From: Streptosporangiaceae bacterium
GTDB taxonomy: Bacteria > Actinomycetota > Actinomycetes > Streptosporangiales > Streptosporangiaceae
Assembly (NCBI GenBank): GCA_035511035.1
Contig: DATKFV010000039.1
Coordinates: 3,531-67,530, forward strand
DNA: 64,000 bases
Reading direction: 5' to 3'
A program made the translations under genes and the position numbers. Under the pieces are notes generated by a model. That model did not search any database and was not told where the DNA came from. It was given only the letters and a program-made list of their open reading frames with translations. Position 1 is the first letter of the stretch. The number at the start of each line of letters is the position of its first letter. Shown one piece after another: positions 1-64,000 of the stretch.

Positions 1-636
1 TTCCCTGCTGGCCGCCGCGATCTCGGTGGCACCGGCGACGGCCTGCTCGGCGCTGGCGATCAGCTTCGACACGTAACCGGCCACCATGGCCGCCATGAGC
101 AAGATCACCGGCCCGTCCAGGTCGGTGCTCTGCAGGATGTCGCTCGGCTGGAGGCGCCGGAGCAGCACGACGCCGCCGCCGATGATGATCGCCGAGACCG
201 CCCCGGCCCGCACTCCCGCGACCACGGCCCAGGCCAGGGTGGGCCCGGCCAGCCAGGTCGCCGTCACCGGCATCGCGCCGTCGCGGATGTACTTCGAGTA
301 CTGCAGCAGGTCCGTCGACATCAGGGCCGCCACGGTGACCACGAGGTCCGCGCTCAGCAACACCCAGGTGCGCCGGCCTCGGGTGGAGGAGCGCGACACC
401 GATGGGTACAGGAACGTCGTGACGACCGTCCAGATCGTCATGCCCGCGAGCACGGCCCAGGCCCAGGCCCAGTGCGAGTAGAAGGAAGGCCGCAGCGCCA
501 GCAGGATCGCCGCGTACGCCAGCGAGGCGAACCGGAACGCGGCAATGGACCGCCACAGCGGCGCCTGCAGGTTCGTAGGCGGCGGCAGGATCAGCTGCGG
601 CGGCCGGGACGCGGGCCTGACGATGTGCGGGGGCAC
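1..636 (-). CDS. sensor histidine kinase, N-terminal membrane portion (MacS/DesK-like); gene continues beyond the left edge
   Basis: Not in ORF track (runs off edge). My reverse translation from GTG 636 is open to nt 1: ...LWRSIAAFRFASLAYAAILLALRPSFYSHWAWAWAVLAGMTIWTVV...VILLMAAMVAGYVSKLIASAEQAVAGATEIAAASRE. It shows several hydrophobic helices, then the onset of a helical linker. Listed + ORFs 86..481 and 472..654 are Arg/Pro-rich shadows. Confidence 0.5.
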   Translation of the reverse strand, partial: MPPHIVRPASRPPQLILPPPTNLQAPLWRSIAAFRFASLAYAAILLALRPSFYSHWAWAWAVLAGMTIWTVVTTFLYPSVSRSSTRGRRTWVLLSADLVVTVAALMSTDLLQYSKYIRDGAMPVTATWLAGPTLAWAVVAGVRAGAVSAIIIGGGVVLLRRLQPSDILQSTDLDGPVILLMAAMVAGYVSKLIASAEQAVAGATEIAAASRE

Positions 637-725
637 GAGCCGATGATCCCATGACGTGTGGGAAGGCGAAAATAGTACTTAGCCGGACCTGAGTATCCCG
701 TGCGCGGTTCTGAGTACGCGCGCTC

Positions 726-3626
726 ATGAATCAGGCTCCCGGTTGCGGCACCGTGAGACGCATGGAAACAGCTTTGCGAGCGCAGCCGCCGGCCCAGCGC
801 TGCCCGCGCTGCGCGGCCCCGGCTGACCAGCTTCGGTGCCAGGGATGCGGCGTGTGGCTCGGCGGGTCGGCGGCACGTGAGTTGCGGTGGGTCGATGCCG
901 AACTGGCCCGGCTCGATCAGTCCCGCGCGTGGCTGGTGAACCGGCGGATCGCCCTGCTCGCCGAGCTAGCCGCGACCGCCAGCGCCCCAGCTCCGGCCCC
1001 GGCTCCAGCCCTGGCCCCTTACTCGACGCGAGCTCCCGCCGAGCGTCCCGAGCGTCCCGAGCGTCCCGAGCGTCCCGAGCTGTCCGGCCGGGCCGTCGCC
1101 AGGCTCCTCCTCGCCGCCGGCGCCGTGCTGGTCGTGATCGCCGCCGCCGCGTTCACGGTCGCGAACTGGACCGACATCGGCGCCCTCGGCCGGAGCCTGA
1201 TCCTGCTCGCCATGACCGCGATCGTGCTGACCGCACCTGTGCCGCTGCGGCGCCGGGGCCTGGACGCGACCGCCGAGTCGGTGGCCGCGATCGGGCTGGC
1301 GTTCACGCTGGCCGACGCCTATCTGCTCGCCAGGCTCGCGCATCCCGGCCTCACCGGCGGGCCGCTCGCCGCTGGCTTGGTCACGGCCGTGCTCGCCGCG
1401 AGCTGGGCGGCCTACGGGATCGCCACCAGGCTGCGCGGGCCCCGCCTCGCCGCGATCGGGCTAGCCCAGCTGCCCCTCCTGTTCATCACCGCCGGGCTGG
1501 CGCCGCACTGCATCGCACTCGGCCTCGTGGTCACCGCCGCCGCCGACCTCGGCTTCGCCCGGTTCGCCGGCCAGCGCGAATGGAGACCTGAGCAGGTGAT
1601 GAGCCTGGCTGTCGGGGCGATCACCTGGCTGGCGGGCGTGCTGCTGGCGGGCGGGCAGGCGCTACTCGGGCCGCAACTCTGGTCGCCGGCCGCGCTGGCC
1701 GGGGCCGCCGCGATCGCCTGCTGGCTGGCGCCGTCAGCCGAGCGCGCCCTGACCAGGTGCGCGAGCATCGTCACCGGCACGCTGGCGATCCTGACGGTGC
1801 CGCTCGCCGGCTGGGCCCGGCTCGCCGTCCTCACCGTCGCCGCCGTCACGCTGGTCGCGCTGCCCGCTCTCGCCGGGGAAAGCCCAAGGACCAGCCGAGG
1901 GACCGGCCCCGAGACCAGCCCCGAGACCAGCCCCGAGGGTGACCGGCCTCAGGCCAGCCGATCCGCCGCCATCGACCGCACCTCCGCGAGTTGCGGGGCC
2001 GTGCTCGCGGCCGTCGCGGCGGCCTGGTCACTCGCAAGCCCGGCCATGACCGTGGCCGTGTTCGCCGTCCTCACGGTCGCCTTCGGGCTGACCGCCGCCC
2101 GCGCCAAGAGACTGGCCGCGCTCGGCACCGCCCTGGCCATCGCCGCCGCGACCGGCCTTGCCATCGCGGCCCCGCTCGCGGCGGGCTGGCCGGTCGCCAG
2201 AGCCGCGTTCGCCGCCGTCGGGGTCGCCGTGATCGCCCTGGTCACCGCCGCGCTCATCAGGGAACGCAAGCCGGCCCAGGCCCGCGTGCTCGACGTCGGC
2301 ACCGCCCCGCTCATCGTGCTGGCCGCGATCGTGGCCGCCCACGAGCCGGACGCGCTCGCGCTCGTCGCCGCCTGCGCGGCGGTGCTCGGCGGCGGAGCCG
2401 CCTGGGCCCGGGCCGGCCAGGGGCGGACCGTCGCGCTGATCGGCACCGGCTGCGCGGTCGCGGCCGCGATCGCCGCCCAGTTCAGGCCGCTCGCACTGGC
2501 CTGGGCCGCCCCGTTCAGGCAGCTCGGCCAGCCCTGGCACGGGCATCCGCTGCTCGTCGAGCACACCGGGCTCTCCTTCGCCATCAGCGTGCTGACGGTC
2601 AGCCTGGCCGCCGGGGTCGCCGCCGCCGGGGCCTGGCGCGGCCACCGGCGCGGCATACTCGACGCGGCCGCCACGGCCTGCGCCGTTCTGCTCGCCCCGG
2701 CCCTGCTCGCCGGCGGCCTGCCCTACGGCGTGGCTCTCGGCTGCGCGCTGGCCCTCACCCTGGTCCTGACCGGCTGGGCCGCGATCAGCGGCACCGTCGC
2801 CTCGGCCCGCGGCGCCGTGATCAGCACCGCAGTCACGCTCGCCTGGTCACTGGCGGGGCCGGCGCCTACCCTGATCACCCTCGGCGTCCTCGCCGCCGCT
2901 TACCCGCTCGCCGCCTGGCGCTGCCAGCGCCCGGCCGGCCGGGCCGTCGTCGAAGGCGTGGCCGTGCTCACGGCGGCCGGCTTCACGGCGGCGGCCGTGC
3001 TAGCTGCCGACGGCTCCGGCTGGCTGGCCACAGCCTGCGCCTTGAGCGTCGCAGCACTGAGCATCACAGGCTCGGCCTGGCGCCAGGGCCGAAGGCCGCT
3101 GCTCTGGACCGGGCTCGTGATCGCCGAGGCGGCCTGGTGCGCGTGGCTGATCACCTGGGGCGTCACCGCGATCGAGCCCTACACGGTCCCGGCCGCCGCG
3201 ATCGCGCTCGGCTTCGGCTGGCAGGCCGGCCAGCGCCGCGAAGAGCGCGGCGAAGAGCCCGGCGAAGAGCCCGGCTCCTGGGCGGCCTACGGCACGGGCC
3301 TGGCCATCCTGCTGCTGCCCAGCCTCATCGTGGCCTGGCAAGGCTACGGCTGGCTCCGCCCCGCGCTGCTCGCCGCCGGCGCGGCGGGCGTGGCGCTGGC
3401 CGGAGCGCGGTTGCGGCTCCAGGCGCCGCTGCTGACCGGCATCGCGGTCGCCGTGCTCGACGCCGGTCACCAGCTCACGCCCGAGATCCGCCAGCTGGCC
3501 CAGGCGCTGCCCGGCTGGCTGCCGGTCGCCGTCATCGGCGCCGCCCTGCTCTGGGCCGGCGCCACCTACGAGGCCAGGCTCCGCAACCTCGCCACCCTCC
3601 GCCACGCCCTAGCCACCCTCCGCTAG
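726..3626 (+). CDS. very large polytopic membrane protein with N-terminal zinc ribbon (SCO7613 C-terminal-domain-like)
   Basis: 966-aa ORF. N-terminus CPRCAAPADQLRCQGCGVW (CxxC..CxxC), then more than 20 Ala/Leu/Gly-rich hydrophobic segments. Three short in-frame peptide repeats. Alternative start METALR at 762. Confidence 0.6.
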   Translation: MNQAPGCGTVRRMETALRAQPPAQRCPRCAAPADQLRCQGCGVWLGGSAARELRWVDAELARLDQSRAWLVNRRIALLAELAATASAPAPAPAPALAPYSTRAPAERPERPERPERPELSGRAVARLLLAAGAVLVVIAAAAFTVANWTDIGALGRSLILLAMTAIVLTAPVPLRRRGLDATAESVAAIGLAFTLADAYLLARLAHPGLTGGPLAAGLVTAVLAASWAAYGIATRLRGPRLAAIGLAQLPLLFITAGLAPHCIALGLVVTAAADLGFARFAGQREWRPEQVMSLAVGAITWLAGVLLAGGQALLGPQLWSPAALAGAAAIACWLAPSAERALTRCASIVTGTLAILTVPLAGWARLAVLTVAAVTLVALPALAGESPRTSRGTGPETSPETSPEGDRPQASRSAAIDRTSASCGAVLAAVAAAWSLASPAMTVAVFAVLTVAFGLTAARAKRLAALGTALAIAAATGLAIAAPLAAGWPVARAAFAAVGVAVIALVTAALIRERKPAQARVLDVGTAPLIVLAAIVAAHEPDALALVAACAAVLGGGAAWARAGQGRTVALIGTGCAVAAAIAAQFRPLALAWAAPFRQLGQPWHGHPLLVEHTGLSFAISVLTVSLAAGVAAAGAWRGHRRGILDAAATACAVLLAPALLAGGLPYGVALGCALALTLVLTGWAAISGTVASARGAVISTAVTLAWSLAGPAPTLITLGVLAAAYPLAAWRCQRPAGRAVVEGVAVLTAAGFTAAAVLAADGSGWLATACALSVAALSITGSAWRQGRRPLLWTGLVIAEAAWCAWLITWGVTAIEPYTVPAAAIALGFGWQAGQRREERGEEPGEEPGSWAAYGTGLAILLLPSLIVAWQGYGWLRPALLAAGAAGVALAGARLRLQAPLLTGIAVAVLDAGHQLTPEIRQLAQALPGWLPVAVIGAALLWAGATYEARLRNLATLRHALATLR

Positions 3627-3731
3627 CGCCGAGATTGACTCGGCTGCCCATTTACAACCAGATGACCGAGATCGGCGTCTCAGTGGTCATCGCGGACCGT
3701 GTCCGATCGGTTGTGAAGATTGGGGTCATCT

Positions 3732-4907
3732 ATGAAACTTTCGCGGCGGATCGCATGGAGCGTCCTGCCAGCGGCGCTGGCCGCTTCCTGCCTCGCCCTC
3801 CCGGCGACGACGGCGCTGGCGGTGCCGTCGGCGCAGGCGTCGCCGGACAGCACGCCGGTCCCGGCTGGCTTCGTCGCCCAGTCGACTAGCTGGATCTCGC
3901 CCAGCCAGGGCTGGGTGCTCGGCACCGAGATCTGCGGGAAGGTCAGCAACTGCACGACGTCCCAGGTCATCGGCACCACCAATGGCGGCGCGACCTGGAG
4001 CCAGATCGGCCCGCTCAACGCCCAGATCCCGAAGATGGGCCAGGCGGGCACCGGCACGATCACCGAGATCAGCTTCGCCAGCGCCAGCATCGGCTGGGGC
4101 TTCGGGCCTGGCCTGTACCACACCGCCAACGGCGGCAAGACCTGGCAGACGGAGAAGATCCCCGGCGGCGGCAAGCAGGTGCTCGACCTCGCCGTCACCA
4201 AGACGGCGGCGTACCTGATCGCCTCGCCCTGCGCCTACGCGACCGGCATCTGCGGCAGCAAGCCGCTGACCACCTGGCGGACGACCGTGGCGAGCACGAC
4301 CTGGACCAAGATGCCGGTGACCCTGCACGCGAACGTGAACGCCGACGTCAGCGCCAGCGGCAACGCGGTCTACCTGGTCAACCAGCGCCTCGACGGCCCT
4401 GACAACCCGTCCCAGCTCTACGTCAGCACGAACGGCGGCACCTCGTTCAGGGCCAGGCACGTCCCCTGCGGCTCGCAGAGCGAGTTCAACCTGGTCCAGG
4501 CGGCCGCCTACTCGGCGACTGGCGTCGGGTTCCTGTGCGACGGCGACCCTGGCTTCGGCAAGGCGGTCAAGACCGTGTACCTGTCGGACAACAACGGCAA
4601 GACTGACGCCAGCGCCGGCACCATGGGCCAGTACGGGATCCAGGCCGAGCTCGCGATCTCGCCGAGCCGGAACCTGGCCGTCGAGTCCTGGTCGATCGGC
4701 TCGTTCATCTACATCAACGACAACCACGGCAAGAAGTGGTACATGATCATCGGCTCCGGCGACGGCGGCGCGGGCTTCAACGACATCACCTACGTCAGCG
4801 GCCGCGAAGCTTGGGTCGTGTACGGGCCGGCTGACGGGTTCTCCGGCTACGGCCAGATCTACAAGACGGCCAACTCAGGCCGGAAGTGGCAGCTGGTGAA
4901 CTTCTAA
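3732..4907 (+). CDS. secreted BNR/Asp-box beta-propeller protein (Ycf48/sialidase-like fold)
   Basis: ORF 3720..4907. ATG 3732 gives signal peptide MKLSRRIAWSVLPAALAASCLALPATTALA. Repeated Asp-box-like motifs TTNGGATWSQ, TANGGKTWQT, STNGGTSF, TANSGRKWQL. Confidence 0.7.
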   Translation: MKLSRRIAWSVLPAALAASCLALPATTALAVPSAQASPDSTPVPAGFVAQSTSWISPSQGWVLGTEICGKVSNCTTSQVIGTTNGGATWSQIGPLNAQIPKMGQAGTGTITEISFASASIGWGFGPGLYHTANGGKTWQTEKIPGGGKQVLDLAVTKTAAYLIASPCAYATGICGSKPLTTWRTTVASTTWTKMPVTLHANVNADVSASGNAVYLVNQRLDGPDNPSQLYVSTNGGTSFRARHVPCGSQSEFNLVQAAAYSATGVGFLCDGDPGFGKAVKTVYLSDNNGKTDASAGTMGQYGIQAELAISPSRNLAVESWSIGSFIYINDNHGKKWYMIIGSGDGGAGFNDITYVSGREAWVVYGPADGFSGYGQIYKTANSGRKWQLVNF

Positions 4908-4921
4908 CTTATGCAAAAGGT

Positions 4922-4963
4922 CGGCCAGCGCCTGGGCTCCATGGAGCACCCGGTCGCTGGCCG
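4922..4963. terminator. nested inverted repeat between convergent genes, possible bidirectional terminator
   Basis: CGGCCAGCG (4922-4930) pairs with CGCTGGCCG (4955-4963). The loop contains the perfect palindrome GCTCCATGGAGC (4936-4947). Confidence 0.4.
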
Positions 4964-5011
4964 GCTCACCCAACGGCAGTCGCGGGAGGACCGCCAAATT
5001 TGCGTAATGGG

Positions 5012-5911
5012 TTAAAGGTCCTTCAGCAGTCCCTTCATGTACCTGACGCTATTGGCCGGCGTCATCGCCTCGACGCTGAGCCGGTCCATCACCATCAGGT
5101 AATTGTCAAGCATCTCCGGTTTGTCCAGGTAGAGCGCGCTGGTGAGCTGCTCGAGGTAGACCACGTCCGGCAGGTCGAACTCGGCGAAGCGCAGAATGCT
5201 GAACGGGCCGCCCGCGGCGGCGTGTCCGCCCGCGGTGAACGGGACGACCTGGATCGTGACGTTGGTCCGCTGGGCCATCTCGACCAGGTGCCTGATCTGC
5301 GCCTGCATGATGTCGGGGCCGCCGATGTGGCGGCGCAGCACGGCCTCGTCGAGCACCGCCCAGATGTTGGGGGGCTCGGGCCTGGTGAAGACGACCTGCC
5401 GGGCCAGCCGGAGCGCGACTCGCCGGTCGAGGTCGCGCTCGGTCGCGTTCGGGTAGCCGAGCAGGGTGACCGCGCGAGCGTAGTCGCCGGTCTGCAGCAA
5501 GCCGGGCACGAACTGCACCTCGTAGGCGCGGACCTGGGTCGCGGCTTCCTCGAGCCCGACGTAGGCCTCGAACCAGCCAGGCAAGATGTCAGAGTAGTCG
5601 TGCCACCAGCCCGGCTTGTTGGCCCGCATCGCCAGGTCGCGCAGCGCCTGCCGCTCCTGCTCGTCGGTCACGCCGTACATGGTCAGCAAGTCCGCGATGT
5701 CGCGGTCCTTGAAGCCGACCCGGCCGGTCTCCAGTCGGCTGATCTTGCTGTGCGAGGCGCGGATCGCGTTACCCGCCTCTTCCAGCGAGATCCGCTTGTC
5801 CTCCCGCAGTCGCCTCAGCTGGGCGCCGAGCAAGATACGGAGGACGGTGGGACCGCCACCCCCGCCGGTGATCAGGCTCTCGACCCGCCCGGTCTCGGCT
5901 GCTTCGACCAT
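5012..5911 (-). CDS. XRE-family HTH regulator with DUF5753-type C-terminal domain (WhiJ/Scr1-like)
   Basis: HTH LGAQLRRLREDKRISLEEAGNAIRASHSKISRLETG. The C-terminal region resembles the abundant actinomycete family. Confidence 0.85.
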   Translation of the reverse strand: MVEAAETGRVESLITGGGGGPTVLRILLGAQLRRLREDKRISLEEAGNAIRASHSKISRLETGRVGFKDRDIADLLTMYGVTDEQERQALRDLAMRANKPGWWHDYSDILPGWFEAYVGLEEAATQVRAYEVQFVPGLLQTGDYARAVTLLGYPNATERDLDRRVALRLARQVVFTRPEPPNIWAVLDEAVLRRHIGGPDIMQAQIRHLVEMAQRTNVTIQVVPFTAGGHAAAGGPFSILRFAEFDLPDVVYLEQLTSALYLDKPEMLDNYLMVMDRLSVEAMTPANSVRYMKGLLKDL

Positions 5912-6111
5912 GCGTCCTCCCGAACGCTGCTCTTATGAAACCCCACTGCTCCTACTAGAACCCGCTGCGTGAGCCCAGTGCGGTCGGCTCAACCAATGGA
6001 GTGTCCCACGAACGCGGGCCATTCGGCTACAAGGCGGGCCTAAGCGGCATTGGAATACCGAAACTCCCCGTGTGGGCGGAAGAGCGCAGCGAGGGGGGTT
6101 TAGCGGAAATC

Positions 6112-6357
6112 CTATCCGACGAACAGGCCAGGACCATCGAAGTCGCCGTCGCGGGCACCGAGCAGGAAAGCCTCCCACTCGGCCTTGGTGAAGACCAGCG
6201 CCGGGCCGTCGGGGAAGCGCGAGTTGCGGACCGCGACCCCGCCGGTCGGCAGCCCGGCCGCCTCGACGCAGTTCCCGCTGGGGTTGCTGTAGCGGGACTT
6301 GCGCCAGGCCGCCTTGGCCAGCGAAGACGCCTGCACCCCGTTGTATGCGATGTCCAC
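6112..6357 (-). CDS. DUF397 domain protein
   Basis: 81 aa; WRKSRYSNPSGNCVEAAGLPTGGVAVRNSRFPDGPALVFTKAEWEAFLLGARDGDFD is the canonical DUF397 signature. Confidence 0.85.
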   Translation of the reverse strand: MDIAYNGVQASSLAKAAWRKSRYSNPSGNCVEAAGLPTGGVAVRNSRFPDGPALVFTKAEWEAFLLGARDGDFDGPGLFVG

Positions 6358-6587
6358 CGTAGATCCCTTCGCGGCGGCGGCTGATCCTGACTCTCCCGGC
6401 TTGCGACAAAGCGCCTAAAGCGCGCCAGCAGGGCCAATAACCACTGCCTCAAACGTTCTGTGCTGCTGCACTTGCATGTGCACGCCATTAATGGCATCGT
6501 AACGGACGAACAGGCTCTCTTGGTCTCGTCCCGATACCGGTGCGAGGCCGGACACGATGACGTCGTTGCATGCACTAGGGACATCAG

Positions 6588-7148
6588 GTGACATTCGCGC
6601 AGACCTGGGACGTGAGCTATGGCACGGAGGGGGGCGCTGGCGCCGCGCCCAGTCTGGTGTCCGCCAGCCCGGTCCCTGACCTCCCAGTACCTGACTTGCC
6701 AGTACCGGCGGTCACAGCTGCCTGTGCCGCGGCGTTTCCATCGAGCGTCAGGCAGGTCTTCCTCGCCATCGGCCCTGAGTCGGCCAAGGCGGCCCGCGAC
6801 TTCACCAAGTCGGTACTGCGCGAGTGGGGACTCGACGACCTCATCTCCGAGGCGGCGCTGATCGCCTCGGAGCTGGTCACGAACGCGATCAGGCACGGGG
6901 CGTGCGGTCCGGCTGAAGGCGACGACGAGACGCAGGCGAAGGTCGAGCTGGCCTGGCAGCGGCAGGCCAGCCGGGTCATCTGCGTGGTGACCGACCGCAG
7001 CCCGCTGCCGCCGGTGCTCGGAGCGGCCGACGCCGACGCCGAGTCGGGCCGGGGCCTTCAGGTCGTGGCGGCCATCGCGGCGGCTTGGGGCTGGACGATG
7101 CTCGGTGCCTGTAGCAAGGCGGTCTGGGCGGCCCTGGGCATCTTGTAG
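6588..7148 (+). CDS. ATP-binding protein, SpoIIAB-like anti-sigma-factor kinase (HATPase_c_2)
   Basis: ARDFTKSVLREWGLDDLISEAALIASELVTNAIRHG ... ESGRGLQVVAAIAAAWGW. Divergent from the DUF397/XRE pair. Start uncertain. Confidence 0.7.
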   Translation: MTFAQTWDVSYGTEGGAGAAPSLVSASPVPDLPVPDLPVPAVTAACAAAFPSSVRQVFLAIGPESAKAARDFTKSVLREWGLDDLISEAALIASELVTNAIRHGACGPAEGDDETQAKVELAWQRQASRVICVVTDRSPLPPVLGAADADAESGRGLQVVAAIAAAWGWTMLGACSKAVWAALGIL

Positions 7149-7210
7149 CCCGTTTACTGATCCGTTGCGTCCCCCTTGTCTCCCCTGGGACAAAACTGTA
7201 TGTTCACGGC

Positions 7211-7936
7211 ATGAAACGCTGGTTCGCCATTGCCGTCGGATCCTTAGCAGTTCTCACTCTCTTCGGGACCGCGCTGTCGGGGCCCGCACTAGCCAACACA
7301 GCACTGGCCAGCCCGTTGCAGACCAGTTCCGATACCTCGACCAGTTGGGCAGGCTACTACCTGTCCGGGGCCAACGGCGCCTTCAGCAGCGTCTCGGCCT
7401 CGTGGACGGTGCCGACCGCGACCTGCGTCGCCGGCGACCAGTACGTCGCCTTCTGGGTCGGGCTCGACGGGGTCAGCAGCGACAGCGTCGAGCAAGTCGG
7501 GATGGACGCCGACTGCACCAGCGGCAGTCCCGACTACTACGGCTGGTACGAGATGTACCCGGCCGACCCGGTGTTCTTCAGCAACACCGTGAGCCCGGGC
7601 GACTCGATGAGCGCCTCGGTCACCTTCAGCGGCGCCGACACCTACACGCTGGTGCTCGCCGACTCGACCGCGGGCTGGACCCACACGATCACCAAGAACG
7701 AGTCCGGCCTGGCCCGGTCATCGGCCGAGGTAGTCACGCAGGGGCCGGGCACCAGTGGCAAGGTCACCGACTTCGGCAAGATCACCTACACCGCCTGCCA
7801 GGTCAACGGCACTTCGATGGGCACCCAGGATCCGACCGGGGTCACGATGGTGAACGGCAGCGGCAAGACGCTGGTGTCCACGTCGGCGATGACCTCGGCG
7901 GGCAAGTTCACCAACACCTGGGTCAGGCCCTCGTAG
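7211..7936 (+). CDS. secreted G1-family glutamic endopeptidase (eqolisin/peptidase A4-like)
   Basis: Signal peptide MKRWFAIAVGSLAVLTLFGTALSGPALA. Motifs SWAGYY, SASWTVPTATC, AFWVGLDG, VEQVG (catalytic Gln position), YGWYEMYP (catalytic Glu position). Confidence 0.7.
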   Translation: MKRWFAIAVGSLAVLTLFGTALSGPALANTALASPLQTSSDTSTSWAGYYLSGANGAFSSVSASWTVPTATCVAGDQYVAFWVGLDGVSSDSVEQVGMDADCTSGSPDYYGWYEMYPADPVFFSNTVSPGDSMSASVTFSGADTYTLVLADSTAGWTHTITKNESGLARSSAEVVTQGPGTSGKVTDFGKITYTACQVNGTSMGTQDPTGVTMVNGSGKTLVSTSAMTSAGKFTNTWVRPS

Positions 7937-9140
7937 CGCCCGCGCTCGCCGGTACCCGGATCGACCTGGCCCAGCCAGGGGCTTCGGGTGCGTCGTCACC
8001 GAGCAGGCCGACGACGACTCGCATGCTCTTGGGCCCGGCGTCCGGCCAGGGCGTGTAGCCGTCGGTGAGCACGACCGTGACGCTCGGCCGCGGCCGCAGC
8101 GCCGCCGCGGCCACGATCCCTGCCCCCATGTCGGTGCCGCCGCCGCCGACCAGCTCGACCTGCCGGGCCGAGGTGATCCGGCGGGCCGCCGACGCCGCCG
8201 TGTCGCAGGCGATCACGCGCAGCTGCCTGGCCAGGCCGAGCGCTCGCAGCAGGCCGTCCACCTCGGCGAGCGCCGCGGCGAGCAGGTCATCGGTCATGCT
8301 GCCGGAGGTGTCGCAGACGACCGCTACCTGCGGCTGCGGGCGGCGCAGCGCGGGCAGCACGACCGGCCCGGCCACGCTGGCCCGCCGGGATGGTCGCCGG
8401 TAGGAGTAGTCGACCGCGCCCATCGTGTCGGCGATCGCCTTGCGCAGCTCGGCGGTAAGCGCCCGGCGCCAGTCGACGGTCGGCGCGAGCAGCTCGGTGG
8501 CCCAGCGCAGCAGGCCGGCCGGGACGGTGCCCGGTTCATGGCCGTGCTGCTTGGTGACCTCCTGGGCGACCAGCCGGCGCAGCAGGCGGGCTTGCCACGG
8601 GGACAGGCCGGGCTGGCCGGGCTGGCCGGGCTGGCCGCTTCCTTCCCACGGGCGGTGCAGGCCGTCGGCGCCGCTGCCGCAGTCCAGGTTCCAGGCGGGC
8701 TGGCCTTGCATGCCCCTGGTCGCGGTGAAGTAGGCCTCGGCGAGCAGGCCGGGAGGACGGCGCAGGTGGTGCGGCAGCACCGGGGTGCCGGGCAACTCGA
8801 GCCCGGCCGGGATCAGGTCGTCGTTGATCTCCGCGTCCGCGCCGCGCATCCACGCCTGGGCGTCGTGAGTCTCGACGCCGGCCCCGGCCGCCCTGGCGCC
8901 GTGCTCGCGGAGCAGGTGGCAGACGTGGTGCACCAGCACGCTGCCGAGCTGGGCGGCGGACCAGCCCGCCGTTATCTCCGGGTCGGCCCAGAGGCGCCAC
9001 TGCTCGTCGACGGCGACGGTGCCGATGCCAGGCGCTGGCGCGGGCACGATCCCGAACACGCCGCTGGCCAGGTAGGGGAACTTCGCCGCGGCCCAGAGCC
9101 GCGCCGGGCCGAGCGCCTCGGCGGCTCGTTCTTCGGTCAC
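7923..9140 (-). CDS. VWA domain protein with DUF2201-type metallopeptidase-like N-terminal domain
   Basis: 405 aa. N-domain ...LGSVLVHHVCHLLREH...WMRGADAEINDDL. C-terminal VWA domain with MIDAS VAVVCDTSGSM. GTG 9140 overlaps the upstream stop (GTGA). Confidence 0.8.
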   Translation of the reverse strand: MTEERAAEALGPARLWAAAKFPYLASGVFGIVPAPAPGIGTVAVDEQWRLWADPEITAGWSAAQLGSVLVHHVCHLLREHGARAAGAGVETHDAQAWMRGADAEINDDLIPAGLELPGTPVLPHHLRRPPGLLAEAYFTATRGMQGQPAWNLDCGSGADGLHRPWEGSGQPGQPGQPGLSPWQARLLRRLVAQEVTKQHGHEPGTVPAGLLRWATELLAPTVDWRRALTAELRKAIADTMGAVDYSYRRPSRRASVAGPVVLPALRRPQPQVAVVCDTSGSMTDDLLAAALAEVDGLLRALGLARQLRVIACDTAASAARRITSARQVELVGGGGTDMGAGIVAAAALRPRPSVTVVLTDGYTPWPDAGPKSMRVVVGLLGDDAPEAPGWARSIRVPASAGATRA

Positions 9141-10234
9141 CGCAGCAGCCCGGCGTCCCGTAGCACCGGCGTGAACTGCTTCACCTCGGGTGGCATCGGC
9201 GCGTTGGGCGGGCGGCAGCGGACAAGCAGCCGGGCGGCGACGGCGGCCACGTCAGGGGCCGACTTGGCCGCGAGGCCGAGCACCTGCCAGCCGGCCGCCC
9301 ACCGCTCCGGGGTCGGATCGGCCGCGACCACGGCGGCGACCGCGGTCACCGCCGCGTAGGCCCGGTCGCTGCGGCGCGGCAGCGTGAACGAGGCCGGGTC
9401 GGCGAGCACGGCCTCAGGGTCGGGCAGGTCCATCTCGGTGATCCAGGCGAGGAACTCGGCGGCGGCGCCGTCCCCGACCGCGCCGGCCACCAGCGCGGCC
9501 TTCGCGTCATCGCTGGCCTCGGCCGCGGTGCCGGCCGCCCAGAGCCTGGCCGCCATCTCCCAGGTACGGGGCGACGGCCAGCCCTTGCCCGCGCTCGCCG
9601 CGTCCGCCGGCGGCGCGCTCACCAGCGCGGGCCTGGCCCGCAGGAACGCGCCCACGAGCGCGAGCGTGACCCGCCGCTCGGCCTCCCAGCCGTCCGGCAG
9701 GACCGGCACCACCGGGGCGACGAACCCGGCCGCCAGCCCTTCCGCGACCGCGCGCGGGTCGATCTCCCAGGCCAGGTGGCACATCCGGTTGGCCAGCGGG
9801 GCGGACAGGTCCCAGCCGTCGGCCGCCTGCTCAGGCGGGTTGGCGGCCGCCACGACCGCGACGTCGGGTGGCAGCTCGAGGTCACCGACCACGCGCTCGA
9901 GCACGACCCGCAGCAGCGCGGCCTGGACGGCCGGGGGAGCGGTGGACAGCTCGTCCAGGAACAGCAGTCCCCGGCCCGCCTGCGCTAGCCGTCGGGCCCA
10001 GGCCGGCGGCGCGAAGATCACCTCGCCGTCGATCACCACGGGCAGCCCGGCGAAGTCAGAAGGCTCCCTGATCGAGGCGATCACGGTCTCGCACGGCCAG
10101 CCCATCGCGTCGGCCACGGCCCTGATCGTGGCTGTCTTGCCGGTGCCGGGCGCGCCCCAGAGCAGGACGGGCACCCGGGCCGCGACCGCGACGCCCAGGG
10201 CCTCGGTGGTCGTATCGAGCAGCCTTCCCTTCAT
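9137..10234 (-). CDS. MoxR-type AAA+ ATPase (AAA_5; CbbQ/NorQ-like)
   Basis: Walker A VLLWGAPGTGKT, Walker B GLLFLDELSTAPP, sensor region VVAAANPPE. I place the start at ATG 10234 (MKGRLLDTT), which overlaps the stop of the upstream gene as ATGA. The upstream part of ORF 9137..10390 is Arg/Gly-rich. Confidence 0.85.
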   Translation of the reverse strand: MKGRLLDTTTEALGVAVAARVPVLLWGAPGTGKTATIRAVADAMGWPCETVIASIREPSDFAGLPVVIDGEVIFAPPAWARRLAQAGRGLLFLDELSTAPPAVQAALLRVVLERVVGDLELPPDVAVVAAANPPEQAADGWDLSAPLANRMCHLAWEIDPRAVAEGLAAGFVAPVVPVLPDGWEAERRVTLALVGAFLRARPALVSAPPADAASAGKGWPSPRTWEMAARLWAAGTAAEASDDAKAALVAGAVGDGAAAEFLAWITEMDLPDPEAVLADPASFTLPRRSDRAYAAVTAVAAVVAADPTPERWAAGWQVLGLAAKSAPDVAAVAARLLVRCRPPNAPMPPEVKQFTPVLRDAGLLR

Positions 10235-11136
10235 GCCGCCACCGTCCAGCCCCGACGCCGGCGCGTCACGGTGCCCGGCTCCGGCTCTCGTCCTGGCTGA
10301 CTCACGGACCTGACCTGCAGGACCGGCCAGCTGCCACCGGTCACCGCCACGACCAGCCGCCCGCCGACGACGGCCAGGCCAGGCGCCCACACGCCAGCCA
10401 GCCAGCCGACCGGCAGCGCGGCGCTGAGGTCGCCGCCCGTCATCGTCAGCTCGCCCCAGCCATCGCCCTCGGGGCTGGTCACGTGGACCTGATCGGGATC
10501 GATCTTGAGCCAGGCGGCGGCCGCGGGCGCGAGGCGCCCGGCGATGGCGGCGGTAAGCGTCGGGCGGTGCTGGCCCGCTGGCCGGGTGGCCCAGCTGGCG
10601 GCGACCGTCGCCGACAGGCGGAGCTGAAAGGCCGGGCCAAGATTCATGAGGTCGACCAGCTCGGTGCGGCGCTGAGTCGCCGGGTCGTCACCATGACGGC
10701 CGCGTGCTCGCCGGTGGCTCACTGTCAGTCCGCTGGTCACGGTCAGGGTGGAGGAGTACGCCACGGCCGCGAACGAGGACCCGGATCCGCCCGGCCGAAT
10801 CATCGGGTGGCTGGCGGCGCGCCTGCTGCCCAGTCCGATGAGCCCCGAGCCGCTGCTCAGCATCGTCGTGCCTTCCTCGGGGCCGGGAACCTTGTCCTTG
10901 GCGCTACGCGGCCCGAGCGCGAGGACGTCGAGGTCATCGCTGTGGCTGCCCCAGGCCCTGACCAGCCGGACGCACTCGGGCTCATCGCCGCCGAGGGCCG
11001 CGAGCACCAGTTCGGACTCGGCGTCCTCGTGGTCGGTGGCGATGAGCTCGCCGGCCTGCCAGCGCAGTTGGTGCTTCGCTGAGCCGCATCTGACCTTGGC
11101 CGACACCGGCGCGCACGCCTCCCACCACTGCGTCAC
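10231..11136 (-). CDS. uncharacterised protein B2 (paralogue of 12842..13714)
   Basis: I place the start at GTG 11136 (VTQWWEACAP...), which overlaps the A2 stop as GTGA. Aligns by eye with B1: HQLRWQAGEL/HRLRWKEGVL, ELVLAALGGDEPECVRLVRAW/ELVLTALGGDETECLRLVRLW, LGPAFQLRLSATVAASWA/LGPAFQLRLTATVASAWA. No family recognised. Confidence 0.7.
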   Translation of the reverse strand: MTQWWEACAPVSAKVRCGSAKHQLRWQAGELIATDHEDAESELVLAALGGDEPECVRLVRAWGSHSDDLDVLALGPRSAKDKVPGPEEGTTMLSSGSGLIGLGSRRAASHPMIRPGGSGSSFAAVAYSSTLTVTSGLTVSHRRARGRHGDDPATQRRTELVDLMNLGPAFQLRLSATVAASWATRPAGQHRPTLTAAIAGRLAPAAAAWLKIDPDQVHVTSPEGDGWGELTMTGGDLSAALPVGWLAGVWAPGLAVVGGRLVVAVTGGSWPVLQVRSVSQPGREPEPGTVTRRRRGWTVAA

Positions 11137-12845
11137 GGCGTCGCCTCTCCGCCCGGTACCTGCGCATCCGGTACCGGTCCGCCTGCTGTCAGCCACGTCA
11201 GCGGCAGTGTCACGGTGACTCGCTCCGAGGTGCCAGCGACAATGAGGTCGACCGACGTCGCCATTGGGTGCAGCGGTGGCACAAGCTCGATGGTCAGGTC
11301 GGTCTGGTCGTCGCTCTGGGAACTCTCCGAGCCCGCCGCGTGGTGCCAGCGGCCGGTGTCGTCACGAGCCCACACGCCCGGAGTCTCGCGCAGCCGGGCA
11401 CTGCGGTCGACCTGGCGCCGGTGGTCAGTCCCGGCAAGGCTCCAGCCGAACAGGCGCAATTGCATCGACTTCGCGGTCGAGCGCAGTCCGGCCAGGGCCC
11501 AGCTGGTGCCGTCGAGGTCGGGCAGCACAGCGGCGGCCGGAATGACGCCGACGGGCCCGTCCGCTGCGTCCGCGTCGTCGAGCACGCTCCGCCAGGCCGG
11601 CGGAAGCTCGGTGTCGGCGAGGTTCGCCAGGCTGGCGGGCAGGGCGAAGTCCAGGCGCCGGCCCAGCGAGGCGAGCTGGCGCAGCGCGGGGCTGTCCGGC
11701 GCCACGACCCCGGCCCCGGTGAGCGCTCCGGTCACGATAGGCAGGGCGAACTCGGCCACGGGCCCGGCCTCTGGTGATAGCCGCCGCAGCTTGAGCATGG
11801 TCTCGGCCAGGGCGCTGACGCATTGCTCGGCGCGAAGGTCGGCGGGCAGCTGCTCGGCGGTCAGCTCCGGCGGGGCCGGCGGGGCGTCGAGCGGGACCCG
11901 GACGGGCGGCGTGCCCGGCCACAGGGTCAGGTCCAGCCAGCGGGCGCTGGTCGCCGGCGCCGGCGTCAGCTCAAGCTGGCTGGTCCACAGCTCGTCATCG
12001 TCCTCGTCCCCGTCGGCGTCGTTGGTGTAGTAGGCCGCGTCGTAGTCAGTGCCCTGGTCATCGGTGACGGTCGCCTCGAACAGGAACTCGGTGGGCTCGT
12101 AGTCGTCGTCATCGTCTTCTGGCTGCTCGGCCGGCTCGTCGTCTGGCTGGTCGTCGTCCAGGGCTGGAGGCGGCTTGGCCGTCAAGGTCAGCACGGCGCG
12201 ATCGTTATCGATCACCAGGCTCAGCAGGTTCACCTCGGCCCTCCGCTCCTCCAGCGCGAGCGGCACGTGCCTGCCGATGCTGATCGCGGTGAGCGGCCGG
12301 GCTGGCTGGCCGGCGGTCGGCCGCTGCGGCGAGCCCCACCAGCCCGCCCCGAACGGCCAGTCGTCCAGGCGCCGGCGCAGGACCAGCGCGAGCCGGTAGC
12401 TATCAACGATCGCGTCCGCCGCCGCGGACTCGAGCGCGCCGGCGGCGACTAGGGTTCCGGCGGCGGCCGCGAGCCGCGTGATCCCGGCGTTGATCGTAGG
12501 GTTCGGCGAGCGGTGACGGCCGCCCAGCGTGTGGGCGGAGACGAACCAGCCGCCCTGCCGGTGGCGGCGCCTGGGCCCCAGCCAGCGACCGAACCCCGGC
12601 CGCTCCGCCTGGAGCCGCGCGATCCTGACCGCCCGCGCCCGCCTGGACACCCGGCGGAACAGGAGGCGCAGCGGCCTGACTCGACGCAGCCTTCGCTGCG
12701 GTCGCTCCAGCCAGGGCCAGGGCGGCCGGCGGAGGGGGCGCTGCTTGACCGCGCCGCGGAGCTCTGCCTCGGCCAGCACCCGCAGGTACGTCTCGGCCCG
12801 CTCGGTGTCCACCAGCCGGGCCGCGCCCGATCCGTGCTCCGTCAT
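11133..12845 (-). CDS. uncharacterised protein A2 (paralogue of 13711..15171) with Arg-rich and Asp/Glu-rich insertions
   Basis: ORF track gives 11133..13550. I start at ATG 12845 (MTEHGSGAARLVDTERAETYLRVLAEAELRG), which overlaps the B1 stop as ATGA and matches the A1 N-terminus (AETYLRSLAEAQLRQ). Shared blocks: LADTELP, WARDDTG.W, TS.DLI..G.S.R.T.T.PL. Confidence 0.7.
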   Translation of the reverse strand: MTEHGSGAARLVDTERAETYLRVLAEAELRGAVKQRPLRRPPWPWLERPQRRLRRVRPLRLLFRRVSRRARAVRIARLQAERPGFGRWLGPRRRHRQGGWFVSAHTLGGRHRSPNPTINAGITRLAAAAGTLVAAGALESAAADAIVDSYRLALVLRRRLDDWPFGAGWWGSPQRPTAGQPARPLTAISIGRHVPLALEERRAEVNLLSLVIDNDRAVLTLTAKPPPALDDDQPDDEPAEQPEDDDDDYEPTEFLFEATVTDDQGTDYDAAYYTNDADGDEDDDELWTSQLELTPAPATSARWLDLTLWPGTPPVRVPLDAPPAPPELTAEQLPADLRAEQCVSALAETMLKLRRLSPEAGPVAEFALPIVTGALTGAGVVAPDSPALRQLASLGRRLDFALPASLANLADTELPPAWRSVLDDADAADGPVGVIPAAAVLPDLDGTSWALAGLRSTAKSMQLRLFGWSLAGTDHRRQVDRSARLRETPGVWARDDTGRWHHAAGSESSQSDDQTDLTIELVPPLHPMATSVDLIVAGTSERVTVTLPLTWLTAGGPVPDAQVPGGEATP

Positions 12846-13714
12846 GGCGTCACCGTCCACTTGCTCGCCCGGCGGACCACTGTGAGCGGTTCGGGCCTGT
12901 CGCCGGGCCGGCGCACGGCCAGGACCGTCGCCCTCGGCCCGTTCACCTCGGTCACGCCGACTGCCAGCCGGCCGTCGACCACCGAAAGCCCGGCGGCCCA
13001 GACGCTCGCCAGCCAGCTCAGCGGCAGCGTGGCCCGCAGCCCGGACTCGGTCCGCTCGAGGTCGCCCCATCCTGGGCCATCGTGTCGCGACACCTGGACT
13101 TGATCGGGGTCGATGCCGAGCCAGCCTGCGGCGACCGGCGCGAGCCGGCCAGCGAGCGCCTGGGCCAGCCTCGGCTCGGTGCTCGGCGGGATCTTGCGGT
13201 CCGCCCACGCGGACGCGACGGTCGCGGTCAGCCTGAGCTGGAACGCCGGGCCGAGTGCTAGCAGCGCCAGCAGTTCGACCCGGTGCTCCCCGACCGGGTC
13301 GAAGCCGGAGCGGCGAAGCGCGTTGTGGCGCGCTACTACATGCGCGACGGAAGGCGGGCCGATGCCGGCGGTCACGACGACCCTGTGGCCCTTGGCTAGC
13401 CTGCGCGGGGCGAGCGGCGCGGTGAGCTGTATCACCGTCGCCCGCTCGTCCCGCACCAGCTTGAGACGGTCGGTCGGGGTGCGCGGGCCGATCGTGAAGA
13501 CGTTCAGGTCGTCGGCGTGCTGGCTCCACAGTCGGACCAGCCGAAGGCACTCGGTCTCGTCACCGCCGAGCGCAGTCAGGACAAGCTCGGCCTCGCTGTC
13601 CGGGTGCGCGGGCGCGCTGAGCACGCCCTCCTTCCAGCGCAGCCGGTGCGGGCCCGCAGCGCACGCGACGGTCGCTGACGCCGGCGGCAAGGCCGCCCGC
13701 CAGGGCTCGGTCAC
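12842..13714 (-). CDS. uncharacterised protein B1
   Basis: 290 aa. GTG 13714 overlaps the A1 stop (GTGA). Paralogous to B2. Conserved Cys/His positions in the first 60 aa. No family recognised. Confidence 0.7.
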   Translation of the reverse strand: MTEPWRAALPPASATVACAAGPHRLRWKEGVLSAPAHPDSEAELVLTALGGDETECLRLVRLWSQHADDLNVFTIGPRTPTDRLKLVRDERATVIQLTAPLAPRRLAKGHRVVVTAGIGPPSVAHVVARHNALRRSGFDPVGEHRVELLALLALGPAFQLRLTATVASAWADRKIPPSTEPRLAQALAGRLAPVAAGWLGIDPDQVQVSRHDGPGWGDLERTESGLRATLPLSWLASVWAAGLSVVDGRLAVGVTEVNGPRATVLAVRRPGDRPEPLTVVRRASKWTVTP

Positions 13715-15171
13715 GACGGCCCGCCGTCGAGCGGGATGGTGGCGGTCAGCCGGCCCGACAGGCCGGACAGGATGAGGTCGAGGCTGGTCGCGTCCAGGCT
13801 GAGCTCAGGCGTCAGCTCTAGGTCGAATTCGGCGCCGTCCTCTCCCAGGCCGCCGTTATCCACGCTGGTGAAGTACCACTGCCCGGTATCGTCACGAGCC
13901 CACCAGGTGAAAGGCTCGGGCAGCGTGTCGAGGCCATAATGCATCAGGTGACGGGCGCCTACGGGCACGCCCCAGCCGAGCACGTTCATCCTGAGCCAGT
14001 TGCCGGCGCGGCGCATCCCGGCGACGGTCCAGCGGGCTCCCCCGAGTTCGGGGAAGACGATCGCGGCGGGCAGCGCTCCAGATAGCTGCTGCCGGAACCG
14101 CCTTGAGTCCCAGGAGTCCTCGCCCCGACCGTTCGGCGGCATCGCCGCGATCGCACTCAGCCACTCCTCGGGCAACTCGGTGTCGGCCAGGCCAGCGAGC
14201 TCATCGGGCAGCCTCAGCTTGAACCGCCTGGCCACGGTGGCTAGCCGGCTCAGGGCGAGGCTGCCAGGCTCGATCACGCCGGTGGCGGTGAACGCCTCGA
14301 TCACCCGGTCCAGTTCGGTATTGGCAGCCAGGCTGGTGCCGATTTTTCGGTTCCTGACCAAGGTGATCAGCAGTTCCTCGGTCGCCGCGTCAATGTAGCG
14401 CTCGGCCGGGGTCGCCTCGTGCCGTTCGCGCGTCGCGACCATCGGCTGGACGGGCGCCCGGCTCAGGTCGACTCGCAGTGGCTCGGCCCCCGCGCCGAAG
14501 TCGAGCTCGACCCAGGTCAGCCCCTCCAGCCCGGCCGGCAGCGGCGAGTTCAGCTCAACTCGGCCGCCGACGTGATCATGGCTGCCGCCGCCCCAGAACT
14601 TGCCGCCGCGCTTGCCGCCGTTGCTATCGGTGATGATCACCTGGCTGAGGACGTCGTACCACCCCGGCGATGTCATCGCCCAGCCGACCCGGTTGTGCGT
14701 GGTGATCCGGTTGACCTCGACCGTCAGCACCGTCCGGTCGGGCGCGGCCACGAGCGCGAACGGCGTGATCGTCGCTGGCTCACCGTCGATGTCGGTCACG
14801 ACCTGCGTTTCGACGCTCACCGTGCGGAACGGGCCTGCGGGCGCTGGCTTGACCTGATACCGACGCCACTGCGGGGTGATCAGGCGCTCGAACGAGTCGT
14901 TCCGAATACGCCCCCTGGCCGCGAGCGCGACCTCGAGATCGACCGCTATCTCGTCAGCGGTCGCTGTGTCGATCGCACCGACGTCGCTGAGCGCTCCGGC
15001 CGCTAGCTGCACGCTCTGCAACTCGCGCCACGCGTCCGAGCCTCGCCGCCCGGCCGCCTGGCGTAGCTGGGCCTCGGCCAGTGACCGCAGGTACGTCTCG
15101 GCGTCCTGGATCACGGCACCATTGCGCGTCACGAAACGAGCGTATTGCTGAATCCGGGCTACCTGGGTCAT
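13711..15171 (-). CDS. uncharacterised protein A1
   Basis: ORF 13711..15177 begins at TTG. ATG 15171 (MTQVARIQQYARF...) has GGAG 9 nt upstream. Paralogous to A2. No signal peptide or TM segment seen. No family recognised. Confidence 0.7.
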   Translation of the reverse strand: MTQVARIQQYARFVTRNGAVIQDAETYLRSLAEAQLRQAAGRRGSDAWRELQSVQLAAGALSDVGAIDTATADEIAVDLEVALAARGRIRNDSFERLITPQWRRYQVKPAPAGPFRTVSVETQVVTDIDGEPATITPFALVAAPDRTVLTVEVNRITTHNRVGWAMTSPGWYDVLSQVIITDSNGGKRGGKFWGGGSHDHVGGRVELNSPLPAGLEGLTWVELDFGAGAEPLRVDLSRAPVQPMVATRERHEATPAERYIDAATEELLITLVRNRKIGTSLAANTELDRVIEAFTATGVIEPGSLALSRLATVARRFKLRLPDELAGLADTELPEEWLSAIAAMPPNGRGEDSWDSRRFRQQLSGALPAAIVFPELGGARWTVAGMRRAGNWLRMNVLGWGVPVGARHLMHYGLDTLPEPFTWWARDDTGQWYFTSVDNGGLGEDGAEFDLELTPELSLDATSLDLILSGLSGRLTATIPLDGGPS

Positions 15172-15219
15172 GATCAAGGCTCCGGGGCGCCCAACTCACC
15201 GCTTGGACGGATCACGATC

Positions 15220-16020
15220 ATGGATACCATCAAGGCGGCTGAGCTGCTGCTCGATGCCTATCGCAGCGGCGTTCCAGTCGCTCCGCTCACGGAGACCTTC
15301 GGCGACTTCACGCCGGAAGAGGCGTATCAGGTCCAGCTTCACCAGGTCGATCACTGGCGCCAGGACGGCCGCACCGTCAAGGGCCACAAGGTCGGGCTGA
15401 CCTCGGCCGCGATGCGCCGCCAGATGGGGGTCGACCAGTCCGACTACGGCCACCTGATGGACGCCATGTTCCACTCCGACGCTGACCCGATCGACGCCGG
15501 CCGCTTCCTGCAGCCGAGGATCGAGCCCGAGATCGCGTTCGTGCTCGGCCATGACCTGGCCGGGCCCGGCGTCAGCGCGGCGGCCGCGATCGCCGCGGTC
15601 GAGTTCGTGCTGCCCGCGCTCGAGCTGATCGACTCTCGGATCAAGGACTGGAAGATTACCCTCCCCGACACTATCGCCGACAACGCTTCCTCCGGCGGCG
15701 TCGTGCTCGGCAGCACCCCGTCCCGGCTGGACGGGCTTGACCTCGCCCTGGCCGGGTGCCTGCTGGCCCGCAACGGCAGGCTGGCCGAGACCGGGGCCGG
15801 CGGGGCCGTGCTCGGCAACCCGCTTAACGCGCTGATCTGGCTGGCCAACACGATCGGCGAGCAGGGCGTGACGCTGCGGGCCGGTGACGTGATCCTGCCT
15901 GGCTCGATCACCGCGTCGATCCCGATCACCGCCGGGGACACGATCACGGCGACCTACGCCGGGCTCGGGACGGTCACCGCCGTGTTCGCCGAGGCCAGCC
16001 CAGCCGGGGAGGCCGCATGA
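15220..16020 (+). CDS. 2-keto-4-pentenoate hydratase (MhpD/HsaE-type, FAH fold)
   Basis: Start [14 protein letters not shown] inside ORF 15145..16020. Motifs [20 protein letters not shown]. First gene of a hydratase/dehydrogenase/aldolase triplet. Confidence 0.8.
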
Positions 16021-16913
16021 GCCGCACCGCCGCGATCGTCGGCCCTGGGAACATCGGCACCGACCTGCTGGCCAAGCTCCAGCGGCTTGACCAGCTCCAG
16101 GTCAAGTACATGATCGGGGTCGACCCCGACTCCGACGGCCTGCGCCGGGCCGCCGAGCGCGGCGTCACCGCGTCGGCGGAGGGCGTCGACTGGCTGCTCG
16201 GCCAGGACGACCTGCCTGACCTGGTCTTCGAGGCCACGTCGGCCAAGGCCCACGCGGCTAACGCGCCGCGCTACGCGGCGGCCGGGATCCAGGCGATCGA
16301 CCTGACCCCGGCCGCGCTCGGCCCGTTCGTGTGCCCGCCCGTCAACCTGGCCACCGTCGCCGACGTGCCCAACCTGAACATGATCAGCTGCGGCGGGCAG
16401 GCCACGATCCCGATCGTGCACGCGGTCAGCCGGGTCGCCCAGGTCGCCTACGCCGAGATCGTGGCCTCGATCGCGTCCCGCTCGGCCGGCCCTGGCACCA
16501 GGGCCAACATCGACGAGTTCACCAAGACCACGGCGCGCGGAATCGAGGACGTCGGTGGCGCGGCCAAGGGCAAGGCGATCATCGTGCTCAATCCGGTCAA
16601 CCCGCCGATGATCATGCGGGACACCGTGTTCTGCTCGCTGCCGCCCGGCACCGACACCGACGCGGTCGCCGAGTCGGTGTTCGCGATGGTGGACCAGGTC
16701 AAGACCTACGTGCCCGGCTACGCGCTGCGAGCCGACCCGCAGTTCGACGAGCCTCGTGATGACTGGGGCGGCAACGGCCGGGTCGGCGTGCTACTCGAGG
16801 TAGCCGGCAGCGGTGACTACCTGCCGCCATGGGCCGGGAACCTGGACATCATGACCGCCGCCGCCGCCCGCGTCGGCGCGCTCCTCGCCGACCGGAAGGG
16901 GGTGCCGGCATGA
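16017..16913 (+). CDS. acetaldehyde dehydrogenase (acetylating) (MhpF/DmpF/HsaG-type)
   Basis: [18 protein letters not shown]..., [12 protein letters not shown] (catalytic Cys). ATGA overlap with the upstream gene. Confidence 0.9.
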
Positions 16914-17944
16914 CCGACATCGCTCTCCCGAAGGTCAGGCTGACCGACTCCACGCTGCGGGACGGCAGCCATGCGATGGCCCACCAGTTCACCGAAGGCC
17001 AGGTCAGGGCCGTCGTGAACGCGCTCGACAACGCCGGGGTGCAGGTCATCGAGGTGACCCACGGCGACGGCCTCGGCGGGTCATCGTTCACCTACGGGTT
17101 CTCGCTCACCGACGAGCTCAAGCTGATCGCCGCCGCCGTCGACGAGGCCACCACCGCCAAGATCGCGGTCCTCATCCTGCCGGGCGTCGGCACCGTCGAC
17201 GACCTCCGCAACGCCCGCGACGCGGGCGCCTCGGTAGCGCGGGTCGCGACCCACTGCACCGAGGCCGACATCTCGGCCCAGCACTTCGCGGCCGCCCGCG
17301 ACCTCGGCATGGAGACGGTCGGGTTCCTCATGCTGGCGCATCGCAGCGACCCGGCGGCGCTTGCCCGCCAGGCCCGGATCATGGTCGACGCAGGCGCGGA
17401 ATGCGTGTACGTGGTCGACTCGGCCGGCGCGCTCGTGCTCGGCGAGGCCCAGCTGAGGGTCGAGGCGCTGGTCGCCGAGATCGGCCGGGACGCCCAGGTC
17501 GGCTTCCACGGGCACCAGAACCTGTCGCTCGGCATCGCCAACTCGGTCCTGGCCTACCAGAACGGCGCCACCCAGATCGACGGCGCCCTCTGCGCCCTCG
17601 GCGCAGGCGCGGGCAACGCCCCGACCGAGATCCTGGCCGCCACCTTCGACAAGCTAGGCGTGCCCACGGGCATCGACGTCAGCGCCGCCCTCGCCGCCGC
17701 CGACGAGGTCGTCCGCCCGTTCCTGCCGAGGATCCCCTGGGCCGACCGCGCCTCGATCGTCCAGGGCCACGCCGGCGTCTACTCCAGCTTCCTCCTCCAC
17801 GCCGAACGCGCCGCCCAGCGCTACGGCGTCCCCGCCCACCAGATACTCCAGCGCGCCGGCGAAGCCGGCTACGTCGGCGGCCAGGAAGACATGATCATAG
17901 AAATAGCCCTAGACCTAGCCAAGGAACAGGGGCAGTCGCTCTGA
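16910..17944 (+). CDS. 4-hydroxy-2-oxovalerate aldolase (MhpE/DmpG/HsaF-type)
   Basis: Start [22 protein letters not shown] at ATG 16910 (ATGA overlap). Motif [15 protein letters not shown]. Confidence 0.9.
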
Positions 17945-17986
17945 ATACATCAAGGTCGTTTGGCGTGAACCCGCCCGCCATCTGAT

Positions 17987-18273
17987 CCGGGTCCGCCTGC
18001 GGTTACAGCGAGGCTGATCGGGGAGAACTCATCGTCTGCGGGGCGGACTCCCAGATCGGGGAGCGTTTTCGCGCTGATCGGGGAGCGTTTTCATCGGCTG
18101 CGGGGAGCGTTTCATTACTGGGGAGAATCAGTATCGCTATATGACAAAAACGCTCCCCGTCACAAGAACGCTCCCCGCTAACGCTGAGAATGCTCCCGCT
18201 AACACTGAGAATGCTCCCCGTTACGGGAACGCTCCCCCCGTCGCGCTGAGAATGCTCCCCGAAACCGGGTCCG
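17987..18273. repeat. about 250-bp imperfect palindrome built from about 20-bp periodic sub-repeats (6x GGGGAGCGTTT, then 6x AACGCTCCCC), flanked by a 9-bp direct repeat
   Basis: GGGGAG (GGGGCG at 18040) at 18020, 18040, 18058, 18080, 18102, 18120. CTCCCC at 18153, 18171, 18193, 18214, 18232, 18255. Centre near 18139. CCGGGTCCG at 17987-17995 and 18265-18273. Confidence 0.7.
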
Positions 18274-18293
18274 TCGGGCCGCCAGGGCCAGTG

Positions 18294-18587
18294 TCACAGC
18301 ATGATGAGGCAGCCGTCCCAGTAGGCCTCGACTTTGGGGTGGCGGCGGCCGTGCAGTCCCAGTTCGAGTACCTCGGGGAAGCGGCCGCCGGGAGCGCGGA
18401 AGCGGACGTCTATGCCGTCAGAGGCGACGGACGTGAAGCCGGACTCGCCGGGAGGCGGGGTGGTGCTCGCCTTCATCGCGGCCGGGGTGCCGTTGCAGCA
18501 GAAGCCGGGGCGATGGGCCCAGACCCACACGGTGCCGCCGCGGGCGGCGACGAAAGTCGCCGCTTCATCGCTGACCTGAACTCGCAT
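18294..18587 (-). CDS. small conserved hypothetical protein with CC motif
   Basis: 97 aa: MRVQVSDEAATFVAARGGTVWVWAHRPGFCCNGTPAAMKAST... The layout recalls small CC-motif proteins. Function unknown. Confidence 0.5.
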   Translation of the reverse strand: MRVQVSDEAATFVAARGGTVWVWAHRPGFCCNGTPAAMKASTTPPPGESGFTSVASDGIDVRFRAPGGRFPEVLELGLHGRRHPKVEAYWDGCLIML

Positions 18588-18615
18588 CGCCGGGCACCGC
18601 TCGTAGGCTGAACCT

Positions 18616-19356
18616 ATGCTAGGACTACCAACAAGCGTACGCGGCTGCCTTTTCGATCTCGACGGCGTGCTGACTCAGACGGCCAAGGTGCACGACGTCG
18701 CCTGGAAGCAGATGTTCGACGACTTCCTGCGCCGGCGAGCCGAGCAGACCGGCCGGCCATTCGTGCCGTTCGACCCGGTCAAGGACTACGACGAGTACGT
18801 CGACGGCAAGCCCCGCGAGGACGGCACGAAGTCGTTCCTGCAATCGCGCGGCATTGACCTGCCCGAGGGCAACCCCGACGACCCGCCCGACGCCCAGACC
18901 GTCTACGGCCTCGGCAACAGGAAGAACGAGCTCGTGCTCAAGGTCATGGCCGACCAGGGCGTGCAAACCTACGAGGGCTCGGTCAGGTACGTCCACGCGG
19001 TCAAGGCGGCCGGGATGCCGCGGGCTGTGGTCTCGTCGAGCACGAACACCGCCCAGGTGCTCAAGGCGGCCGGAATTGAAGACCTCTTCGACGCCAGGAT
19101 CGACGGGATCGTCACCCGCGAGCAGCACCTGCACGGCAAGCCCGCCCCCGACACGTACCTGGCCGGAGCGAAAGCGCTCGGGCTGACCCCCGACCAGGCC
19201 GCCGTCTTCGAAGACGCGATCGCCGGCGTCGCGGCCGGCCGGGCTGGCAACTTCGGGTACGTGGTCGGGGTCGACCGGATCGGCGGCGACCAGGCCGCCG
19301 AACTGCGCGCCCACGGCGCCGACATCGTCGTCAAGGACCTGGGAGACCTGCTGTGA
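18616..19356 (+). CDS. beta-phosphoglucomutase-family HAD hydrolase
   Basis: [16 protein letters not shown] (DxDG), [18 protein letters not shown]. Overlaps the downstream GH65 gene. Confidence 0.85.
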
Positions 19357-21716
19357 TCGCGCACAGCGCGTTCGCGGTCGAGCCGTGGTGCCTCCGCGAG
19401 ACCGAGCTCGACCTGGACATGCTCGCGCAGGCCGAGTCCGTGTTCGCGCTCGCCAACGGGCACCTGGGCTGGCGGGCGAACCTGGACGAGGGCGAGCCGC
19501 ACGGCCTGCCTGGCGCCTACCTGAATGGGTTCTTCGAGCTCAGGCCGCTGCCCTACGCCGAGGTCTCCTACGGCCAGCCCGAGTCCGGCCAGACCGTCAT
19601 CAACGTGACCGACGGCAAGGTGATCAGGCTGTTCGTCGACGACGAGCCGTTCGACGTCAGGTACGGCGAGCTTGCATCGCATGAGCGGGTGCTCGACTTC
19701 AAGGCCGGCGTGCTGCGGCGCACGGTCGAGTGGGTGTCGCCGGCCGGCCGCGCGGTCAGGGTCACGTCGACCCGGATGGTGTCGTTCACCCAGCGCGCGA
19801 TCGCCGCGATCCACTATGAGGTGACGCCGCTGGACGCCCAGGTGCGGGTCGCGGTGCAGTCCGAGTTGCTGGCCAACGAGCCGGTGCCGCTCGCGACCGG
19901 GGATCCGAGGGCGGCGGCCGCGCTCGACCAGCCGCTGGTCAGCGAGTACCACCACGCCGAGGGCACCGCCGCGGTGCTGGCGCACGTGACCAAGAAAAGC
20001 GGGCTGCGGATCGGCGCCGCGATGGACCACGTGATCGAAGGCCCTGACGGGATTCAGACCGACTGCCGGACGGTCCCCGACGTCGCCCTGGTGACCGCGG
20101 CCACGCCGCTCAAGCCAGGACAGACGCTTCGGATCGTCAAGTACGTCGCCCACGGCTGGTCAGGCGAGCGCTCGTTGCCCGCGATCAGGGACCAGGTGTG
20201 GGCGGCGCTGAGCAGCGCCAGGCAGAGCAAGTGGGACGGCTTGCTGGCCGACCAGCGCGCGTACCTGGACGACTTCTGGGCCCGCGCCGACGTCGAGGTC
20301 GACGGCGACACCGAGGTGCAGCAGGCGGTCAGGTTCGCCCTGTTCCACGTGCTGCAGGCGGGCGCGCGCGGCGAGAGCCGCCCGATCCCGGCCAAGGGCC
20401 TGACCGGGCCAGGCTACGACGGGCACGCGTTCTGGGACACCGAGATGTTCGTGCTCCCTGTGCTGATCTCGACCCGGCCGGAAGCCGCGGTCAGCGCGCT
20501 GCGCTGGCGGCACAACACCCTGTCGCTGGCCAGGGAACGGGCCGAGCAGCTCGGGCTGGCCGGCGCGGCGTTCCCCTGGCGGACCATCGCGGGCCAGGAA
20601 TGCTCGGGCTACTGGCCAGCCGGAACGGCCGCGTTCCACGTCAACGCAGACATCGCCGACGCCATCGTCCGCTACGTGGACGCCGCCGAGGACAGGGACT
20701 TCGAGCGCGGGCAGGGCATGGACATGCTCACCGCCACCGCCAGGCTCTGGCGGTCGCTCGGCCACCACGACTCCCAGGGACAGTTCCACATCGACGGGGT
20801 CACTGGGCCCGACGAGTACAGCGCCATCTCCGACGACAACATCTACACGAACCTGATGGCCAAGAAGAACCTGCTCGCCGCCGCCGACGTCGTCGACAAG
20901 TACCCTGACCGGGCCCGCGAGCTCGGCATCGACGTGGAGGAGGCGGCGAGCTGGCGGGACGCCGCCCAGGCCATGCACATCACCTACGACGAGACCATCG
21001 GCGTGCACTCCCAGGCCGACAAGTTCACCAGGTACCAGGCCTGGGACTTCGCGCACACCAAGCCTGAGCAGTATCCCCTGCTGCTCCACTTCACCTACTT
21101 CGACCTGTACCGCAAGCAGGTCGTCAAGCAGGCCGACCTGGCGCTGGCCATGTTCGTCTGCGGCAACGCGTTCACCGCCGAGCAGAAGGCCCGCAACTTC
21201 GACTACTACGAGCCGCTCACCGTCCGCGACTCGTCGCTGTCCGCCTCGACCCAGTCGATCATCGCCGCCGAAGTCGGGCACCTCGACCTCGCCTATGACT
21301 ACCTGGGCGAGGCCGCCCTGATGGACTTGCACGACCTTGAGCACAACACCCGCGATGGCGTGCACATCGCGTCCCTGGCCGGGTCGTGGCTAGCCATCGT
21401 CTGCGGGTTCGGTGGCATGCGGCACGAGGACGGCGACATTACCTTCGCGCCGAGGCTGCCCGAGGGACTGGCGAGGATCGCGTTCACCGTCCACGTCAAG
21501 TCCCGGCTGCTGAAGGTCGAGGTGCGCCGCCAGTCAGCCAAGTACAACCTGGTCGAAGGCGACCCGCTGAAGGTCAGCCACCACGGCACCGAGCTGACCG
21601 TCGAGACCGGCAAGCCGCAGGAAATGCCGATCCCCGCCCTCGCCCCGAGCCCCAGCCCGAAGCAGCCGCCGGGCCGCGAGCCGATGCGCCGCCGGCCCGA
21701 CCGCGGGAAGCGGTGA
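19353..21716 (+). CDS. glycoside hydrolase family 65 phosphorylase (maltose/trehalose/kojibiose phosphorylase-like)
   Basis: 787 aa. [39 protein letters not shown]. Paired with a beta-PGM gene. Confidence 0.85.
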
Positions 21717-21747
21717 GGCCAGCGGAAGCACCGAACTTAGGAGAAAG

Positions 21748-22560
21748 CTAAGGCTGCTGGAAGTCCGGCGTGGTCCAGATCCGCTCCTTCAGGTACTGCT
21801 TGACCTTGGCGATGTACTGCTCGGCCGGCGCCGTGCGCCACCGGCCGGCGAACCAGCGGCCCACGCAGCCCCAGGCGTTGCCGGCGCCGTACTTGCCGTT
21901 GCGGGTGACCGTGTTCAGCCAGGTCTCGTAGCCGTCGTAGCAGGTACGCCAGATCGCGTAGGCCAGGTCCGCGTTCATCGCGGTCGACTTCATGATGCCC
22001 GGCCAGCTCGATTCCTCGTACGGGTACCGGTTCTGCAGGATGCCCCAGCTCTGCGGGCAGAGCCCCGGCTGGCCGTCGACCCCGGGTCCGTGACCTGGCG
22101 GGCAGCCGTTTGGCTCCCAGTCGCCTTCGGTCGTCTGCCGCCACCAGCTCTCGACCGCCGCCTGGGCGAACACGATGTCCTGGTTGATGCCCCACTTGCA
22201 GGCCGCCCAGCGCAGGATCTCGGCCGTGGTGCCGGTGAAGTCACCGTTGACCCGAGGCGCGATCTGCTTGTTCGCCTGCCAGGTGTCGCCGGTGAAGAAG
22301 TCCTTGCCGACGTGCTGGCCGGTGGCGTGGTTGTACTTGCGGTTGACGCCCTTGTTCTCCTTCATTGGCCGCGACCGCACCCACTTGGCGCACTGCGCCC
22401 CCGACGGCAGCTTGGCCCCCGGCTTGAGCGTGTTGAAGAACGCGGGCCCGATGGCACGGGAGCCGGCGGGCTGGGGCGGCGCGGCGAGGGCGACGGTCCC
22501 TCCGCTCAAGGAGAGGGCGACGGCGATTGCGGGTATCCACACCAGGCGCATGGCACGCAT
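21748..22560 (-). CDS. secreted protein, lytic transglycosylase (SLT)-like
   Basis: Signal peptide MRAMRLVWIPAIAVALSLSGGTVALA. AQAAVESWW ... SWGILQ ... LAYAIW resembles the E-S / G-L-Q / A-Y motifs of SLT domains. Assignment tentative. Confidence 0.45.
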   Translation of the reverse strand: MRAMRLVWIPAIAVALSLSGGTVALAAPPQPAGSRAIGPAFFNTLKPGAKLPSGAQCAKWVRSRPMKENKGVNRKYNHATGQHVGKDFFTGDTWQANKQIAPRVNGDFTGTTAEILRWAACKWGINQDIVFAQAAVESWWRQTTEGDWEPNGCPPGHGPGVDGQPGLCPQSWGILQNRYPYEESSWPGIMKSTAMNADLAYAIWRTCYDGYETWLNTVTRNGKYGAGNAWGCVGRWFAGRWRTAPAEQYIAKVKQYLKERIWTTPDFQQP

Positions 22561-22629
22561 GTTTACTACAGCGCGCCGGGCGTGTCAGCCGATTCACCGG
22601 CAATCATTACGAACGGAAGGAGGTCCGCC

Positions 22630-23460
22630 ATGTGCCGCCTATTCGGGCTGAACTCGGGCCGGACCCGCGTCAAGGCCACGTTCTGGCTGCTGGACGCGCC
22701 CGATTCGCTGGAAGCCCAGAGCCACCGCAACATCGACGGCAGCGGCGTCGGCTACTTCGCCGCCGACGGCGCGCCCGTGATCGACAAGGAGCCCGAGCCG
22801 GCCTTCGATGACCCGGCCTTCGTCCACGCCGCCAAGGACTGCGAGTCGGAGACCTTCGTCGCCCACGTCCGCCTCGCCAGCACCGGCGGCCGGTCGCTGG
22901 CGAACACCCACCCGTTCACGATGGAGGGTGCCATCATGGCCCATAACGGCGGCTTCGGCGAGCTCAGTCAGCTGGAGGACCGGCTCGGCGACTACCTGGC
23001 GCTGGTGCACGGCGACACCGACTCCGAGCGCTACTTCGCGCTGATCACCAAGGAGACCGACGCCCGCGGCGGTGACGTCGCCGCCGGGATCACCGCCGCG
23101 GCGACCTGGATCGCCGCCAACCTGCCGGTCGCCGCGCTCAACCTGGTCCTGGCGACGCCGGGCGAGCTATGGGCGCTGCGCTACCCGGACCAGCACGCCC
23201 TGCACGTGCTCGAGCGCCCGGCTGACGGCGGGCTGGCCGTCCGCAGCACGACGTCGTCGTATCACTGCGACGACCTGGACGGCGCGGCCTCGGTGCTGGT
23301 CGCCTCCGAGCGGCTGGATGGTGAGGCCGGCTGGCGGATGCTCGACCCTGGCGAGCTCGTGCACGTACGGGCCGACCTCGGCGTCGAGTCGGTGATCGCA
23401 GTGCCGGAGCCACCGCGGTGCCTGATCCCGATCGGCCCTGGCCCGAACATCGACACCTAG
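22630..23460 (+). CDS. class II (Ntn) glutamine amidotransferase, YafJ-like
   Basis: ATG 22630 preceded by GGAAGGAGG. N-terminus MCRLFGLNSG has Cys2 as nucleophile. The upstream part of ORF 22090..23460 is shadow sequence. Confidence 0.8.
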   Translation: MCRLFGLNSGRTRVKATFWLLDAPDSLEAQSHRNIDGSGVGYFAADGAPVIDKEPEPAFDDPAFVHAAKDCESETFVAHVRLASTGGRSLANTHPFTMEGAIMAHNGGFGELSQLEDRLGDYLALVHGDTDSERYFALITKETDARGGDVAAGITAAATWIAANLPVAALNLVLATPGELWALRYPDQHALHVLERPADGGLAVRSTTSSYHCDDLDGAASVLVASERLDGEAGWRMLDPGELVHVRADLGVESVIAVPEPPRCLIPIGPGPNIDT

Positions 23461-23464
23461 AGCA

Positions 23465-24580
23465 TTAGGCGACCGACGACCAGTCGGCGAAGCCCGAAGG
23501 ATCGTGCCGGCCCATGCTGGAGTGCTCGAACATCCCCCAGCCCTCCTCGCCGTCGAGCGTGGCGCGGGCCAGGTGGTCGGTGACCCCGAACGGGATCCGC
23601 CCGGCCACCGCCGGGTCGGTGAGGTCATGGGTGCTCGTGGCGCTCCAGCCGCGTCCCATCCAGCGCCCGTGAGCCCAGTCAGGGTCGCCGCCGTAACCGG
23701 CGCCGACGTGCAGCGGGACCGAGGTCAGAACTTCAACTTCGATGCAAAAAGACCGGCCGGTGCGGTCGGTAAGGCCGATCGTCGCTCCCAGCGGCTCCCT
23801 GGTTCCCTGCCGGTAGCTGATCTCGATCCTTGGCCAGCCAAGCTGCTCGACCTGCCCGTCCGGCCAGACCCGCTTGGCGGTGTTCAGCGTGCGGTACCCG
23901 TCCGGGCTTTCAGCGATGATCAGGATCACCATCGACGACTCGAACCGCAGCGGCAGGTACACCCACCAGAACCCGAACGTCGGGTCGTCGGCCGGCCGCC
24001 CGGCGGGCTCGGACTCGCCGACCGGCCTGATCCCCCAGGACCGGTCCCGCGCCCCGACCCAGCGGTCCGGCGTCACCTCGAACTCGCGCCCGCCGACCGT
24101 GAGCCGCCCGGTCCAGGTGCCGACCTGGGAGAACCTGGACGCGTCCAGGATCGGCCGGCTCCCGGCCAGCAGCAGGTGCTGGTCCTCCTGGACGGCGTCG
24201 AACGAGCCGGTCCAGGCGAGGTCGAAGTCCAGGCTGCCGTCCGGGGAGGCGCACCGGACCCGCAGCTTGCGCAGCGGCTCGACCACGTCGATCTGGTACC
24301 CGCCGACCCGCTGGTCCAGGCTGCGTTCAGGCAGCGCGTCAGAATACCTGACGCTGTACTGGCGCTCGCCCGTCCTGGCGACCGCGTAGGCGTCGATCAC
24401 GCCCAGGTTGGGGTAGACGCCGAGGCCGGTGACCAGGAAGACGTCCCCGGTCCGGTCGTGCGCGTTCAGGTAGCAGCGGTCGTAGAAGTTGCGGTCGCTG
24501 GTGACGACCCGGTTCATCGGGAGCGGGAGCTGATGGATCGGGTACTCATCGAGCGCGATTGGCACGGGCGTTAGTCCCAT
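23465..24580 (-). CDS. conserved hypothetical protein
   Basis: 371 aa with non-repetitive composition (LDEYPIHQLPLPMNRVVTSDRNFYDRCYLNAHDRTGDVFLVTGLGVYPNLGVIDAYA). Overlaps the upstream phosphotransferase gene by 10 nt. No family recognised. Confidence 0.6.
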   Translation of the reverse strand: MGLTPVPIALDEYPIHQLPLPMNRVVTSDRNFYDRCYLNAHDRTGDVFLVTGLGVYPNLGVIDAYAVARTGERQYSVRYSDALPERSLDQRVGGYQIDVVEPLRKLRVRCASPDGSLDFDLAWTGSFDAVQEDQHLLLAGSRPILDASRFSQVGTWTGRLTVGGREFEVTPDRWVGARDRSWGIRPVGESEPAGRPADDPTFGFWWVYLPLRFESSMVILIIAESPDGYRTLNTAKRVWPDGQVEQLGWPRIEISYRQGTREPLGATIGLTDRTGRSFCIEVEVLTSVPLHVGAGYGGDPDWAHGRWMGRGWSATSTHDLTDPAVAGRIPFGVTDHLARATLDGEEGWGMFEHSSMGRHDPSGFADWSSVA

Positions 24581-25698
24581 CCGTAGGTACCGGCCAGCAG
24601 CTTGTCCAGGCTGGCCCGGTGCATCACGTAGTCGTCGAGGTCGTCAGGTAGCTGGTCTTCGCCGAAATGCGCCATTCTGCGCTTGATCCTGGCCATCACG
24701 ATCGCGTGCCGCAGCGCCGCGTACACCAGGTAGAAGTCCATGTCCCTCGGCTCGTACCCGGTCAGCTCGGCGTAGCGCCGCTCCACCTGCGACCGGCGCA
24801 GGAACCCGGGAATGCCGGGCAGCTCGAAGAACTCGGCGATGTCCTGGAAGAACCGGTGCAGGAAGATGAACCAGGACAGGTCGATCTCGCGCGGCCCGAT
24901 CGCCGCCATCTCCCAGTCGAGCACGGCGACCGGGGTGAAGCCGTCGTAGATGATGTTGCCGATCCTGGCGTCCCCCCAGGACAGCACGTCAGGGCCAGGC
25001 TCGGCCGGCCAGTGCTCCTCCAGCCAGTCAAAGCTGCGCTCGATGATCGGGACGCGGATGCCGTCGTCGGTCAGCGCCCACCGGTAGTACTCGCGCTGGC
25101 CTTCGACGTGCGCGCGCAGGCTGTCCTCGCCATCGGCCGGGCTGAGCCAGGCGAACGCCTGCGCCGGTTCCTGGATCGAAGCCAGCTCGGCCAGGATCGC
25201 GACGCTCTTGTCCTGCAGTTCGGCCCGCTCCTGCGGGGTCGCGTCGTACAGCCAGCCAGCGAACACGTACGGCGGGTTGTCCAGCGGAATCCGGCCTTGG
25301 ACCTGGTCCATCACGAAGAACGGGGTGCCGAGCGGGTCGCCGTCCGGCTCGTTCCAAGCCAGTGCGGGCAGCGGGGCCCGGCAGCGCTCCCTGACGCCGC
25401 TGATCAGCTTGTACTGGGCGGGCAGGTCGTACCGGGGGAACACCGGAATCGCGCTGGGCTCGGGTGCCAATCGAGCGACATAAGCGCCCGCTGGTTTATT
25501 TGCGGCGAATTTTGCTTCGAACAGTACGGACGTGCTCGACAAGCCTCCGCTCTCCGGCATCCGCACGTTCGTGATCTCCGGCGGGTCCCCGGACTCGAGC
25601 TGGCCTGCCAGCCAATCTCGCAGGGCCGCGGTCAGCGACTCGGCGCTGCGCTCGCTGACGGTCATCTTGATCTTCTGGTCGTGCAGCTCGTCCGGCAC
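24571..25698 (-). CDS. phosphotransferase (APH/choline-kinase-like) family protein
   Basis: DVLSWGDARIGNIIYDGFTPVAVLDWEMAAIGPREIDLSW (Brenner and DxD-like motifs). GTG 25698 preceded by AGGAGG. ORF track start 25731 is an alternative. Confidence 0.8.
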   Translation of the reverse strand: MPDELHDQKIKMTVSERSAESLTAALRDWLAGQLESGDPPEITNVRMPESGGLSSTSVLFEAKFAANKPAGAYVARLAPEPSAIPVFPRYDLPAQYKLISGVRERCRAPLPALAWNEPDGDPLGTPFFVMDQVQGRIPLDNPPYVFAGWLYDATPQERAELQDKSVAILAELASIQEPAQAFAWLSPADGEDSLRAHVEGQREYYRWALTDDGIRVPIIERSFDWLEEHWPAEPGPDVLSWGDARIGNIIYDGFTPVAVLDWEMAAIGPREIDLSWFIFLHRFFQDIAEFFELPGIPGFLRRSQVERRYAELTGYEPRDMDFYLVYAALRHAIVMARIKRRMAHFGEDQLPDDLDDYVMHRASLDKLLAGTYGWD

Positions 25699-25788
25699 TG
25701 GACCTCCTGGGTGCGGCCAGGAATAGAACACGTTCTAGCGGACGCTATCGAGTCGCCCGATTCCGGTCAATGGTCGGCCAAGTCGCCG

Positions 25789-26583
25789 TTACTTGCGGGC
25801 CACGCCGGCCCAGGCGGAGTACATCTTCGTGTCGGCGCATGGGCGCGGGCGCCACCGGGAGTGCGTCACCAGGCCGGGCTCGACGAGCTCGAGGCCGTTG
25901 AAGAACCGCAGCACCTGGTCGTGGGGGCGGAAGGCGACTGGTGCGCTGAGCGACTTGTTCAGCACGGCCGATCCGGCCGCGATCTGCTCGGCGTGGATGT
26001 CAGAGGCCGGGTGGGAGATCGCCAGGTAGCTGCCAGCCGGGATCGCGCCGATCATCTGCGCCACGAGCCCGGCCGGGTCGTCGGCGTCGGGGATGCAGTG
26101 CAGCAAGCTGAGCATCATCAGGCCGACCGGCTCGCTGAAGTCGAGGTGGCCGGCCGCCGCGAGCAGCAGGTTGGCTGGATCGCGCAGGTCGCCGCCGATG
26201 TAGTCGACGTTCCTGGCCGGATTCGCGGCGAGCAGGGCCCGGCCGTGGCTGATCGAGATCGGGTCGTTGTCGACGTAGAGCACCCGGCAGTCCGGGGCGT
26301 TGCGCTGCGCGACCTCGTGGGTGTTGTCGGCGGTCGGGATGCCGGCGCCGATGTCGAAGAACTGGCGGACGCCGGCTTCGCGGGTCAAGAACTCGACGGC
26401 GCGGCCGAGGAACGCGCGGTTGCCGCGGACGCCGGCGATCACGTCGGGGTCGGCGGCGATGAACTTCTCGGCCAGTTCGCGATCGACGGGGAAGTTGTCC
26501 TTGCCGCCGAGCCAGTAGTTGTACACGCGGGCGATATGCGGCACATTCGGGTCAATGTCGGCTAGAAGTCCCTCCGACATCAA
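25789..26583 (-). CDS. SAM-dependent methyltransferase (PF04672/Methyltransf_19-like)
   Basis: IARVYNYWLGGKDNFPVDRELAEKFIAADPDV, FFDIGAGIPT. Confidence 0.85.
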   Translation of the reverse strand: MMSEGLLADIDPNVPHIARVYNYWLGGKDNFPVDRELAEKFIAADPDVIAGVRGNRAFLGRAVEFLTREAGVRQFFDIGAGIPTADNTHEVAQRNAPDCRVLYVDNDPISISHGRALLAANPARNVDYIGGDLRDPANLLLAAAGHLDFSEPVGLMMLSLLHCIPDADDPAGLVAQMIGAIPAGSYLAISHPASDIHAEQIAAGSAVLNKSLSAPVAFRPHDQVLRFFNGLELVEPGLVTHSRWRPRPCADTKMYSAWAGVARK

Positions 26584-26595
26584 GCCTCCATGTGT

Positions 26596-27411
26596 TCACT
26601 CGGTTACCTTCCGTGCTACTCCTACCCACCCTGGCATCGGTGTAGTGTCCGCGCCAGGCCTGGGTCGCCATTGGGTGGTCGACACCAGGCCTGGCTCGAC
26701 CAGGTCGAAGCCGTCGAAGAACCGGGCCACCGCCTCGCGGGGGCGGAACGTGACCGGCGTGGCCAGCGACCGGTTCATCATGGCGCCCCCCTTGGCCATC
26801 TCCTCGGCGTGGATGTCGGAGGCGGGGTGCGAGATCGTCAGGTAGCTGCCGGCGGGCACGGCGGCCATGAGCTTGGCGACGATGCCGGCCGGGTCGTCGG
26901 CGTCAGGGATGCAGTGCAGCACGCCGACCAGGATGACGGCGACAGGCTGGCTGAAGTCGAGCGTCTTCGCGGCCTGGGCAACGATCAGGTCGGTGTCGCG
27001 CAGGTCGGCGTCGATGTAGTCGGTGGCGCCGGCCGGGTCGCTGGTCAGCAGCGCGCGGGCGTGGGCGAGGACGATGGGATCGTTGTCGACATAGACGATG
27101 CGGCTGGCGGGGGCGTGCCGCTGGGCGACCTCGTGGGTGTTGTCCGCCGTCGGGATGCCGGTGCCCAGGTCAAGGAACTGGCGCAGGCCCGCCTGGGTGA
27201 CGAGGAACTCGACCGCCCGGCCAAGGAACGCCCGGTTGCTGCGGACCCCGTCGACCGCCTTCGGGTCGGCCTGGATGAACTTCTCCGCCAGCTCACGGTC
27301 GGCGGCGTAGTTGTCCTTTCCGCCTAGCCAGTAGTTGTAGACCCTGGCGATGTGCGGAATGCCGGTGTCGAAGGTGGGGTGGTCGTCATCCAGCGTGTTG
27401 TTGCCCGACAT
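26596..27411 (-). CDS. SAM-dependent methyltransferase (PF04672-like), tandem paralogue
   Basis: IARVYNYWLGGKDNYAADRELAEKFIQADPKAV, FLDLGTGIPT. Collinear with 25789..26583. Confidence 0.85.
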   Translation of the reverse strand: MSGNNTLDDDHPTFDTGIPHIARVYNYWLGGKDNYAADRELAEKFIQADPKAVDGVRSNRAFLGRAVEFLVTQAGLRQFLDLGTGIPTADNTHEVAQRHAPASRIVYVDNDPIVLAHARALLTSDPAGATDYIDADLRDTDLIVAQAAKTLDFSQPVAVILVGVLHCIPDADDPAGIVAKLMAAVPAGSYLTISHPASDIHAEEMAKGGAMMNRSLATPVTFRPREAVARFFDGFDLVEPGLVSTTQWRPRPGADTTPMPGWVGVARKVTE

Positions 27412-27446
27412 GAAGGCCTTTCTATCACCACTGGGACACTGATCTA

Positions 27447-28358
27447 GTGGGGGACACTGAGAACGTGACGCGAGACGTAACCGCAGAGATAACCGAGGTG
27501 ACGGAGTTCTGGCAGGGGCTCGGCCTGCCCGGCCTGATCGACCTGCACGTGCACTTCATGCCGCCGAACGTGCTCGCGAAGGTGTGGGCGTACTTCGACG
27601 GCGGGAACGAGGCGGGCCGTCCCTGGCCGGTCGCCTACCGGTTGCCGCAGGACGAGCGGCTGTCGCTGCTGCGCTCGTTCGGGGTCCGCCGGTTCGGGGC
27701 GCTGTCGTATCCGCACAAGCCAGACATGGCGGAGTGGCTGAACTCGTGGGCGGCGCAGTTCGCCCGGCAGACGCCCGATGCCCTGCACAGCGCGACGTTC
27801 TTCCCCGAGGAGGGCGCCGCCTGGTACGTCGGGAACGCGATCGACGAAGGGGCGCGGCTGTTCAAGGCCCACCTGCAGGTCGGGCGCTATGACCCGCGCG
27901 ATCCTGAGCTCGAGCCGGTCTGGGACATCCTCGCCGGTACCAGGACGCCGGTCGTGGTGCATTGCGGCTCTGGGCCGACGCCGGGGGCGTTCACCGGGCC
28001 AGGGCCGATCTCTGAGGTCATGGCCAGGCATCCCGACCTGATCATGGTCGTGGCGCACCTGGGGGCGCCCGAGTACGGTGACTTCCTCGACCTGGCCGAG
28101 AAGTACTCGTTCGTCTACCTCGACACGACGATGGCGTTCAGCGACTTCATGGACAGGATCGCGCCGTTCCCCGCTGCCCTGGTGCCCAGGCTCGCGGAGC
28201 TGGGGGAGCGGATCGTGCTGGGGACGGACTTCCCCAACATCCCTTACCGGTACGGCCACCAGCTTGAGGCGCTGGCGCGGCTTGGGCTCGGGGATGACTG
28301 GCTGCGGGCGGTGTGCTGGGAGAACCCGGCGCGGCTGCTCGACGAGGTCGCTGGCTGA
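27447..28358 (+). CDS. amidohydrolase-family metal-dependent hydrolase
   Basis: GLIDLHVHFMPPNV (HxH), VVHCG, VVAHLG, LGTDFP. GTG start at 27447 or 27465. Confidence 0.75.
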   Translation: MGDTENVTRDVTAEITEVTEFWQGLGLPGLIDLHVHFMPPNVLAKVWAYFDGGNEAGRPWPVAYRLPQDERLSLLRSFGVRRFGALSYPHKPDMAEWLNSWAAQFARQTPDALHSATFFPEEGAAWYVGNAIDEGARLFKAHLQVGRYDPRDPELEPVWDILAGTRTPVVVHCGSGPTPGAFTGPGPISEVMARHPDLIMVVAHLGAPEYGDFLDLAEKYSFVYLDTTMAFSDFMDRIAPFPAALVPRLAELGERIVLGTDFPNIPYRYGHQLEALARLGLGDDWLRAVCWENPARLLDEVAG

Positions 28359-28372
28359 GTTAGATAGAGACT

Positions 28373-29008
28373 GTGGACGACCAAGGAACCGGTTCCTGGC
28401 TGGATGACCTCGCATCGGCGGCGCCAGCGCCTGGCGGGGGAGCGGCGGCGGCGATGCTGGCGGCGATCGGGGCGGCGCTGGTGAGCATGGTCTGCGAGCT
28501 GACCATCGGCAAGCCCGCGTACGCGGAGCACGAGGAGGTCATGCGAGCGGCGCGGGCCTCGGCGACCGATTTCCTGGCCCGGGCGCGCCGGCTCGCCGAC
28601 GAGGACGCGGTCGCGTTCGGCGCGGTCAGCGGGGCCTACCGGCTGCCGAAGGGCACCGAGGCGGAGCGGGCCGCGCGGACCGAGGCGATCCAGGTGGCGC
28701 TGGTCGGCGCGGCCGGGGTGCCGCTGCGGACGGCGGCGGTCGCGGCCGGGATCATCGAGCTGAGCGAGCGGATCTTGCCCGGGGCCAACGTCAACGTGCT
28801 GTCCGATGTCGCCGTGGCCGCGTCGTCGGCCCGGGCGGCGCTGGAGGCCGCCGAGGTCAACGTCGAGATCAACCTGGCGGCGCTGCGTGACCCGGCCGGG
28901 CGGGCGATCCTGCGGGCCGAGCTGGCTGAGTTCGGGCCGGCCGCCGCGGTCGCCGACCGGGTGATCGCCGCCGTCAGGGAGCGGATCGCCGCGGGGTCGG
29001 GAGGCTAG
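28373..29008 (+). CDS. cyclodeaminase/cyclohydrolase family protein (FTCD C-domain / FchA-like)
   Basis: WLDDLASAAPAPGGGAAAAMLAAIGAALVSMVCELTIGKPAY. Directly upstream of folD. Confidence 0.8.
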   Translation: MDDQGTGSWLDDLASAAPAPGGGAAAAMLAAIGAALVSMVCELTIGKPAYAEHEEVMRAARASATDFLARARRLADEDAVAFGAVSGAYRLPKGTEAERAARTEAIQVALVGAAGVPLRTAAVAAGIIELSERILPGANVNVLSDVAVAASSARAALEAAEVNVEINLAALRDPAGRAILRAELAEFGPAAAVADRVIAAVRERIAAGSGG

Positions 29009-29854
29009 GTGCGGCTGGTCGACGGGCGGGCGATCGCGGCCGGGATCGCGGCGGAGGTCGCCGCCTTCGTCGCTGGGCGTGGCCGGTCCTGGCCGACTCC
29101 GACGCTGGCGGTGGTGCTGCCGACGCAGGACGAGGCCGCGAGGTGGTACGTGCGGTCGATCCAGCGGGCGGCGGCGAAGACGGGCATCAGCTGCCTGGTG
29201 GACGAGCTAGCCGGCGCGGGCGCTGGGGTGATCACGGCCCGGCTGGGCGAGCTGTCGGCCGATCCTGGGGTGCACGGGATCATCTGCCAGACCCCGCTGC
29301 CCACCGGGGCCAGCCTCGAGGAAGTCGCCGCGCACATCGACCCGGCCAAGGACGTGGACGGCGCTAACCCGGTGAGCCTGGGGCGGCTCACGGCCGGGCG
29401 GCCAAGCTTCGCGCCGGCGACGGCGGCGGCCGTGCTCGAGGTGCTGCACAGCGAGCAGGTGCCGCTGGCCGGGGCCAGGGCCGTGGTCGTGGGCCGCTCG
29501 GTGGTGGTGGGCAAGCCGGTCGCCCTGATGCTGCTCGCCCAGGATGCGACCGTGACGGTCTGCCACTCCAGGACCAGGGATCTGCTGGCCGTGTGCGCCG
29601 AGGCCGACGTTCTGGTCGCGGCGACCGGGCGGGCCGGGCTGATCGGCGCCGAGCACATCAAGCCAGGCGCGGTCGTCATCGACGTCGGCACGAATCCGAC
29701 CCCGGACGGAGGTTTCGTCGGTGACGTGAGAGCCGACGAGGCTGGCGGCGCCTCGGCGCTGACCCCGGTGCCTGGCGGCGTTGGCCCGGTCACCACGATG
29801 CTCCTGATGCGGCACACCGCCCAGGCCGCGGCCGGTGGGCCCGTTGGGAGGTGA
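29009..29854 (+). CDS. folD: bifunctional methylenetetrahydrofolate dehydrogenase/methenyl-THF cyclohydrolase
   Basis: LVDGRAIAAGI, PLP...VDGANPVSLGRL, VVVGRSVVVGKPVALML, TPVPGGVGPVTTMLL. Confidence 0.9.
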   Translation: MRLVDGRAIAAGIAAEVAAFVAGRGRSWPTPTLAVVLPTQDEAARWYVRSIQRAAAKTGISCLVDELAGAGAGVITARLGELSADPGVHGIICQTPLPTGASLEEVAAHIDPAKDVDGANPVSLGRLTAGRPSFAPATAAAVLEVLHSEQVPLAGARAVVVGRSVVVGKPVALMLLAQDATVTVCHSRTRDLLAVCAEADVLVAATGRAGLIGAEHIKPGAVVIDVGTNPTPDGGFVGDVRADEAGGASALTPVPGGVGPVTTMLLMRHTAQAAAGGPVGR

Positions 29855-30657
29855 CCGGGATCGGCTCGCCGGAAGCTGACGTCGTGTCCAGGCTCAGGGC
29901 GGCAGGCTGCGTCTTCGCCGAGGACGAGGCCAGCCTGCTGATCGCGGCCGCGCGCGATCCTGGTGACCTCGATTCCCTGGTCCGCCGGCGGGCGTCGGGG
30001 CAGCCGCTTGAGCACGTGCTCGGCTGGGCTGAGTTCGGCGGCTTGCGGGTCAGGGTCGATCCTGGGGTGTTCGTACCTCGCCGGCGCACCGAGTTCCTGG
30101 TCGAGCAGGCCGCGGGCCTGATGCCGCCAGGCGGCGTCGCGGTCGACCTGTGCTGCGGTTCGGGGGCGCTTGGCGCGGCGCTCGCCGCGCGGGTCCGGCT
30201 CGGCGAGCTGCACGCCACCGACATCGACCAGGCCGCGGTTCGCTGCGCCGCCGCCAACCTCGCAGCGATCGGTGGCCTGACCTATCAGGGCGACTTGTAC
30301 GAGCCGCTGCCGCCCGCGCTGCGCGGCCGGGTAGACGTCCTGCTCGCCAACGTGCCCTACGTGCCGGCCAGCGAGGTCGCGCTGCTGCCCGCCGAGGCGA
30401 GGCTGCACGAGGCGCGGGTGGCGCTCGACGGCGGCGCCGACGGTCTTGACGTCGCGCGCCGGGTCGTGGCGGGCGCACCGCGATGGCTGGCGCCGGGCGG
30501 CCATCTCCTGATCGAGACCAGCGAGCGGCAGGCGGCTGCCGCGGTGGCGGCGTTCGCCGAGGCCGGGCTCGACGCCCGGTTGGCTGCCTGCGACGAGTAC
30601 GCCGCCACCGTGGTCATCGGCGCCAGCCGCGACGAGCTAGCGCAGCCGGTTAGCTAG
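29851..30657 (+). CDS. putative protein N5-glutamine methyltransferase (PrmC-related)
   Basis: LEHVLGWAEFGGLRVRVDPGVFVPRRRTEFLV, DLCCGSGALG, LLANVPYVP (NPPY-like). Confidence 0.75.
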   Translation: MTGIGSPEADVVSRLRAAGCVFAEDEASLLIAAARDPGDLDSLVRRRASGQPLEHVLGWAEFGGLRVRVDPGVFVPRRRTEFLVEQAAGLMPPGGVAVDLCCGSGALGAALAARVRLGELHATDIDQAAVRCAAANLAAIGGLTYQGDLYEPLPPALRGRVDVLLANVPYVPASEVALLPAEARLHEARVALDGGADGLDVARRVVAGAPRWLAPGGHLLIETSERQAAAAVAAFAEAGLDARLAACDEYAATVVIGASRDELAQPVS

Positions 30658-30681
30658 CAGTCCGGCGAGCTGACTGCCTGG

Positions 30682-32166
30682 TCAGCGCACCACCTTGACC
30701 GTCGTGCTGGCACCGAAGTAGCTGGCCGCTGAGGCCGATGCCTTGTAGCCGCCAGGGGCCAGGCCCTTGGCGAAGGTGAAGGTCACGGTGCCGTTGCTGC
30801 CGGTGTGCCTGACCGTTCCCCTGAGGTCGACCTTGGCCCCGGCGACCCGGTCGCCGGCGTCGGTGACCGTGAACGTGACCTTGACCGGGTGCTTGTTGGT
30901 GATCTTGGCGTGGTTCGCCGTGATCGTCAGGCCCGCCTGCGACTGGGTGATGTAGATCGTGGGCACCGTGGTCGCGCCCGCGGACAGGCACTCGAGCCCG
31001 ACCTCGACCCGGCTGAAGCTGCCGCTCGTCAGGGCCAGGTGCGTGTTGCCGTCGGCGAAGCACGGCGCCGGGAAGGACGCGAGCGCCCCGAACCTGGTGT
31101 CGGCCTTGTTCGTCCGCACCGTGTAGACGCGGTTGTCTTGCTCGTCGTACCAGGCGAGCCAGAGCCGGCCGGCTGGTCCGGCCGACATGGCGAGCCCGAT
31201 CGCCAGCTTGGTGTGCGGGACCGTGATGGCCTTCTTGGCGCCCGCCTTCCACAGCAGGAACGTGTTGCACGTTCCGGCGTTCGAGCAGTAGGCGAGGTAG
31301 ACGCCGCCGCCGGGTCGGGACACGCTGGCCAGGGCCACTCGCTGTGGCACGGCCGGGTAGGAGACGCTTTCCGTGCCGGACAGCGGCGCCTTGATGACTG
31401 GTCCGCCGGCGGTCAGGTCCTTGACGTACACGCCGTCACTGCTGGGCTTGACCGAGAAGAAGCGGTAGAAAGCCACGTACGTGTCGCCGTTGCCGGCGGC
31501 GTCGTTGGCTTCGGCCACCGCGCTGGCGTGGGCGGCGCTGAGCGAGATCTGGCCGTCGGGCCCCTTCGCCGGGATCGATCCTGACGCCCCGATCCGGTAC
31601 TCGACTCCCTCGCCGCCTGACCAGGCGGCCGACAGCGTGCCCTTGGAGTTCTCGGCGGCATCGCCGTAGCCCACGTTGGAGAAAACGCAGTTCGACGACA
31701 GCGACCAGGACTGGACCGTCCATAGCCCGCTGGCTGGCAGCGCGCCGACCACGCAGCCCTGCTCGAGCGGAGGGTCGGTGCTGTCCTGGCCAGAGAAGAC
31801 GAGCAGCGGCACGCTCCCGTGCGCGAGCAGCGTCGGGTCGGCCGTCACGCCCGACCAGCCCTTGATGATCGGCCGTGGCTTTGCCGCGACGGTACCTGCC
31901 GGCGCGATCTTGGCGAGTTCGTAGGTGCCGTTCTTGTTCGACGACCAGACCAGCCAGGTCTGGTCGTCAGGGGCTCGCCACAGCACGGGCGGCGCCGTCT
32001 GGGACAGCCCGAGCTTGGTCCATGTGCCTGGCGCCTGCCCGGCCGCCAGCTGCGGTCCGCCCGCCGAATGCGGCCCGGCCGCCAGGCTGGCCGGCGATCC
32101 GGCGAGCAGCAGCGCGCCGCTCGCGATGACGGTGGCGATGAGGGCTGACCGATGATGTCTGATCAT
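30682..32166 (-). CDS. secreted protein, probable beta-propeller with C-terminal Ig-like domain
   Basis: ATG 32166 gives MIRHHRSALIATVIASGALLLAGSPASLAAG. C-terminus is VKVTFTVTDAGDRVAGAKVDLRGTVRHTGSNGTVTFTFAKG. The upstream part of ORF 30682..32376 looks non-coding. Confidence 0.6.
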   Translation of the reverse strand: MIRHHRSALIATVIASGALLLAGSPASLAAGPHSAGGPQLAAGQAPGTWTKLGLSQTAPPVLWRAPDDQTWLVWSSNKNGTYELAKIAPAGTVAAKPRPIIKGWSGVTADPTLLAHGSVPLLVFSGQDSTDPPLEQGCVVGALPASGLWTVQSWSLSSNCVFSNVGYGDAAENSKGTLSAAWSGGEGVEYRIGASGSIPAKGPDGQISLSAAHASAVAEANDAAGNGDTYVAFYRFFSVKPSSDGVYVKDLTAGGPVIKAPLSGTESVSYPAVPQRVALASVSRPGGGVYLAYCSNAGTCNTFLLWKAGAKKAITVPHTKLAIGLAMSAGPAGRLWLAWYDEQDNRVYTVRTNKADTRFGALASFPAPCFADGNTHLALTSGSFSRVEVGLECLSAGATTVPTIYITQSQAGLTITANHAKITNKHPVKVTFTVTDAGDRVAGAKVDLRGTVRHTGSNGTVTFTFAKGLAPGGYKASASAASYFGASTTVKVVR

Positions 32167-32366
32167 GTTCGCCTCGGTAAGTCGTGAGGGCGGTGGTCCG
32201 CTGCGGCCTGACCTGAATCCTTGCCGATGACGGGGCCGGGCACCAGGTCGGCGGACCGACCGTGACCGGGCTCTCAGCTTTGGCAGTAACGCATCGGGCG
32301 GGCGAAGCGCTGTAGAGGTGTTCGACTGATCGCCTCGGGAGACCGGGGCCTGCTCGAAGGAGAGAC

Positions 32367-32798
32367 ATGCGTTCAACCCGAGTGTCAGTGCTGGCCCGCG
32401 TGGGCTCGGCGACCGCGGTCGCCGGCCTTGCCATCGCCGGCGCGCTCGCGCCCGTGACCGCGGCTAGCGCTGCCACGACGCATCGCCTGCACAAGATCCC
32501 CACGCACCTGTTCGTCAGGGACCACGCGGTTCCCGGCACGCACCACAAGACCGACGCGATCATCGGCCTGCTGCGCGCGCGCGGTCACGGCCTGCCCGCC
32601 AAGCCGGTCGAGCTGTTCAGCCGGACCAAGGGCACCAAGTGGGCCGAGGTCAGCTCGGCCACGACGGCCAAACACGGCCTGGTCAAGTTCACGGTCACCC
32701 CGGCCACGAGGACGGCCTACGTGATCGTGTTCTCCGGCGACGTCCGATTCCGGCACAGCCACAGCGCGGTCATCTTGCTGAGGGCGCCGAAGGCCTAG
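32367..32798 (+). CDS. small secreted protein
   Basis: 143 aa. Signal peptide MRSTRVSVLARVGSATAVAGLAIAGALAPVTAASA. Beta-rich C-terminus. Confidence 0.55.
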   Translation: MRSTRVSVLARVGSATAVAGLAIAGALAPVTAASAATTHRLHKIPTHLFVRDHAVPGTHHKTDAIIGLLRARGHGLPAKPVELFSRTKGTKWAEVSSATTAKHGLVKFTVTPATRTAYVIVFSGDVRFRHSHSAVILLRAPKA

Positions 32799-32818
32799 CA
32801 TTTCGCCAGGCGGCGCTG

Positions 32819-32854
32819 GCCGGGGACCGCTTTCCCCCCAAAACGGTCCCCGGC
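32819..32854 (+). terminator. stem-loop terminator candidate
   Basis: GCCGGGGACCG (32819-32829) and CGGTCCCCGGC (32844-32854) form a perfect 11-bp stem with a 14-nt loop, 21 nt after the stop at 32798. No T-tract. Confidence 0.5.
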
Positions 32855-32886
32855 CGACCCGTCGGCGTGCAACCCTAACTGGCGCG

Positions 32887-33498
32887 ATGCAGACATGGAC
32901 TGACGACTTGGCCAGTGCGCTTGCCCGCGCCCGATCAGGCGACGAAACGGGCTTCGGAGAGCTGTGGCGGCAGCTCCAGCCTCGCCTGCTCCGTTACCTC
33001 CAGGTACTGAACTGCGCCGACCCCGACGACGTCGCGAGTGAGACCTGGCTGCAGGTGGTGCGTGACCTGCCGACCTTCTCCGGCGGCGACGAGGAGTTCA
33101 GGCGCTGGCTGTTCACCGTCGGTCGGCACCGGGCCATTGACGACGTCAGGGCGCGGCTGCGCCGTCCCACCGTTCCGATGCCGGAGACCATCGCCGCCGC
33201 CGTTCCCGACCGTGACCTGGTCGAAGACCAGGTGCTGCGCTCCCTGTCGGCCCGCCAGGCGGCCAGGCTGCTCGGCTTCCTTCCTGCCGACCAGGCCGAG
33301 GCGGTAGCCCTCCGAGTGCTGGCGGGCCTGGACACTTCGGCCGTCGCCGGCATCCTCGGCAAGTCATCGGGGGCGGTCCGAGTCGCCTTGCACCGAGGGC
33401 TCCGTACCCTGGCCGGCCATCCCGCCGTCCAGGCACTGGCGAACGATCCAGCGGTTCCAGGGACTGCGCGCTTGACGAAGGAGGTGGACCGTGGCTAG
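32887..33498 (+). CDS. ECF-type RNA polymerase sigma factor
   Basis: Region 2: DPDDVASETWLQVVRDLPTF...RRWLFTVGRHRAIDDVR. Region 4: QAEAVALRVLAGLDTSAVAGILGKSSGAVRVALHRGLRTL. Confidence 0.85.
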   Translation: MQTWTDDLASALARARSGDETGFGELWRQLQPRLLRYLQVLNCADPDDVASETWLQVVRDLPTFSGGDEEFRRWLFTVGRHRAIDDVRARLRRPTVPMPETIAAAVPDRDLVEDQVLRSLSARQAARLLGFLPADQAEAVALRVLAGLDTSAVAGILGKSSGAVRVALHRGLRTLAGHPAVQALANDPAVPGTARLTKEVDRG

Positions 33499-34618
33499 AG
33501 ATCCGTTCGACGACGGGGCCTCGCTCGATCCGGGCGTCAGCGAGCTGATCAGCGCCCTGACCGGTCCGCCGACCCAAGACGAGCTCGCCGGCCAGCACGC
33601 GGCCATCGCCATGTTCACCACTGTCAGGGATGCGCAAATGGGGCCGGCCCCGGCCCCGGCCGGCCCGCCCGAGCCCATCAAGCGCCGGTCGTTCCGCGCC
33701 GGCACCAGACTCGCGGCCGCCGCCACCGTCGTCGCCCTCGCGGGCGGGTTCGCCGCGGCCGGCTACGCGGCTGTCCTGCCATCCCCGATCCAGCACGTGG
33801 CGCACCAGCTACTCGGCTTCGTCGGCGTCCCCGACTCGCCCAAGCACGTGCAGAAGAAGGCCTCGCTGCGCAATCCCGGCCCATCCGGGTCGGTGATCAG
33901 CCCCGGTGCCCCGCACCATCACCGGACCAGCTCGGCGTCGCCGACGCCGAGCCCCACGGCGACGTCACCCCGCCCTCGGCCGACCCACTCCAAGTCGCCG
34001 TCGCCGCACCCGACCTCACCGTCCCCCAGCTCGTCGGCCCACCCGGTAGCCAGCCACGTCACCATCACCGCCTCGCAGCAGCAGATCACCGCCGGGGCGA
34101 GCGTGCAGTTCTCCGCATCGCTCACCAGCCGGGGCCAGCCCGAGCCTGGCGTCACGCTGACCCTGCTCGGGCAGCCAGGCGGCCGGGCCAACTGGCGCGT
34201 GGTCGGTCACCAGGCGACCAACGCGCAGGGCCAGGCCACCTTCACGGTGCCGACGCTGCCCTTCAACGCGACGTTCAGGGTCACCGGCAGCAGGGGCTTG
34301 CGCAGCGCCCCGGTGAGCGTCGTCGTCATCCCTGTCGTTTCCGCGCGCGCCGAGTCCGGCCCGAGGAAACGGGCGGCCGTGATTGTCGTAGCCGTTCCAT
34401 ACGCTCAGCACGGGAACCTGGTCGAGCTTGAGGCGCTCACCCGGTCCGGCCAGTGGAAGCCGATCCGCCTGCACCGCCTGCACAAGGGCAAGCGAGCCGC
34501 CTTCGAGGTCGTCACCCGCAAGGTCGCCGTCACCTACCAGGTAGTGCTGTTCGCCACGCCAAGGCACGGCCAGTCGGTCAGCCCCGAGGTCACGGTTCCG
34601 GCGAGGCCGGCGGGATAA
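33491..34618 (+). CDS. membrane-anchored protein co-transcribed with the ECF sigma factor (anti-sigma-like) with Pro/Ser-rich linker and Ig-like C-terminal domains
   Basis: Overlaps the sigma gene by 8 nt. One TM segment (LAAAATVVALAGGFAAAGYAAV). SPTPSPTATSPRPRPTHSKSPSPHPTSPSPSS linker. Confidence 0.6.
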   Translation: MARDPFDDGASLDPGVSELISALTGPPTQDELAGQHAAIAMFTTVRDAQMGPAPAPAGPPEPIKRRSFRAGTRLAAAATVVALAGGFAAAGYAAVLPSPIQHVAHQLLGFVGVPDSPKHVQKKASLRNPGPSGSVISPGAPHHHRTSSASPTPSPTATSPRPRPTHSKSPSPHPTSPSPSSSAHPVASHVTITASQQQITAGASVQFSASLTSRGQPEPGVTLTLLGQPGGRANWRVVGHQATNAQGQATFTVPTLPFNATFRVTGSRGLRSAPVSVVVIPVVSARAESGPRKRAAVIVVAVPYAQHGNLVELEALTRSGQWKPIRLHRLHKGKRAAFEVVTRKVAVTYQVVLFATPRHGQSVSPEVTVPARPAG

Positions 34619-34679
34619 GCCCGCTCACTCGCCGGTGACGACGCTCCTGACCCCGGACCGGTCCGTGCCCTGATCCCCC

Positions 34680-34707
34680 TTGACGAAATTTGTTTGGAAA
34701 GTATACG
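34680..34707 (+). promoter_or_regulatory. candidate sigma-70-type promoter for the GH18 gene
   Basis: TTGACG (34680-34685), 16 nt, TATACG (34702-34707) in an unusually AT-rich stretch about 80 nt upstream of ATG 34788. Confidence 0.3.
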
Positions 34708-34787
34708 AACTATTAGAGAAGGTGTGGTTGGCTAAGCCCTGCGGGCGGTTGACCCGCCTCGCTGGCCTGCTCCCAAGGAGACCCTCG

Positions 34788-35843
34788 ATGAGAGTTCGTT
34801 ATCTCTGGGCGGCCGCTGCCGCCGCTGCCATGGCCGTCGGCGGGTTCGCCCTGGTGCCCGCGTCCGCATCGGCGTCGGCTACCTCGGGGGTGACCCCGGC
34901 GCAGGTGTACGCGCCGTACTTCGAGGCCTACTTGCCGGGCAGCGTGTCAGTCGTGGCCAAGCAGTCGGGCGCAAAATGGATCACCTTCGCCTTCGCCCAG
35001 GCTCGAGCCAAGAAGGGCCCCGGTGCCTGCACCCTCACCTGGAACGGCCTCGGCAGCCAGACGATTAGCCGAGGCGGCTACCTATCCGGCGTGAAGTCCC
35101 TGGTCAAGCGCGGCGGCGGCGCGATCGTGTCGTTCGGCGGCTACAGCGCCGACGAGGGCGGCACTGAGATCGCCGACGCCTGCCACAGCGTCAAGACCAT
35201 CGCCGCCGCCTACGAGCGGGTCGTCACGGTCTACGGCATTCACCGGCTCGACATGGACATCGAAGCCAACTCCCTGACCAACAAGGCCGGCATCAACCGC
35301 CGCGACGAGGCGATCACGCTGCTGGAAAGCTGGGCCAAGGCCAAGGGCATCCCGCTGTGGATCCAGTTCACCCTGGGCGTCGAGCCGAACGGCTTCGACC
35401 AGCCGACCCTCGCCATCCTCCGCAACGCCATCAAGGACGGCACCGTCGTCAACTCGATCAACCTGATGGTCTTCGACTACTACCTGGGCACCGAGAAGAA
35501 GCCACTGCCGATGGGCGCGCTCGGAATCGAGTCAGCCAACACCGTCCACAAGCAGTTGCTGTCGGTCTACCCGAACCTGACCAGCCGCCAACTCTGGCAC
35601 CTACTGGGCTTCACGATGCTCCCCGGCATCGACGACTACCCCCGCAAGACCGAGGTCACGTACCTGCCCGACGCCCGCCAGATGATGAAGTTCGCCCAGT
35701 CCAAGGGCATGGACTTCCTGTCCATCTGGGCGCTGCAGCGCGACGATGGCCGCTGCCCAGGAGTGATCGACGGGAACTATTGCTCGGGGATCAAGCAGTC
35801 GCCCTGGGCCTTCAGCCACATGCTGGAGTCCTTCACGAGTTGA
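34788..35843 (+). CDS. secreted GH18-like glycosyl hydrolase (chitinase-like)
   Basis: ATG 34788 preceded by AAGGAG. Signal peptide MRVRYLWAAAAAAAMAVGGFALVPASASA. HRLDMDIE resembles the GH18 DxxDxDxE catalytic motif. Confidence 0.65.
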   Translation: MRVRYLWAAAAAAAMAVGGFALVPASASASATSGVTPAQVYAPYFEAYLPGSVSVVAKQSGAKWITFAFAQARAKKGPGACTLTWNGLGSQTISRGGYLSGVKSLVKRGGGAIVSFGGYSADEGGTEIADACHSVKTIAAAYERVVTVYGIHRLDMDIEANSLTNKAGINRRDEAITLLESWAKAKGIPLWIQFTLGVEPNGFDQPTLAILRNAIKDGTVVNSINLMVFDYYLGTEKKPLPMGALGIESANTVHKQLLSVYPNLTSRQLWHLLGFTMLPGIDDYPRKTEVTYLPDARQMMKFAQSKGMDFLSIWALQRDDGRCPGVIDGNYCSGIKQSPWAFSHMLESFTS

Positions 35844-36079
35844 CTGGCGGCGGAGGTTCGCTTTCCAGATCGGGATGACCAATTCGAGGTTCTTCCGGAC
35901 GGCATCGGTGACGGGACCATGATCTTGTGATCCGCATGGTCTATAGGCCAGCAGAAATACCAAGATCCTTGAATGAACGCTTGAAACTCGCCAAGATCTC
36001 TTGCTGCTAACGATTGCAGAGTCGGCTAGCCGCAGTTGGCGTGCTGCCAGGGAACCACGGACGCGATAGCACGAAATCG

Positions 36080-36154
36080 GATAATCCGAAAATGGATAGT
36101 CCGAGATAAGATAGTCCGAGATCAGATAGTCCGAAAATGGATAGTCCGAGATCG
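36080..36154. repeat. 15-bp tandem repeat x5 (GATAGTCCGAGATNN family)
   Basis: GATA[AG]TCCGA at 36080, 36095, 36110, 36125, 36140 (exact 15-bp register). Followed by the palindrome GTGCCCGATCGGGCAC (36174-36189). Confidence 0.85.
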
Positions 36155-36194
36155 GGTTGGGCTGGGCGGGCCAGTGCCCGATCGGGCACGGAGC

Positions 36195-37076
36195 TTAGAC
36201 CGGGGTCGGTGGGCCGGTGATTACCGCGATTATCCGCGTGCCGGGCCGGAAAGTGCCTTGGTCGGCTCGGGCGTAGATGCCGTAGAGCATCTTGGCGACG
36301 TAGAGCCAGTCGAGTTCTAGGTTGTGGCGGGACTTGAAGTCGGCGATGAAGGTGTCGAGGGCGGGGGTGCGGCGGGCGTAGCCGCCGAAGTGGAAGCTGG
36401 TCTCGAGGCGCCAGTTCTCGGTGGCCGCGCCGAAGGCGCGGCGTTGGAGGGCGGCGACGTCGGCGGTGAGGAACTCGCCGCCTTTGAGCACCGAGAAGCC
36501 GACGGCGTGCTGGCCGTCCCGGAGGCCGGCGGCGATTCCGGCCAGCGTCGCGCCGGTGCCGACTGGGCAGCAGATCAGGTCGAAGTCCAGGTCCAGCTCG
36601 GCCGGGAGCTCGGCGCAGCCACGGGCGCCGAGTTCGTTGCTGCCGCCTTCAGGGATCAGGTAGAAGGCGCCGAATTCGGCGCGCAGCCGGTCGAGGACGG
36701 CTGGGTCGTCCTTGCGGCGGTAGGTCGTGCGGTCCAGGTACGTGAGCTTCATCCCGTGGGCGGTCGCGAATGCGAGTGACGGATTGAGCGGGAGGTGTTC
36801 CTCTCCTCGAATTACCCCGAGGGTGGCGAAGCCGACGTGCTGACCGGCCGCTGCCGTGGCCCTGATGTGGTTCGAGTAGGCGCCGCCGAAGGTCAGGAGG
36901 GTGTCGTGCCCGGCCGACTTCGCTTCAGTCAGGTTGTGCTTGAGCTTGCGCCACTTGTTGCCGGGGACGTCGGCGTGGATGAGGTCGTCGCGCTTGAGCC
37001 AGACTTCCACCCCTGAATTGGCCAGCCGTTCGTCCGTGAGTCGTTCGAGCGGCGATGGGATTCGGAGATCGAGCAT
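36195..37076 (-). CDS. PLP-dependent ACC deaminase / D-cysteine desulfhydrase family protein
   Basis: LKRDDLIHADVPGNKWRKLKHNL (PLP Lys), TFGGAYSNH, CPVGTGATLAG. Confidence 0.8.
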   Translation of the reverse strand: MLDLRIPSPLERLTDERLANSGVEVWLKRDDLIHADVPGNKWRKLKHNLTEAKSAGHDTLLTFGGAYSNHIRATAAAGQHVGFATLGVIRGEEHLPLNPSLAFATAHGMKLTYLDRTTYRRKDDPAVLDRLRAEFGAFYLIPEGGSNELGARGCAELPAELDLDFDLICCPVGTGATLAGIAAGLRDGQHAVGFSVLKGGEFLTADVAALQRRAFGAATENWRLETSFHFGGYARRTPALDTFIADFKSRHNLELDWLYVAKMLYGIYARADQGTFRPGTRIIAVITGPPTPV

Positions 37077-38560
37077 CAGGCGAAGGCGGAGGTGATCGGG
37101 GTGAGCTTGAGTACGTCGTCCGGGCCGGTCAGGTCGGGCAGGGAGACGAAGACCGTGCTGACGCCGCGCTCGGCGAGCTGGCGGTAGCGGCCGACGTGGT
37201 CGGCCGCGGTCCCGGCGTGGTGAGCCCGCGCATACGCGGACGCCGACGTTCGGCCCCGCAGTCGTTCCACGATTATCCCGGCCTCGTCGCGGTCACGGCC
37301 GACCACCGGGAGGTCGAGCACGGTCACTGCCACAGCGTCGAGGTCACGGCCGGCCTGCTCGCAGGCCTTGCGGAGGACAGGGAGCTTGCGGTCGAGCAGG
37401 TCGGGATCGGCTGGGACGTTGCAGCCGTCGGCGAGCGCGCCGGCGATCCGCAGCGTCCGGTCGCCCGAGCCGCCCACGATGATCGGGACCGGCCCGACCG
37501 GCCGCGGATAGCAGGTCGTCTCCGGCAGGCTGACCCGCGTTCCTTCATGCGCCCGCGTTCCCGTCGCCCACAGCGCTCGCAGCGTCTCGATCGTCGTCTC
37601 CAGCTGACCGAGCCGGTCCGCCGGGCCGGGAAACTGCAGTCCGAACGCCAGGTGCTCGCGCTCCCACCAGCCCGCGCCCAGGCCGCAGAACGCCCGGCCT
37701 CCGCTCAGCGCGTCCAGCGTCGCGACGGTCTTCGCGAGCAGTCCGGGCGGCCTGAACGTCACCGGGCTCACCAGCGTGCCGAGCCGCAGGCTCGACCCCG
37801 AGGTCAGGCCGGCGAGCAGGCCCAAGGTGACCCAGGGCTCGGGGATCGGCTCCCAGGCCCGGCCGACTTGCGGGATCTGGATCAGGTGGTCCATCAGCGC
37901 GATGCCGTCCAGGCCGGCCTGAGCGGCGGCGGCCACCACCGAGGCCAGCCACCCGGCCGGGTCATCGCCCCATCCGAACCGCGAGACCTGCAGCACGAAA
38001 CTCAGCCGGGTCGGCTTGGCCCGTTGCTCGTCGGCGGCGAGCCGGCTGCCGGCGCTGTGCGACGGCTCGATGGCCAGGCCGGCTGTTTCCTCGGCATCGG
38101 CCTCGACGATGGTCCAGCCCTCGGCGGCGAGTTGGTCCGTGACCGCGCGCATCCGGCGCATTTGCGTATCCAGGACGGTCGCCGGGACTTGCCGGACGCG
38201 CTGCCGGTTCCTGGACCGGCACTCGGCCGGGGCAATTTTGAATAGCACGATGATCGTCGGCAGACCAGCCTGCTCGGCGAGCCGGCTGTGGGCCACGCGC
38301 CGGTCGGCGTCGAACCCGAGCGTGTCCACCACGGTGGTGAGGCCGCGCCGCAACCGGGCCGCCACGATCTGGTCGAGCAGCGCGAACGCATCGGCGGAGG
38401 CGTCGAGGTCGTGCTCACCGGAGCCGACCACGCCTCGAAGCTGGTCGGACGAGACGATCTCGGCGGGGCGGTACCTCGCTGCCGCCCAGGTCGACTTGCC
38501 GGAGCCCGACGGGCCGACGAGCACGACGAGCGCCGGGTCTGGGATGACGACGCTCGGCAC
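37076..38560 (-). CDS. fusion protein: P-loop kinase (AAA_33-like) + LLM-class F420/flavin-dependent oxidoreductase
   Basis: N-terminus LVVLVGPSGSGKSTWAAARYRPAEIVSSDQLRG...TVVDTLGF. C-terminal luciferase-like region DHLIQIPQVGRAWEPIPEPW..LGTLVSPVTFRPP..LDALSGGRAFCGLGAGWWEREH. Confidence 0.75.
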   Translation of the reverse strand: MPSVVIPDPALVVLVGPSGSGKSTWAAARYRPAEIVSSDQLRGVVGSGEHDLDASADAFALLDQIVAARLRRGLTTVVDTLGFDADRRVAHSRLAEQAGLPTIIVLFKIAPAECRSRNRQRVRQVPATVLDTQMRRMRAVTDQLAAEGWTIVEADAEETAGLAIEPSHSAGSRLAADEQRAKPTRLSFVLQVSRFGWGDDPAGWLASVVAAAAQAGLDGIALMDHLIQIPQVGRAWEPIPEPWVTLGLLAGLTSGSSLRLGTLVSPVTFRPPGLLAKTVATLDALSGGRAFCGLGAGWWEREHLAFGLQFPGPADRLGQLETTIETLRALWATGTRAHEGTRVSLPETTCYPRPVGPVPIIVGGSGDRTLRIAGALADGCNVPADPDLLDRKLPVLRKACEQAGRDLDAVAVTVLDLPVVGRDRDEAGIIVERLRGRTSASAYARAHHAGTAADHVGRYRQLAERGVSTVFVSLPDLTGPDDVLKLTPITSAFA

Positions 38561-38580
38561 CCGCCCAAGCCTAGCCAGGG

Positions 38581-38746
38581 TCAGGTCGCTGGCACGATGT
38601 TCTGGTTACCCAGGAACACGTTGCTCGGGTCGTAGTCCGCCTTCACCGCGGCCAGCCGGGCGTAGTTGTCCGCGCCGAACGCTGCCCGCACCGGTCCTGG
38701 CCCTCGTCGCCGATGAAGTTCAGGTACGTGCCGCCGCTGGCGTTAG
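38581..38746 (-). pseudogene. relic of the C-terminal BBE domain of an FAD-linked oxidase (frameshifted fragment)
   Basis: My reverse translation gives GTYLNFIGDEGQDR, a 1-nt frameshift, then VRAAFGADNYARLAAVKADYDPSNVFLGNQNIVPAT*. Nothing upstream resembles the FAD-binding domain. Confidence 0.6.
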
Positions 38747-38844
38747 CTGGCCCGGACCCTGCGGGGAGTCACTGCGCGCCGGGTCTGGGGTAATTTGTTC
38801 GCCCGGCCCGGCCCGGCCTGGGTAGCGCTGGTAGCGTCGGGCCG

Positions 38845-39633
38845 ATGAGCCAGGCGCTGACCACCACGGCCAAGGCTGCGATTGACCGCTATCTCGACCT
38901 GCTGACGTCGGGGCTCCCCGGCGCGGTGGAGGGCGTTTACCTGACTGGTTCGGTCGCGCTCGGTGATTGGCGCGAGAATCGCAGCGACCTCGACATCCTG
39001 ACCGTCACCAATCGGCCGCTCACTGATACCGATGTCGACGCACTCGCGCAATTGCATGCCCGCGCGAACGAGCGGCCTTACCTGGATGCGATCTACGTCT
39101 GGCGCAACGACCTCGGTGTCGTGCCGCCTGCCGATGATCCTGGCCTGCCCCACGCGGTCAACGGGGCGTTCGAGCGCTCGGGTTACCTGCCCGACCCGGT
39201 GCTGTGGGCCACTCTCGACCGGCTCGGGATCACTTTGCTCGGCCCACCTGCTGCTGAGCTTGGCACCGGGCCGGACCCGGCCTGGCTGCGCGCGTGGAAC
39301 TTGGGCAACCTGCGCTCGTACTGGCTGCCGTGGGCGGCCGACGTCCGGAAGTGGCTATCCCGGCAAGAGCCCACCGTACTGCTGGAACCCGAGGTTGCAA
39401 CCCATGCGCTGCTAGGCCCAGGCCGCCTGCACTACACGATCGCCACCGGCGACATCCTGGCCAAGACCGCCGCCGCCGACTACACGGCCAAGCTTTTCCC
39501 CGGCCACGACGAACTACTGGCGCGGGCCAAGGCCTGGCGGCTAGGCGACCAGGGCGTCCAGTTCGACAAATCGGACACGCAGGCCGCATGCGACCTGATC
39601 GAGGCCATTGCCCAGGCCGCGACGGAACTCTAA
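38845..39633 (+). CDS. nucleotidyltransferase-domain protein (aminoglycoside adenylyltransferase ANT(3'')/DUF4111-like)
   Basis: GVYLTGSVALGDWRENRSDLDILTV (GS...DxD NTase motif). C-terminal helical domain. Confidence 0.7.
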   Translation: MSQALTTTAKAAIDRYLDLLTSGLPGAVEGVYLTGSVALGDWRENRSDLDILTVTNRPLTDTDVDALAQLHARANERPYLDAIYVWRNDLGVVPPADDPGLPHAVNGAFERSGYLPDPVLWATLDRLGITLLGPPAAELGTGPDPAWLRAWNLGNLRSYWLPWAADVRKWLSRQEPTVLLEPEVATHALLGPGRLHYTIATGDILAKTAAADYTAKLFPGHDELLARAKAWRLGDQGVQFDKSDTQAACDLIEAIAQAATEL

Positions 39634-39680
39634 GCGTCGTTCAGGCGACCTTCACAGTCCAATCGCCCACCCGGGCTACA

Positions 39681-39775
39681 GGTTTCCCCGATGAGAAAAC
39701 GCTCCATCAGGGCGCCGTAAGCGCTCCCCGGTCGGCAAGAGAACCGTCCCCGATCAGGGAATGCTCCCCGCAGAC
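39681..39775. repeat. single-arm copy of the about 20-bp periodic CGCTCCCC repeat family seen at 17987-18273
   Basis: TTCCCC 39684, CTCC 39702, CTCCCC 39724, GTCCCC 39746, CTCCCC 39764. The reverse complement GTCGTCTGCGGGGAGCATTCCCTGATCGGGGA resembles 18030-18062, ATCGTCTGCGGGGCGGACTCCCAGATCGGGGA. Confidence 0.65.
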
Positions 39776-40075
39776 GACTAATATCCTTCGACAGGACAGG
39801 ATTCCTCCGCCAGGACAGGCTTGCTGCGCCAGCGCAGGCCTTCCACGCCACGACATGGCTTCTACGCCGGGCCCGGCCGTCGCCATGTCGAACCCTGGGT
39901 TAAGGCGAGCAACTGACCAGGCGGGCCCAGCGATACGCAGCTAGAGAGCCGCCCGATCCCAGTCAGATAGCAACCGGAGTGACACTGGCCCACAAGAACC
40001 AGACGGATGGATACCCGTCATATCGGGAGTCGCATAGAGTCGCCGACATCGGCGATAAGGTCTTCTGTCTGCCCG

Positions 40076-40792
40076 TTAGCCGGAGTTCCGCACCGGCAAG
40101 TTGCCGGTATCGAGGCGAATGGCCTCACCGTCGGCTCCGCAGCCGCGCTTGGCGGCGAGGTGGCCCATGGCGACGGCCATCTCGGCCGATGTGGGCGGGG
40201 GCGGCAGCGCGGGAGTGTCGGTCCGGCCGAAGGCGTCGAGGGCCAGGGCGACGAGCCGGCGAGAGGCGGCCGGGGCGGCGTTCTGAGTGACGTGCACGAT
40301 CGTGGCGTTGGCGATCAGCAGGATCAGCAGGTCCTCGGTGACGAAGTCGGAGCGCAGCTGGCCTGCGGCCTTGGCCCGGTCGATCAGCGTGACCACGTGG
40401 GCGTGGGCCACCGCGCGCAGCCGCTCGACGTGCTCGTCGGTCGGCAACGTCATCGACAGCAGGTCGGCGAGGCCGCGGTCGCCCGCCTGAAGTTCGCACA
40501 TGGTGCGGACGAACGAGGTGAAGGCGTCCCACGGGTCAGTGATCGCCAGCGCGGCCTCGGCGGCCTCGGCGTACTTGGCGACCTTCTCGACGAAGGCCGC
40601 GCCGACGAGGTGCTGCCGGGAGGGGAACCGCCGGTAGAGTGTCGCGATGCCGACCCGGGCGCGAGCCGCGATCTCCTCCAGGGAGGCTTCGAGGCCGTGC
40701 TCGGCGAAGACCTCCCGAGCCGCGGCCAGGATGGCGTCGCGGTTCCTGGTCGCGTCGGCCCGAAGCGGCCGCTGCTGATCGTGCGCCCTCAT
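40076..40792 (-). CDS. TetR/AcrR-family transcriptional regulator
   Basis: RADATRNRDAILAAAREVFAEHGLEASLEEIAARARVGIATLYRRFPSRQHL. Confidence 0.9.
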   Translation of the reverse strand: MRAHDQQRPLRADATRNRDAILAAAREVFAEHGLEASLEEIAARARVGIATLYRRFPSRQHLVGAAFVEKVAKYAEAAEAALAITDPWDAFTSFVRTMCELQAGDRGLADLLSMTLPTDEHVERLRAVAHAHVVTLIDRAKAAGQLRSDFVTEDLLILLIANATIVHVTQNAAPAASRRLVALALDAFGRTDTPALPPPPTSAEMAVAMGHLAAKRGCGADGEAIRLDTGNLPVRNSG

Positions 40793-40811
40793 TGACCCAT
40801 AGTAGCGATCC

Positions 40812-40863
40812 GGAGGCAGTACTCCAGTTAATGTTAGGGTGGGTTGTGGAGGCTCTACTCCAC
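40812..40863. promoter_or_regulatory. two copies of a 14-bp GGAGGCNNTACTCC motif in the tetR / DUF998 divergent region (candidate operator)
   Basis: GGAGGCAGTACTCC (40812-40825) and GGAGGCTCTACTCC (40848-40861). The second lies within the inverted repeat GTGGAG-N6-CTCCAC (40846-40863), which abuts ATG 40864. Confidence 0.35.
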
Positions 40864-41682
40864 ATGAGCTTAGGTGGACGGGAGCATGTCAGTGGGCGTC
40901 AGGGAAGGTGCCGACCTGTGACGGTGCCGTCAGCCGCTGGTAGTTCCGTAGCCGCCCTGTCCGCGACGGCTCCGGCCGGTCGCAGCTCCACCGCCCGGCG
41001 GGTGCTGGCCTGGGTCTCGGGGATCGCCGGCCTGATCGCCTACAACTGGTGGGTGCTGGTCCCGCTGAAGCCCGGCCTGATGGCTTCGCCCGATGAGTTC
41101 TTCAGCAACCTCGAGGTCAACGGCCAGCCCTACGCGACGGTGATGCAACACTGCGACGTCGCCTCGGGAGTGCTGGTGCTGCTGGCCTTCCTGCTCGCGG
41201 GCTACGGCAGTCTGGGCCGCGCGCGCCGGGAGTGGCTGTGCATGGTGGTCTTCGCGCTGGCCGGGCTGATGGGCGGGCTGTTCTCGCAGGTGTGCGCCGA
41301 CGGGGTGAGCAAGGCCTGCTTCAGCGCGGAGTGGCACTTCAGGCTGCCCGCCAGCCAGTACGTGCACGACAGCGCGGGGATCGTCGAGTTCGCCGCGATC
41401 ACGCTGGCGCTGCTGTTCGCGGTGCTGCGGACCTGGGGTGAGCGCACCCGGCCCGGCCGGATCTACCGGTCCCTGGCGATCGGGGCGGCGATCGCCTACC
41501 CGCTGCTCGCGGTGGCCTACTTCGGTAACCGGCTGGGCGCGGTGGTCGAGGGGATCTTCTTCGTCGGCTTCACCATCATGGTGGTGACCCAGCTTGTCGA
41601 GCGGGTTGGCCGGCGACAACGACGGGAATTGTCGCCTGACCACAATCTCGGCACAATAAGCGAGACATCGACGGTCGGCTAG
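40864..41682 (+). CDS. DUF998-family membrane protein
   Basis: LAWVSGIAGLIAYNWWVLVPLKPGLMASPDEFFSNLEVNGQPYATVMQHCDVASGVLVLLAF. Start uncertain: ATG 40864, or GTG 40918/40924. The upstream part of ORF 40639.. overlaps tetR. Confidence 0.7.
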   Translation: MSLGGREHVSGRQGRCRPVTVPSAAGSSVAALSATAPAGRSSTARRVLAWVSGIAGLIAYNWWVLVPLKPGLMASPDEFFSNLEVNGQPYATVMQHCDVASGVLVLLAFLLAGYGSLGRARREWLCMVVFALAGLMGGLFSQVCADGVSKACFSAEWHFRLPASQYVHDSAGIVEFAAITLALLFAVLRTWGERTRPGRIYRSLAIGAAIAYPLLAVAYFGNRLGAVVEGIFFVGFTIMVVTQLVERVGRRQRRELSPDHNLGTISETSTVG

Positions 41683-41698
41683 CCACGGGGAGACGAGC

Positions 41699-42979
41699 GT
41701 GCCGATTCCAGAGCAGTCGGCTCGCGACCGGCGTGATGCGCGAGCGCGGATCGCGCTCCGGGTGCATGACTCGCTCGCCGAGATGATCGAAGCGGCGACC
41801 GAGGCGATCTTCGCGCAGGTACCCGGGTACGCCGGCAGCACCGACTCACGGCTGCGAGCCGATGTCTCCGCCCACGTGGCGGCCATCTTCGGCGTCTTCC
41901 TTGACGGCCTGGCCGACGACGAGCCGGCCCGCCGGGCCGCCTTCACGGTCACTCGCGAACAGGCCAGCTACCGGATCGGTCAGGGCATCTCGCTGGCCGA
42001 CTTCCTGCAGGCCTTCCGGATCGGGCAGCTCACCTTGTGGCAGAGCGTGCTCGACATCGCTCAAGGCGATGAGCAGGCGAAAGAGGCGGCGCTCAGGCTG
42101 GTCGAGCGGATCATGACGGTAATCGAGCTTGGCAGCACCGTGGCCGCCGAGGCCTACCTCGAGGCGCAGCAGCATCAGCTGGCCGAGAGCGACCGGCTCC
42201 GTCGTGACCTGGTCGAGGACCTGCTCGCCTACCGCACCACGTTCGCCGGGCGGAAGCGCTCGATCCTGCAGGCCGCTGGCCTGCACCCCGAGACCAGGCT
42301 GCTGGTCGCATCGGCCGCGCCGGTTACCGACCCGGCCGGGCACGAGCAAGCCATGGCCGCGGCCGCCACCGCCATCGCCGCCGCCGGGCGAGGCGCGGGC
42401 AGCGGGCTCGCCACGCTGCGCCAAGACGAGATCGTGGGCGTGGTGCCGCTGCCGCACGGGGACGCTAAGGCGGCCGTGGCCAGCCTCCAGCGCACGGCCG
42501 CGGCCCAGGGCGCCCAGGGCACGCCGGCGCTCGCGATCGGCGTCAGCACGGTGCACGCCGGCCTGCACGAGGTACCCGAGGCTTACGCCGAGGCCCAAAG
42601 CGCCAGGGAAGCGCTCAGCGGAGCCGACGGCGTGCTCGCGCTGCCGCTACTGACCGCGTTCGAGTACCTCGTGCTGCGGGAGGCGCAGACCGCGCAGCGG
42701 CTGATCAGGCCCCAGGTGCGGCGCTTCGTCACGGAGGACGCGGCGGCGGGGGGCGCGCTGATCGCCACGCTGGTCGAGTACGCGCGCTGTGACCTGAACG
42801 CCAAGACGGCCGCCGAGAGGCTGCACCTGCACGTCAATAGCGCCTACTACCGGCTCGACCGGATCGCCGAGCGCACCGGCTACGACCTGCGCAAGCTGGC
42901 CGACGTGGTGGAGCTCCTGATCGCGATCAGGCTGCTGGGCGGGGTACCGAGAGGTTCAGTGGCACCCGCAAGTTCATGA
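41699..42979 (+). CDS. PucR/CdaR-family transcriptional regulator
   Basis: GTG start after GGGGAG. C-terminal HTH NAKTAAERLHLHVNSAYYRLDRIAERTGYDL. Confidence 0.8.
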   Translation: MPIPEQSARDRRDARARIALRVHDSLAEMIEAATEAIFAQVPGYAGSTDSRLRADVSAHVAAIFGVFLDGLADDEPARRAAFTVTREQASYRIGQGISLADFLQAFRIGQLTLWQSVLDIAQGDEQAKEAALRLVERIMTVIELGSTVAAEAYLEAQQHQLAESDRLRRDLVEDLLAYRTTFAGRKRSILQAAGLHPETRLLVASAAPVTDPAGHEQAMAAAATAIAAAGRGAGSGLATLRQDEIVGVVPLPHGDAKAAVASLQRTAAAQGAQGTPALAIGVSTVHAGLHEVPEAYAEAQSAREALSGADGVLALPLLTAFEYLVLREAQTAQRLIRPQVRRFVTEDAAAGGALIATLVEYARCDLNAKTAAERLHLHVNSAYYRLDRIAERTGYDLRKLADVVELLIAIRLLGGVPRGSVAPASS

Positions 42980-43072
42980 GCCGCTCACCAACGGTTTTGT
43001 GGTGGGCACACTAACGCTCACCGGCCTGGCCCAGGCATTGTGGTTGGCACACAACTTCTGGAGGTGCCAGCC

Positions 43073-44650
43073 ATGCTTAACCTCGCTGTCCTGCTCGAAG
43101 GCACCGCCCGCGAGCACGCCGACCGGGTCGCGGTCGTTCAGGGACCGATCCGGCTCACCTACGCCGAGCTCGACGCTGCCGCCAGCCGGGTCGCGAACGC
43201 GCTGACCGCGCGCGGCGTCGGTCGCGGCGACCGGGTGGCGCTCAGCTGCCCCAACATCCCGTCGTTCCCCGTCGTCTACTACGGCATACTCAAGGCCGGC
43301 GCGACCGTGGTCCCGCTGAACATCCTGCTGACCGAGCGCGAGATCGCCTACCACCTGACCGACTGCGGCGCCAAGGCCTACTTCTGCTTCGAGGGCAGCG
43401 CCGCGCTTCCCGTCGGCAAGTCCGGCCAGGCCGCCTTCGAAGCGACCGGCACCTGCGAGCACTTCGTGCTGATCACCGCCGACCCGACCGCGACCTCGCC
43501 CGAGGTCGGCATCCAGACGCTGGCCGAGTTCACCCACCGCCAGCCCGGCACCTGCAGGTCCGCCCCGACCGAGGCGACCGACACCGCCGTGATCCTGTAC
43601 ACCAGCGGAACCACCGGCCAGGCCAAGGGCGCCGAGCTGACCCATTCCAACATGGTGCAGAACGCCCAGCTCGCCCCCCGCCTGTTCGGCCCAAGCAGCG
43701 CCGCCAAGCACGGGCATGACGTGCACCTGATCGCCCTCCCGCTGTTCCACTCGTTCGGCCAGAGCGTCCAGCTGAACAACGGCCTGGCGACCGGCGCGAC
43801 GATCGTCCTGCTGGCCAGGTTCACCGCCGAGGCGGCCCTTGAGCAGATGCAGGCCGAAGGGGTCACCTTCTTCGCCGGCGTCCCGACCATGTACCACGCG
43901 CTGCTCGGCTGCGAGAAGGCCGACGAGTTCGACCTGGCGGGCATAACCGCGAACCTGCGCGTGGCCGTCTCGGGCGGCGCCGCCATGCCGGTCGAGGTGC
44001 TGCGCCGGTTCGAGGAGCGGTTCGGCGTTCCGATCGTGGAGGGCTACGGCCTGTCCGAGACCAGCCCGGTCGCCACGTTCAACCGGGTGGACCGGCCCCG
44101 CAAGGCCGGCTCGATCGGCCTGCCGGTCTGGGGCGTCGAGGTCGAGCTGATCACCGAGGACGGCACCCCGGCGCCGCCAGGCCAGCCAGGTGAGGTCTGG
44201 ATCCGCGGCCACAACGTGATGAAGGGCTACTTCGGCCGACCCGAGGCGACCGCGGCCGCGATCGACGCCGACGGCTGGTTCCGCAGCGGCGACATCGGCA
44301 CCCGCGACGACGACGGTTACCTGTACATCGTGGACCGCAAGAAGGACATGATCATCAGGGGCGGGTTCAACGTGTATCCCCGCGAGCTGGAGGAAGTCCT
44401 GCTCACGCACCCGCAGGTCAGTCTGGCGGCGGTGGTCGGCGTTCCGCACGAGGTCTACGGTGAGGAGGTCAAGGCGTTCGTGGTGCCTGTCGCCGGAGCG
44501 TCGATCACCGAGGCCGAGCTCGTCGCCTGGTGCCGGGAGACCATGGCCGCCTACAAGTACCCCCGGTTCGTCGAGTTCAGGACCAGCTTTCCGATGACCG
44601 CGACCGGCAAGATCCTCAAGCGCGAGCTAGTGGCGGGAGGCCAGTCATGA
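43073..44650 (+). CDS. AMP-dependent acyl-CoA synthetase (long-chain fatty acid-CoA ligase-like)
   Basis: ATG 43073 after GGAGGTG. ILYTSGTTGQAKGAEL, GYGLSETSP, WFRSGDIG..DDDGYLYIVDRKKDMI, GKILKREL. Confidence 0.9.
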   Translation: MLNLAVLLEGTAREHADRVAVVQGPIRLTYAELDAAASRVANALTARGVGRGDRVALSCPNIPSFPVVYYGILKAGATVVPLNILLTEREIAYHLTDCGAKAYFCFEGSAALPVGKSGQAAFEATGTCEHFVLITADPTATSPEVGIQTLAEFTHRQPGTCRSAPTEATDTAVILYTSGTTGQAKGAELTHSNMVQNAQLAPRLFGPSSAAKHGHDVHLIALPLFHSFGQSVQLNNGLATGATIVLLARFTAEAALEQMQAEGVTFFAGVPTMYHALLGCEKADEFDLAGITANLRVAVSGGAAMPVEVLRRFEERFGVPIVEGYGLSETSPVATFNRVDRPRKAGSIGLPVWGVEVELITEDGTPAPPGQPGEVWIRGHNVMKGYFGRPEATAAAIDADGWFRSGDIGTRDDDGYLYIVDRKKDMIIRGGFNVYPRELEEVLLTHPQVSLAAVVGVPHEVYGEEVKAFVVPVAGASITEAELVAWCRETMAAYKYPRFVEFRTSFPMTATGKILKRELVAGGQS

Positions 44651-46314
44651 GCGAGGAAGAGATCACCCTGGGCGAGGCCGCCCTCGACGCGGTCAACGCC
44701 GGCATCGCGGTCGGCCGGATCGGCGCCGTGCAGGCGACGACCGCGCTGGCCACCGCGCTGGCCCGCAGCAACGACGCGGCCGGCCGGGCCAGGAACCTGA
44801 TCAGGGAGCTGGCCGAGGTCGCCGCGGGCCACTCGACCGTCGCCCCGGCCCGAGGCGACGGCCGGTTCGCCGACCCGGCCTGGCGGGAGAACCCGCTCTA
44901 CCGCCGGCTCGGCCAGGCCTACCTGGCCACCTCGCACGCGATCAACGACGCCGTCGATACCGCCGACCTGGACTGGCGCCTGGCCGCCCAGGCGAAGTTC
45001 GCCGCCGGCATCGTCACCTCAGCGCTCGCGCCGACCAACACGCTGCTCGGCAACCCGGCCGCCTGCCGCCACGCCGTGGACACCCGAGGCCTCAGCCTGG
45101 TCAACGGCGCCATGAACGTGGTCGCCGATGCGCGGGCCGGCTTGCGCACCCCGCGTCAGGTCGACACCCGCCCGTTCGTGCTCGGCGAGAACATTGGCGC
45201 GACCCCGGGCGCGGTCGTGTTCAGGAACGAGGTGCTCGAGCTCATCCAGTACACCCCGGTAACGACCTCGGTCCGCACGGTCCCGCTGCTGATCGTCTGG
45301 TCGCTGATCAACCGCTTCTACATCCTCGACCTCGCCCCGGGCCGCAGCTTCATCGAGTACGCCGTCAGCCAGGGAATCGGAGTGTTCGTCACCAGCTGGC
45401 GCAACCCGGGTAGGGAGCAAGCGGACTGGGACCTGGACACCTACGCCGCCGCCCTCGTCGAGGCGATCGGCGCGGTGCAGCAGATCTCCGGCAGCGAGCA
45501 GGTCGGCACGATGGGCCTGTGCGCGGGCGGCCAGCTCCTGGCCGCGCTGCTTGCGGTGCTCGCCGAGCGCGGCGACGAGGCCATCAAGTACGCCTGCTTC
45601 GGGGTCAGCCAGCTGGACATGTCCGTGCCGAGCCCGGCCGCGATGGCCTTCGCCAAGCCGGTGCCGGCCCTGGCCAGGGCCGGGAGCCGGGTCGCGGGCG
45701 TGGTCGACGGCCGCGACCTGGCGGCGATGTTCTCCTGGCTCCGCCCCGATGAGCTGGTGTGGAGCTACTGGGTGAACAACTACCTGATGGGCAAGAACCC
45801 TCCGGCCTTCGACATCTTGGCCTGGAACTCCGATACGACTCGGCTGCCAGGGGCTCTTCAAGGTCAACTGCTCACCATTGCTGAACAAAATTCGCTGGCT
45901 AGTCCCGGCACCCTGACCTTGCTCGGCACCAGGGTCGATCTAGGTGAGGCAAAAATCGACAGCTACGTCGTCGGCGCCGAGACCGATCACCTCGTCCCGT
46001 GGCGAGGCGCCTACCGGACTACGCAGCTACTCGGTGGCGACTCGACGTTCGTGCTGTCTGGCGGTGGCCACATCCAGCACCTGGTGAACCCGCCCGGCAA
46101 CCCCAAGGCGCGCTACCGCCTCGGCCCCGAGCCAGGTCCTTCACCGCAAGCCTGGCTGGACGCGGCGACCGAGCATCGCGGCAGCTGGTGGGCTCACTGG
46201 GCCGACTGGGTGCAGGCCAGGTCAGGCCGGCTGAAGCGAGCCAGGCGCAGCCCTGGCAGCCCTGCGTTCCCGCCGCTCGAGCCGGCCCCCGGCAGCTACG
46301 TGCGGCAGAAATGA
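44647..46314 (+). CDS. phaC: poly(3-hydroxyalkanoate) synthase (class I/II PhaC-type)
   Basis: ATGA overlap with the ligase stop. DGRFADPAWRENPLY, LLIVWSLINRFYILDL, VFVTSWRNP, lipase-box-like GTMGLCAGG. Confidence 0.85.
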   Translation: MSEEEITLGEAALDAVNAGIAVGRIGAVQATTALATALARSNDAAGRARNLIRELAEVAAGHSTVAPARGDGRFADPAWRENPLYRRLGQAYLATSHAINDAVDTADLDWRLAAQAKFAAGIVTSALAPTNTLLGNPAACRHAVDTRGLSLVNGAMNVVADARAGLRTPRQVDTRPFVLGENIGATPGAVVFRNEVLELIQYTPVTTSVRTVPLLIVWSLINRFYILDLAPGRSFIEYAVSQGIGVFVTSWRNPGREQADWDLDTYAAALVEAIGAVQQISGSEQVGTMGLCAGGQLLAALLAVLAERGDEAIKYACFGVSQLDMSVPSPAAMAFAKPVPALARAGSRVAGVVDGRDLAAMFSWLRPDELVWSYWVNNYLMGKNPPAFDILAWNSDTTRLPGALQGQLLTIAEQNSLASPGTLTLLGTRVDLGEAKIDSYVVGAETDHLVPWRGAYRTTQLLGGDSTFVLSGGGHIQHLVNPPGNPKARYRLGPEPGPSPQAWLDAATEHRGSWWAHWADWVQARSGRLKRARRSPGSPAFPPLEPAPGSYVRQK

Positions 46315-46347
46315 GGCCCGCTACGGCCAGTCAGGAACCCGGTCGCC

Positions 46348-46417
46348 GACGCTCCGATTTCGGATATTCCGAAAATGGATATTCCGAGATGGGATACTCC
46401 GATCTCGAACGGATTCG
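46348..46417. repeat. second locus of the 15-bp tandem repeat family (GATATTCCGARATNN), 3 clear units plus degenerate flanks
   Basis: GATATTCCGA at 46363 and 46378, GATACTCCGA at 46393. Degenerate units at 46348 and 46408. GATATTCCGAAAATG differs by 1 nt from GATAGTCCGAAAATG at 36125. Confidence 0.8.
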
Positions 46418-47249
46418 GCTGGTGAAGGTCGGGGAGCGCACGTTGCGGGTGGCGGTCCGGCCTGGCGCGTCGCCTAGCCCAGGTGGTTCGCCAGCGCTGC
46501 TGCTGTGCAACGGGATCGGGGCGAGCCTGGAGCTGCTGCAGCCGTTCGTTGACCGGCTTGACCGGCGGCGCGAGGTGATCAGGTTCGACCTGCCAGGCAT
46601 CGGCGGGTCGCCGGCGCCGTCGGTCCCCTATCACCTCGCGACCCTGCCAGGCCTGCTCGCCGGCTTGCTGGACGAGCTTGGGCACGACGTCGTCGACGTG
46701 CTTGGCATCTCGTGGGGCGGCGGGCTCGCGCAGCAGTTCGCCTGGCGGCAGCCGAGTCGGGTCCGGCGGCTCGTGCTGGTCGCGACCGCGACCGGTTCGC
46801 TGATGGTGCCGGCCGGGCCGCGGGTACTCGCGCACATGCTGACGCCGCGCCGGTACCGGGACCGGGACTACGCGGCCAGGGTCGCGCCGGAGATCTACGG
46901 CGGCAGCCTGCGCGAGCATCCGGAGCGAGCCAGCCTGCTGCTGCACGCGGCCGTGCCGGTCGGGCCGCTGCACGCGGCGGGACCGGTCGGGCCGCGCCGG
47001 GGCTACTACTACCAGTTGCTGGCCGGGGCTGGATGGACGAGCCTGCCCGTGCTGCCGCTGATCCGGCAGCCGACCTTGGTGCTCGCGGGCGACGACGATC
47101 CGATCATTCCCCTGGTGAACGGGCGGCTCATGGCGGCCATGATTCCCCGGGCCCATTTGCATATTTATCGAGGCGGTCACCTGGAGCTCATCGCCGAGCC
47201 GATGCGCCTGGTGCCAGCCATCGAGTCTTTTCTTGATGAGGAGCTGTGA
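46389..47249 (+). CDS. phaZ: poly(3-hydroxyalkanoate) depolymerase (PhaZ, alpha/beta hydrolase)
   Basis: VKVGERTLRVAVRPG and lipase box VLGISWGGGLAQQFA closely resemble Pseudomonas-type intracellular PhaZ. Start taken as ATG 46389 inside ORF 45999..47249; exact start uncertain. Confidence 0.8.
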   Translation: MGYSDLERIRLVKVGERTLRVAVRPGASPSPGGSPALLLCNGIGASLELLQPFVDRLDRRREVIRFDLPGIGGSPAPSVPYHLATLPGLLAGLLDELGHDVVDVLGISWGGGLAQQFAWRQPSRVRRLVLVATATGSLMVPAGPRVLAHMLTPRRYRDRDYAARVAPEIYGGSLREHPERASLLLHAAVPVGPLHAAGPVGPRRGYYYQLLAGAGWTSLPVLPLIRQPTLVLAGDDDPIIPLVNGRLMAAMIPRAHLHIYRGGHLELIAEPMRLVPAIESFLDEEL

Positions 47250-47253
47250 CGTA

Positions 47254-48441
47254 ATGACGACGACGCATCTAGGCGAGGCGCTCGGCACCGACTTCTTCTC
47301 GGTCAGGGAGCAGTTCACCGACGAGCAATGGGAGCGGTTCACGTCGGTGCGGCGGTTCGTGGACACCGAGGTGCTGCCGGTGGCCGCCGGCTACTGGGAC
47401 CGGGCCGAGATCGCCTGGGATCTCGTCCGGCGGCTGCCAGAGCTCGGCATCGTCGGGGAGGACATCGAGGGCTACGGCTGCCCGGGCATGAGCGCGCTGG
47501 CGACCGGGCTGGTCACGATGGAACTGCACCGGGGCGATGGCAGCCTGGGCGTGGTGCTCGGGGTGCACTCGGGCCTGGCCATGCGCTCGATCGCGGTGTG
47601 CGGCTCGGAGGAGCAGAAGCAGCGGTGGCTGCCGTCCATGGCCACGATGGAGCGGCTCGGCGCGTTCGCGCTCACCGAGCCTGACCATGGCTCCGACTCG
47701 GTCGCGCTGGAGACCTCGGCCCGCAGGGACGGGGACTACTGGGTGCTCAACGGCGCCAAGCGCTGGATCGGCCTCGCGTCAGTAGCCGACCTCGTGGTCG
47801 TCTGGGCCAGGGACGCCGACACCGGCCGGGTCGGGGCGTACGTGGTGGAGAAGGGCACGCCTGGGTTCACCGCGCGAGTCATCGAGGGCAAGGCCTCGCT
47901 GCGCTCGGTGTGGCAGGCCGAGATCGACCTGACCGACGTCCGGGTGCCCGAGGAGAACCGGCTACCCGAGGCCCGGTCGTTCGCCGACACCACCAAGGTG
48001 CTGGCCGCGACCAGGAGCACTTGCGCCTGGGCCGCCCTCGGCCACGCGACCGCCGCCTACGACACCGCGCTGCGCTACGCCACCGAGCGCCGCCAGTTCG
48101 GCAAGCCGCTGGCCAGCTTCCAGATCATTCAGCAGCGCCTGGTCGCGATGCTGGCCGAGCTGACGGCGATGCAGCTGTACTGCCTGCAGATCGGGCGGCT
48201 CGCCGAGGCCGGCAAGCTGACGCCGACCGTGGCTGGCCTGGCCAAGATGCACAACACCCGCAAGGCGAGGCAGGTCGTCGCCGACGCGCGGGACATGCTC
48301 GGCGGCAACGGCATCCTGCTCGACTACCACGTGATCAGGCACATGGCCGACCTGGAGGCGATCCACACGTTCGAGGGCACCGAGACGATCCAGACCTTGA
48401 TCGTGGGCCGCGACATCACCGGCATCGGCGCGTTCGCCTGA
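47254..48441 (+). CDS. acyl-CoA dehydrogenase (glutaryl-CoA dehydrogenase-like)
   Basis: GAFALTEPDHGSDS, WIGLAS, YHVIRHMADLEAIHTFEGTETIQTLIVGRDITG. ATG 47254 lies 10 nt after GAGGAG. Confidence 0.85.
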   Translation: MTTTHLGEALGTDFFSVREQFTDEQWERFTSVRRFVDTEVLPVAAGYWDRAEIAWDLVRRLPELGIVGEDIEGYGCPGMSALATGLVTMELHRGDGSLGVVLGVHSGLAMRSIAVCGSEEQKQRWLPSMATMERLGAFALTEPDHGSDSVALETSARRDGDYWVLNGAKRWIGLASVADLVVVWARDADTGRVGAYVVEKGTPGFTARVIEGKASLRSVWQAEIDLTDVRVPEENRLPEARSFADTTKVLAATRSTCAWAALGHATAAYDTALRYATERRQFGKPLASFQIIQQRLVAMLAELTAMQLYCLQIGRLAEAGKLTPTVAGLAKMHNTRKARQVVADARDMLGGNGILLDYHVIRHMADLEAIHTFEGTETIQTLIVGRDITGIGAFA

Positions 48442-48587
48442 GCGCTTTTCCTGGCACCTTGACCCGCTTGGTCCAGTGCCAATCGGCAAAGGCCGAGGTC
48501 ACGGCCGCATCGGGACGTTAGTAGCCGGTCGTGGCGGGCACAGATGATCTGTCAGTGGCACTACGAATATTCGGAACGGGGAAATAG

Positions 48588-48887
48588 ATGGCCACGGCTA
48601 AACAAAGTCAGGCAGCTAAGCGCGGGGTCAAGAAGGCGCAGCAAACAGCGTCAGGCAAGAAGACGATCGCGAACGTGCCGAAGCAGTCCAGGGTCACGAT
48701 GACCAAGCGGGGGACGTCGGCGCAGCCGAAGACCGCGCCCAAGACGGCGATCGCCCAGTCGAAGCGGACGCGCATCGCGACGCCCAAGACCAGGACCGAG
48801 CTCTACGCGATGGCGCAGAAGCGTGACCTGCCTGGGCGGTCCAAGATGGGCCGGGACGAGCTCGCCAAGGCCCTGGGCGTCCGCTAA
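48588..48887 (+). CDS. small basic protein with Rho-N/SAP-like C-terminal motif
   Basis: 99 aa, Lys/Arg/Ala/Thr-rich. ELYAMAQKRDLPGRSKMGRDELAKALG resembles Rho termination factor N-terminal-domain proteins. Confidence 0.6.
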   Translation: MATAKQSQAAKRGVKKAQQTASGKKTIANVPKQSRVTMTKRGTSAQPKTAPKTAIAQSKRTRIATPKTRTELYAMAQKRDLPGRSKMGRDELAKALGVR

Positions 48888-48930
48888 CCAGTCCGGCGCG
48901 CGTGCGATGCCCGCCGCGTTAAGTCGGCGG

Positions 48931-49140
48931 GTGCGAAGGATCATCGTCGTGATGCCGGTCTCGGTCGATGGTTTCTTCGAGGGCCCCGGGGGAGAACTCG
49001 ACTGGCAGCTCGTCGGCGAGGAATTGCACGCGCATGTCAACGAGTGGCTCGGCGCGGCCGGCGCATTCCTCGACGGTCGGATCACCTATGAGCTCATGGC
49101 GAGCTTCTGGCCGACCGCCGACGCTGACCCGTCGAGCCCT
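48931..49140 (+). pseudogene. truncated N-terminal fragment of a RibD_C/dihydrofolate-reductase-family gene
   Basis: VRRIIVVMPVSVDGFFEGPGGELDWQLVGEELHAHVNEWLGAAGAFLDGRITYELMASFWPTADADPSSP matches the family N-terminus. Downstream, the frame loses resemblance and overlaps the thiolase gene. Confidence 0.5.
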
Positions 49141-49214
49141 CGTCGAGAGTTCGCGGCCGCCGAGATCCGAACCCGGGAAGATGTCGGCGCTGCGCCTGAC
49201 TTTACGATCACTTC

Positions 49215-50819
49215 ATGTCAGATCCGGGCGACTTCGTGGCCGTTGACCCGCGCACGCCGGTGGTCGTCGGGGTCGGTCAGGTCAGCGAGCGGATCGGCGA
49301 GCCCGGTTACCAGCGTCGCTCGCCCGTCGACCTGGCCGCCGACGCGGCCAGGGCCGCGCTGGCCGACACCGGCGCAGACCCTGAGGCGGCCGCGCGAGCG
49401 ATCGACACCGTGGCCGGGGTACGCCAGTTCGAGATCTCCAGCCCCCTGGCGGTGGCCCGGCTCGGCCGGTCCGACAACTACCCCAGGTCGGTCGCGAACC
49501 GGATCGGGGCCTCGCCCGCCCGCGCGATCCTTGAGGTCACCGGCGGGCAGGCGCCGCAGCACCTGGTCAACGAGCTCGCGGCGACGATCGCCGCGGGCGG
49601 CAGCGAGGTGGCGCTGACGTTCGGCGCCGAGGCGATCTCGACCGTGCTGCACTTCGCCGGGGCCGACCCCGCCGACCGCCCCGATTTCACCGAGCACGCG
49701 GACGGCAGCCTCGAGGATCGCGGCTACGGGCTCGGCGGGCTCGCGTCCAGGTACAACGCCGCCCACGGCCTGACCGACGCGCCGACTCAGTACGCGCTGG
49801 CCGAGAACGCGCGGCGGGCCCGGCTCGGACTGTCCCCCGAGGCGTACGCCGCCGCGATGGGCGCCCTGTTCGCGCCGTTCACCGTCGTCGCGGCCGCCAA
49901 CCCGCACGCCGCCGCCCCGGTCGCGCGAGGCGCCGCCGAGCTGGTCACCCCGAGCGAGGCCAACCGGCCGATCGCCGACCCGTACACCAGGTACATCGTG
50001 GCTAGGGAGAAGGTGAACCAGGGCGCGGCCGCGCTGATCATGTCGGTCGCGGCCGCGCGGCGGCTCGGCGTGCCGGCCGACCGCTGGGTCTTCGTGCCTG
50101 GGCACGCCGACGTCGCCGAGCGCGACCTGCTCGACCGGGCCGACCTGTCGGCCAGCCCCGCCGCCGTCCTCGCCGCCCGGCACGCGCTCGACGTCGCCGG
50201 CCTCGGCGCCGCCGACCTGACCAGCCTCGACCTGTACAGTTGCTTCCCGGTCCCGGTGTTCAACATCTGCGACGGGCTCGGCCTGGCCCCCGATGACCCG
50301 CGCGGGCTGACCGTGACCGGCGGGCTGCCATTCTTCGGCGGCCCAGGCAACAACTACTCGATGCACGCCATCGCCGAGACGGTACGGCGGGCCAGGGCGG
50401 CCCCCGGCGGCTACGGGCTGGTCGGCGCCAACGGCGGCATCATGGGCAAGTACTCGGTCGGGGTCTACGCCGCGATCCCGGCGAACTGGCAGCCCGACGC
50501 GAGCGCTGAGCTCCAGGCTGAGATCGACCGCTGGCCCGCTCCTTCGCAGACCCAGGCCCCGGAAGGCTGGGCCACGATCGAGACGTGCACGGTCAAGCAC
50601 CGGCGGGACGGCACGAACACCGGCGTGGTCATCGGCCGGCTTGGCGCGGCCAGGTTCGTCGCCCGCAGCGACGACGACCCGTCGATGCTCGCCCTCCTCG
50701 GCGACGGCGAGCCGATCGGCCAGCGGGTCTACGCGCGCTCATTCGAGTTCGGCAACCGCGTCACGGTCACCCCCGCCCGGATGGACGAGCTGTTCGGGCC
50801 GTCCGGCCGCATCTGCTGA
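49215..50819 (+). CDS. thiolase-family protein (acetyl-CoA acetyltransferase-like) with C-terminal OB-fold-like extension
   Basis: 534 aa. VVVGVGQVSERI, LYSCFPVPV, GGLPFFGGPGNNYSMHAI, then a C-terminal region of about 100 aa. Confidence 0.75.
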   Translation: MSDPGDFVAVDPRTPVVVGVGQVSERIGEPGYQRRSPVDLAADAARAALADTGADPEAAARAIDTVAGVRQFEISSPLAVARLGRSDNYPRSVANRIGASPARAILEVTGGQAPQHLVNELAATIAAGGSEVALTFGAEAISTVLHFAGADPADRPDFTEHADGSLEDRGYGLGGLASRYNAAHGLTDAPTQYALAENARRARLGLSPEAYAAAMGALFAPFTVVAAANPHAAAPVARGAAELVTPSEANRPIADPYTRYIVAREKVNQGAAALIMSVAAARRLGVPADRWVFVPGHADVAERDLLDRADLSASPAAVLAARHALDVAGLGAADLTSLDLYSCFPVPVFNICDGLGLAPDDPRGLTVTGGLPFFGGPGNNYSMHAIAETVRRARAAPGGYGLVGANGGIMGKYSVGVYAAIPANWQPDASAELQAEIDRWPAPSQTQAPEGWATIETCTVKHRRDGTNTGVVIGRLGAARFVARSDDDPSMLALLGDGEPIGQRVYARSFEFGNRVTVTPARMDELFGPSGRIC

Positions 50820-50867
50820 AAGCAGATTCCCTTGGGCTAGCGGCGGCGCGTCGGTGATGGTGAAGCC

Positions 50868-51482
50868 ATGCGAAACGCACTTGACCAGACCGCGCGCGCC
50901 GGGACGCTCGATGACCAGCTCAATGCCCGGTTGCTGTATCACCGCATCGTCGTGCTCGGGTCCGAGGTCGACGACCTGGTCGCCAACCGGATCTGCGCGC
51001 AACTGCTGCTGCTTTCGGCCGAGGACCCGCGCAGCGACATCAGCCTGTACATCAACTCGCCGGGTGGCTCGGTCAGCGCGGGCCTGGCCATGTACGACAC
51101 GATGCGGCTGATCCCGAACGACGTCAGCACGCTCGCGATGGGGCTGGCCGGAAGCATGGCCCAGTTCCTGCTCTGCGCCGGCACCAAGGGCAAGCGCTAC
51201 AGCCTGCCGAACGCCCAGGTGCTGATGCACCAGGGGTCGGCCGGTTTCGGCGGCACGGCCGCCGACGTCGAGATCTACGCCGAGCAGCTGGAAAGGACGG
51301 GGGAGACGATGATCAGGCTCACCGCCGAGCACACCGGGCAGCCGGTGGAGACCGTGCGCGAGGACAGCCTGCGGGACCGCTGGTTCAGCGCGGAAGAAGC
51401 GCTCGAGTACGGGTTCATCGACCACATCGTGGAGCGGCTCGACGACATCCGGCCAGCCGCGACGACCAAGACGGGACTATAG
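50868..51482 (+). CDS. clpP: ATP-dependent Clp protease proteolytic subunit
   Basis: [65 protein letters not shown] (Ser), VLMHQGS (His). Confidence 0.9.
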
Positions 51483-51484
51483 CC

Positions 51485-52108
51485 ATGAGCCAGTACACGA
51501 TTCCCACCGTGGTGGAGCGGACCCCGCTCGGCGAGCGCGCCTACGACGTCTACTCCCGGCTGCTGTCAGAGCGGATCATCTTCGTCGGCACCGAGATCGA
51601 CGACGGGGTCGCCGGCGTGGTGATGGCGCAGCTGATCCACCTCGAGTCGGCCAGCCCGGACCGGGAGATCAGCCTCTACATCAACTCGCCGGGCGGCTCG
51701 TTCAGCGCGCTGACCGCGATCTACGACACCATGCAGTTCGTCCGGCCCGACGTGGCCACGATCTGCATGGGCCAGGCCTCCTCGGCAGCGGCGGTGCTGC
51801 TGGCGGCCGGGGCGCCCGGCAAGCGGGCCGTGCTGCCGCACGCCAAGGTGCTGCTGCACCAGCCGTCGAGCCAAGCCCGCGGCACCCTTCCTGACCTGGC
51901 CATCCAGGCCAAGGAAGTGGTGCGGGTACGGGCCGAGGTCGACGAGATCCTGAGCCAGCACACCGGCCACCCGGTCAGCAAGATCAGGAGCGACACCGAC
52001 AGGAACAAGACGTTCAGCGCGGTCGAGGCGGTCGAGTACGGCCTGGCCGACGAGGTGATCTCCAGCCGGAAGGGAACCGCCGCCGTCGCCGCGCTGGTCC
52101 GCGCCTGA
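51485..52108 (+). CDS. clpP: ATP-dependent Clp protease proteolytic subunit (second gene of pair)
   Basis: [73 protein letters not shown]. Confidence 0.9.
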
Positions 52109-52120
52109 GCAGTTGAGCGC

Positions 52121-52528
52121 TCAGGCCGCCAGCAGGCAGGTCGGGCTGGCAGGAGGTGCCGAGCCAGCAGGCGCGGGCGGCGCGACGGCGCCGGCCGGAG
52201 AATCCGGCCTGACGGCGTCGAGCTTGATCACCCGGGCCGGCGTCACCTCGGACAGGTCGCGGCCGACCTCAGCGAGCAAGTCGGCGAGGTCGAGGCCGAG
52301 CGCGGCGCAGATCGCGGCCAGGATCTCCGATGACGCCTCCTTGCGGCCCCGCTCCAGCTCGGACAGGTACGGCAACGAGACCTTGGCGGCCCTGGCCACG
52401 TCGGCGAGGGTCCGGCCCTGCTCGAGTCGCTTGCGCCGCAGCACGTCACCGAGCATTGTCCGCAGCAGCGGCCGGGTCCGGGGCCTGCGCCTGCGCTGGC
52501 CGGGATCGAAGGCGACCGGATCAGGCAT
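52121..52528 (-). CDS. XRE-type HTH regulator, ClgR/PopR-like
   Basis: LGDVLRRKRLEQGRTLADVARAAKVSLPYLSELERGRKEASSEILAAICAALGLDLADLL matches the ClgR-family HTH and the SEiERG.KEaSSE motif. Convergent with the clpP pair. Confidence 0.75.
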   Translation of the reverse strand: MPDPVAFDPGQRRRRPRTRPLLRTMLGDVLRRKRLEQGRTLADVARAAKVSLPYLSELERGRKEASSEILAAICAALGLDLADLLAEVGRDLSEVTPARVIKLDAVRPDSPAGAVAPPAPAGSAPPASPTCLLAA

Positions 52529-52661
52529 CGGCCCTCCCAGGTTTTACGGCGAGTTGACCTAGTCCGGACGCTAGCCATGACCGGGTCGCTGGGAAAGCGG
52601 TTTCGCAGCGGGCGTAAGCCTCGGCCGGCTGGGACCAGCCGGATTGAACTGGCCTCCGCCG

Positions 52662-52693
52662 GGTAGTTCGAGCGCGCTAGGTAATTCGAGCGC
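52662..52693. promoter_or_regulatory. 14-bp direct repeat GGTA[GA]TTCGAGCGC x2 upstream of the holin-like gene, in the divergent region with the ClgR-like gene
   Basis: GGTAGTTCGAGCGC (52662-52675) and GGTAATTCGAGCGC (52680-52693), 18-bp register, 19-50 nt upstream of GTG 52712. Confidence 0.35.
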
Positions 52694-52711
52694 CGGGGCG
52701 GAGGTTGCACC

Positions 52712-53167
52712 GTGAACGACCCGAATGGCTCGCAGGTGCCAGCTAACGGCTCTGTGGCTGTGCGTGAGGCGTCGCCGGAAGGTCCAGCCAAGTCGGCCGG
52801 CGAGCTGGTCAAGGAGATCACCGAGCTGGTGCCCAGGCTCGTGCGGGACGAGGTCAAGCTCGCCCAGCTCGAACTGACCCGCAAGGGCAAGCAAGCGGGC
52901 ATCGGCGCCGGCCTGCTCGGCGGCAGCGGGCTGATCGCCCTGTACGCCGTGGGCTGCCTGCTGGCGGCCGCGATCATCGCGATCAGCGGGGTGATCTCGG
53001 CCTGGCTGGCGGCCCTGATCGTCGGGATCGCGCTGCTCGCCGTGAGCGGCATCGCTGCCCTCATCGGGGTGGGCCGGGTCAAGCGCGCGACGCCGCCGAT
53101 GCCGAAGGACGCGATCGGCAGCGTCCAGGCCGACGTCAAGGAACTCAGGGAGAAGGCACACCGATGA
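52712..53167 (+). CDS. actinobacterial holin-X / DUF1469-family membrane protein
   Basis: ELVKEITELVPRLVRDEVKLAQLELTRKGKQAGIGAGLLGGSGLIALYAVGCLLAAAIIAI. Two TM helices. Confidence 0.75.
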   Translation: MNDPNGSQVPANGSVAVREASPEGPAKSAGELVKEITELVPRLVRDEVKLAQLELTRKGKQAGIGAGLLGGSGLIALYAVGCLLAAAIIAISGVISAWLAALIVGIALLAVSGIAALIGVGRVKRATPPMPKDAIGSVQADVKELREKAHR

Positions 53168-53529
53168 GCACGAGCGGGGCGCACGAGGCGGCTCCTGGCA
53201 ACGTCGCCGACCTGACCAAGGAGATCAAGCAGACCAGGCAGGCACTCGGGGACGCGGTGCAGCAACTCACCGCCAAGACCGACGTCAAGCGCCTGGCATC
53301 CGAGCAAGCGAGCCAGCAGGCCGACCGGCTCAAGGCGGCGGCGGGCCGGGCCCGCGCGCAACTCACCGGCGTCGCCGACACCGCGAAGGGCAAGCTGCCC
53401 GACTCCGCCGGCCAAGTCCGGCAGGCAGTCGCCGACCGATCCCACCAGCGCACGGCCGCGATCGCGGCGGCCGGCGTCTTCGCGATCGTCGCGGCGGTCT
53501 TGCTGTACCAGTGGCGCTCCAGCCGCTAG
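53164..53529 (+). CDS. DUF3618-domain protein
   Basis: LTKEIKQTRQALGDAVQQLTAKTDVK plus a C-terminal TM helix. Overlaps the upstream stop. Usual partner of holin-X-type genes. Confidence 0.7.
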   Translation: MSTSGAHEAAPGNVADLTKEIKQTRQALGDAVQQLTAKTDVKRLASEQASQQADRLKAAAGRARAQLTGVADTAKGKLPDSAGQVRQAVADRSHQRTAAIAAAGVFAIVAAVLLYQWRSSR

Positions 53530-53565
53530 AGGAGCGAGTTGGCGGGGTTAGCTCGGGACGCCACG

Positions 53566-53907
53566 TTCGGGGCGGACTTCGTGTTCGGTACCGCTACGTG
53601 CGCTTACGCCGGGCCCGACGGCGTGGTGCATGACCCCGACCGCATCAGGTACCTGGACGCTCACCTCCGCGCGGTGCTGGCGGCCCGCGGCCGGAGCCGA
53701 CGTGCGCGGCTACTTCGCCTGGGGCCTGCTTGACAACTTCGAGTGGGCCTTCGGCTTCAGCAAAAGGTTCGGGCTGGTCTGGGTGGATTACCCGACCGGC
53801 CTGCGGTTCCCAAGGACAGCTTCCGCTGGTACGCCGATGTGGTGCGCAGCCGGGTGCCGGCGTCCGCGGCTGCCGGCTTATTGGCTGGCACTGCCGCTGG
53901 CTTTTAG
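53566..53907 (+). pseudogene. decayed GH1 beta-glucosidase (large internal deletion plus at least 2 frameshifts)
   Basis: [14 protein letters not shown] (GH1 N-terminus) runs directly into [18 protein letters not shown]. Next frame: [38 protein letters not shown]. Next frame: [14 protein letters not shown]. Confidence 0.7.
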
Positions 53908-54001
53908 CCCGTCATTGCGGCCGTGATCAAGCTATTGTACGATCAGCAGCGTGCGCTGGTTTATTTGCTGCCTATGAACTTGATTTTACGGGGTCACTTT
54001 A

Positions 54002-54835
54002 ATGCTTTCCGATCTTTATGCGGTGGCGAAGTGGGCAGGCATCGTCTTCGCCGTCCTGGCCGTGATCGCGCTGGTCACCATCGTGCTCAGGCTGGTCAGG
54101 ACGCCCCGGCAGCATGTGCTCGGGCCGGGAATCGCGCTGGTCGTGGCGGCTGCTCTTTGCGCGGGCTCGTTCGCCTTTCTGAGCACCAGGGTCGTGCACA
54201 TCAGGCTGGACTCGATAAAGGAGATCGGGCTTGAGCTCAGGCACGACGGGCTGCGGACGAACGCGTTGCGGTACGATACGACGGTCAGCATTACCGCGAC
54301 GCTCAAGGCGCCCGGTTTCCTGCACCATATCGTCGCCGACCTGGTCCATAAGACGACGACCGTGGACACGCAGGTCGCGGTCTACGGCCTGATCGACTTC
54401 ACGACCGTGGACGCGAAAGTGGCGACCGTCGACCGGCAGGCCAGGACGATCACTTTCTCGCTGCCCGATCCGCAGGTCGGGCCGAACACTACCTATATCG
54501 CGTCGGTGAATGGAGTACAGGAGCACGAGGGACCGGTCACCGCGGTGGCGAACGACGTCACGGGGTTCATCGGCTCGCTGTTCGGGTTGCCCGTCGTGTC
54601 GGTCAATCCCGAGCCGGAGCTGATGCTGGCCGAGACGAGGGCGCTGGCGCACGCGCGGCGCAGCGTCGCGCTGGCCTCCTGCGGCAAGGAGGAGATCGTG
54701 TCGCAGCTGACCGGCATCTTCCAGCTGGTCCCGGCGTACCGGGGGTACTCGGTCGTCGTGCACTGGCCGGTGCCGCCCGACCCCAAGATCAACTGCGCCG
54801 CCCTGCAGCACGAGTTCATCCAGTCAGGATCCTGA
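54002..54835 (+). CDS. membrane-anchored hypothetical protein (DUF4230-like?)
   Basis: 277 aa. N-terminal TM WAGIVFAVLAVIALVTIVL and a second hydrophobic segment. Preceded by an AT-rich region. Family assignment tentative. Confidence 0.5.
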   Translation: MLSDLYAVAKWAGIVFAVLAVIALVTIVLRLVRTPRQHVLGPGIALVVAAALCAGSFAFLSTRVVHIRLDSIKEIGLELRHDGLRTNALRYDTTVSITATLKAPGFLHHIVADLVHKTTTVDTQVAVYGLIDFTTVDAKVATVDRQARTITFSLPDPQVGPNTTYIASVNGVQEHEGPVTAVANDVTGFIGSLFGLPVVSVNPEPELMLAETRALAHARRSVALASCGKEEIVSQLTGIFQLVPAYRGYSVVVHWPVPPDPKINCAALQHEFIQSGS

Positions 54836-54877
54836 CGTTCGACCGGACCCCGTCGCCGGCCGCGCCTCCGGATCCTC

Positions 54878-55248
54878 CGTGATCTTGGAAAATCCTTCAT
54901 CACGGCAGTTGGCCGCGCGATAGCGCACCCGCCAGCTGTCCGTGATCACGTGTTTTCCATGATCACGGGAGTCCCGAGCGTGATCACGCGGGTCAACTAC
55001 CGTAGTCGTCGAGTTTCCATGATCACGGAGGAGTTCGCGGGTGCCGCTATCAGCCGCGAAACCACCGCGATCATGAGACCGGGCTTGATCACGGAACCCC
55101 TTGAACTCGCCGGGGGCATTCGCTCGCATGAACTCCGAGTCCGGGTTGCTGCTAGCTGTTGGCTTGGCTGCGGCGCGTGATCACGGTAATTGGGGTGCGG
55201 ATTCCGGGGTGGGATGTGCCGTGATCATGGTGTCCTTCAAGATCACGG
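54878..55248. repeat. array of 11 copies of a (C)GTGATCACGG-like palindromic motif in a 400-bp spacer between convergent genes
   Basis: GATC/CATC cores at 54881, 54899, 54943, 54961, 54982, 55021, 55069, 55087, 55179, 55222, 55241. Spacings of 18-21 nt or roughly double that, plus one 92-nt gap. TTTCCATGATCACGG occurs twice. Confidence 0.75.
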
Positions 55249-56481
55249 GAATCCGGGTGCGAAGGTGATGGAGCGCGGAGCTAGGCTGGCCGGCTCGGGG
55301 AGCCGGAGCGGGCCGGCGCCGGGCTGGATCGAGCCGAGGATACGGGCGTGCTTCGCGCCGGTCGCGGCCGGGACCGAGCCGGGCAGGCCGTTCCAGGTCA
55401 GGTAGCCGAGTACGGCGAACGCGACGGCTTCCTTGGCCTGGGTGGGCACGCCGAGGTCGGCCGTGGTGAGCACGCTGACGCCGGGGGTGGCCGCCCGCAG
55501 CCAGTCCAGCGTGGCGACGTTCTCGCTGCCGCCGCCGGAGAAGACCAGCTCCCGCAGCCTGTGCTGGCCGACCGCCTCGGCGAGCAAGTCGACGAGCAGC
55601 CTGGTGACGGTCGCGGCGACGTCCTCGCCCGCGACCGGGCCGAGTCCGTCCAGCATCGCGTTCAGGTAGGCGGCGTTGAACAGCTCGCGGCCGGTGCTGC
55701 GCGGTGGCGGGAGGCGGTAGTAAGGCTCGGCTTTCAGGCGGGCGAGCAGCGGCTCGCAGACCTGGCCGTGCACGGCGAGCTGGCCGCCGTTGTCGTAGCG
55801 GGCGGCGCCGTTAGTCGCCAGTGCCGCCGCCGGGTCCATCAGCGCACCCGCCGGGCCGAGGTCGTAGGCGATGACTACCTCGCCGTCGGCCACCACGGTC
55901 AGGTTCGCGATGCCGCCGAGGTTGACCGCCGCCGCCGGGCCGGGCCGGCCGCTGAGCAGGAGCTGGTCGAACATCGACACCATCGGGGCGCCTTGCCCGC
56001 CCGCGGCTAGGTCACGGCTGCGCAGGTCGGAGACGACCGGGACGCCGAGGCGCTCGGCGACCTCGGCGGCGTTGCCGAGCTGGAGCGTGCCGAGCGCGTT
56101 GCCGGCGTCGTCGACCCAGTGGAAGAAGGTCTGGCCGTGCAGCACGGCGAGATCGGCCTGGCCGTCGGCCAGCTCGTGGTGAGCCCGGCCGAACGCGGCC
56201 GCGTAGGCCGAGCCAAGCTCGGCGTGCAGCCGGCCGAGCTCGCCGGCGCCTGGCGGGCCCGGCGGAAGGGCCGCGATGATCCGGTCGCGCAGGCTGGGCT
56301 CGAACGGCAGGCTGAGCACGCCGCGGTAGGCACAGCCGAGCTCGGTGCCGTCCAGGTCCAGGTCAACGCAGGCCACGTCGATACCGTCGACCGAGGTTCC
56401 CGACATGCAACCGAGTACCCGCGCCGATCGATCCTGTGAATATGCAACAATTCTGGGACTCACGACGAAAAACAGTAACAT
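55243..56481 (-). CDS. anmK: anhydro-N-acetylmuramic acid kinase
   Basis: RVLGCMSGTSVDGIDVACVDL, GGIANL, FSGGGSEN. Start uncertain: ATG 56481, GTG 56463 or ATG 56406. The first 25 codons are AT-rich and may be promoter. Confidence 0.85.
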   Translation of the reverse strand: MLLFFVVSPRIVAYSQDRSARVLGCMSGTSVDGIDVACVDLDLDGTELGCAYRGVLSLPFEPSLRDRIIAALPPGPPGAGELGRLHAELGSAYAAAFGRAHHELADGQADLAVLHGQTFFHWVDDAGNALGTLQLGNAAEVAERLGVPVVSDLRSRDLAAGGQGAPMVSMFDQLLLSGRPGPAAAVNLGGIANLTVVADGEVVIAYDLGPAGALMDPAAALATNGAARYDNGGQLAVHGQVCEPLLARLKAEPYYRLPPPRSTGRELFNAAYLNAMLDGLGPVAGEDVAATVTRLLVDLLAEAVGQHRLRELVFSGGGSENVATLDWLRAATPGVSVLTTADLGVPTQAKEAVAFAVLGYLTWNGLPGSVPAATGAKHARILGSIQPGAGPLRLPEPASLAPRSITFAPGFP

Positions 56482-56490
56482 GATTTCAGG

Positions 56491-57492
56491 ATGGCGTCAG
56501 TGCCCGACGAACAGCAGCCCGACGAACAGCAGTCAGAGCAGCTAGACCCGGCCGTGCTGGTCGCGCCGGTGGTGCCGGTGCAGGCCGGTGAGCCGGCCGT
56601 CGGGACGACGGAGTGGCGCAACGATCGCACGGTCGACATCGACACGGTGCCGACGCTTGAGCTCCTGCGACTGCTCAACGAGGAGGACGCGACGGTCGCC
56701 GGGGCGGTCGCGGCCACCTTGCCGGTGCTGGCCGAGTTGGTCGACGTGACCGCCCGCCGGCTCGCCGACGGCGGCCGGGTGCACTACTTCGGGGCCGGCA
56801 CGTCCGGCCGGATCGGCGTGCTCGACGCCGCCGAGGTCGTGCCCACCTTCGGAGCCGATCCGCGTACCTTCGTGGCGCACCAGGCGGGCGGGGAGGACGC
56901 GGTCAAGCGCGCGATCGAGGGCGCGGAGGACCGGCGCTCGCTCGGGATGCAGGCGGCGTCGGAGGTGACGGCGGCCGATGTCGCGATCGGGCTGTCGGCG
57001 AGCGGGCGGACGCCCTACGTGGCCGGCGCGCTGACCGCGGCCCGCGCCGCCGGGGCGGTGACGGTGCTGGTCAGCAGCAACCTGTCGGCACCGTTGCGGC
57101 CGCTGGCCGACTATTGCGTGCTCGCCGATACCGGGCCAGAGGCGATCGCCGGGTCGACCAGGCTGAAAGCGGCGACGGCCCAGAAAATGGTGCTGAACTC
57201 GCTGTCAACGGCTGTCATGATCCGCCTCGGCCGCACATACTCGAACCTGATGGTCGCCTTGTCTGGCAGCAACTCCAAGTTGCGGCAGCGCCAGATCACG
57301 ATCCTGGTCGAGGCGTCGGGTGCCAGCGAGGAGGTCTGCCGGGCCGAGCTGGCGCGCTGCGACGGCGACCTGCGACTCGCGCTGCTGTGCTTGCTGTCCG
57401 GGCTCAGTCCCGAGGCGGGGGCGCGGGCGCTGGCGGCGGCGGGTGGCAGCGTGCGCGCGGCGCTGGCCGTGGCGGTGAGCGAGCGCGGGTGA
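56491..57492 (+). CDS. murQ: N-acetylmuramic acid 6-phosphate etherase
   Basis: SIS domain GRVHYFGAGTSGRIGVLDAAEVVPTFG, GLSASGRTPYV, AGSTRLKAATAQKMVLN. The N-terminal PDEQQ repeat is unusual, so the start is uncertain. Confidence 0.85.
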   Translation: MASVPDEQQPDEQQSEQLDPAVLVAPVVPVQAGEPAVGTTEWRNDRTVDIDTVPTLELLRLLNEEDATVAGAVAATLPVLAELVDVTARRLADGGRVHYFGAGTSGRIGVLDAAEVVPTFGADPRTFVAHQAGGEDAVKRAIEGAEDRRSLGMQAASEVTAADVAIGLSASGRTPYVAGALTAARAAGAVTVLVSSNLSAPLRPLADYCVLADTGPEAIAGSTRLKAATAQKMVLNSLSTAVMIRLGRTYSNLMVALSGSNSKLRQRQITILVEASGASEEVCRAELARCDGDLRLALLCLLSGLSPEAGARALAAAGGSVRAALAVAVSERG

Positions 57493-57519
57493 CGCGGAGG
57501 GGAAACGCGGGGAGGCGTA

Positions 57520-58458
57520 GTGGCGGGAGGCGGCGGCCAAGGCGGGCCGACCGGGCCTGGCGGGCCTGAGCCTGGCGGCGATGTGCTGGTGGTGATCAGG
57601 GCGCTGTTGCCGAGCCTGGCCAGGGTCGAGCAGCGGGTAGCCCGGCAGGTGCTCGCCGACCCGTTCGGCACCGCGATGCAGTCGATCTCCGAGCTGGCCG
57701 CGGCCTGCGATACCTCGGCGACCACCGTGGTCAGGTTCTGCCGGGCGGTGGGGTTGCGGGGATACCCGGAGCTGAGGATCGCGCTGGCGGCCGCGGCCGC
57801 GGCCGCCCAGGCCGGCGGCGCGGGAACGGCCGAGCCTTCGCACGACATCATCCTGGACGACGACCCGGCGACGATCGCGCAGAAGATCGCCCACGCCGAC
57901 GCCAGGGCCGTGACCGACACGGCCAAGCACCTCGACGTCGACACCCTCGTCAAGATCGTCGGCGTGCTCGCCGACGCCCGCCGGATCGACATCTACGGCG
58001 TCGGCGCCAGCGGCTACGTAGCCCTTGACCTGCAGCAAAAGCTGCAGCGCATCGGCAAGCCCGCGTTCGCCTGGCCCGACCCGCACATGGCGATCACGTC
58101 GGCGGCGCTGCTCGGGCCCGACGACGTCGCGGTCGCCTTGTCCCACACCGGGACCACGACCGACACGATCGACGCGCTCAGGGAGGCGGGCCGCAACGGC
58201 GCCAGGACCGCCGCGATCACGAACTTCCCGCGCTCGCCGATCACGGCCGCGGCCGACTACGTGCTGCTGACCGCCGCCCGCGAGACGGCGTTCAGGTCGG
58301 GGGCCATGACGAGCCGGATCGCCCAGCTCACGGTCGTCGACTGCCTGTTCGTGGTGCTGGCCCAGCACGACCTGCCCCGGAGCACGCAGGCCCTTGAGCG
58401 CACCTTCGAGGCCGCCCAGGCCAAGCGCCGCCGCGTGCGCCGCCCCGGCTCAGGCTGA
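57520..58458 (+). CDS. MurR/RpiR-family transcriptional regulator (HTH + SIS)
   Basis: LARVEQRVARQVLADPFGTAMQSISELAAACDTSATTVVRFCRAVGLRGYPELRIAL; SIS IDIYGVGASG. The Gly-rich N-terminus suggests a later GTG start is possible. Confidence 0.85.
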   Translation: MAGGGGQGGPTGPGGPEPGGDVLVVIRALLPSLARVEQRVARQVLADPFGTAMQSISELAAACDTSATTVVRFCRAVGLRGYPELRIALAAAAAAAQAGGAGTAEPSHDIILDDDPATIAQKIAHADARAVTDTAKHLDVDTLVKIVGVLADARRIDIYGVGASGYVALDLQQKLQRIGKPAFAWPDPHMAITSAALLGPDDVAVALSHTGTTTDTIDALREAGRNGARTAAITNFPRSPITAAADYVLLTAARETAFRSGAMTSRIAQLTVVDCLFVVLAQHDLPRSTQALERTFEAAQAKRRRVRRPGSG

Positions 58459-58461
58459 CCG

Positions 58462-59553
58462 GTGCTTCCGCCGCCGCGGCTTGCCGCCAGCTACGAGGCG
58501 CCCGGCTACCCGAGCGCCTCAGCCTTGCTTTTGCGGAGCCTTGCCGATGGCATCCCGCCGGCCGTCGCCGTGCAAGTAAGCGGCTCGACCAGGATCAGCT
58601 ACGCGGCCACGGGCGGGTGGGCCACCCTGGGCGGCGAGTCCGGTCCGGCTATCCCGGCCAGCCCGGGCCTTTTGTTCGATATCGCGTCCTTGACCAAAGT
58701 CGTGGCGACCGTGCCCGCCGCGTTGCTGCTGCACCAGCGGCGGGCCTGGGACATCGACGACCCGGTCGCCAGGTGGCTTCCGGGCGCACCCGCCAGCCGG
58801 GTCACGATCAGGCAGTGCCTGACGCACACCGCCGGCCTGGTCCCGCATCGCCCGTTCTACGAGCAGCCCGACACTCCGGAGGCGGTGCGCCTGGCCGTCC
58901 AGGCTGAGCTGGCGAATGCGGTCGGCGGTCCGGTCAGCTACAGCGACCTCGGCTACATGCTGGTCGGCTGGGCGATCGAGCAATGCGCGGGCGAGCGGCT
59001 CGACGCCCTGGTCGGCCGGGAGGTCTTCGGCCCGCTCGGGCTGACGGCGACCGGGTACCAGCCGCGCGTGCCCCGGTCCTGGATCGCCGCTACCGAGGCC
59101 GACGGCGACCAGCGGCGCGGGCCGGACGGTTCTGGCCTGGTCTGGGGCGAGGTCCACGACGGCAACGCCTGGGCGCTCGGCGGGGTCAGCGGGCACGCCG
59201 GGCTGTTCAGCACCGCCGCCGACCTAGGCCGGTTCGCCCGCGCGCTGCTGCGGCCCGACCGTCACCCGGTGCTGAGCGCCGCCACGATCGCGTTCATGAC
59301 CACCAGGCAGGCCGCGGCCGGCGACGACGTCAGGGCCATCGGCTGGCGGCTGCGCCCGGCCGCCGTTGGCTGGGGTCGCTGGCCCGCCGCCACGATCTGG
59401 CACACCGGCTTTACCGGTACGTCCTTGCTGATCAGCCCGTCCCTCGATACCGCGGTGGTCGTCCTCAGCAACGCCATCCACCCGGTCCGCCGCCTGCCAG
59501 AGACCGCCGCCTTCCGGGCCACCCTCCACCGCGCGATCCGCTCGGCGCTGTAG
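58462..59553 (+). CDS. serine hydrolase, beta-lactamase/PBP4*-like (class C fold)
   Basis: SxxK motif FDIASLTKVV; YSDLGY; HTGFTGTS (KTG-like). Confidence 0.8.
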   Translation: MLPPPRLAASYEAPGYPSASALLLRSLADGIPPAVAVQVSGSTRISYAATGGWATLGGESGPAIPASPGLLFDIASLTKVVATVPAALLLHQRRAWDIDDPVARWLPGAPASRVTIRQCLTHTAGLVPHRPFYEQPDTPEAVRLAVQAELANAVGGPVSYSDLGYMLVGWAIEQCAGERLDALVGREVFGPLGLTATGYQPRVPRSWIAATEADGDQRRGPDGSGLVWGEVHDGNAWALGGVSGHAGLFSTAADLGRFARALLRPDRHPVLSAATIAFMTTRQAAAGDDVRAIGWRLRPAAVGWGRWPAATIWHTGFTGTSLLISPSLDTAVVVLSNAIHPVRRLPETAAFRATLHRAIRSAL

Positions 59554-59566
59554 TTGATGCTGCCGT

Positions 59567-60355
59567 CTAGGTGGCGGACTCTGGGGTCGCGGGCTGGATG
59601 TCGTTGCGGGCGACCGAGATGTAGGCCACTAGGGCGAGGATCATGACCAGGGTCACGGCGCTGACGGCGGCGTCGCCGTAGTCGAGGCCGGTGATCGCCT
59701 TGGGCTTGGAGAACCAGTCGGCGAGGGACGCGCCGAGCGGGCGGGTGATCACGTAAGCGAACCAGAATGCGAACACGGCGTTCATCCGCAGGAACCGCCA
59801 GGCGAAGGCCGGGATCAGGATTACCACGAAGAACAACACGGCCGAGCCGAGGTAGCCGAGGTGCACGACAGCGGCGGTGAAGTCGCCGAGGGCGGTGCCG
59901 AGCGCGAACGTGGCGAAGACGGTCGCCCAGTAGAACAGCTCGCGCCGGGTCGTCACGATGCTGTGGATCGACAGCGTGCCCTCGCTGCGGTACCAGATCC
60001 AGAAGATCGCGGCTAGGACGACGATCCACAGGGCGGTCGTGCCGCCGTAGGGGATGCCCACGATCAGGTGCAGCGCGTCCGACACGCCCGTGCCGAAGAT
60101 CGCGATCGCGAGCGCGAGGAACCAGTACGCGGGCGCGACGTAGCGCCGGGTCGCGAACTGCGTGATCACGGCGACCACGAAGATCGTCACCTCGACCACG
60201 CCGGCCAGCACGTAGCCGTGCAGCGCCAGGTAGTCCGAGATCGCCTCGCCGCTCGCGGTCGTGAGCAGCTTGATGATCCAGAACATGAAGGTGATCTCAG
60301 GCACCTTCGCCGCGACCGGCTCTAGCCGGCTTTTGCGGGCCGTGGCGTGCGCCAT
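59567..60355 (-). CDS. integral membrane protein (COG4705/DUF347 repeat family)
   Basis: VPEITFMFWIIKLLTTASGEAISDYL and repeated TM pairs. 262 aa. Confidence 0.65.
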   Translation of the reverse strand: MAHATARKSRLEPVAAKVPEITFMFWIIKLLTTASGEAISDYLALHGYVLAGVVEVTIFVVAVITQFATRRYVAPAYWFLALAIAIFGTGVSDALHLIVGIPYGGTTALWIVVLAAIFWIWYRSEGTLSIHSIVTTRRELFYWATVFATFALGTALGDFTAAVVHLGYLGSAVLFFVVILIPAFAWRFLRMNAVFAFWFAYVITRPLGASLADWFSKPKAITGLDYGDAAVSAVTLVMILALVAYISVARNDIQPATPESAT

Positions 60356-60380
60356 ACTGGGTTCCTCCTAGTAGGGGCAT

Positions 60381-60407
60381 GCGTTATACCGTGCGACGGT
60401 ATAACGC
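60381..60407. promoter_or_regulatory. perfect 12-3-12 inverted repeat, candidate PadR operator
   Basis: GCGTTATACCGT-GCG-ACGGTATAACGC. Followed by a related half-site GCAGTATAGCG (60410-60420). Lies between the divergent membrane-protein gene and the padR start. Confidence 0.6.
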
Positions 60408-60447
60408 ACGGCAGTATAGCGACGTGCCTGATCCGGGGGAGAGCGCC

Positions 60448-60780
60448 GTGGCCAACCGACTGGATCGCTGGGCCGATCCGCCGCTGCTCGTCCTCGCCAG
60501 CCTGGCGGAGGAGCCCAAGCACGGGTACGCGATCACCCGCGACGTCGCCGAGACGATGGGGGTCAGGCTGTCGGCCGGCACCTTGTACGCGGTGATCTCG
60601 CGGCTGGAGGCGCGCGGGCTGATCGAGCCGCTTGCGGCCTCCGAGCGGCGCCGTCCCTACAAGATCACCGCCGCGGGCGCGCAGGTGCTGGCGGCCGAGA
60701 CGGCGCGGATGAGCGAGGTGGCCTCGCTCGCCCAGGCCAGGCTGCGCGGCCGGCCCCAGTCGGGCCTGGCGGGCGCGTGA
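60448..60780 (+). CDS. PadR-family transcriptional regulator
   Basis: LLVLASLAEEPKHGYAITRDVAETMGVRLSAGTLYAVISRLEARGLIEP. I prefer GTG 60448 (after GGGGGAGAG) because ORF-track start 60379 would place the palindrome inside the coding sequence. Confidence 0.85.
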   Translation: MANRLDRWADPPLLVLASLAEEPKHGYAITRDVAETMGVRLSAGTLYAVISRLEARGLIEPLAASERRRPYKITAAGAQVLAAETARMSEVASLAQARLRGRPQSGLAGA

Positions 60781-61790
60781 GGCGGCCCAGCGCCGGAGGG
60801 CGCACCAGCAAGCCCAGCGCCGGAGGGCGCACCAGCAAGCACAGCGCCGGAGGGCGCACCAGCAAGCCCAGCGCCGGATGGCGCGCCAGCAAGCACAGCG
60901 CCGGAGGGCGCGCCAGCAAGCACGGCGCCGGATGGCGCCCGTGCGAGCCGGTCGCCAGGGCCGCGCTGCGGCTGTATCCCCCGGCCTGGCGCCAGCGCTA
61001 CGGCGACGAGGTGCTCGCCTTGATCGACGACTCCGGTGGCGGCTGGGCGGCGGCGCTCGGGCTGGCCGCGCAGGCGCCGCCGATGTGGGTCTGGCCGCCT
61101 CGCCACCTGCACGACCCCGACGCGCGGATGCGGGCCAGCATCGCCACGGTGCTCGCGGCGTGGTCGTTCCTGACCGGCCTGGCCCTGGTCTTCGTCCAGT
61201 TCACCCAGCAGCAGGGCTTCGCGCCGCCCGCCCACCCGGTCGTCGCCTGGTCCTACGCGGCCTTCGACGCGGCCCTGGGCGCCTCGGTGCTCGTCATCAT
61301 CGCCGGGTCGCTGCCGCTCTGGCTGGTGCTGCTGCGCCGGGCCCGGCGCGAGCGCCGTCGCCGTGACCTGGCCTTCCTGCTGCTCCCTGTCGTTGTGCCG
61401 ACCGCGTACCTCGTCGCTGCCTTCGCCACCGTGCGGCTGGTCCACCACCCGGAGGCGTCGGGGCCCTGGTGGTTCATCGGCTTCACGATCGCCGGGTTCG
61501 CTGCTGCCGCCGTCGCGGCCGCCGGGCCGATCGTGACCCTGCGGCGCCTGCGGCCGGGTGGCTGGACCGTCCGGCTGGCGGTCAGGGCGGCCGGCGTCGC
61601 CGCCGTGACCGTGGCGGCGGCCGGCCTGGCGAGCGGCCTCGCGGCCGCCGGGCTCTGCCGCTGGGCGCCGGCGTTCCCTGGCTACCACGCCACCGCCGCC
61701 TTGGCGTGCTACCTGATCGCGGTGGCTGTCGCCGCGATGACCGCGACGGTCAGCGCTGCCCGCGGTGCTCGGGCCGCTTTCGCCCGCTAG
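60777..61790 (+). CDS. PadR-associated membrane protein with N-terminal 9-aa tandem repeats
   Basis: GTGA overlap with the padR stop. (SAGGRTSKP)n, then ALRLYPPAWRQRYGDEVLALIDD, typical of proteins encoded after padR, then about 6 TM helices. Confidence 0.65.
   Translation: MRRPSAGGRTSKPSAGGRTSKHSAGGRTSKPSAGWRASKHSAGGRASKHGAGWRPCEPVARAALRLYPPAWRQRYGDEVLALIDDSGGGWAAALGLAAQAPPMWVWPPRHLHDPDARMRASIATVLAAWSFLTGLALVFVQFTQQQGFAPPAHPVVAWSYAAFDAALGASVLVIIAGSLPLWLVLLRRARRERRRRDLAFLLLPVVVPTAYLVAAFATVRLVHHPEASGPWWFIGFTIAGFAAAAVAAAGPIVTLRRLRPGGWTVRLAVRAAGVAAVTVAAAGLASGLAAAGLCRWAPAFPGYHATAALACYLIAVAVAAMTATVSAARGARAAFAR
60788..60945 (+). repeat. 27-bp tandem repeat, about 5.7 copies (CAGCGCCGGAGGGCGCACCAGCAAGCC)
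   Basis: Units begin at 60788, 60815, 60842, 60869, 60896 and 60923 (partial). Point differences between units. Confidence 0.9.
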
Positions 61791-61877
61791 CTGCCCCGCC
61801 CCGTGCGGGCCGCGTCAGGGTAAGACCAGGGTTCTTCCCGATGTCCTTGCCCCGGCGCTGGCCGTCAGCATGGTCGC

Positions 61878-62603
61878 GTGGAAACTAATGCGATTCTCTC
61901 GGAGCGGCGCCATCGCCGTGATCCAGTGATCAGGGCCGTCGACGTGCACCGGTCGTTCGGCCAGACACCCGCCTTGCGCGGCGCGAGCCTTTCGGTATCG
62001 GACGGCGAGATCGTCGCCGTCATGGGTCCGAGCGGATCAGGCAAGTCGACGCTGCTGCATTGCCTGGCGGGCATCTTCACCCCAGATAGCGGCGAGATCT
62101 GGTTCGGCGGCCAGCGGATCGACCAGCTAAGCGACCGGAAGCGCTCCCAGTTGCGCCGCACGGCATTCGGCTTCGTGTTCCAGTTCGGCCAGCTGATCCC
62201 TGAACTAACCACGGCGGACAACATCGCCATGCCGCTGATACTGAACCGGGTCAGCCGCGGGACCGCCTACCAGCGCGCCGGTACCTGGCTTGACCGGCTT
62301 GGCCTGGAAGGCCTTGGCGCCCGGCGGACCGGCGAGCTGTCCGGCGGGCAGGCGCAGCGGGTGGCCATCGGCCGGGCGCTGATCGCGCGGCCGCAGGCCT
62401 TGTTCGCCGACGAGCCCACCGGGTCGCTCGACTCGGTCACCGGCCAGAAGGTCATGGACCTGATGACGGAGATCGCCAGGGAGGAAGGCACCACGGTCGT
62501 GCTCGTGACGCACGACGCGAGCGTTGCCGCCTACGCCGACCGCGCCGTCACCGTGACCGACGGCCGGATCGCAGTGCCGGCTGGGGTCGGAGGCGGAAGC
62601 TGA
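61878..62603 (+). CDS. ABC transporter ATP-binding protein (MacB/LolD/FtsE-like)
   Basis: GPSGSGKSTLLHCLAG, LSGGQAQRVAIGRAL, LFADEPTGSLD. Confidence 0.9.
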   Translation: METNAILSERRHRRDPVIRAVDVHRSFGQTPALRGASLSVSDGEIVAVMGPSGSGKSTLLHCLAGIFTPDSGEIWFGGQRIDQLSDRKRSQLRRTAFGFVFQFGQLIPELTTADNIAMPLILNRVSRGTAYQRAGTWLDRLGLEGLGARRTGELSGGQAQRVAIGRALIARPQALFADEPTGSLDSVTGQKVMDLMTEIAREEGTTVVLVTHDASVAAYADRAVTVTDGRIAVPAGVGGGS

Positions 62604-64000
62604 TGTTCCGCCTCGGCATCAGGCTCACCTTCAATAGCGGGCGGGAAGCGTTCGTACGCCTGGTCGTGACCGCGGTGGCGGTCGCGGTCGGGGTAACGAT
62701 CATGCTCGCGGTACTCGCCGACTTCCACGCGTTTCAGGTCACTAACGACCGGCCGAACTGGGAAGGCACCCAGGCGATGGCCGTGGCGGGTCGGCCGGCC
62801 AGCGACACCGAGCTATGGAACTACAGCGACGAGGTGTTCCGCGGCCAGACCATCGAGCGGCTCGACGTCGCCGCGCTCGGCCCGCACGCACCCGTGCCGC
62901 CCGGCATCTCCCGGCTGCCGGCCGCAGGTCAGTACTACGCTTCGCCCGCCCTCGCGGCGCTAATCCGCGGAGTTCCCGCGGATCAGCTGGCCGCCCGCTT
63001 CCCAGGGCGGCTGGCTGGCACTATTGGCGACGCGGCCCTGACCGGCCCGGACGAGCTCGTCGTCTATATTGGCGAGCCGCCGAGGGCGCTTGCAGGCCTG
63101 CCGACCACGATCCGGGTCGACGCGATCAGCCAGGCGCCGGGCAAGCAGGTCTGGTCGCACTATTTCCGCGACGCCTTCATCGTCGCGGCGCTGGCCTTCC
63201 TGCTGCCGATCCTGGTCCTCCTCGGCACCGCGACCAGGCTCGCCTCCGCGCGGCGGGAAGAACGTTACGCGTCGCTGCGGCTGGTGGGCGCGACGACGAC
63301 CGACATCAACGTGATCGCATCGGCGGACGCGATCATGACGGCCCTGGTGGGTGCGATCATCGGCGCGGGCCTGTTCAGCCTGCTGCGGCCCGTGCTGGCC
63401 GGCACCGCGATCACGAGCCAGCGGTACTTCGCCGCTGAGGTGACACCCACCACCTGGGGCTACCTCGTGGTGCTGGCCGGCGTTCCGGCCGTGGCCGCGG
63501 TCAGCTCGCTGTTCGCGCTGCGCCGGGTACGGATCACGCCGCTCGGCGTCAGCAGGCGGGTCACGCCGCCACGACCGAGCGCCTGGCGGGTACTGCCGCT
63601 GCTGGCCGGGGTGGCGCTCTTCGTCACCGGCATGCTGCTCACCAACAGTCGCAACATCGGCGCGCCCGCGTTCCCAGGACTGCTGCTCACCATGATCGGC
63701 CTGGTGGTAGCCGGACCCTGGCTCACCGAGCGCGCCGCCCGGCTGCTACCACGCCTTGCCGTCGGCGCCTCGCCGGTTTACGCGGCCCGGCGGCTGGCCG
63801 ACGACCCGAAGGCGGCTTTCAGATCGGTGAGTGGCCTGGTGCTCGCGGTATTCCTCGGCACCGTGACCGCTGCCTTGCTGCCTGCCATCAACGCGACGAC
63901 GGCCACGCCGAGCGCGGTCGCCTTGAACGACGTGCTGCTCGACAGCTTCCAGATCGGCGCGGTCTGCGGCAACACGGTCAACTGCACAGGGACCATCGGC
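62603..64000 (+). CDS. FtsX-like ABC transporter permease (partial, continues beyond the right edge)
   Basis: Not in ORF track (runs off edge). My translation from ATG 62603 (TGATG overlap) is open to 64000: MFRLGIRLTFNSGREAFVRLVVTAVAVAVGVTIMLAVL...RLASARREERYASLRLVGATTTDINVIASADAIMTALVGAIIGAGLF. Confidence 0.75.
   Translation, partial: MFRLGIRLTFNSGREAFVRLVVTAVAVAVGVTIMLAVLADFHAFQVTNDRPNWEGTQAMAVAGRPASDTELWNYSDEVFRGQTIERLDVAALGPHAPVPPGISRLPAAGQYYASPALAALIRGVPADQLAARFPGRLAGTIGDAALTGPDELVVYIGEPPRALAGLPTTIRVDAISQAPGKQVWSHYFRDAFIVAALAFLLPILVLLGTATRLASARREERYASLRLVGATTTDINVIASADAIMTALVGAIIGAGLFSLLRPVLAGTAITSQRYFAAEVTPTTWGYLVVLAGVPAVAAVSSLFALRRVRITPLGVSRRVTPPRPSAWRVLPLLAGVALFVTGMLLTNSRNIGAPAFPGLLLTMIGLVVAGPWLTERAARLLPRLAVGASPVYAARRLADDPKAAFRSVSGLVLAVFLGTVTAALLPAINATTATPSAVALNDVLLDSFQIGAVCGNTVNCTGTIG

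Follow-up and report, generated by a model that had tools for sequence, protein, structure and literature searches.

A MoxR-VWA cassette with two undescribed partner families in uncultured Streptosporangiales-type soil actinomycetes

Couples of a MoxR-type ATPase and a VWA protein are very widespread and belong to the least understood AAA+ machines, with most of their clients unknown. The classical pairs are RavA-ViaA, CbbQ-CbbO, NorQ-NorD and CoxD-CoxE; CbbQO acts on Rubisco, NorQD on NO reductase and RavA-ViaA on respiratory complexes. In these pairs an ATPase hexamer acts together with a MIDAS adaptor, which is encoded beside the genes of the client (PMC7159879). A second group, the MoxR-vWA-centric ternary conflict systems, comprises the VMAP, iSTAND, FtsH and beta-propeller classes (Kaur et al. 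2020, PMC7159879); inactive peptidase domains have been described in these systems (PMC7159879), and the Esr pathway of oral Actinobacteria has been grouped with them (bioRxiv 10.64898/2026.09.08.750141). Finally, a MoxR protein paired with a metallopeptidase-fused vWA protein occurs in group 2.2 jumbo phages, e.g. Agrobacterium phage Atu_ph07, where the two are proposed to be virion assembly and processing chaperones (Iyer et al. 2021, PMC7824862).

The cassette described here lies in a 64,000-nucleotide stretch of a Streptosporangiaceae genome (the window) and consists of six genes on the minus strand, A1-B1-A2-B2-MoxR-VWA (7923-15171; all cassette features below are on this strand). An earlier note, made from the letters of this DNA, had proposed the six open reading frames, and they are indeed present at the coordinates it gave, without internal stops and with a third-position G+C of 0.86-0.94, as fits genuine genes of a genome with about 70% G+C. 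The same six products (486/467, 290, 570, 301, 365 and 405 aa from A1 to VWA) were called independently on two metagenome contigs from JGI with an identical cassette. The five junctions are 4-nt start/stop overlaps that join all six genes and read as previously described (GTGA at 13711-13714, ATGA at 12842-12845, GTGA at 11133-11136, ATGA at 10231-10234 and GTGA at 9137-9140). Runs of such overlaps are frequent in high-GC actinomycete operons, so by themselves they are unremarkable. A convincing transmembrane segment is found in none of the six proteins, as had been supposed for A and B. A divergent intergenic region of 48 bp (15172..15219) separates the start codon of A1 from the ATG (15220) of a hydratase gene facing the opposite way, and the operon promoter presumably lies there; no sigma-70-like site turned up in this region, and a promoter and terminator scan gave nothing useful. 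The G+C content of the cassette is 73.8% as compared to 70.2% in the rest of the window; the excess sits in codon positions 1 and 2 and not in position 3, and the result is uninformative on a foreign origin. The window holds no tRNA, integrase or Rfam element, and no repeats flank the cassette there.

The two last genes form the recognisable core. The MoxR-type ATPase (365 aa, 9137..10234) scores above the Pfam gathering cut-offs of AAA_5 (36.7 bits, cut-off 22) and bpMoxR (31.9 bits, cut-off 27), which bears out its earlier assignment, and is the sole AAA+ protein of the operon in Pfam searches. Its Walker A (GAPGTGKT, 10133-10156) and Walker B (LLFLDEL, 9947-9967) motifs are intact, and invariant across 71 orthologues. 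The VWA adaptor (405 aa, 7923..9140) has an N-terminal zincin-like DUF2201_N domain and a C-terminal VWA domain, with above-threshold Pfam matches to DUF2201_N (114 bits, E 1e-32) and DUF2201 (67.6 bits, E 1.5e-18), i.e. it is a DUF2201-type adaptor. The MIDAS, already read as intact, is complete (DTSGS 8298-8312, GGGTD 8130-8144, LTDG 8058-8069), and its three motifs are invariant in 59 orthologues. The metallopeptidase-like domain that the note had pointed to is thus present as a family match, and its zincin-like part carries HHVCH (8916-8930) and ADAEINDD (8817-8840). However, HHVCH stands in the place of HExxH both in the window protein and in each of the 59 orthologues linked to a cassette, none of which has HExxH. 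The catalytic Glu is therefore replaced, an active zincin metallopeptidase was rejected as an identity, and the domain is, on its motif, probably not a canonical peptidase.

It is instructive to compare this core with the mobile-element pairs. The jumbo-phage pair likewise combines an AAA_5-type MoxR with a zincin-like/MIDAS-VWA fusion, and the two cassette proteins match phrog_1297 (MoxR, E 3e-53) and phrog_1314 (VWA, E 4e-34) over nearly their full length. A tblastn search with the core pair found matches in Atu_ph07, in the related pair of Thermus phage phiFa and on 67 actinobacterial plasmids (44% identity); the phage relatives sit in replication modules or have the proposed role in virion assembly, and the plasmid relatives lie among establishment-type genes. 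These phage and plasmid pairs differ from the cassette in two respects: their VWA proteins keep HExxH (HEVGH/HELLH), the E-to-H change being restricted to the A/B-linked lineage with its invariant HHVCH, and they lack A and B. A/B HMMs had no matches at the plasmid MoxR-VWA loci, B is absent from plasmids and both A and B are absent from IMG/VR viral contigs, so the idea that A and B are mobile-element cargo was rejected. As for the suggestion that the system is undescribed, the MoxR/peptidase-VWA core is already known from jumbo phages (PMC7824862). The literature searched on DUF2201 with MoxR and on MoxR/VWA/metallopeptidase holds no description of partners of the A/B type.

The ternary conflict systems resemble the cassette in as much as they combine a MoxR-vWA couple with conserved, fast-diverging extra components that are thought to sense or transduce, and both occur in actinobacteria. 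The bpMoxR score of the cassette MoxR is a further likeness, and its vWA protein has a catalytically degenerate peptidase domain, which is reminiscent of the inactive peptidases found there. On the other hand, the cassette P-loop is a canonical GAPGTGKT, whereas beta-propeller systems often have GxxxTAKS; the vWA protein, at 405 aa, is short and lacks an effector array; the cassette has no linked kinase/FHA or effector genes; and it is often located in the core genome. None of the four classes fits. Neither A nor B matches VMAP in Pfam at E <= 1, and the 405-aa vWA protein holds only DUF2201_N and VWA, with no effector domains; neither A nor B has a P-loop fold in AF2 models and Foldseek searches, as an iSTAND system would require; there is no tandem FtsH-type AAA+ component, MoxR being alone; and no propeller accompanies the vWA domain, the bpMoxR match being the only link to that class. 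PADLOC-DB v2, searched for known anti-phage systems, gave no matches for A1, B1, A2, B2 or VWA and only generic AAA matches for MoxR. In comparison with the classical pairs, the cassette adaptor differs by its zincin-like domain, and the candidate clients A and B are novel and fast-evolving, unlike the classical ones. No Rubisco, NO reductase, CO dehydrogenase, fumarate reductase or LdcI lies near the cassette in the window, in agreement with the earlier remark that no nor-, cbb- or cox-type client is nearby. By analogy with these pairs, an ATPase hexamer working with a MIDAS adaptor is likely the general mode of action here as well.

A1 (486 aa, 13711..15171) is acidic (pI 5.1) and is modelled by AF2 (pLDDT 78, pTM 0.78) as an N-terminal helical bundle, a beta-sandwich, a helical domain and a second beta-sandwich. 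In a Foldseek search of the PDB the only matches were to generic Ig-like sandwiches (3fbq, NEAT, Ig domains), and neither model nor search points to an enzyme-like fold or cofactor site. The sole strongly conserved block of the family, AETYLRSLAEAQLR (residues 24-37, 15061..15102), is a charged helix near the N-terminus that is invariant across about 121 A copies; the first 20 alignment columns have a mean identity of 0.76 as opposed to 0.36-0.6 elsewhere. E25, R29, E33 and R37 share one face of this helix, which we propose to be a docking helix. The second sandwich contains the motif WWARDDTGQW (13876..13905), in which D427, G430 and W432 are invariant, and the first an equivalent TDxxG motif (14608-14631); the two sandwiches align in register, marginally (hhalign E 0.07). 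A2 (570 aa, 11133..12845) is a paralogue of A1 (28% identity, E 4e-36) with its own proposed docking helix (12756-12797) and two inserts, one rich in Arg (12501-12740, 25 R/K in 80 aa) and one poly-acidic (11991-12158, with 28 D/E in an overlapping 70-residue stretch, residues 216-285). At the level of 50%-identity clusters, the A family counts at least 1178 representatives.

B1 (290 aa, 12842..13714) is basic (pI 10.3), and in its AF2 model (pLDDT 87.6, pTM 0.81) an N-terminal beta3-alpha domain is followed by a disordered linker, a helical domain and a C-terminal beta domain. The fold has no relative in PDB (best E 0.37) or BFVD (best E 0.34), and the B profile found nothing among PDB sequences. 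B2 (301 aa, 10231..11136) is a paralogue (47% identity, E 1e-74) and the sister of B1 in the B tree; together with the A1/A2 relationship this upholds the proposed duplication of an A-B pair. C18, H23, H37 and C56 of B1 (residues 18-56, 13547..13663; C17, H22, H36 and C55 in B2, 10972-11088) are invariant in 60 homologues in the pattern C-x4-H-x13-H-x18-C. In the B1 model C18 and H23 lie on either side of a beta-hairpin turn and C56 begins a helix, and we regard the four residues as a candidate metal (zinc) site. The family comprises at least 996 hits. The four A and B proteins had been left without a family, and they remain so in Pfam, NCBIfam, PADLOC and PHROGs, none of which gave a match. 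A single match of B2 to WCX (E 0.024) was dropped, since it was not seen again in 60 B members, among which no Pfam family recurs. Another candidate was a SWIM zinc-finger protein (CxCxnCxH), which we take to be a partner of MoxR-VWA operons; it was rejected as neither B1 and B2 at E <= 1 nor the 60 B members match it in Pfam.

Conservation of gene order was followed in 80 genomes at species level, each of them a soil MAG of Streptosporangiales type. A adjoins B in every one, MoxR comes next in 79, and VWA is present in 67, most of the others being truncated contigs. Long contigs with precomputed Pfam annotation show the same A-B-MoxR-VWA order, and order and strand are kept though the flanks are rearranged and the context in the window differs. 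This recurrence in 79-80 of 80 other genomes far exceeds chance and, covering about 80 related genomes, indicates a real molecular system. A and B thus keep the company of this MoxR-VWA subtype, as the note had expected, and the reverse does not hold for the plasmid and phage relatives. For a single MoxR-VWA pair there are 1-4 copies of A (counted from HMM coordinates) and 1-2 of B, which agrees with the idea of two modules served by one ATPase-adaptor pair. However, one A-B module is the ancestral and commonest form, and the duplication in the window is a lineage-specific variant. The B tree, which follows the locus architectures, shows that the module was duplicated at least 2 times independently, and the translational coupling of A and B is conserved. 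Median identities over the same 50 genomes fall from 0.815 for MoxR and 0.716 for VWA to 0.481 for B and 0.310 for A.

Many genomes have the cassette within a conserved stretch of the core chromosome, aroA-rsgA-inositol monophosphatase-CBS, where it appears to be vertically inherited; the cassette in the window is outside this context and has no polymerase nearby. A PrimPol or PolA-like DNA polymerase is co-operonic in about 40% of the loci, with a LigD-type PrimPol in 23 of 80 (co-directional in the loci inspected) and a PolA-like polymerase between B and MoxR in 10; one locus (L069) has one more PolA-like copy farther downstream. There are three different arrangements, and each maps to a single clade of the B tree, so that only about three evolutionary events are involved. 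One of the linkages is accompanied by a true housekeeping PyrH (pyrH), which is compatible with neutral rearrangement.

Our preferred reading, held tentatively and at slightly less than even confidence, is that the cassette is a four-component MoxR-VWA system specific to a lineage of uncultured Streptosporangiales-type soil actinomycetes, with A as specificity subunit, B as adaptor, and a role in surveillance. A and B would form a complex, as suggested by their conserved translational coupling, their opposite charges and the docking helix as the sole constant surface of A. The VWA adaptor would grip an acidic or extended segment of this complex through its MIDAS and the peptidase-derived binding cleft and hand it to the MoxR hexamer, which would spend ATP to remodel, release or activate the complex. 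A would be the variable, ligand-recognising subunit and B the constant adaptor, and added A or A-B copies may broaden the ligand range of one ATPase-adaptor pair. As to its role, we favour the surveillance of a variable ligand inside the cell, after the fashion of the MoxR-vWA ternary conflict systems; in view of the recurrent co-operonic polymerases, this ligand may be connected with DNA that is foreign or damaged. The obligate synteny, the operon structure, the paralogy and the invariant Walker and MIDAS motifs speak for this reading, as do the divergence gradient, in which the first ~20 residues of A are its only well-conserved block, the variable copy number with its independent duplications, and the build of A from helices and Ig-like sandwiches with no enzymatic fold. 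The bpMoxR score, the parallel between the E-to-H change and the inactive ternary-system peptidases (PMC7159879), and the PrimPol and PolA-like neighbours are further support. Against it stand the lack of a recognisable effector domain (nuclease, TIR, active protease, pore) in the cassette, a core position in many genomes with apparent vertical inheritance there, unlike typical patchy defence islands, and the absence of the cassette from PADLOC, plasmids and viral contigs. A could also diverge fast because a structural or disordered client is under relaxed constraint, and not through diversifying selection, and the polymerase linkages come down to about three events, one with pyrH.

An alternative is that A and B are ordinary clients, matured or recycled by a housekeeping assembly or maintenance chaperone with no conflict role, much as the classical pairs treat theirs. 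They could then belong to a structural or enzymatic complex peculiar to this lineage, or assist in DNA synthesis or repair as accessory factors. Housekeeping clients are normally conserved, but the putative clients here have diverged much more rapidly than the chaperone (31% and 48% as against 82% identity) and vary from 1 to 4 copies; A lacks an enzyme-like fold or cofactor site, and the window cassette is outside the core context with no polymerase nearby. We consider this explanation rather unlikely, even though it agrees with the position beside aroA, rsgA, inositol monophosphatase and the CBS protein in many genomes, with apparent vertical inheritance and a B tree that tracks locus architecture, with the co-operonic PrimPol, PolA-like polymerase and PyrH, with the missing effector, and with the phage relatives in replication modules or as proposed assembly chaperones (PMC7824862).

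Those phage relatives, matched nearly full-length, and the plasmid homologues among establishment-type genes also suggest that a MoxR and peptidase-VWA pair serving replication, establishment or virion assembly in a phage or plasmid was captured and re-purposed, with A and B as new host-specific partners. One conceivable function is to keep out related elements by serving as a decoy or dominant-negative form of their machinery, and loss of the catalytic Glu only in the chromosomal, A/B-linked lineage is what a decoy or binding-only derivative predicts. Yet A and B were never seen on plasmids or viral contigs, no integrase, repeats or tRNA flank the window cassette, and its third-position G+C is that of the host; we think such a domestication improbable. 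That A and B are mere neighbours of MoxR-VWA with no common function, their overlaps a product of compact high-GC packing, would agree with the frequency of 4-nt overlaps in actinomycete operons, but is scarcely credible given that order and strand persist in 79-80 of 80 genomes in spite of rearranged flanks.

A bolder form of the preferred reading, which we regard as doubtful, is that A(n)-B-MoxR-pseudopeptidase-VWA is a fifth, hitherto unrecognised class of MoxR-vWA surveillance system. Expandable, fast-evolving Ig-like sensors (A) would dock by a common helix on B, a metal-binding adaptor of new fold, and the two would be gated by an ATPase-adaptor couple of phage or plasmid descent. Trigger or output would be tied to DNA synthesis via the co-operonic polymerases, and a large clade of uncultured soil actinomycetes would carry the system as a fixed part of the chromosome.

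Near-obligate synteny identifies two sizeable, unannotated families as partners of a MoxR-VWA couple, and one of them, B, has a confidently predicted fold without a relative in PDB or BFVD. The divergence gradient and the copy expansion of A lead to a testable hypothesis on the specificity subunit, and the loss of the peptidase Glu relative to the phage and plasmid homologues is a natural experiment on a re-purposed mobile-element chaperone/protease pair. If the DNA-metabolism reading is true, a MoxR chaperone would be linked to PrimPol- or PolA-type polymerases, a link that to our knowledge has not been described before. If the conflict reading is true, the immune-like MoxR-vWA systems known from multicellular bacteria would gain a new architecture.

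The six minus-strand genes of the cassette form a chain that runs from A1 (13711-15171, 486 aa) through B1 (12842-13714, 290 aa), A2 (11133-12845, 570 aa), B2 (10231-11136, 301 aa) and the MoxR ATPase gene (9137-10234, 365 aa) to the gene of the VWA adaptor (7923-9140, 405 aa). The earlier note had described the same chain, and its coordinates were matched exactly; the frames contain no internal stops, and all five junctions are 4-nt start/stop overlaps (GTGA or ATGA). The third-position G+C of the six ORFs is 0.86-0.94, and the identical cassette is present on two JGI metagenome contigs, where independent gene calls agree on the products. The duplication of the A-B pair, also claimed previously, is borne out by the paralogy of A1 and A2 (28% identity, E 4e-36) and of B1 and B2 (47% identity, E 1e-74), and the lack of transmembrane segments, reported for the A and B proteins, holds as well, none of the six proteins having a convincing one. 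The six genes are one coupled operon, delimited at both ends. Such chained overlaps are commonplace in high-GC operons; what goes beyond chance in the cassette is that its gene order is conserved across genomes.

On the VWA side, the cassette meets a convergent gene for a peptidase of the A4 (scytalidoglutamic peptidase) family (7211-7936), the two 3' ends overlapping by 14 nt. Just downstream of the cassette there is a WhiJ-type regulatory cluster (5012-7148), of a kind typical of sporulating actinomycetes; its minus strand has genes for an HTH_31+DUF5753 regulator (5012-5911) and a small DUF397 protein (6112-6357), and its plus strand one for a HATPase_c_2 anti-sigma-like protein (6588-7148). 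A 966 aa predicted membrane protein with a sub-threshold DUF2157 match is encoded at 726-3626, in a locally G+C-rich stretch (74-76%). Upstream of A1 lies a divergent meta-cleavage lower-pathway operon (15220-17944) that codes for a 2-keto-4-pentenoate hydratase-like FAA_hydrolase, an acetaldehyde dehydrogenase and an HOA aldolase (HMGL/DmpG). As only 48 bp separate the start of A1 from this operon, either the common control region is very compact or the operons are leaderless.

At least 996 B homologues, all unannotated, were found in a collection of 5.8 billion proteins, and an exhaustive profile search for A, counted in clusters at 50% identity, gave 1178 representatives, of which 682 had E <= 1e-10. 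The named members are without exception "hypothetical protein" entries from Streptosporangiaceae-labelled MAGs. A survey of one genome per GTDB species gave 133 loci with a B relative, and the best 80 of these 133, to which all locus counts below refer, were analysed; they come from Streptosporangiaceae, Trebonia, Nocardiopsaceae and unnamed soil Actinomycetes MAGs. The synteny of A and B with MoxR-VWA, on which the earlier reading depended, is obligate in these genomes: A is adjacent to B in 80/80 loci, MoxR is downstream in 79/80, and a DUF2201 VWA gene is present in 67/80, the remainder being mostly truncated contigs. Precomputed Pfam annotation shows the same gene order on long contigs.

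The copy number of A is variable. The simplest arrangement, A-B-MoxR-VWA, accounts for about 47 loci, followed by PrimPol-A-A-A-B-MoxR-VWA (11 loci), PrimPol-A-A-B-MoxR-VWA (7), A-A-B-MoxR-VWA (5-6), A-B-A-B-MoxR-VWA (3, plus the window), B-A-MoxR-VWA (2) and A-A-A-B-A-MoxR-VWA (1). In the B tree, B1 and B2 of the window group as sisters, with long branches that lie outside all 80 loci, and the duplications in loci L065, L068 and L073 form separate clades, which means that the A-B module was duplicated independently at least twice. In many loci, the same genes (aroA-rsgA-inositol monophosphatase-CBS) flank the cassette upstream; this is a core-chromosome position, from which the context of the window cassette differs.

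Some of the loci are linked to polymerase genes. A LigD-type PrimPol (LigD_Prim-Pol/DNA_primase_S) is found in 23 of the 80 (e.g. L001:3711-5027, L002:12062-13528). One clade has it directly upstream of the first A, and in another it lies downstream of VWA, with a DUF998 gene in between. It is co-directional with the cassette in the inspected loci, and the ORFs overlap or almost touch. A third clade of 10 loci (L010, L018, L019, L026, L032, L035, L055, L071, L076 and L079, e.g. L018:9892-12339) has two genes inserted between B and MoxR, the one a PRK14975-type "bifunctional 3'-5' exonuclease/DNA polymerase" (PolA-like), the other a genuine UMP kinase (PyrH) that passes the TIGR02075 cut-off with 273 bits, so that an essential housekeeping gene lies inside the operon. 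In one further locus, L069, the PolA-like gene does not separate B from MoxR; its copy lies some 8 kb downstream of B. The loci of each arrangement form a single clade in the B tree, so that the linkage reduces to about three events; we consider it suggestive but weak. The window contains no PrimPol, PolA-like polymerase or UMP kinase gene of the linked kind.

The identification of the last two genes was confirmed by Pfam. MoxR has an AAA_5 match and scores above the gathering threshold of bpMoxR, and its Walker A, Walker B and sensor residues are invariant in 71 orthologues, i.e. the ATPase is intact. The VWA protein has the proposed metallopeptidase-like part (DUF2201_N, E 1e-32; DUF2201, E 1.5e-18) and a complete, invariant MIDAS (DTSGS, GGGTD, LTDG). 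Its zincin motif is degenerate: it reads HHVCH (window 8916-8930) in 59/59 cassette-linked orthologues, whereas HExxH is kept in homologues on plasmids of Rhodococcus (RHA1 pRHL2) and Mycolicibacterium (M. vanbaalenii) and in the Thermus phage phiFa. By this comparison of motifs, the catalytic glutamate has been lost specifically in the cassette-linked lineage, and the zincin-like domain is therefore probably a binding module rather than a canonical protease.

The core pair is shared with phages and plasmids. MoxR matches the phage family phrog_1297 (E 3e-53) and VWA the family phrog_1314 (E 4e-34), both over almost their full length, and in phiFa the pair lies within the early replication region. 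A MoxR and metallopeptidase-vWA pair is known from group 2.2 jumbo phages including Atu_ph07, with a proposed chaperone or processing role (Iyer et al. 2021, PMC7824862); Atu_ph07 was also matched by tblastn here. Homologues of VWA, about 44% identical, are carried by 67 actinobacterial plasmids, where they adjoin an AAA ATPase gene among establishment-type genes. Compared with these pairs, the cassette has the E-to-H change and the A and B partners: neither A nor B was found at the plasmid MoxR-VWA loci or on viral contigs, and a search of plasmids for B gave nothing. In two plasmid loci (L088, R. jostii RHA1 pRHL2; L089, M. vanbaalenii), the genes after VWA are an ORF of ~65 aa, one for a hypothetical protein of ~400 aa and one for an AAA ATPase, and L089 has an AAA ATPase gene directly upstream of VWA as well; PAPS-reductase-family, GIY-YIG, DUF4262, DUF4192 and large methyltransferase genes surround them. 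The arrangement may represent a separate variant of this core that is no better characterised.

A and B had been described as assignable to no family, and indeed neither has a match in Pfam, NCBIfam, PADLOC or PHROGs. No weak Pfam match recurs among 60 B members, and a B profile found nothing among PDB sequences. The AlphaFold model of B is confident (pLDDT 87.6, pTM 0.81) and consists of an N-terminal domain of three strands and a helix, followed by a disordered linker, a helical part and a beta domain at the C-terminus; Foldseek detected no relative in either PDB or BFVD (best E 0.37 and 0.34, respectively), so the predicted fold is apparently novel. C18, H23, H37 and C56, invariant among 60 homologues, suggest a candidate metal site. 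The A1 model (pLDDT 78, pTM 0.78) has a helical bundle followed by two beta-sandwiches with a helical domain between them, and matches generic Ig-like sandwiches only; the in-register alignment of the two sandwiches, at a D-x-x-G...LEL.P motif, is marginal (E 0.07). B is basic (pI 10.3 and 8.6) and A acidic (pI about 5.1). A2 has two inserts missing from A1 and shared with its close homologue P0123: an 80-residue Arg-rich segment with 25 R/K (window 12501-12740), directly after the N-terminal docking helix, and a poly-acidic one in the first sandwich (window 11991-12158; 28 D/E within residues 216-285). The former could bind nucleic acid, and the latter could be a DNA-mimic or MIDAS-ligand segment.

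The four proteins show a gradient of evolutionary rates. Median pairwise identities in the same 50 genomes are 0.815 for MoxR, 0.716 for VWA, 0.481 for B and 0.310 for A, and for pairs with MoxR at least 90% identical they are 0.924, 0.841, 0.687 and 0.583, respectively. The only well-conserved block of A is its first ~20 residues. Among about 125 copies, including extra paralogues, at least 90% conservation is seen for E25, R29, E33 and R37, all on one face of the N-terminal helix, for D182, G185 and Y188 in the first sandwich, and for D427, G430 and W432 in the second.

We propose that A and B would form a complex via the invariant charged helix of A, that the VWA adaptor would capture an acidic or extended element of this complex via its MIDAS and former peptidase cleft, and that MoxR would then remodel the complex with ATP. 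A would be the variable specificity subunit and B the constant adaptor, and module duplication would broaden the specificity of a single ATPase-adaptor pair. Our tentative preference, held at slightly less than even odds, is for a surveillance or threshold role, by analogy to the MoxR-vWA ternary systems (Kaur et al. 2020, PMC7159879) and to the Esr pathway of oral Actinobacteria (bioRxiv 10.64898/2026.09.08.750141). The main rival, a housekeeping chaperone for lineage-specific clients, possibly tied to DNA synthesis, agrees with the core-genome position and with the lack of an effector domain, but A and B diverge fast and vary in copy number, and we hold it to be rather unlikely. A domesticated mobile-element module, which partly overlaps with both the surveillance and the housekeeping readings, seems more improbable still.

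The cassette differs from all four classes of Kaur et al. 2020 in that it has no VMAP, iSTAND, FtsH or vWA-fused beta-propeller, and its canonical P-loop also counts against them. It meets no PADLOC system, and the clients of the classical pairs RavA-ViaA, CbbQO, NorQD and CoxDE are missing from it, in line with the earlier remark that no known metabolic client genes are nearby. No description of A- or B-like partners was found in the literature searched. The distribution of the cassette is narrow, mostly in uncultured organisms; the finding itself is real, well delimited and testable, and the cassette is a multi-component system built around MoxR-VWA, whose two partner families had not been described before.
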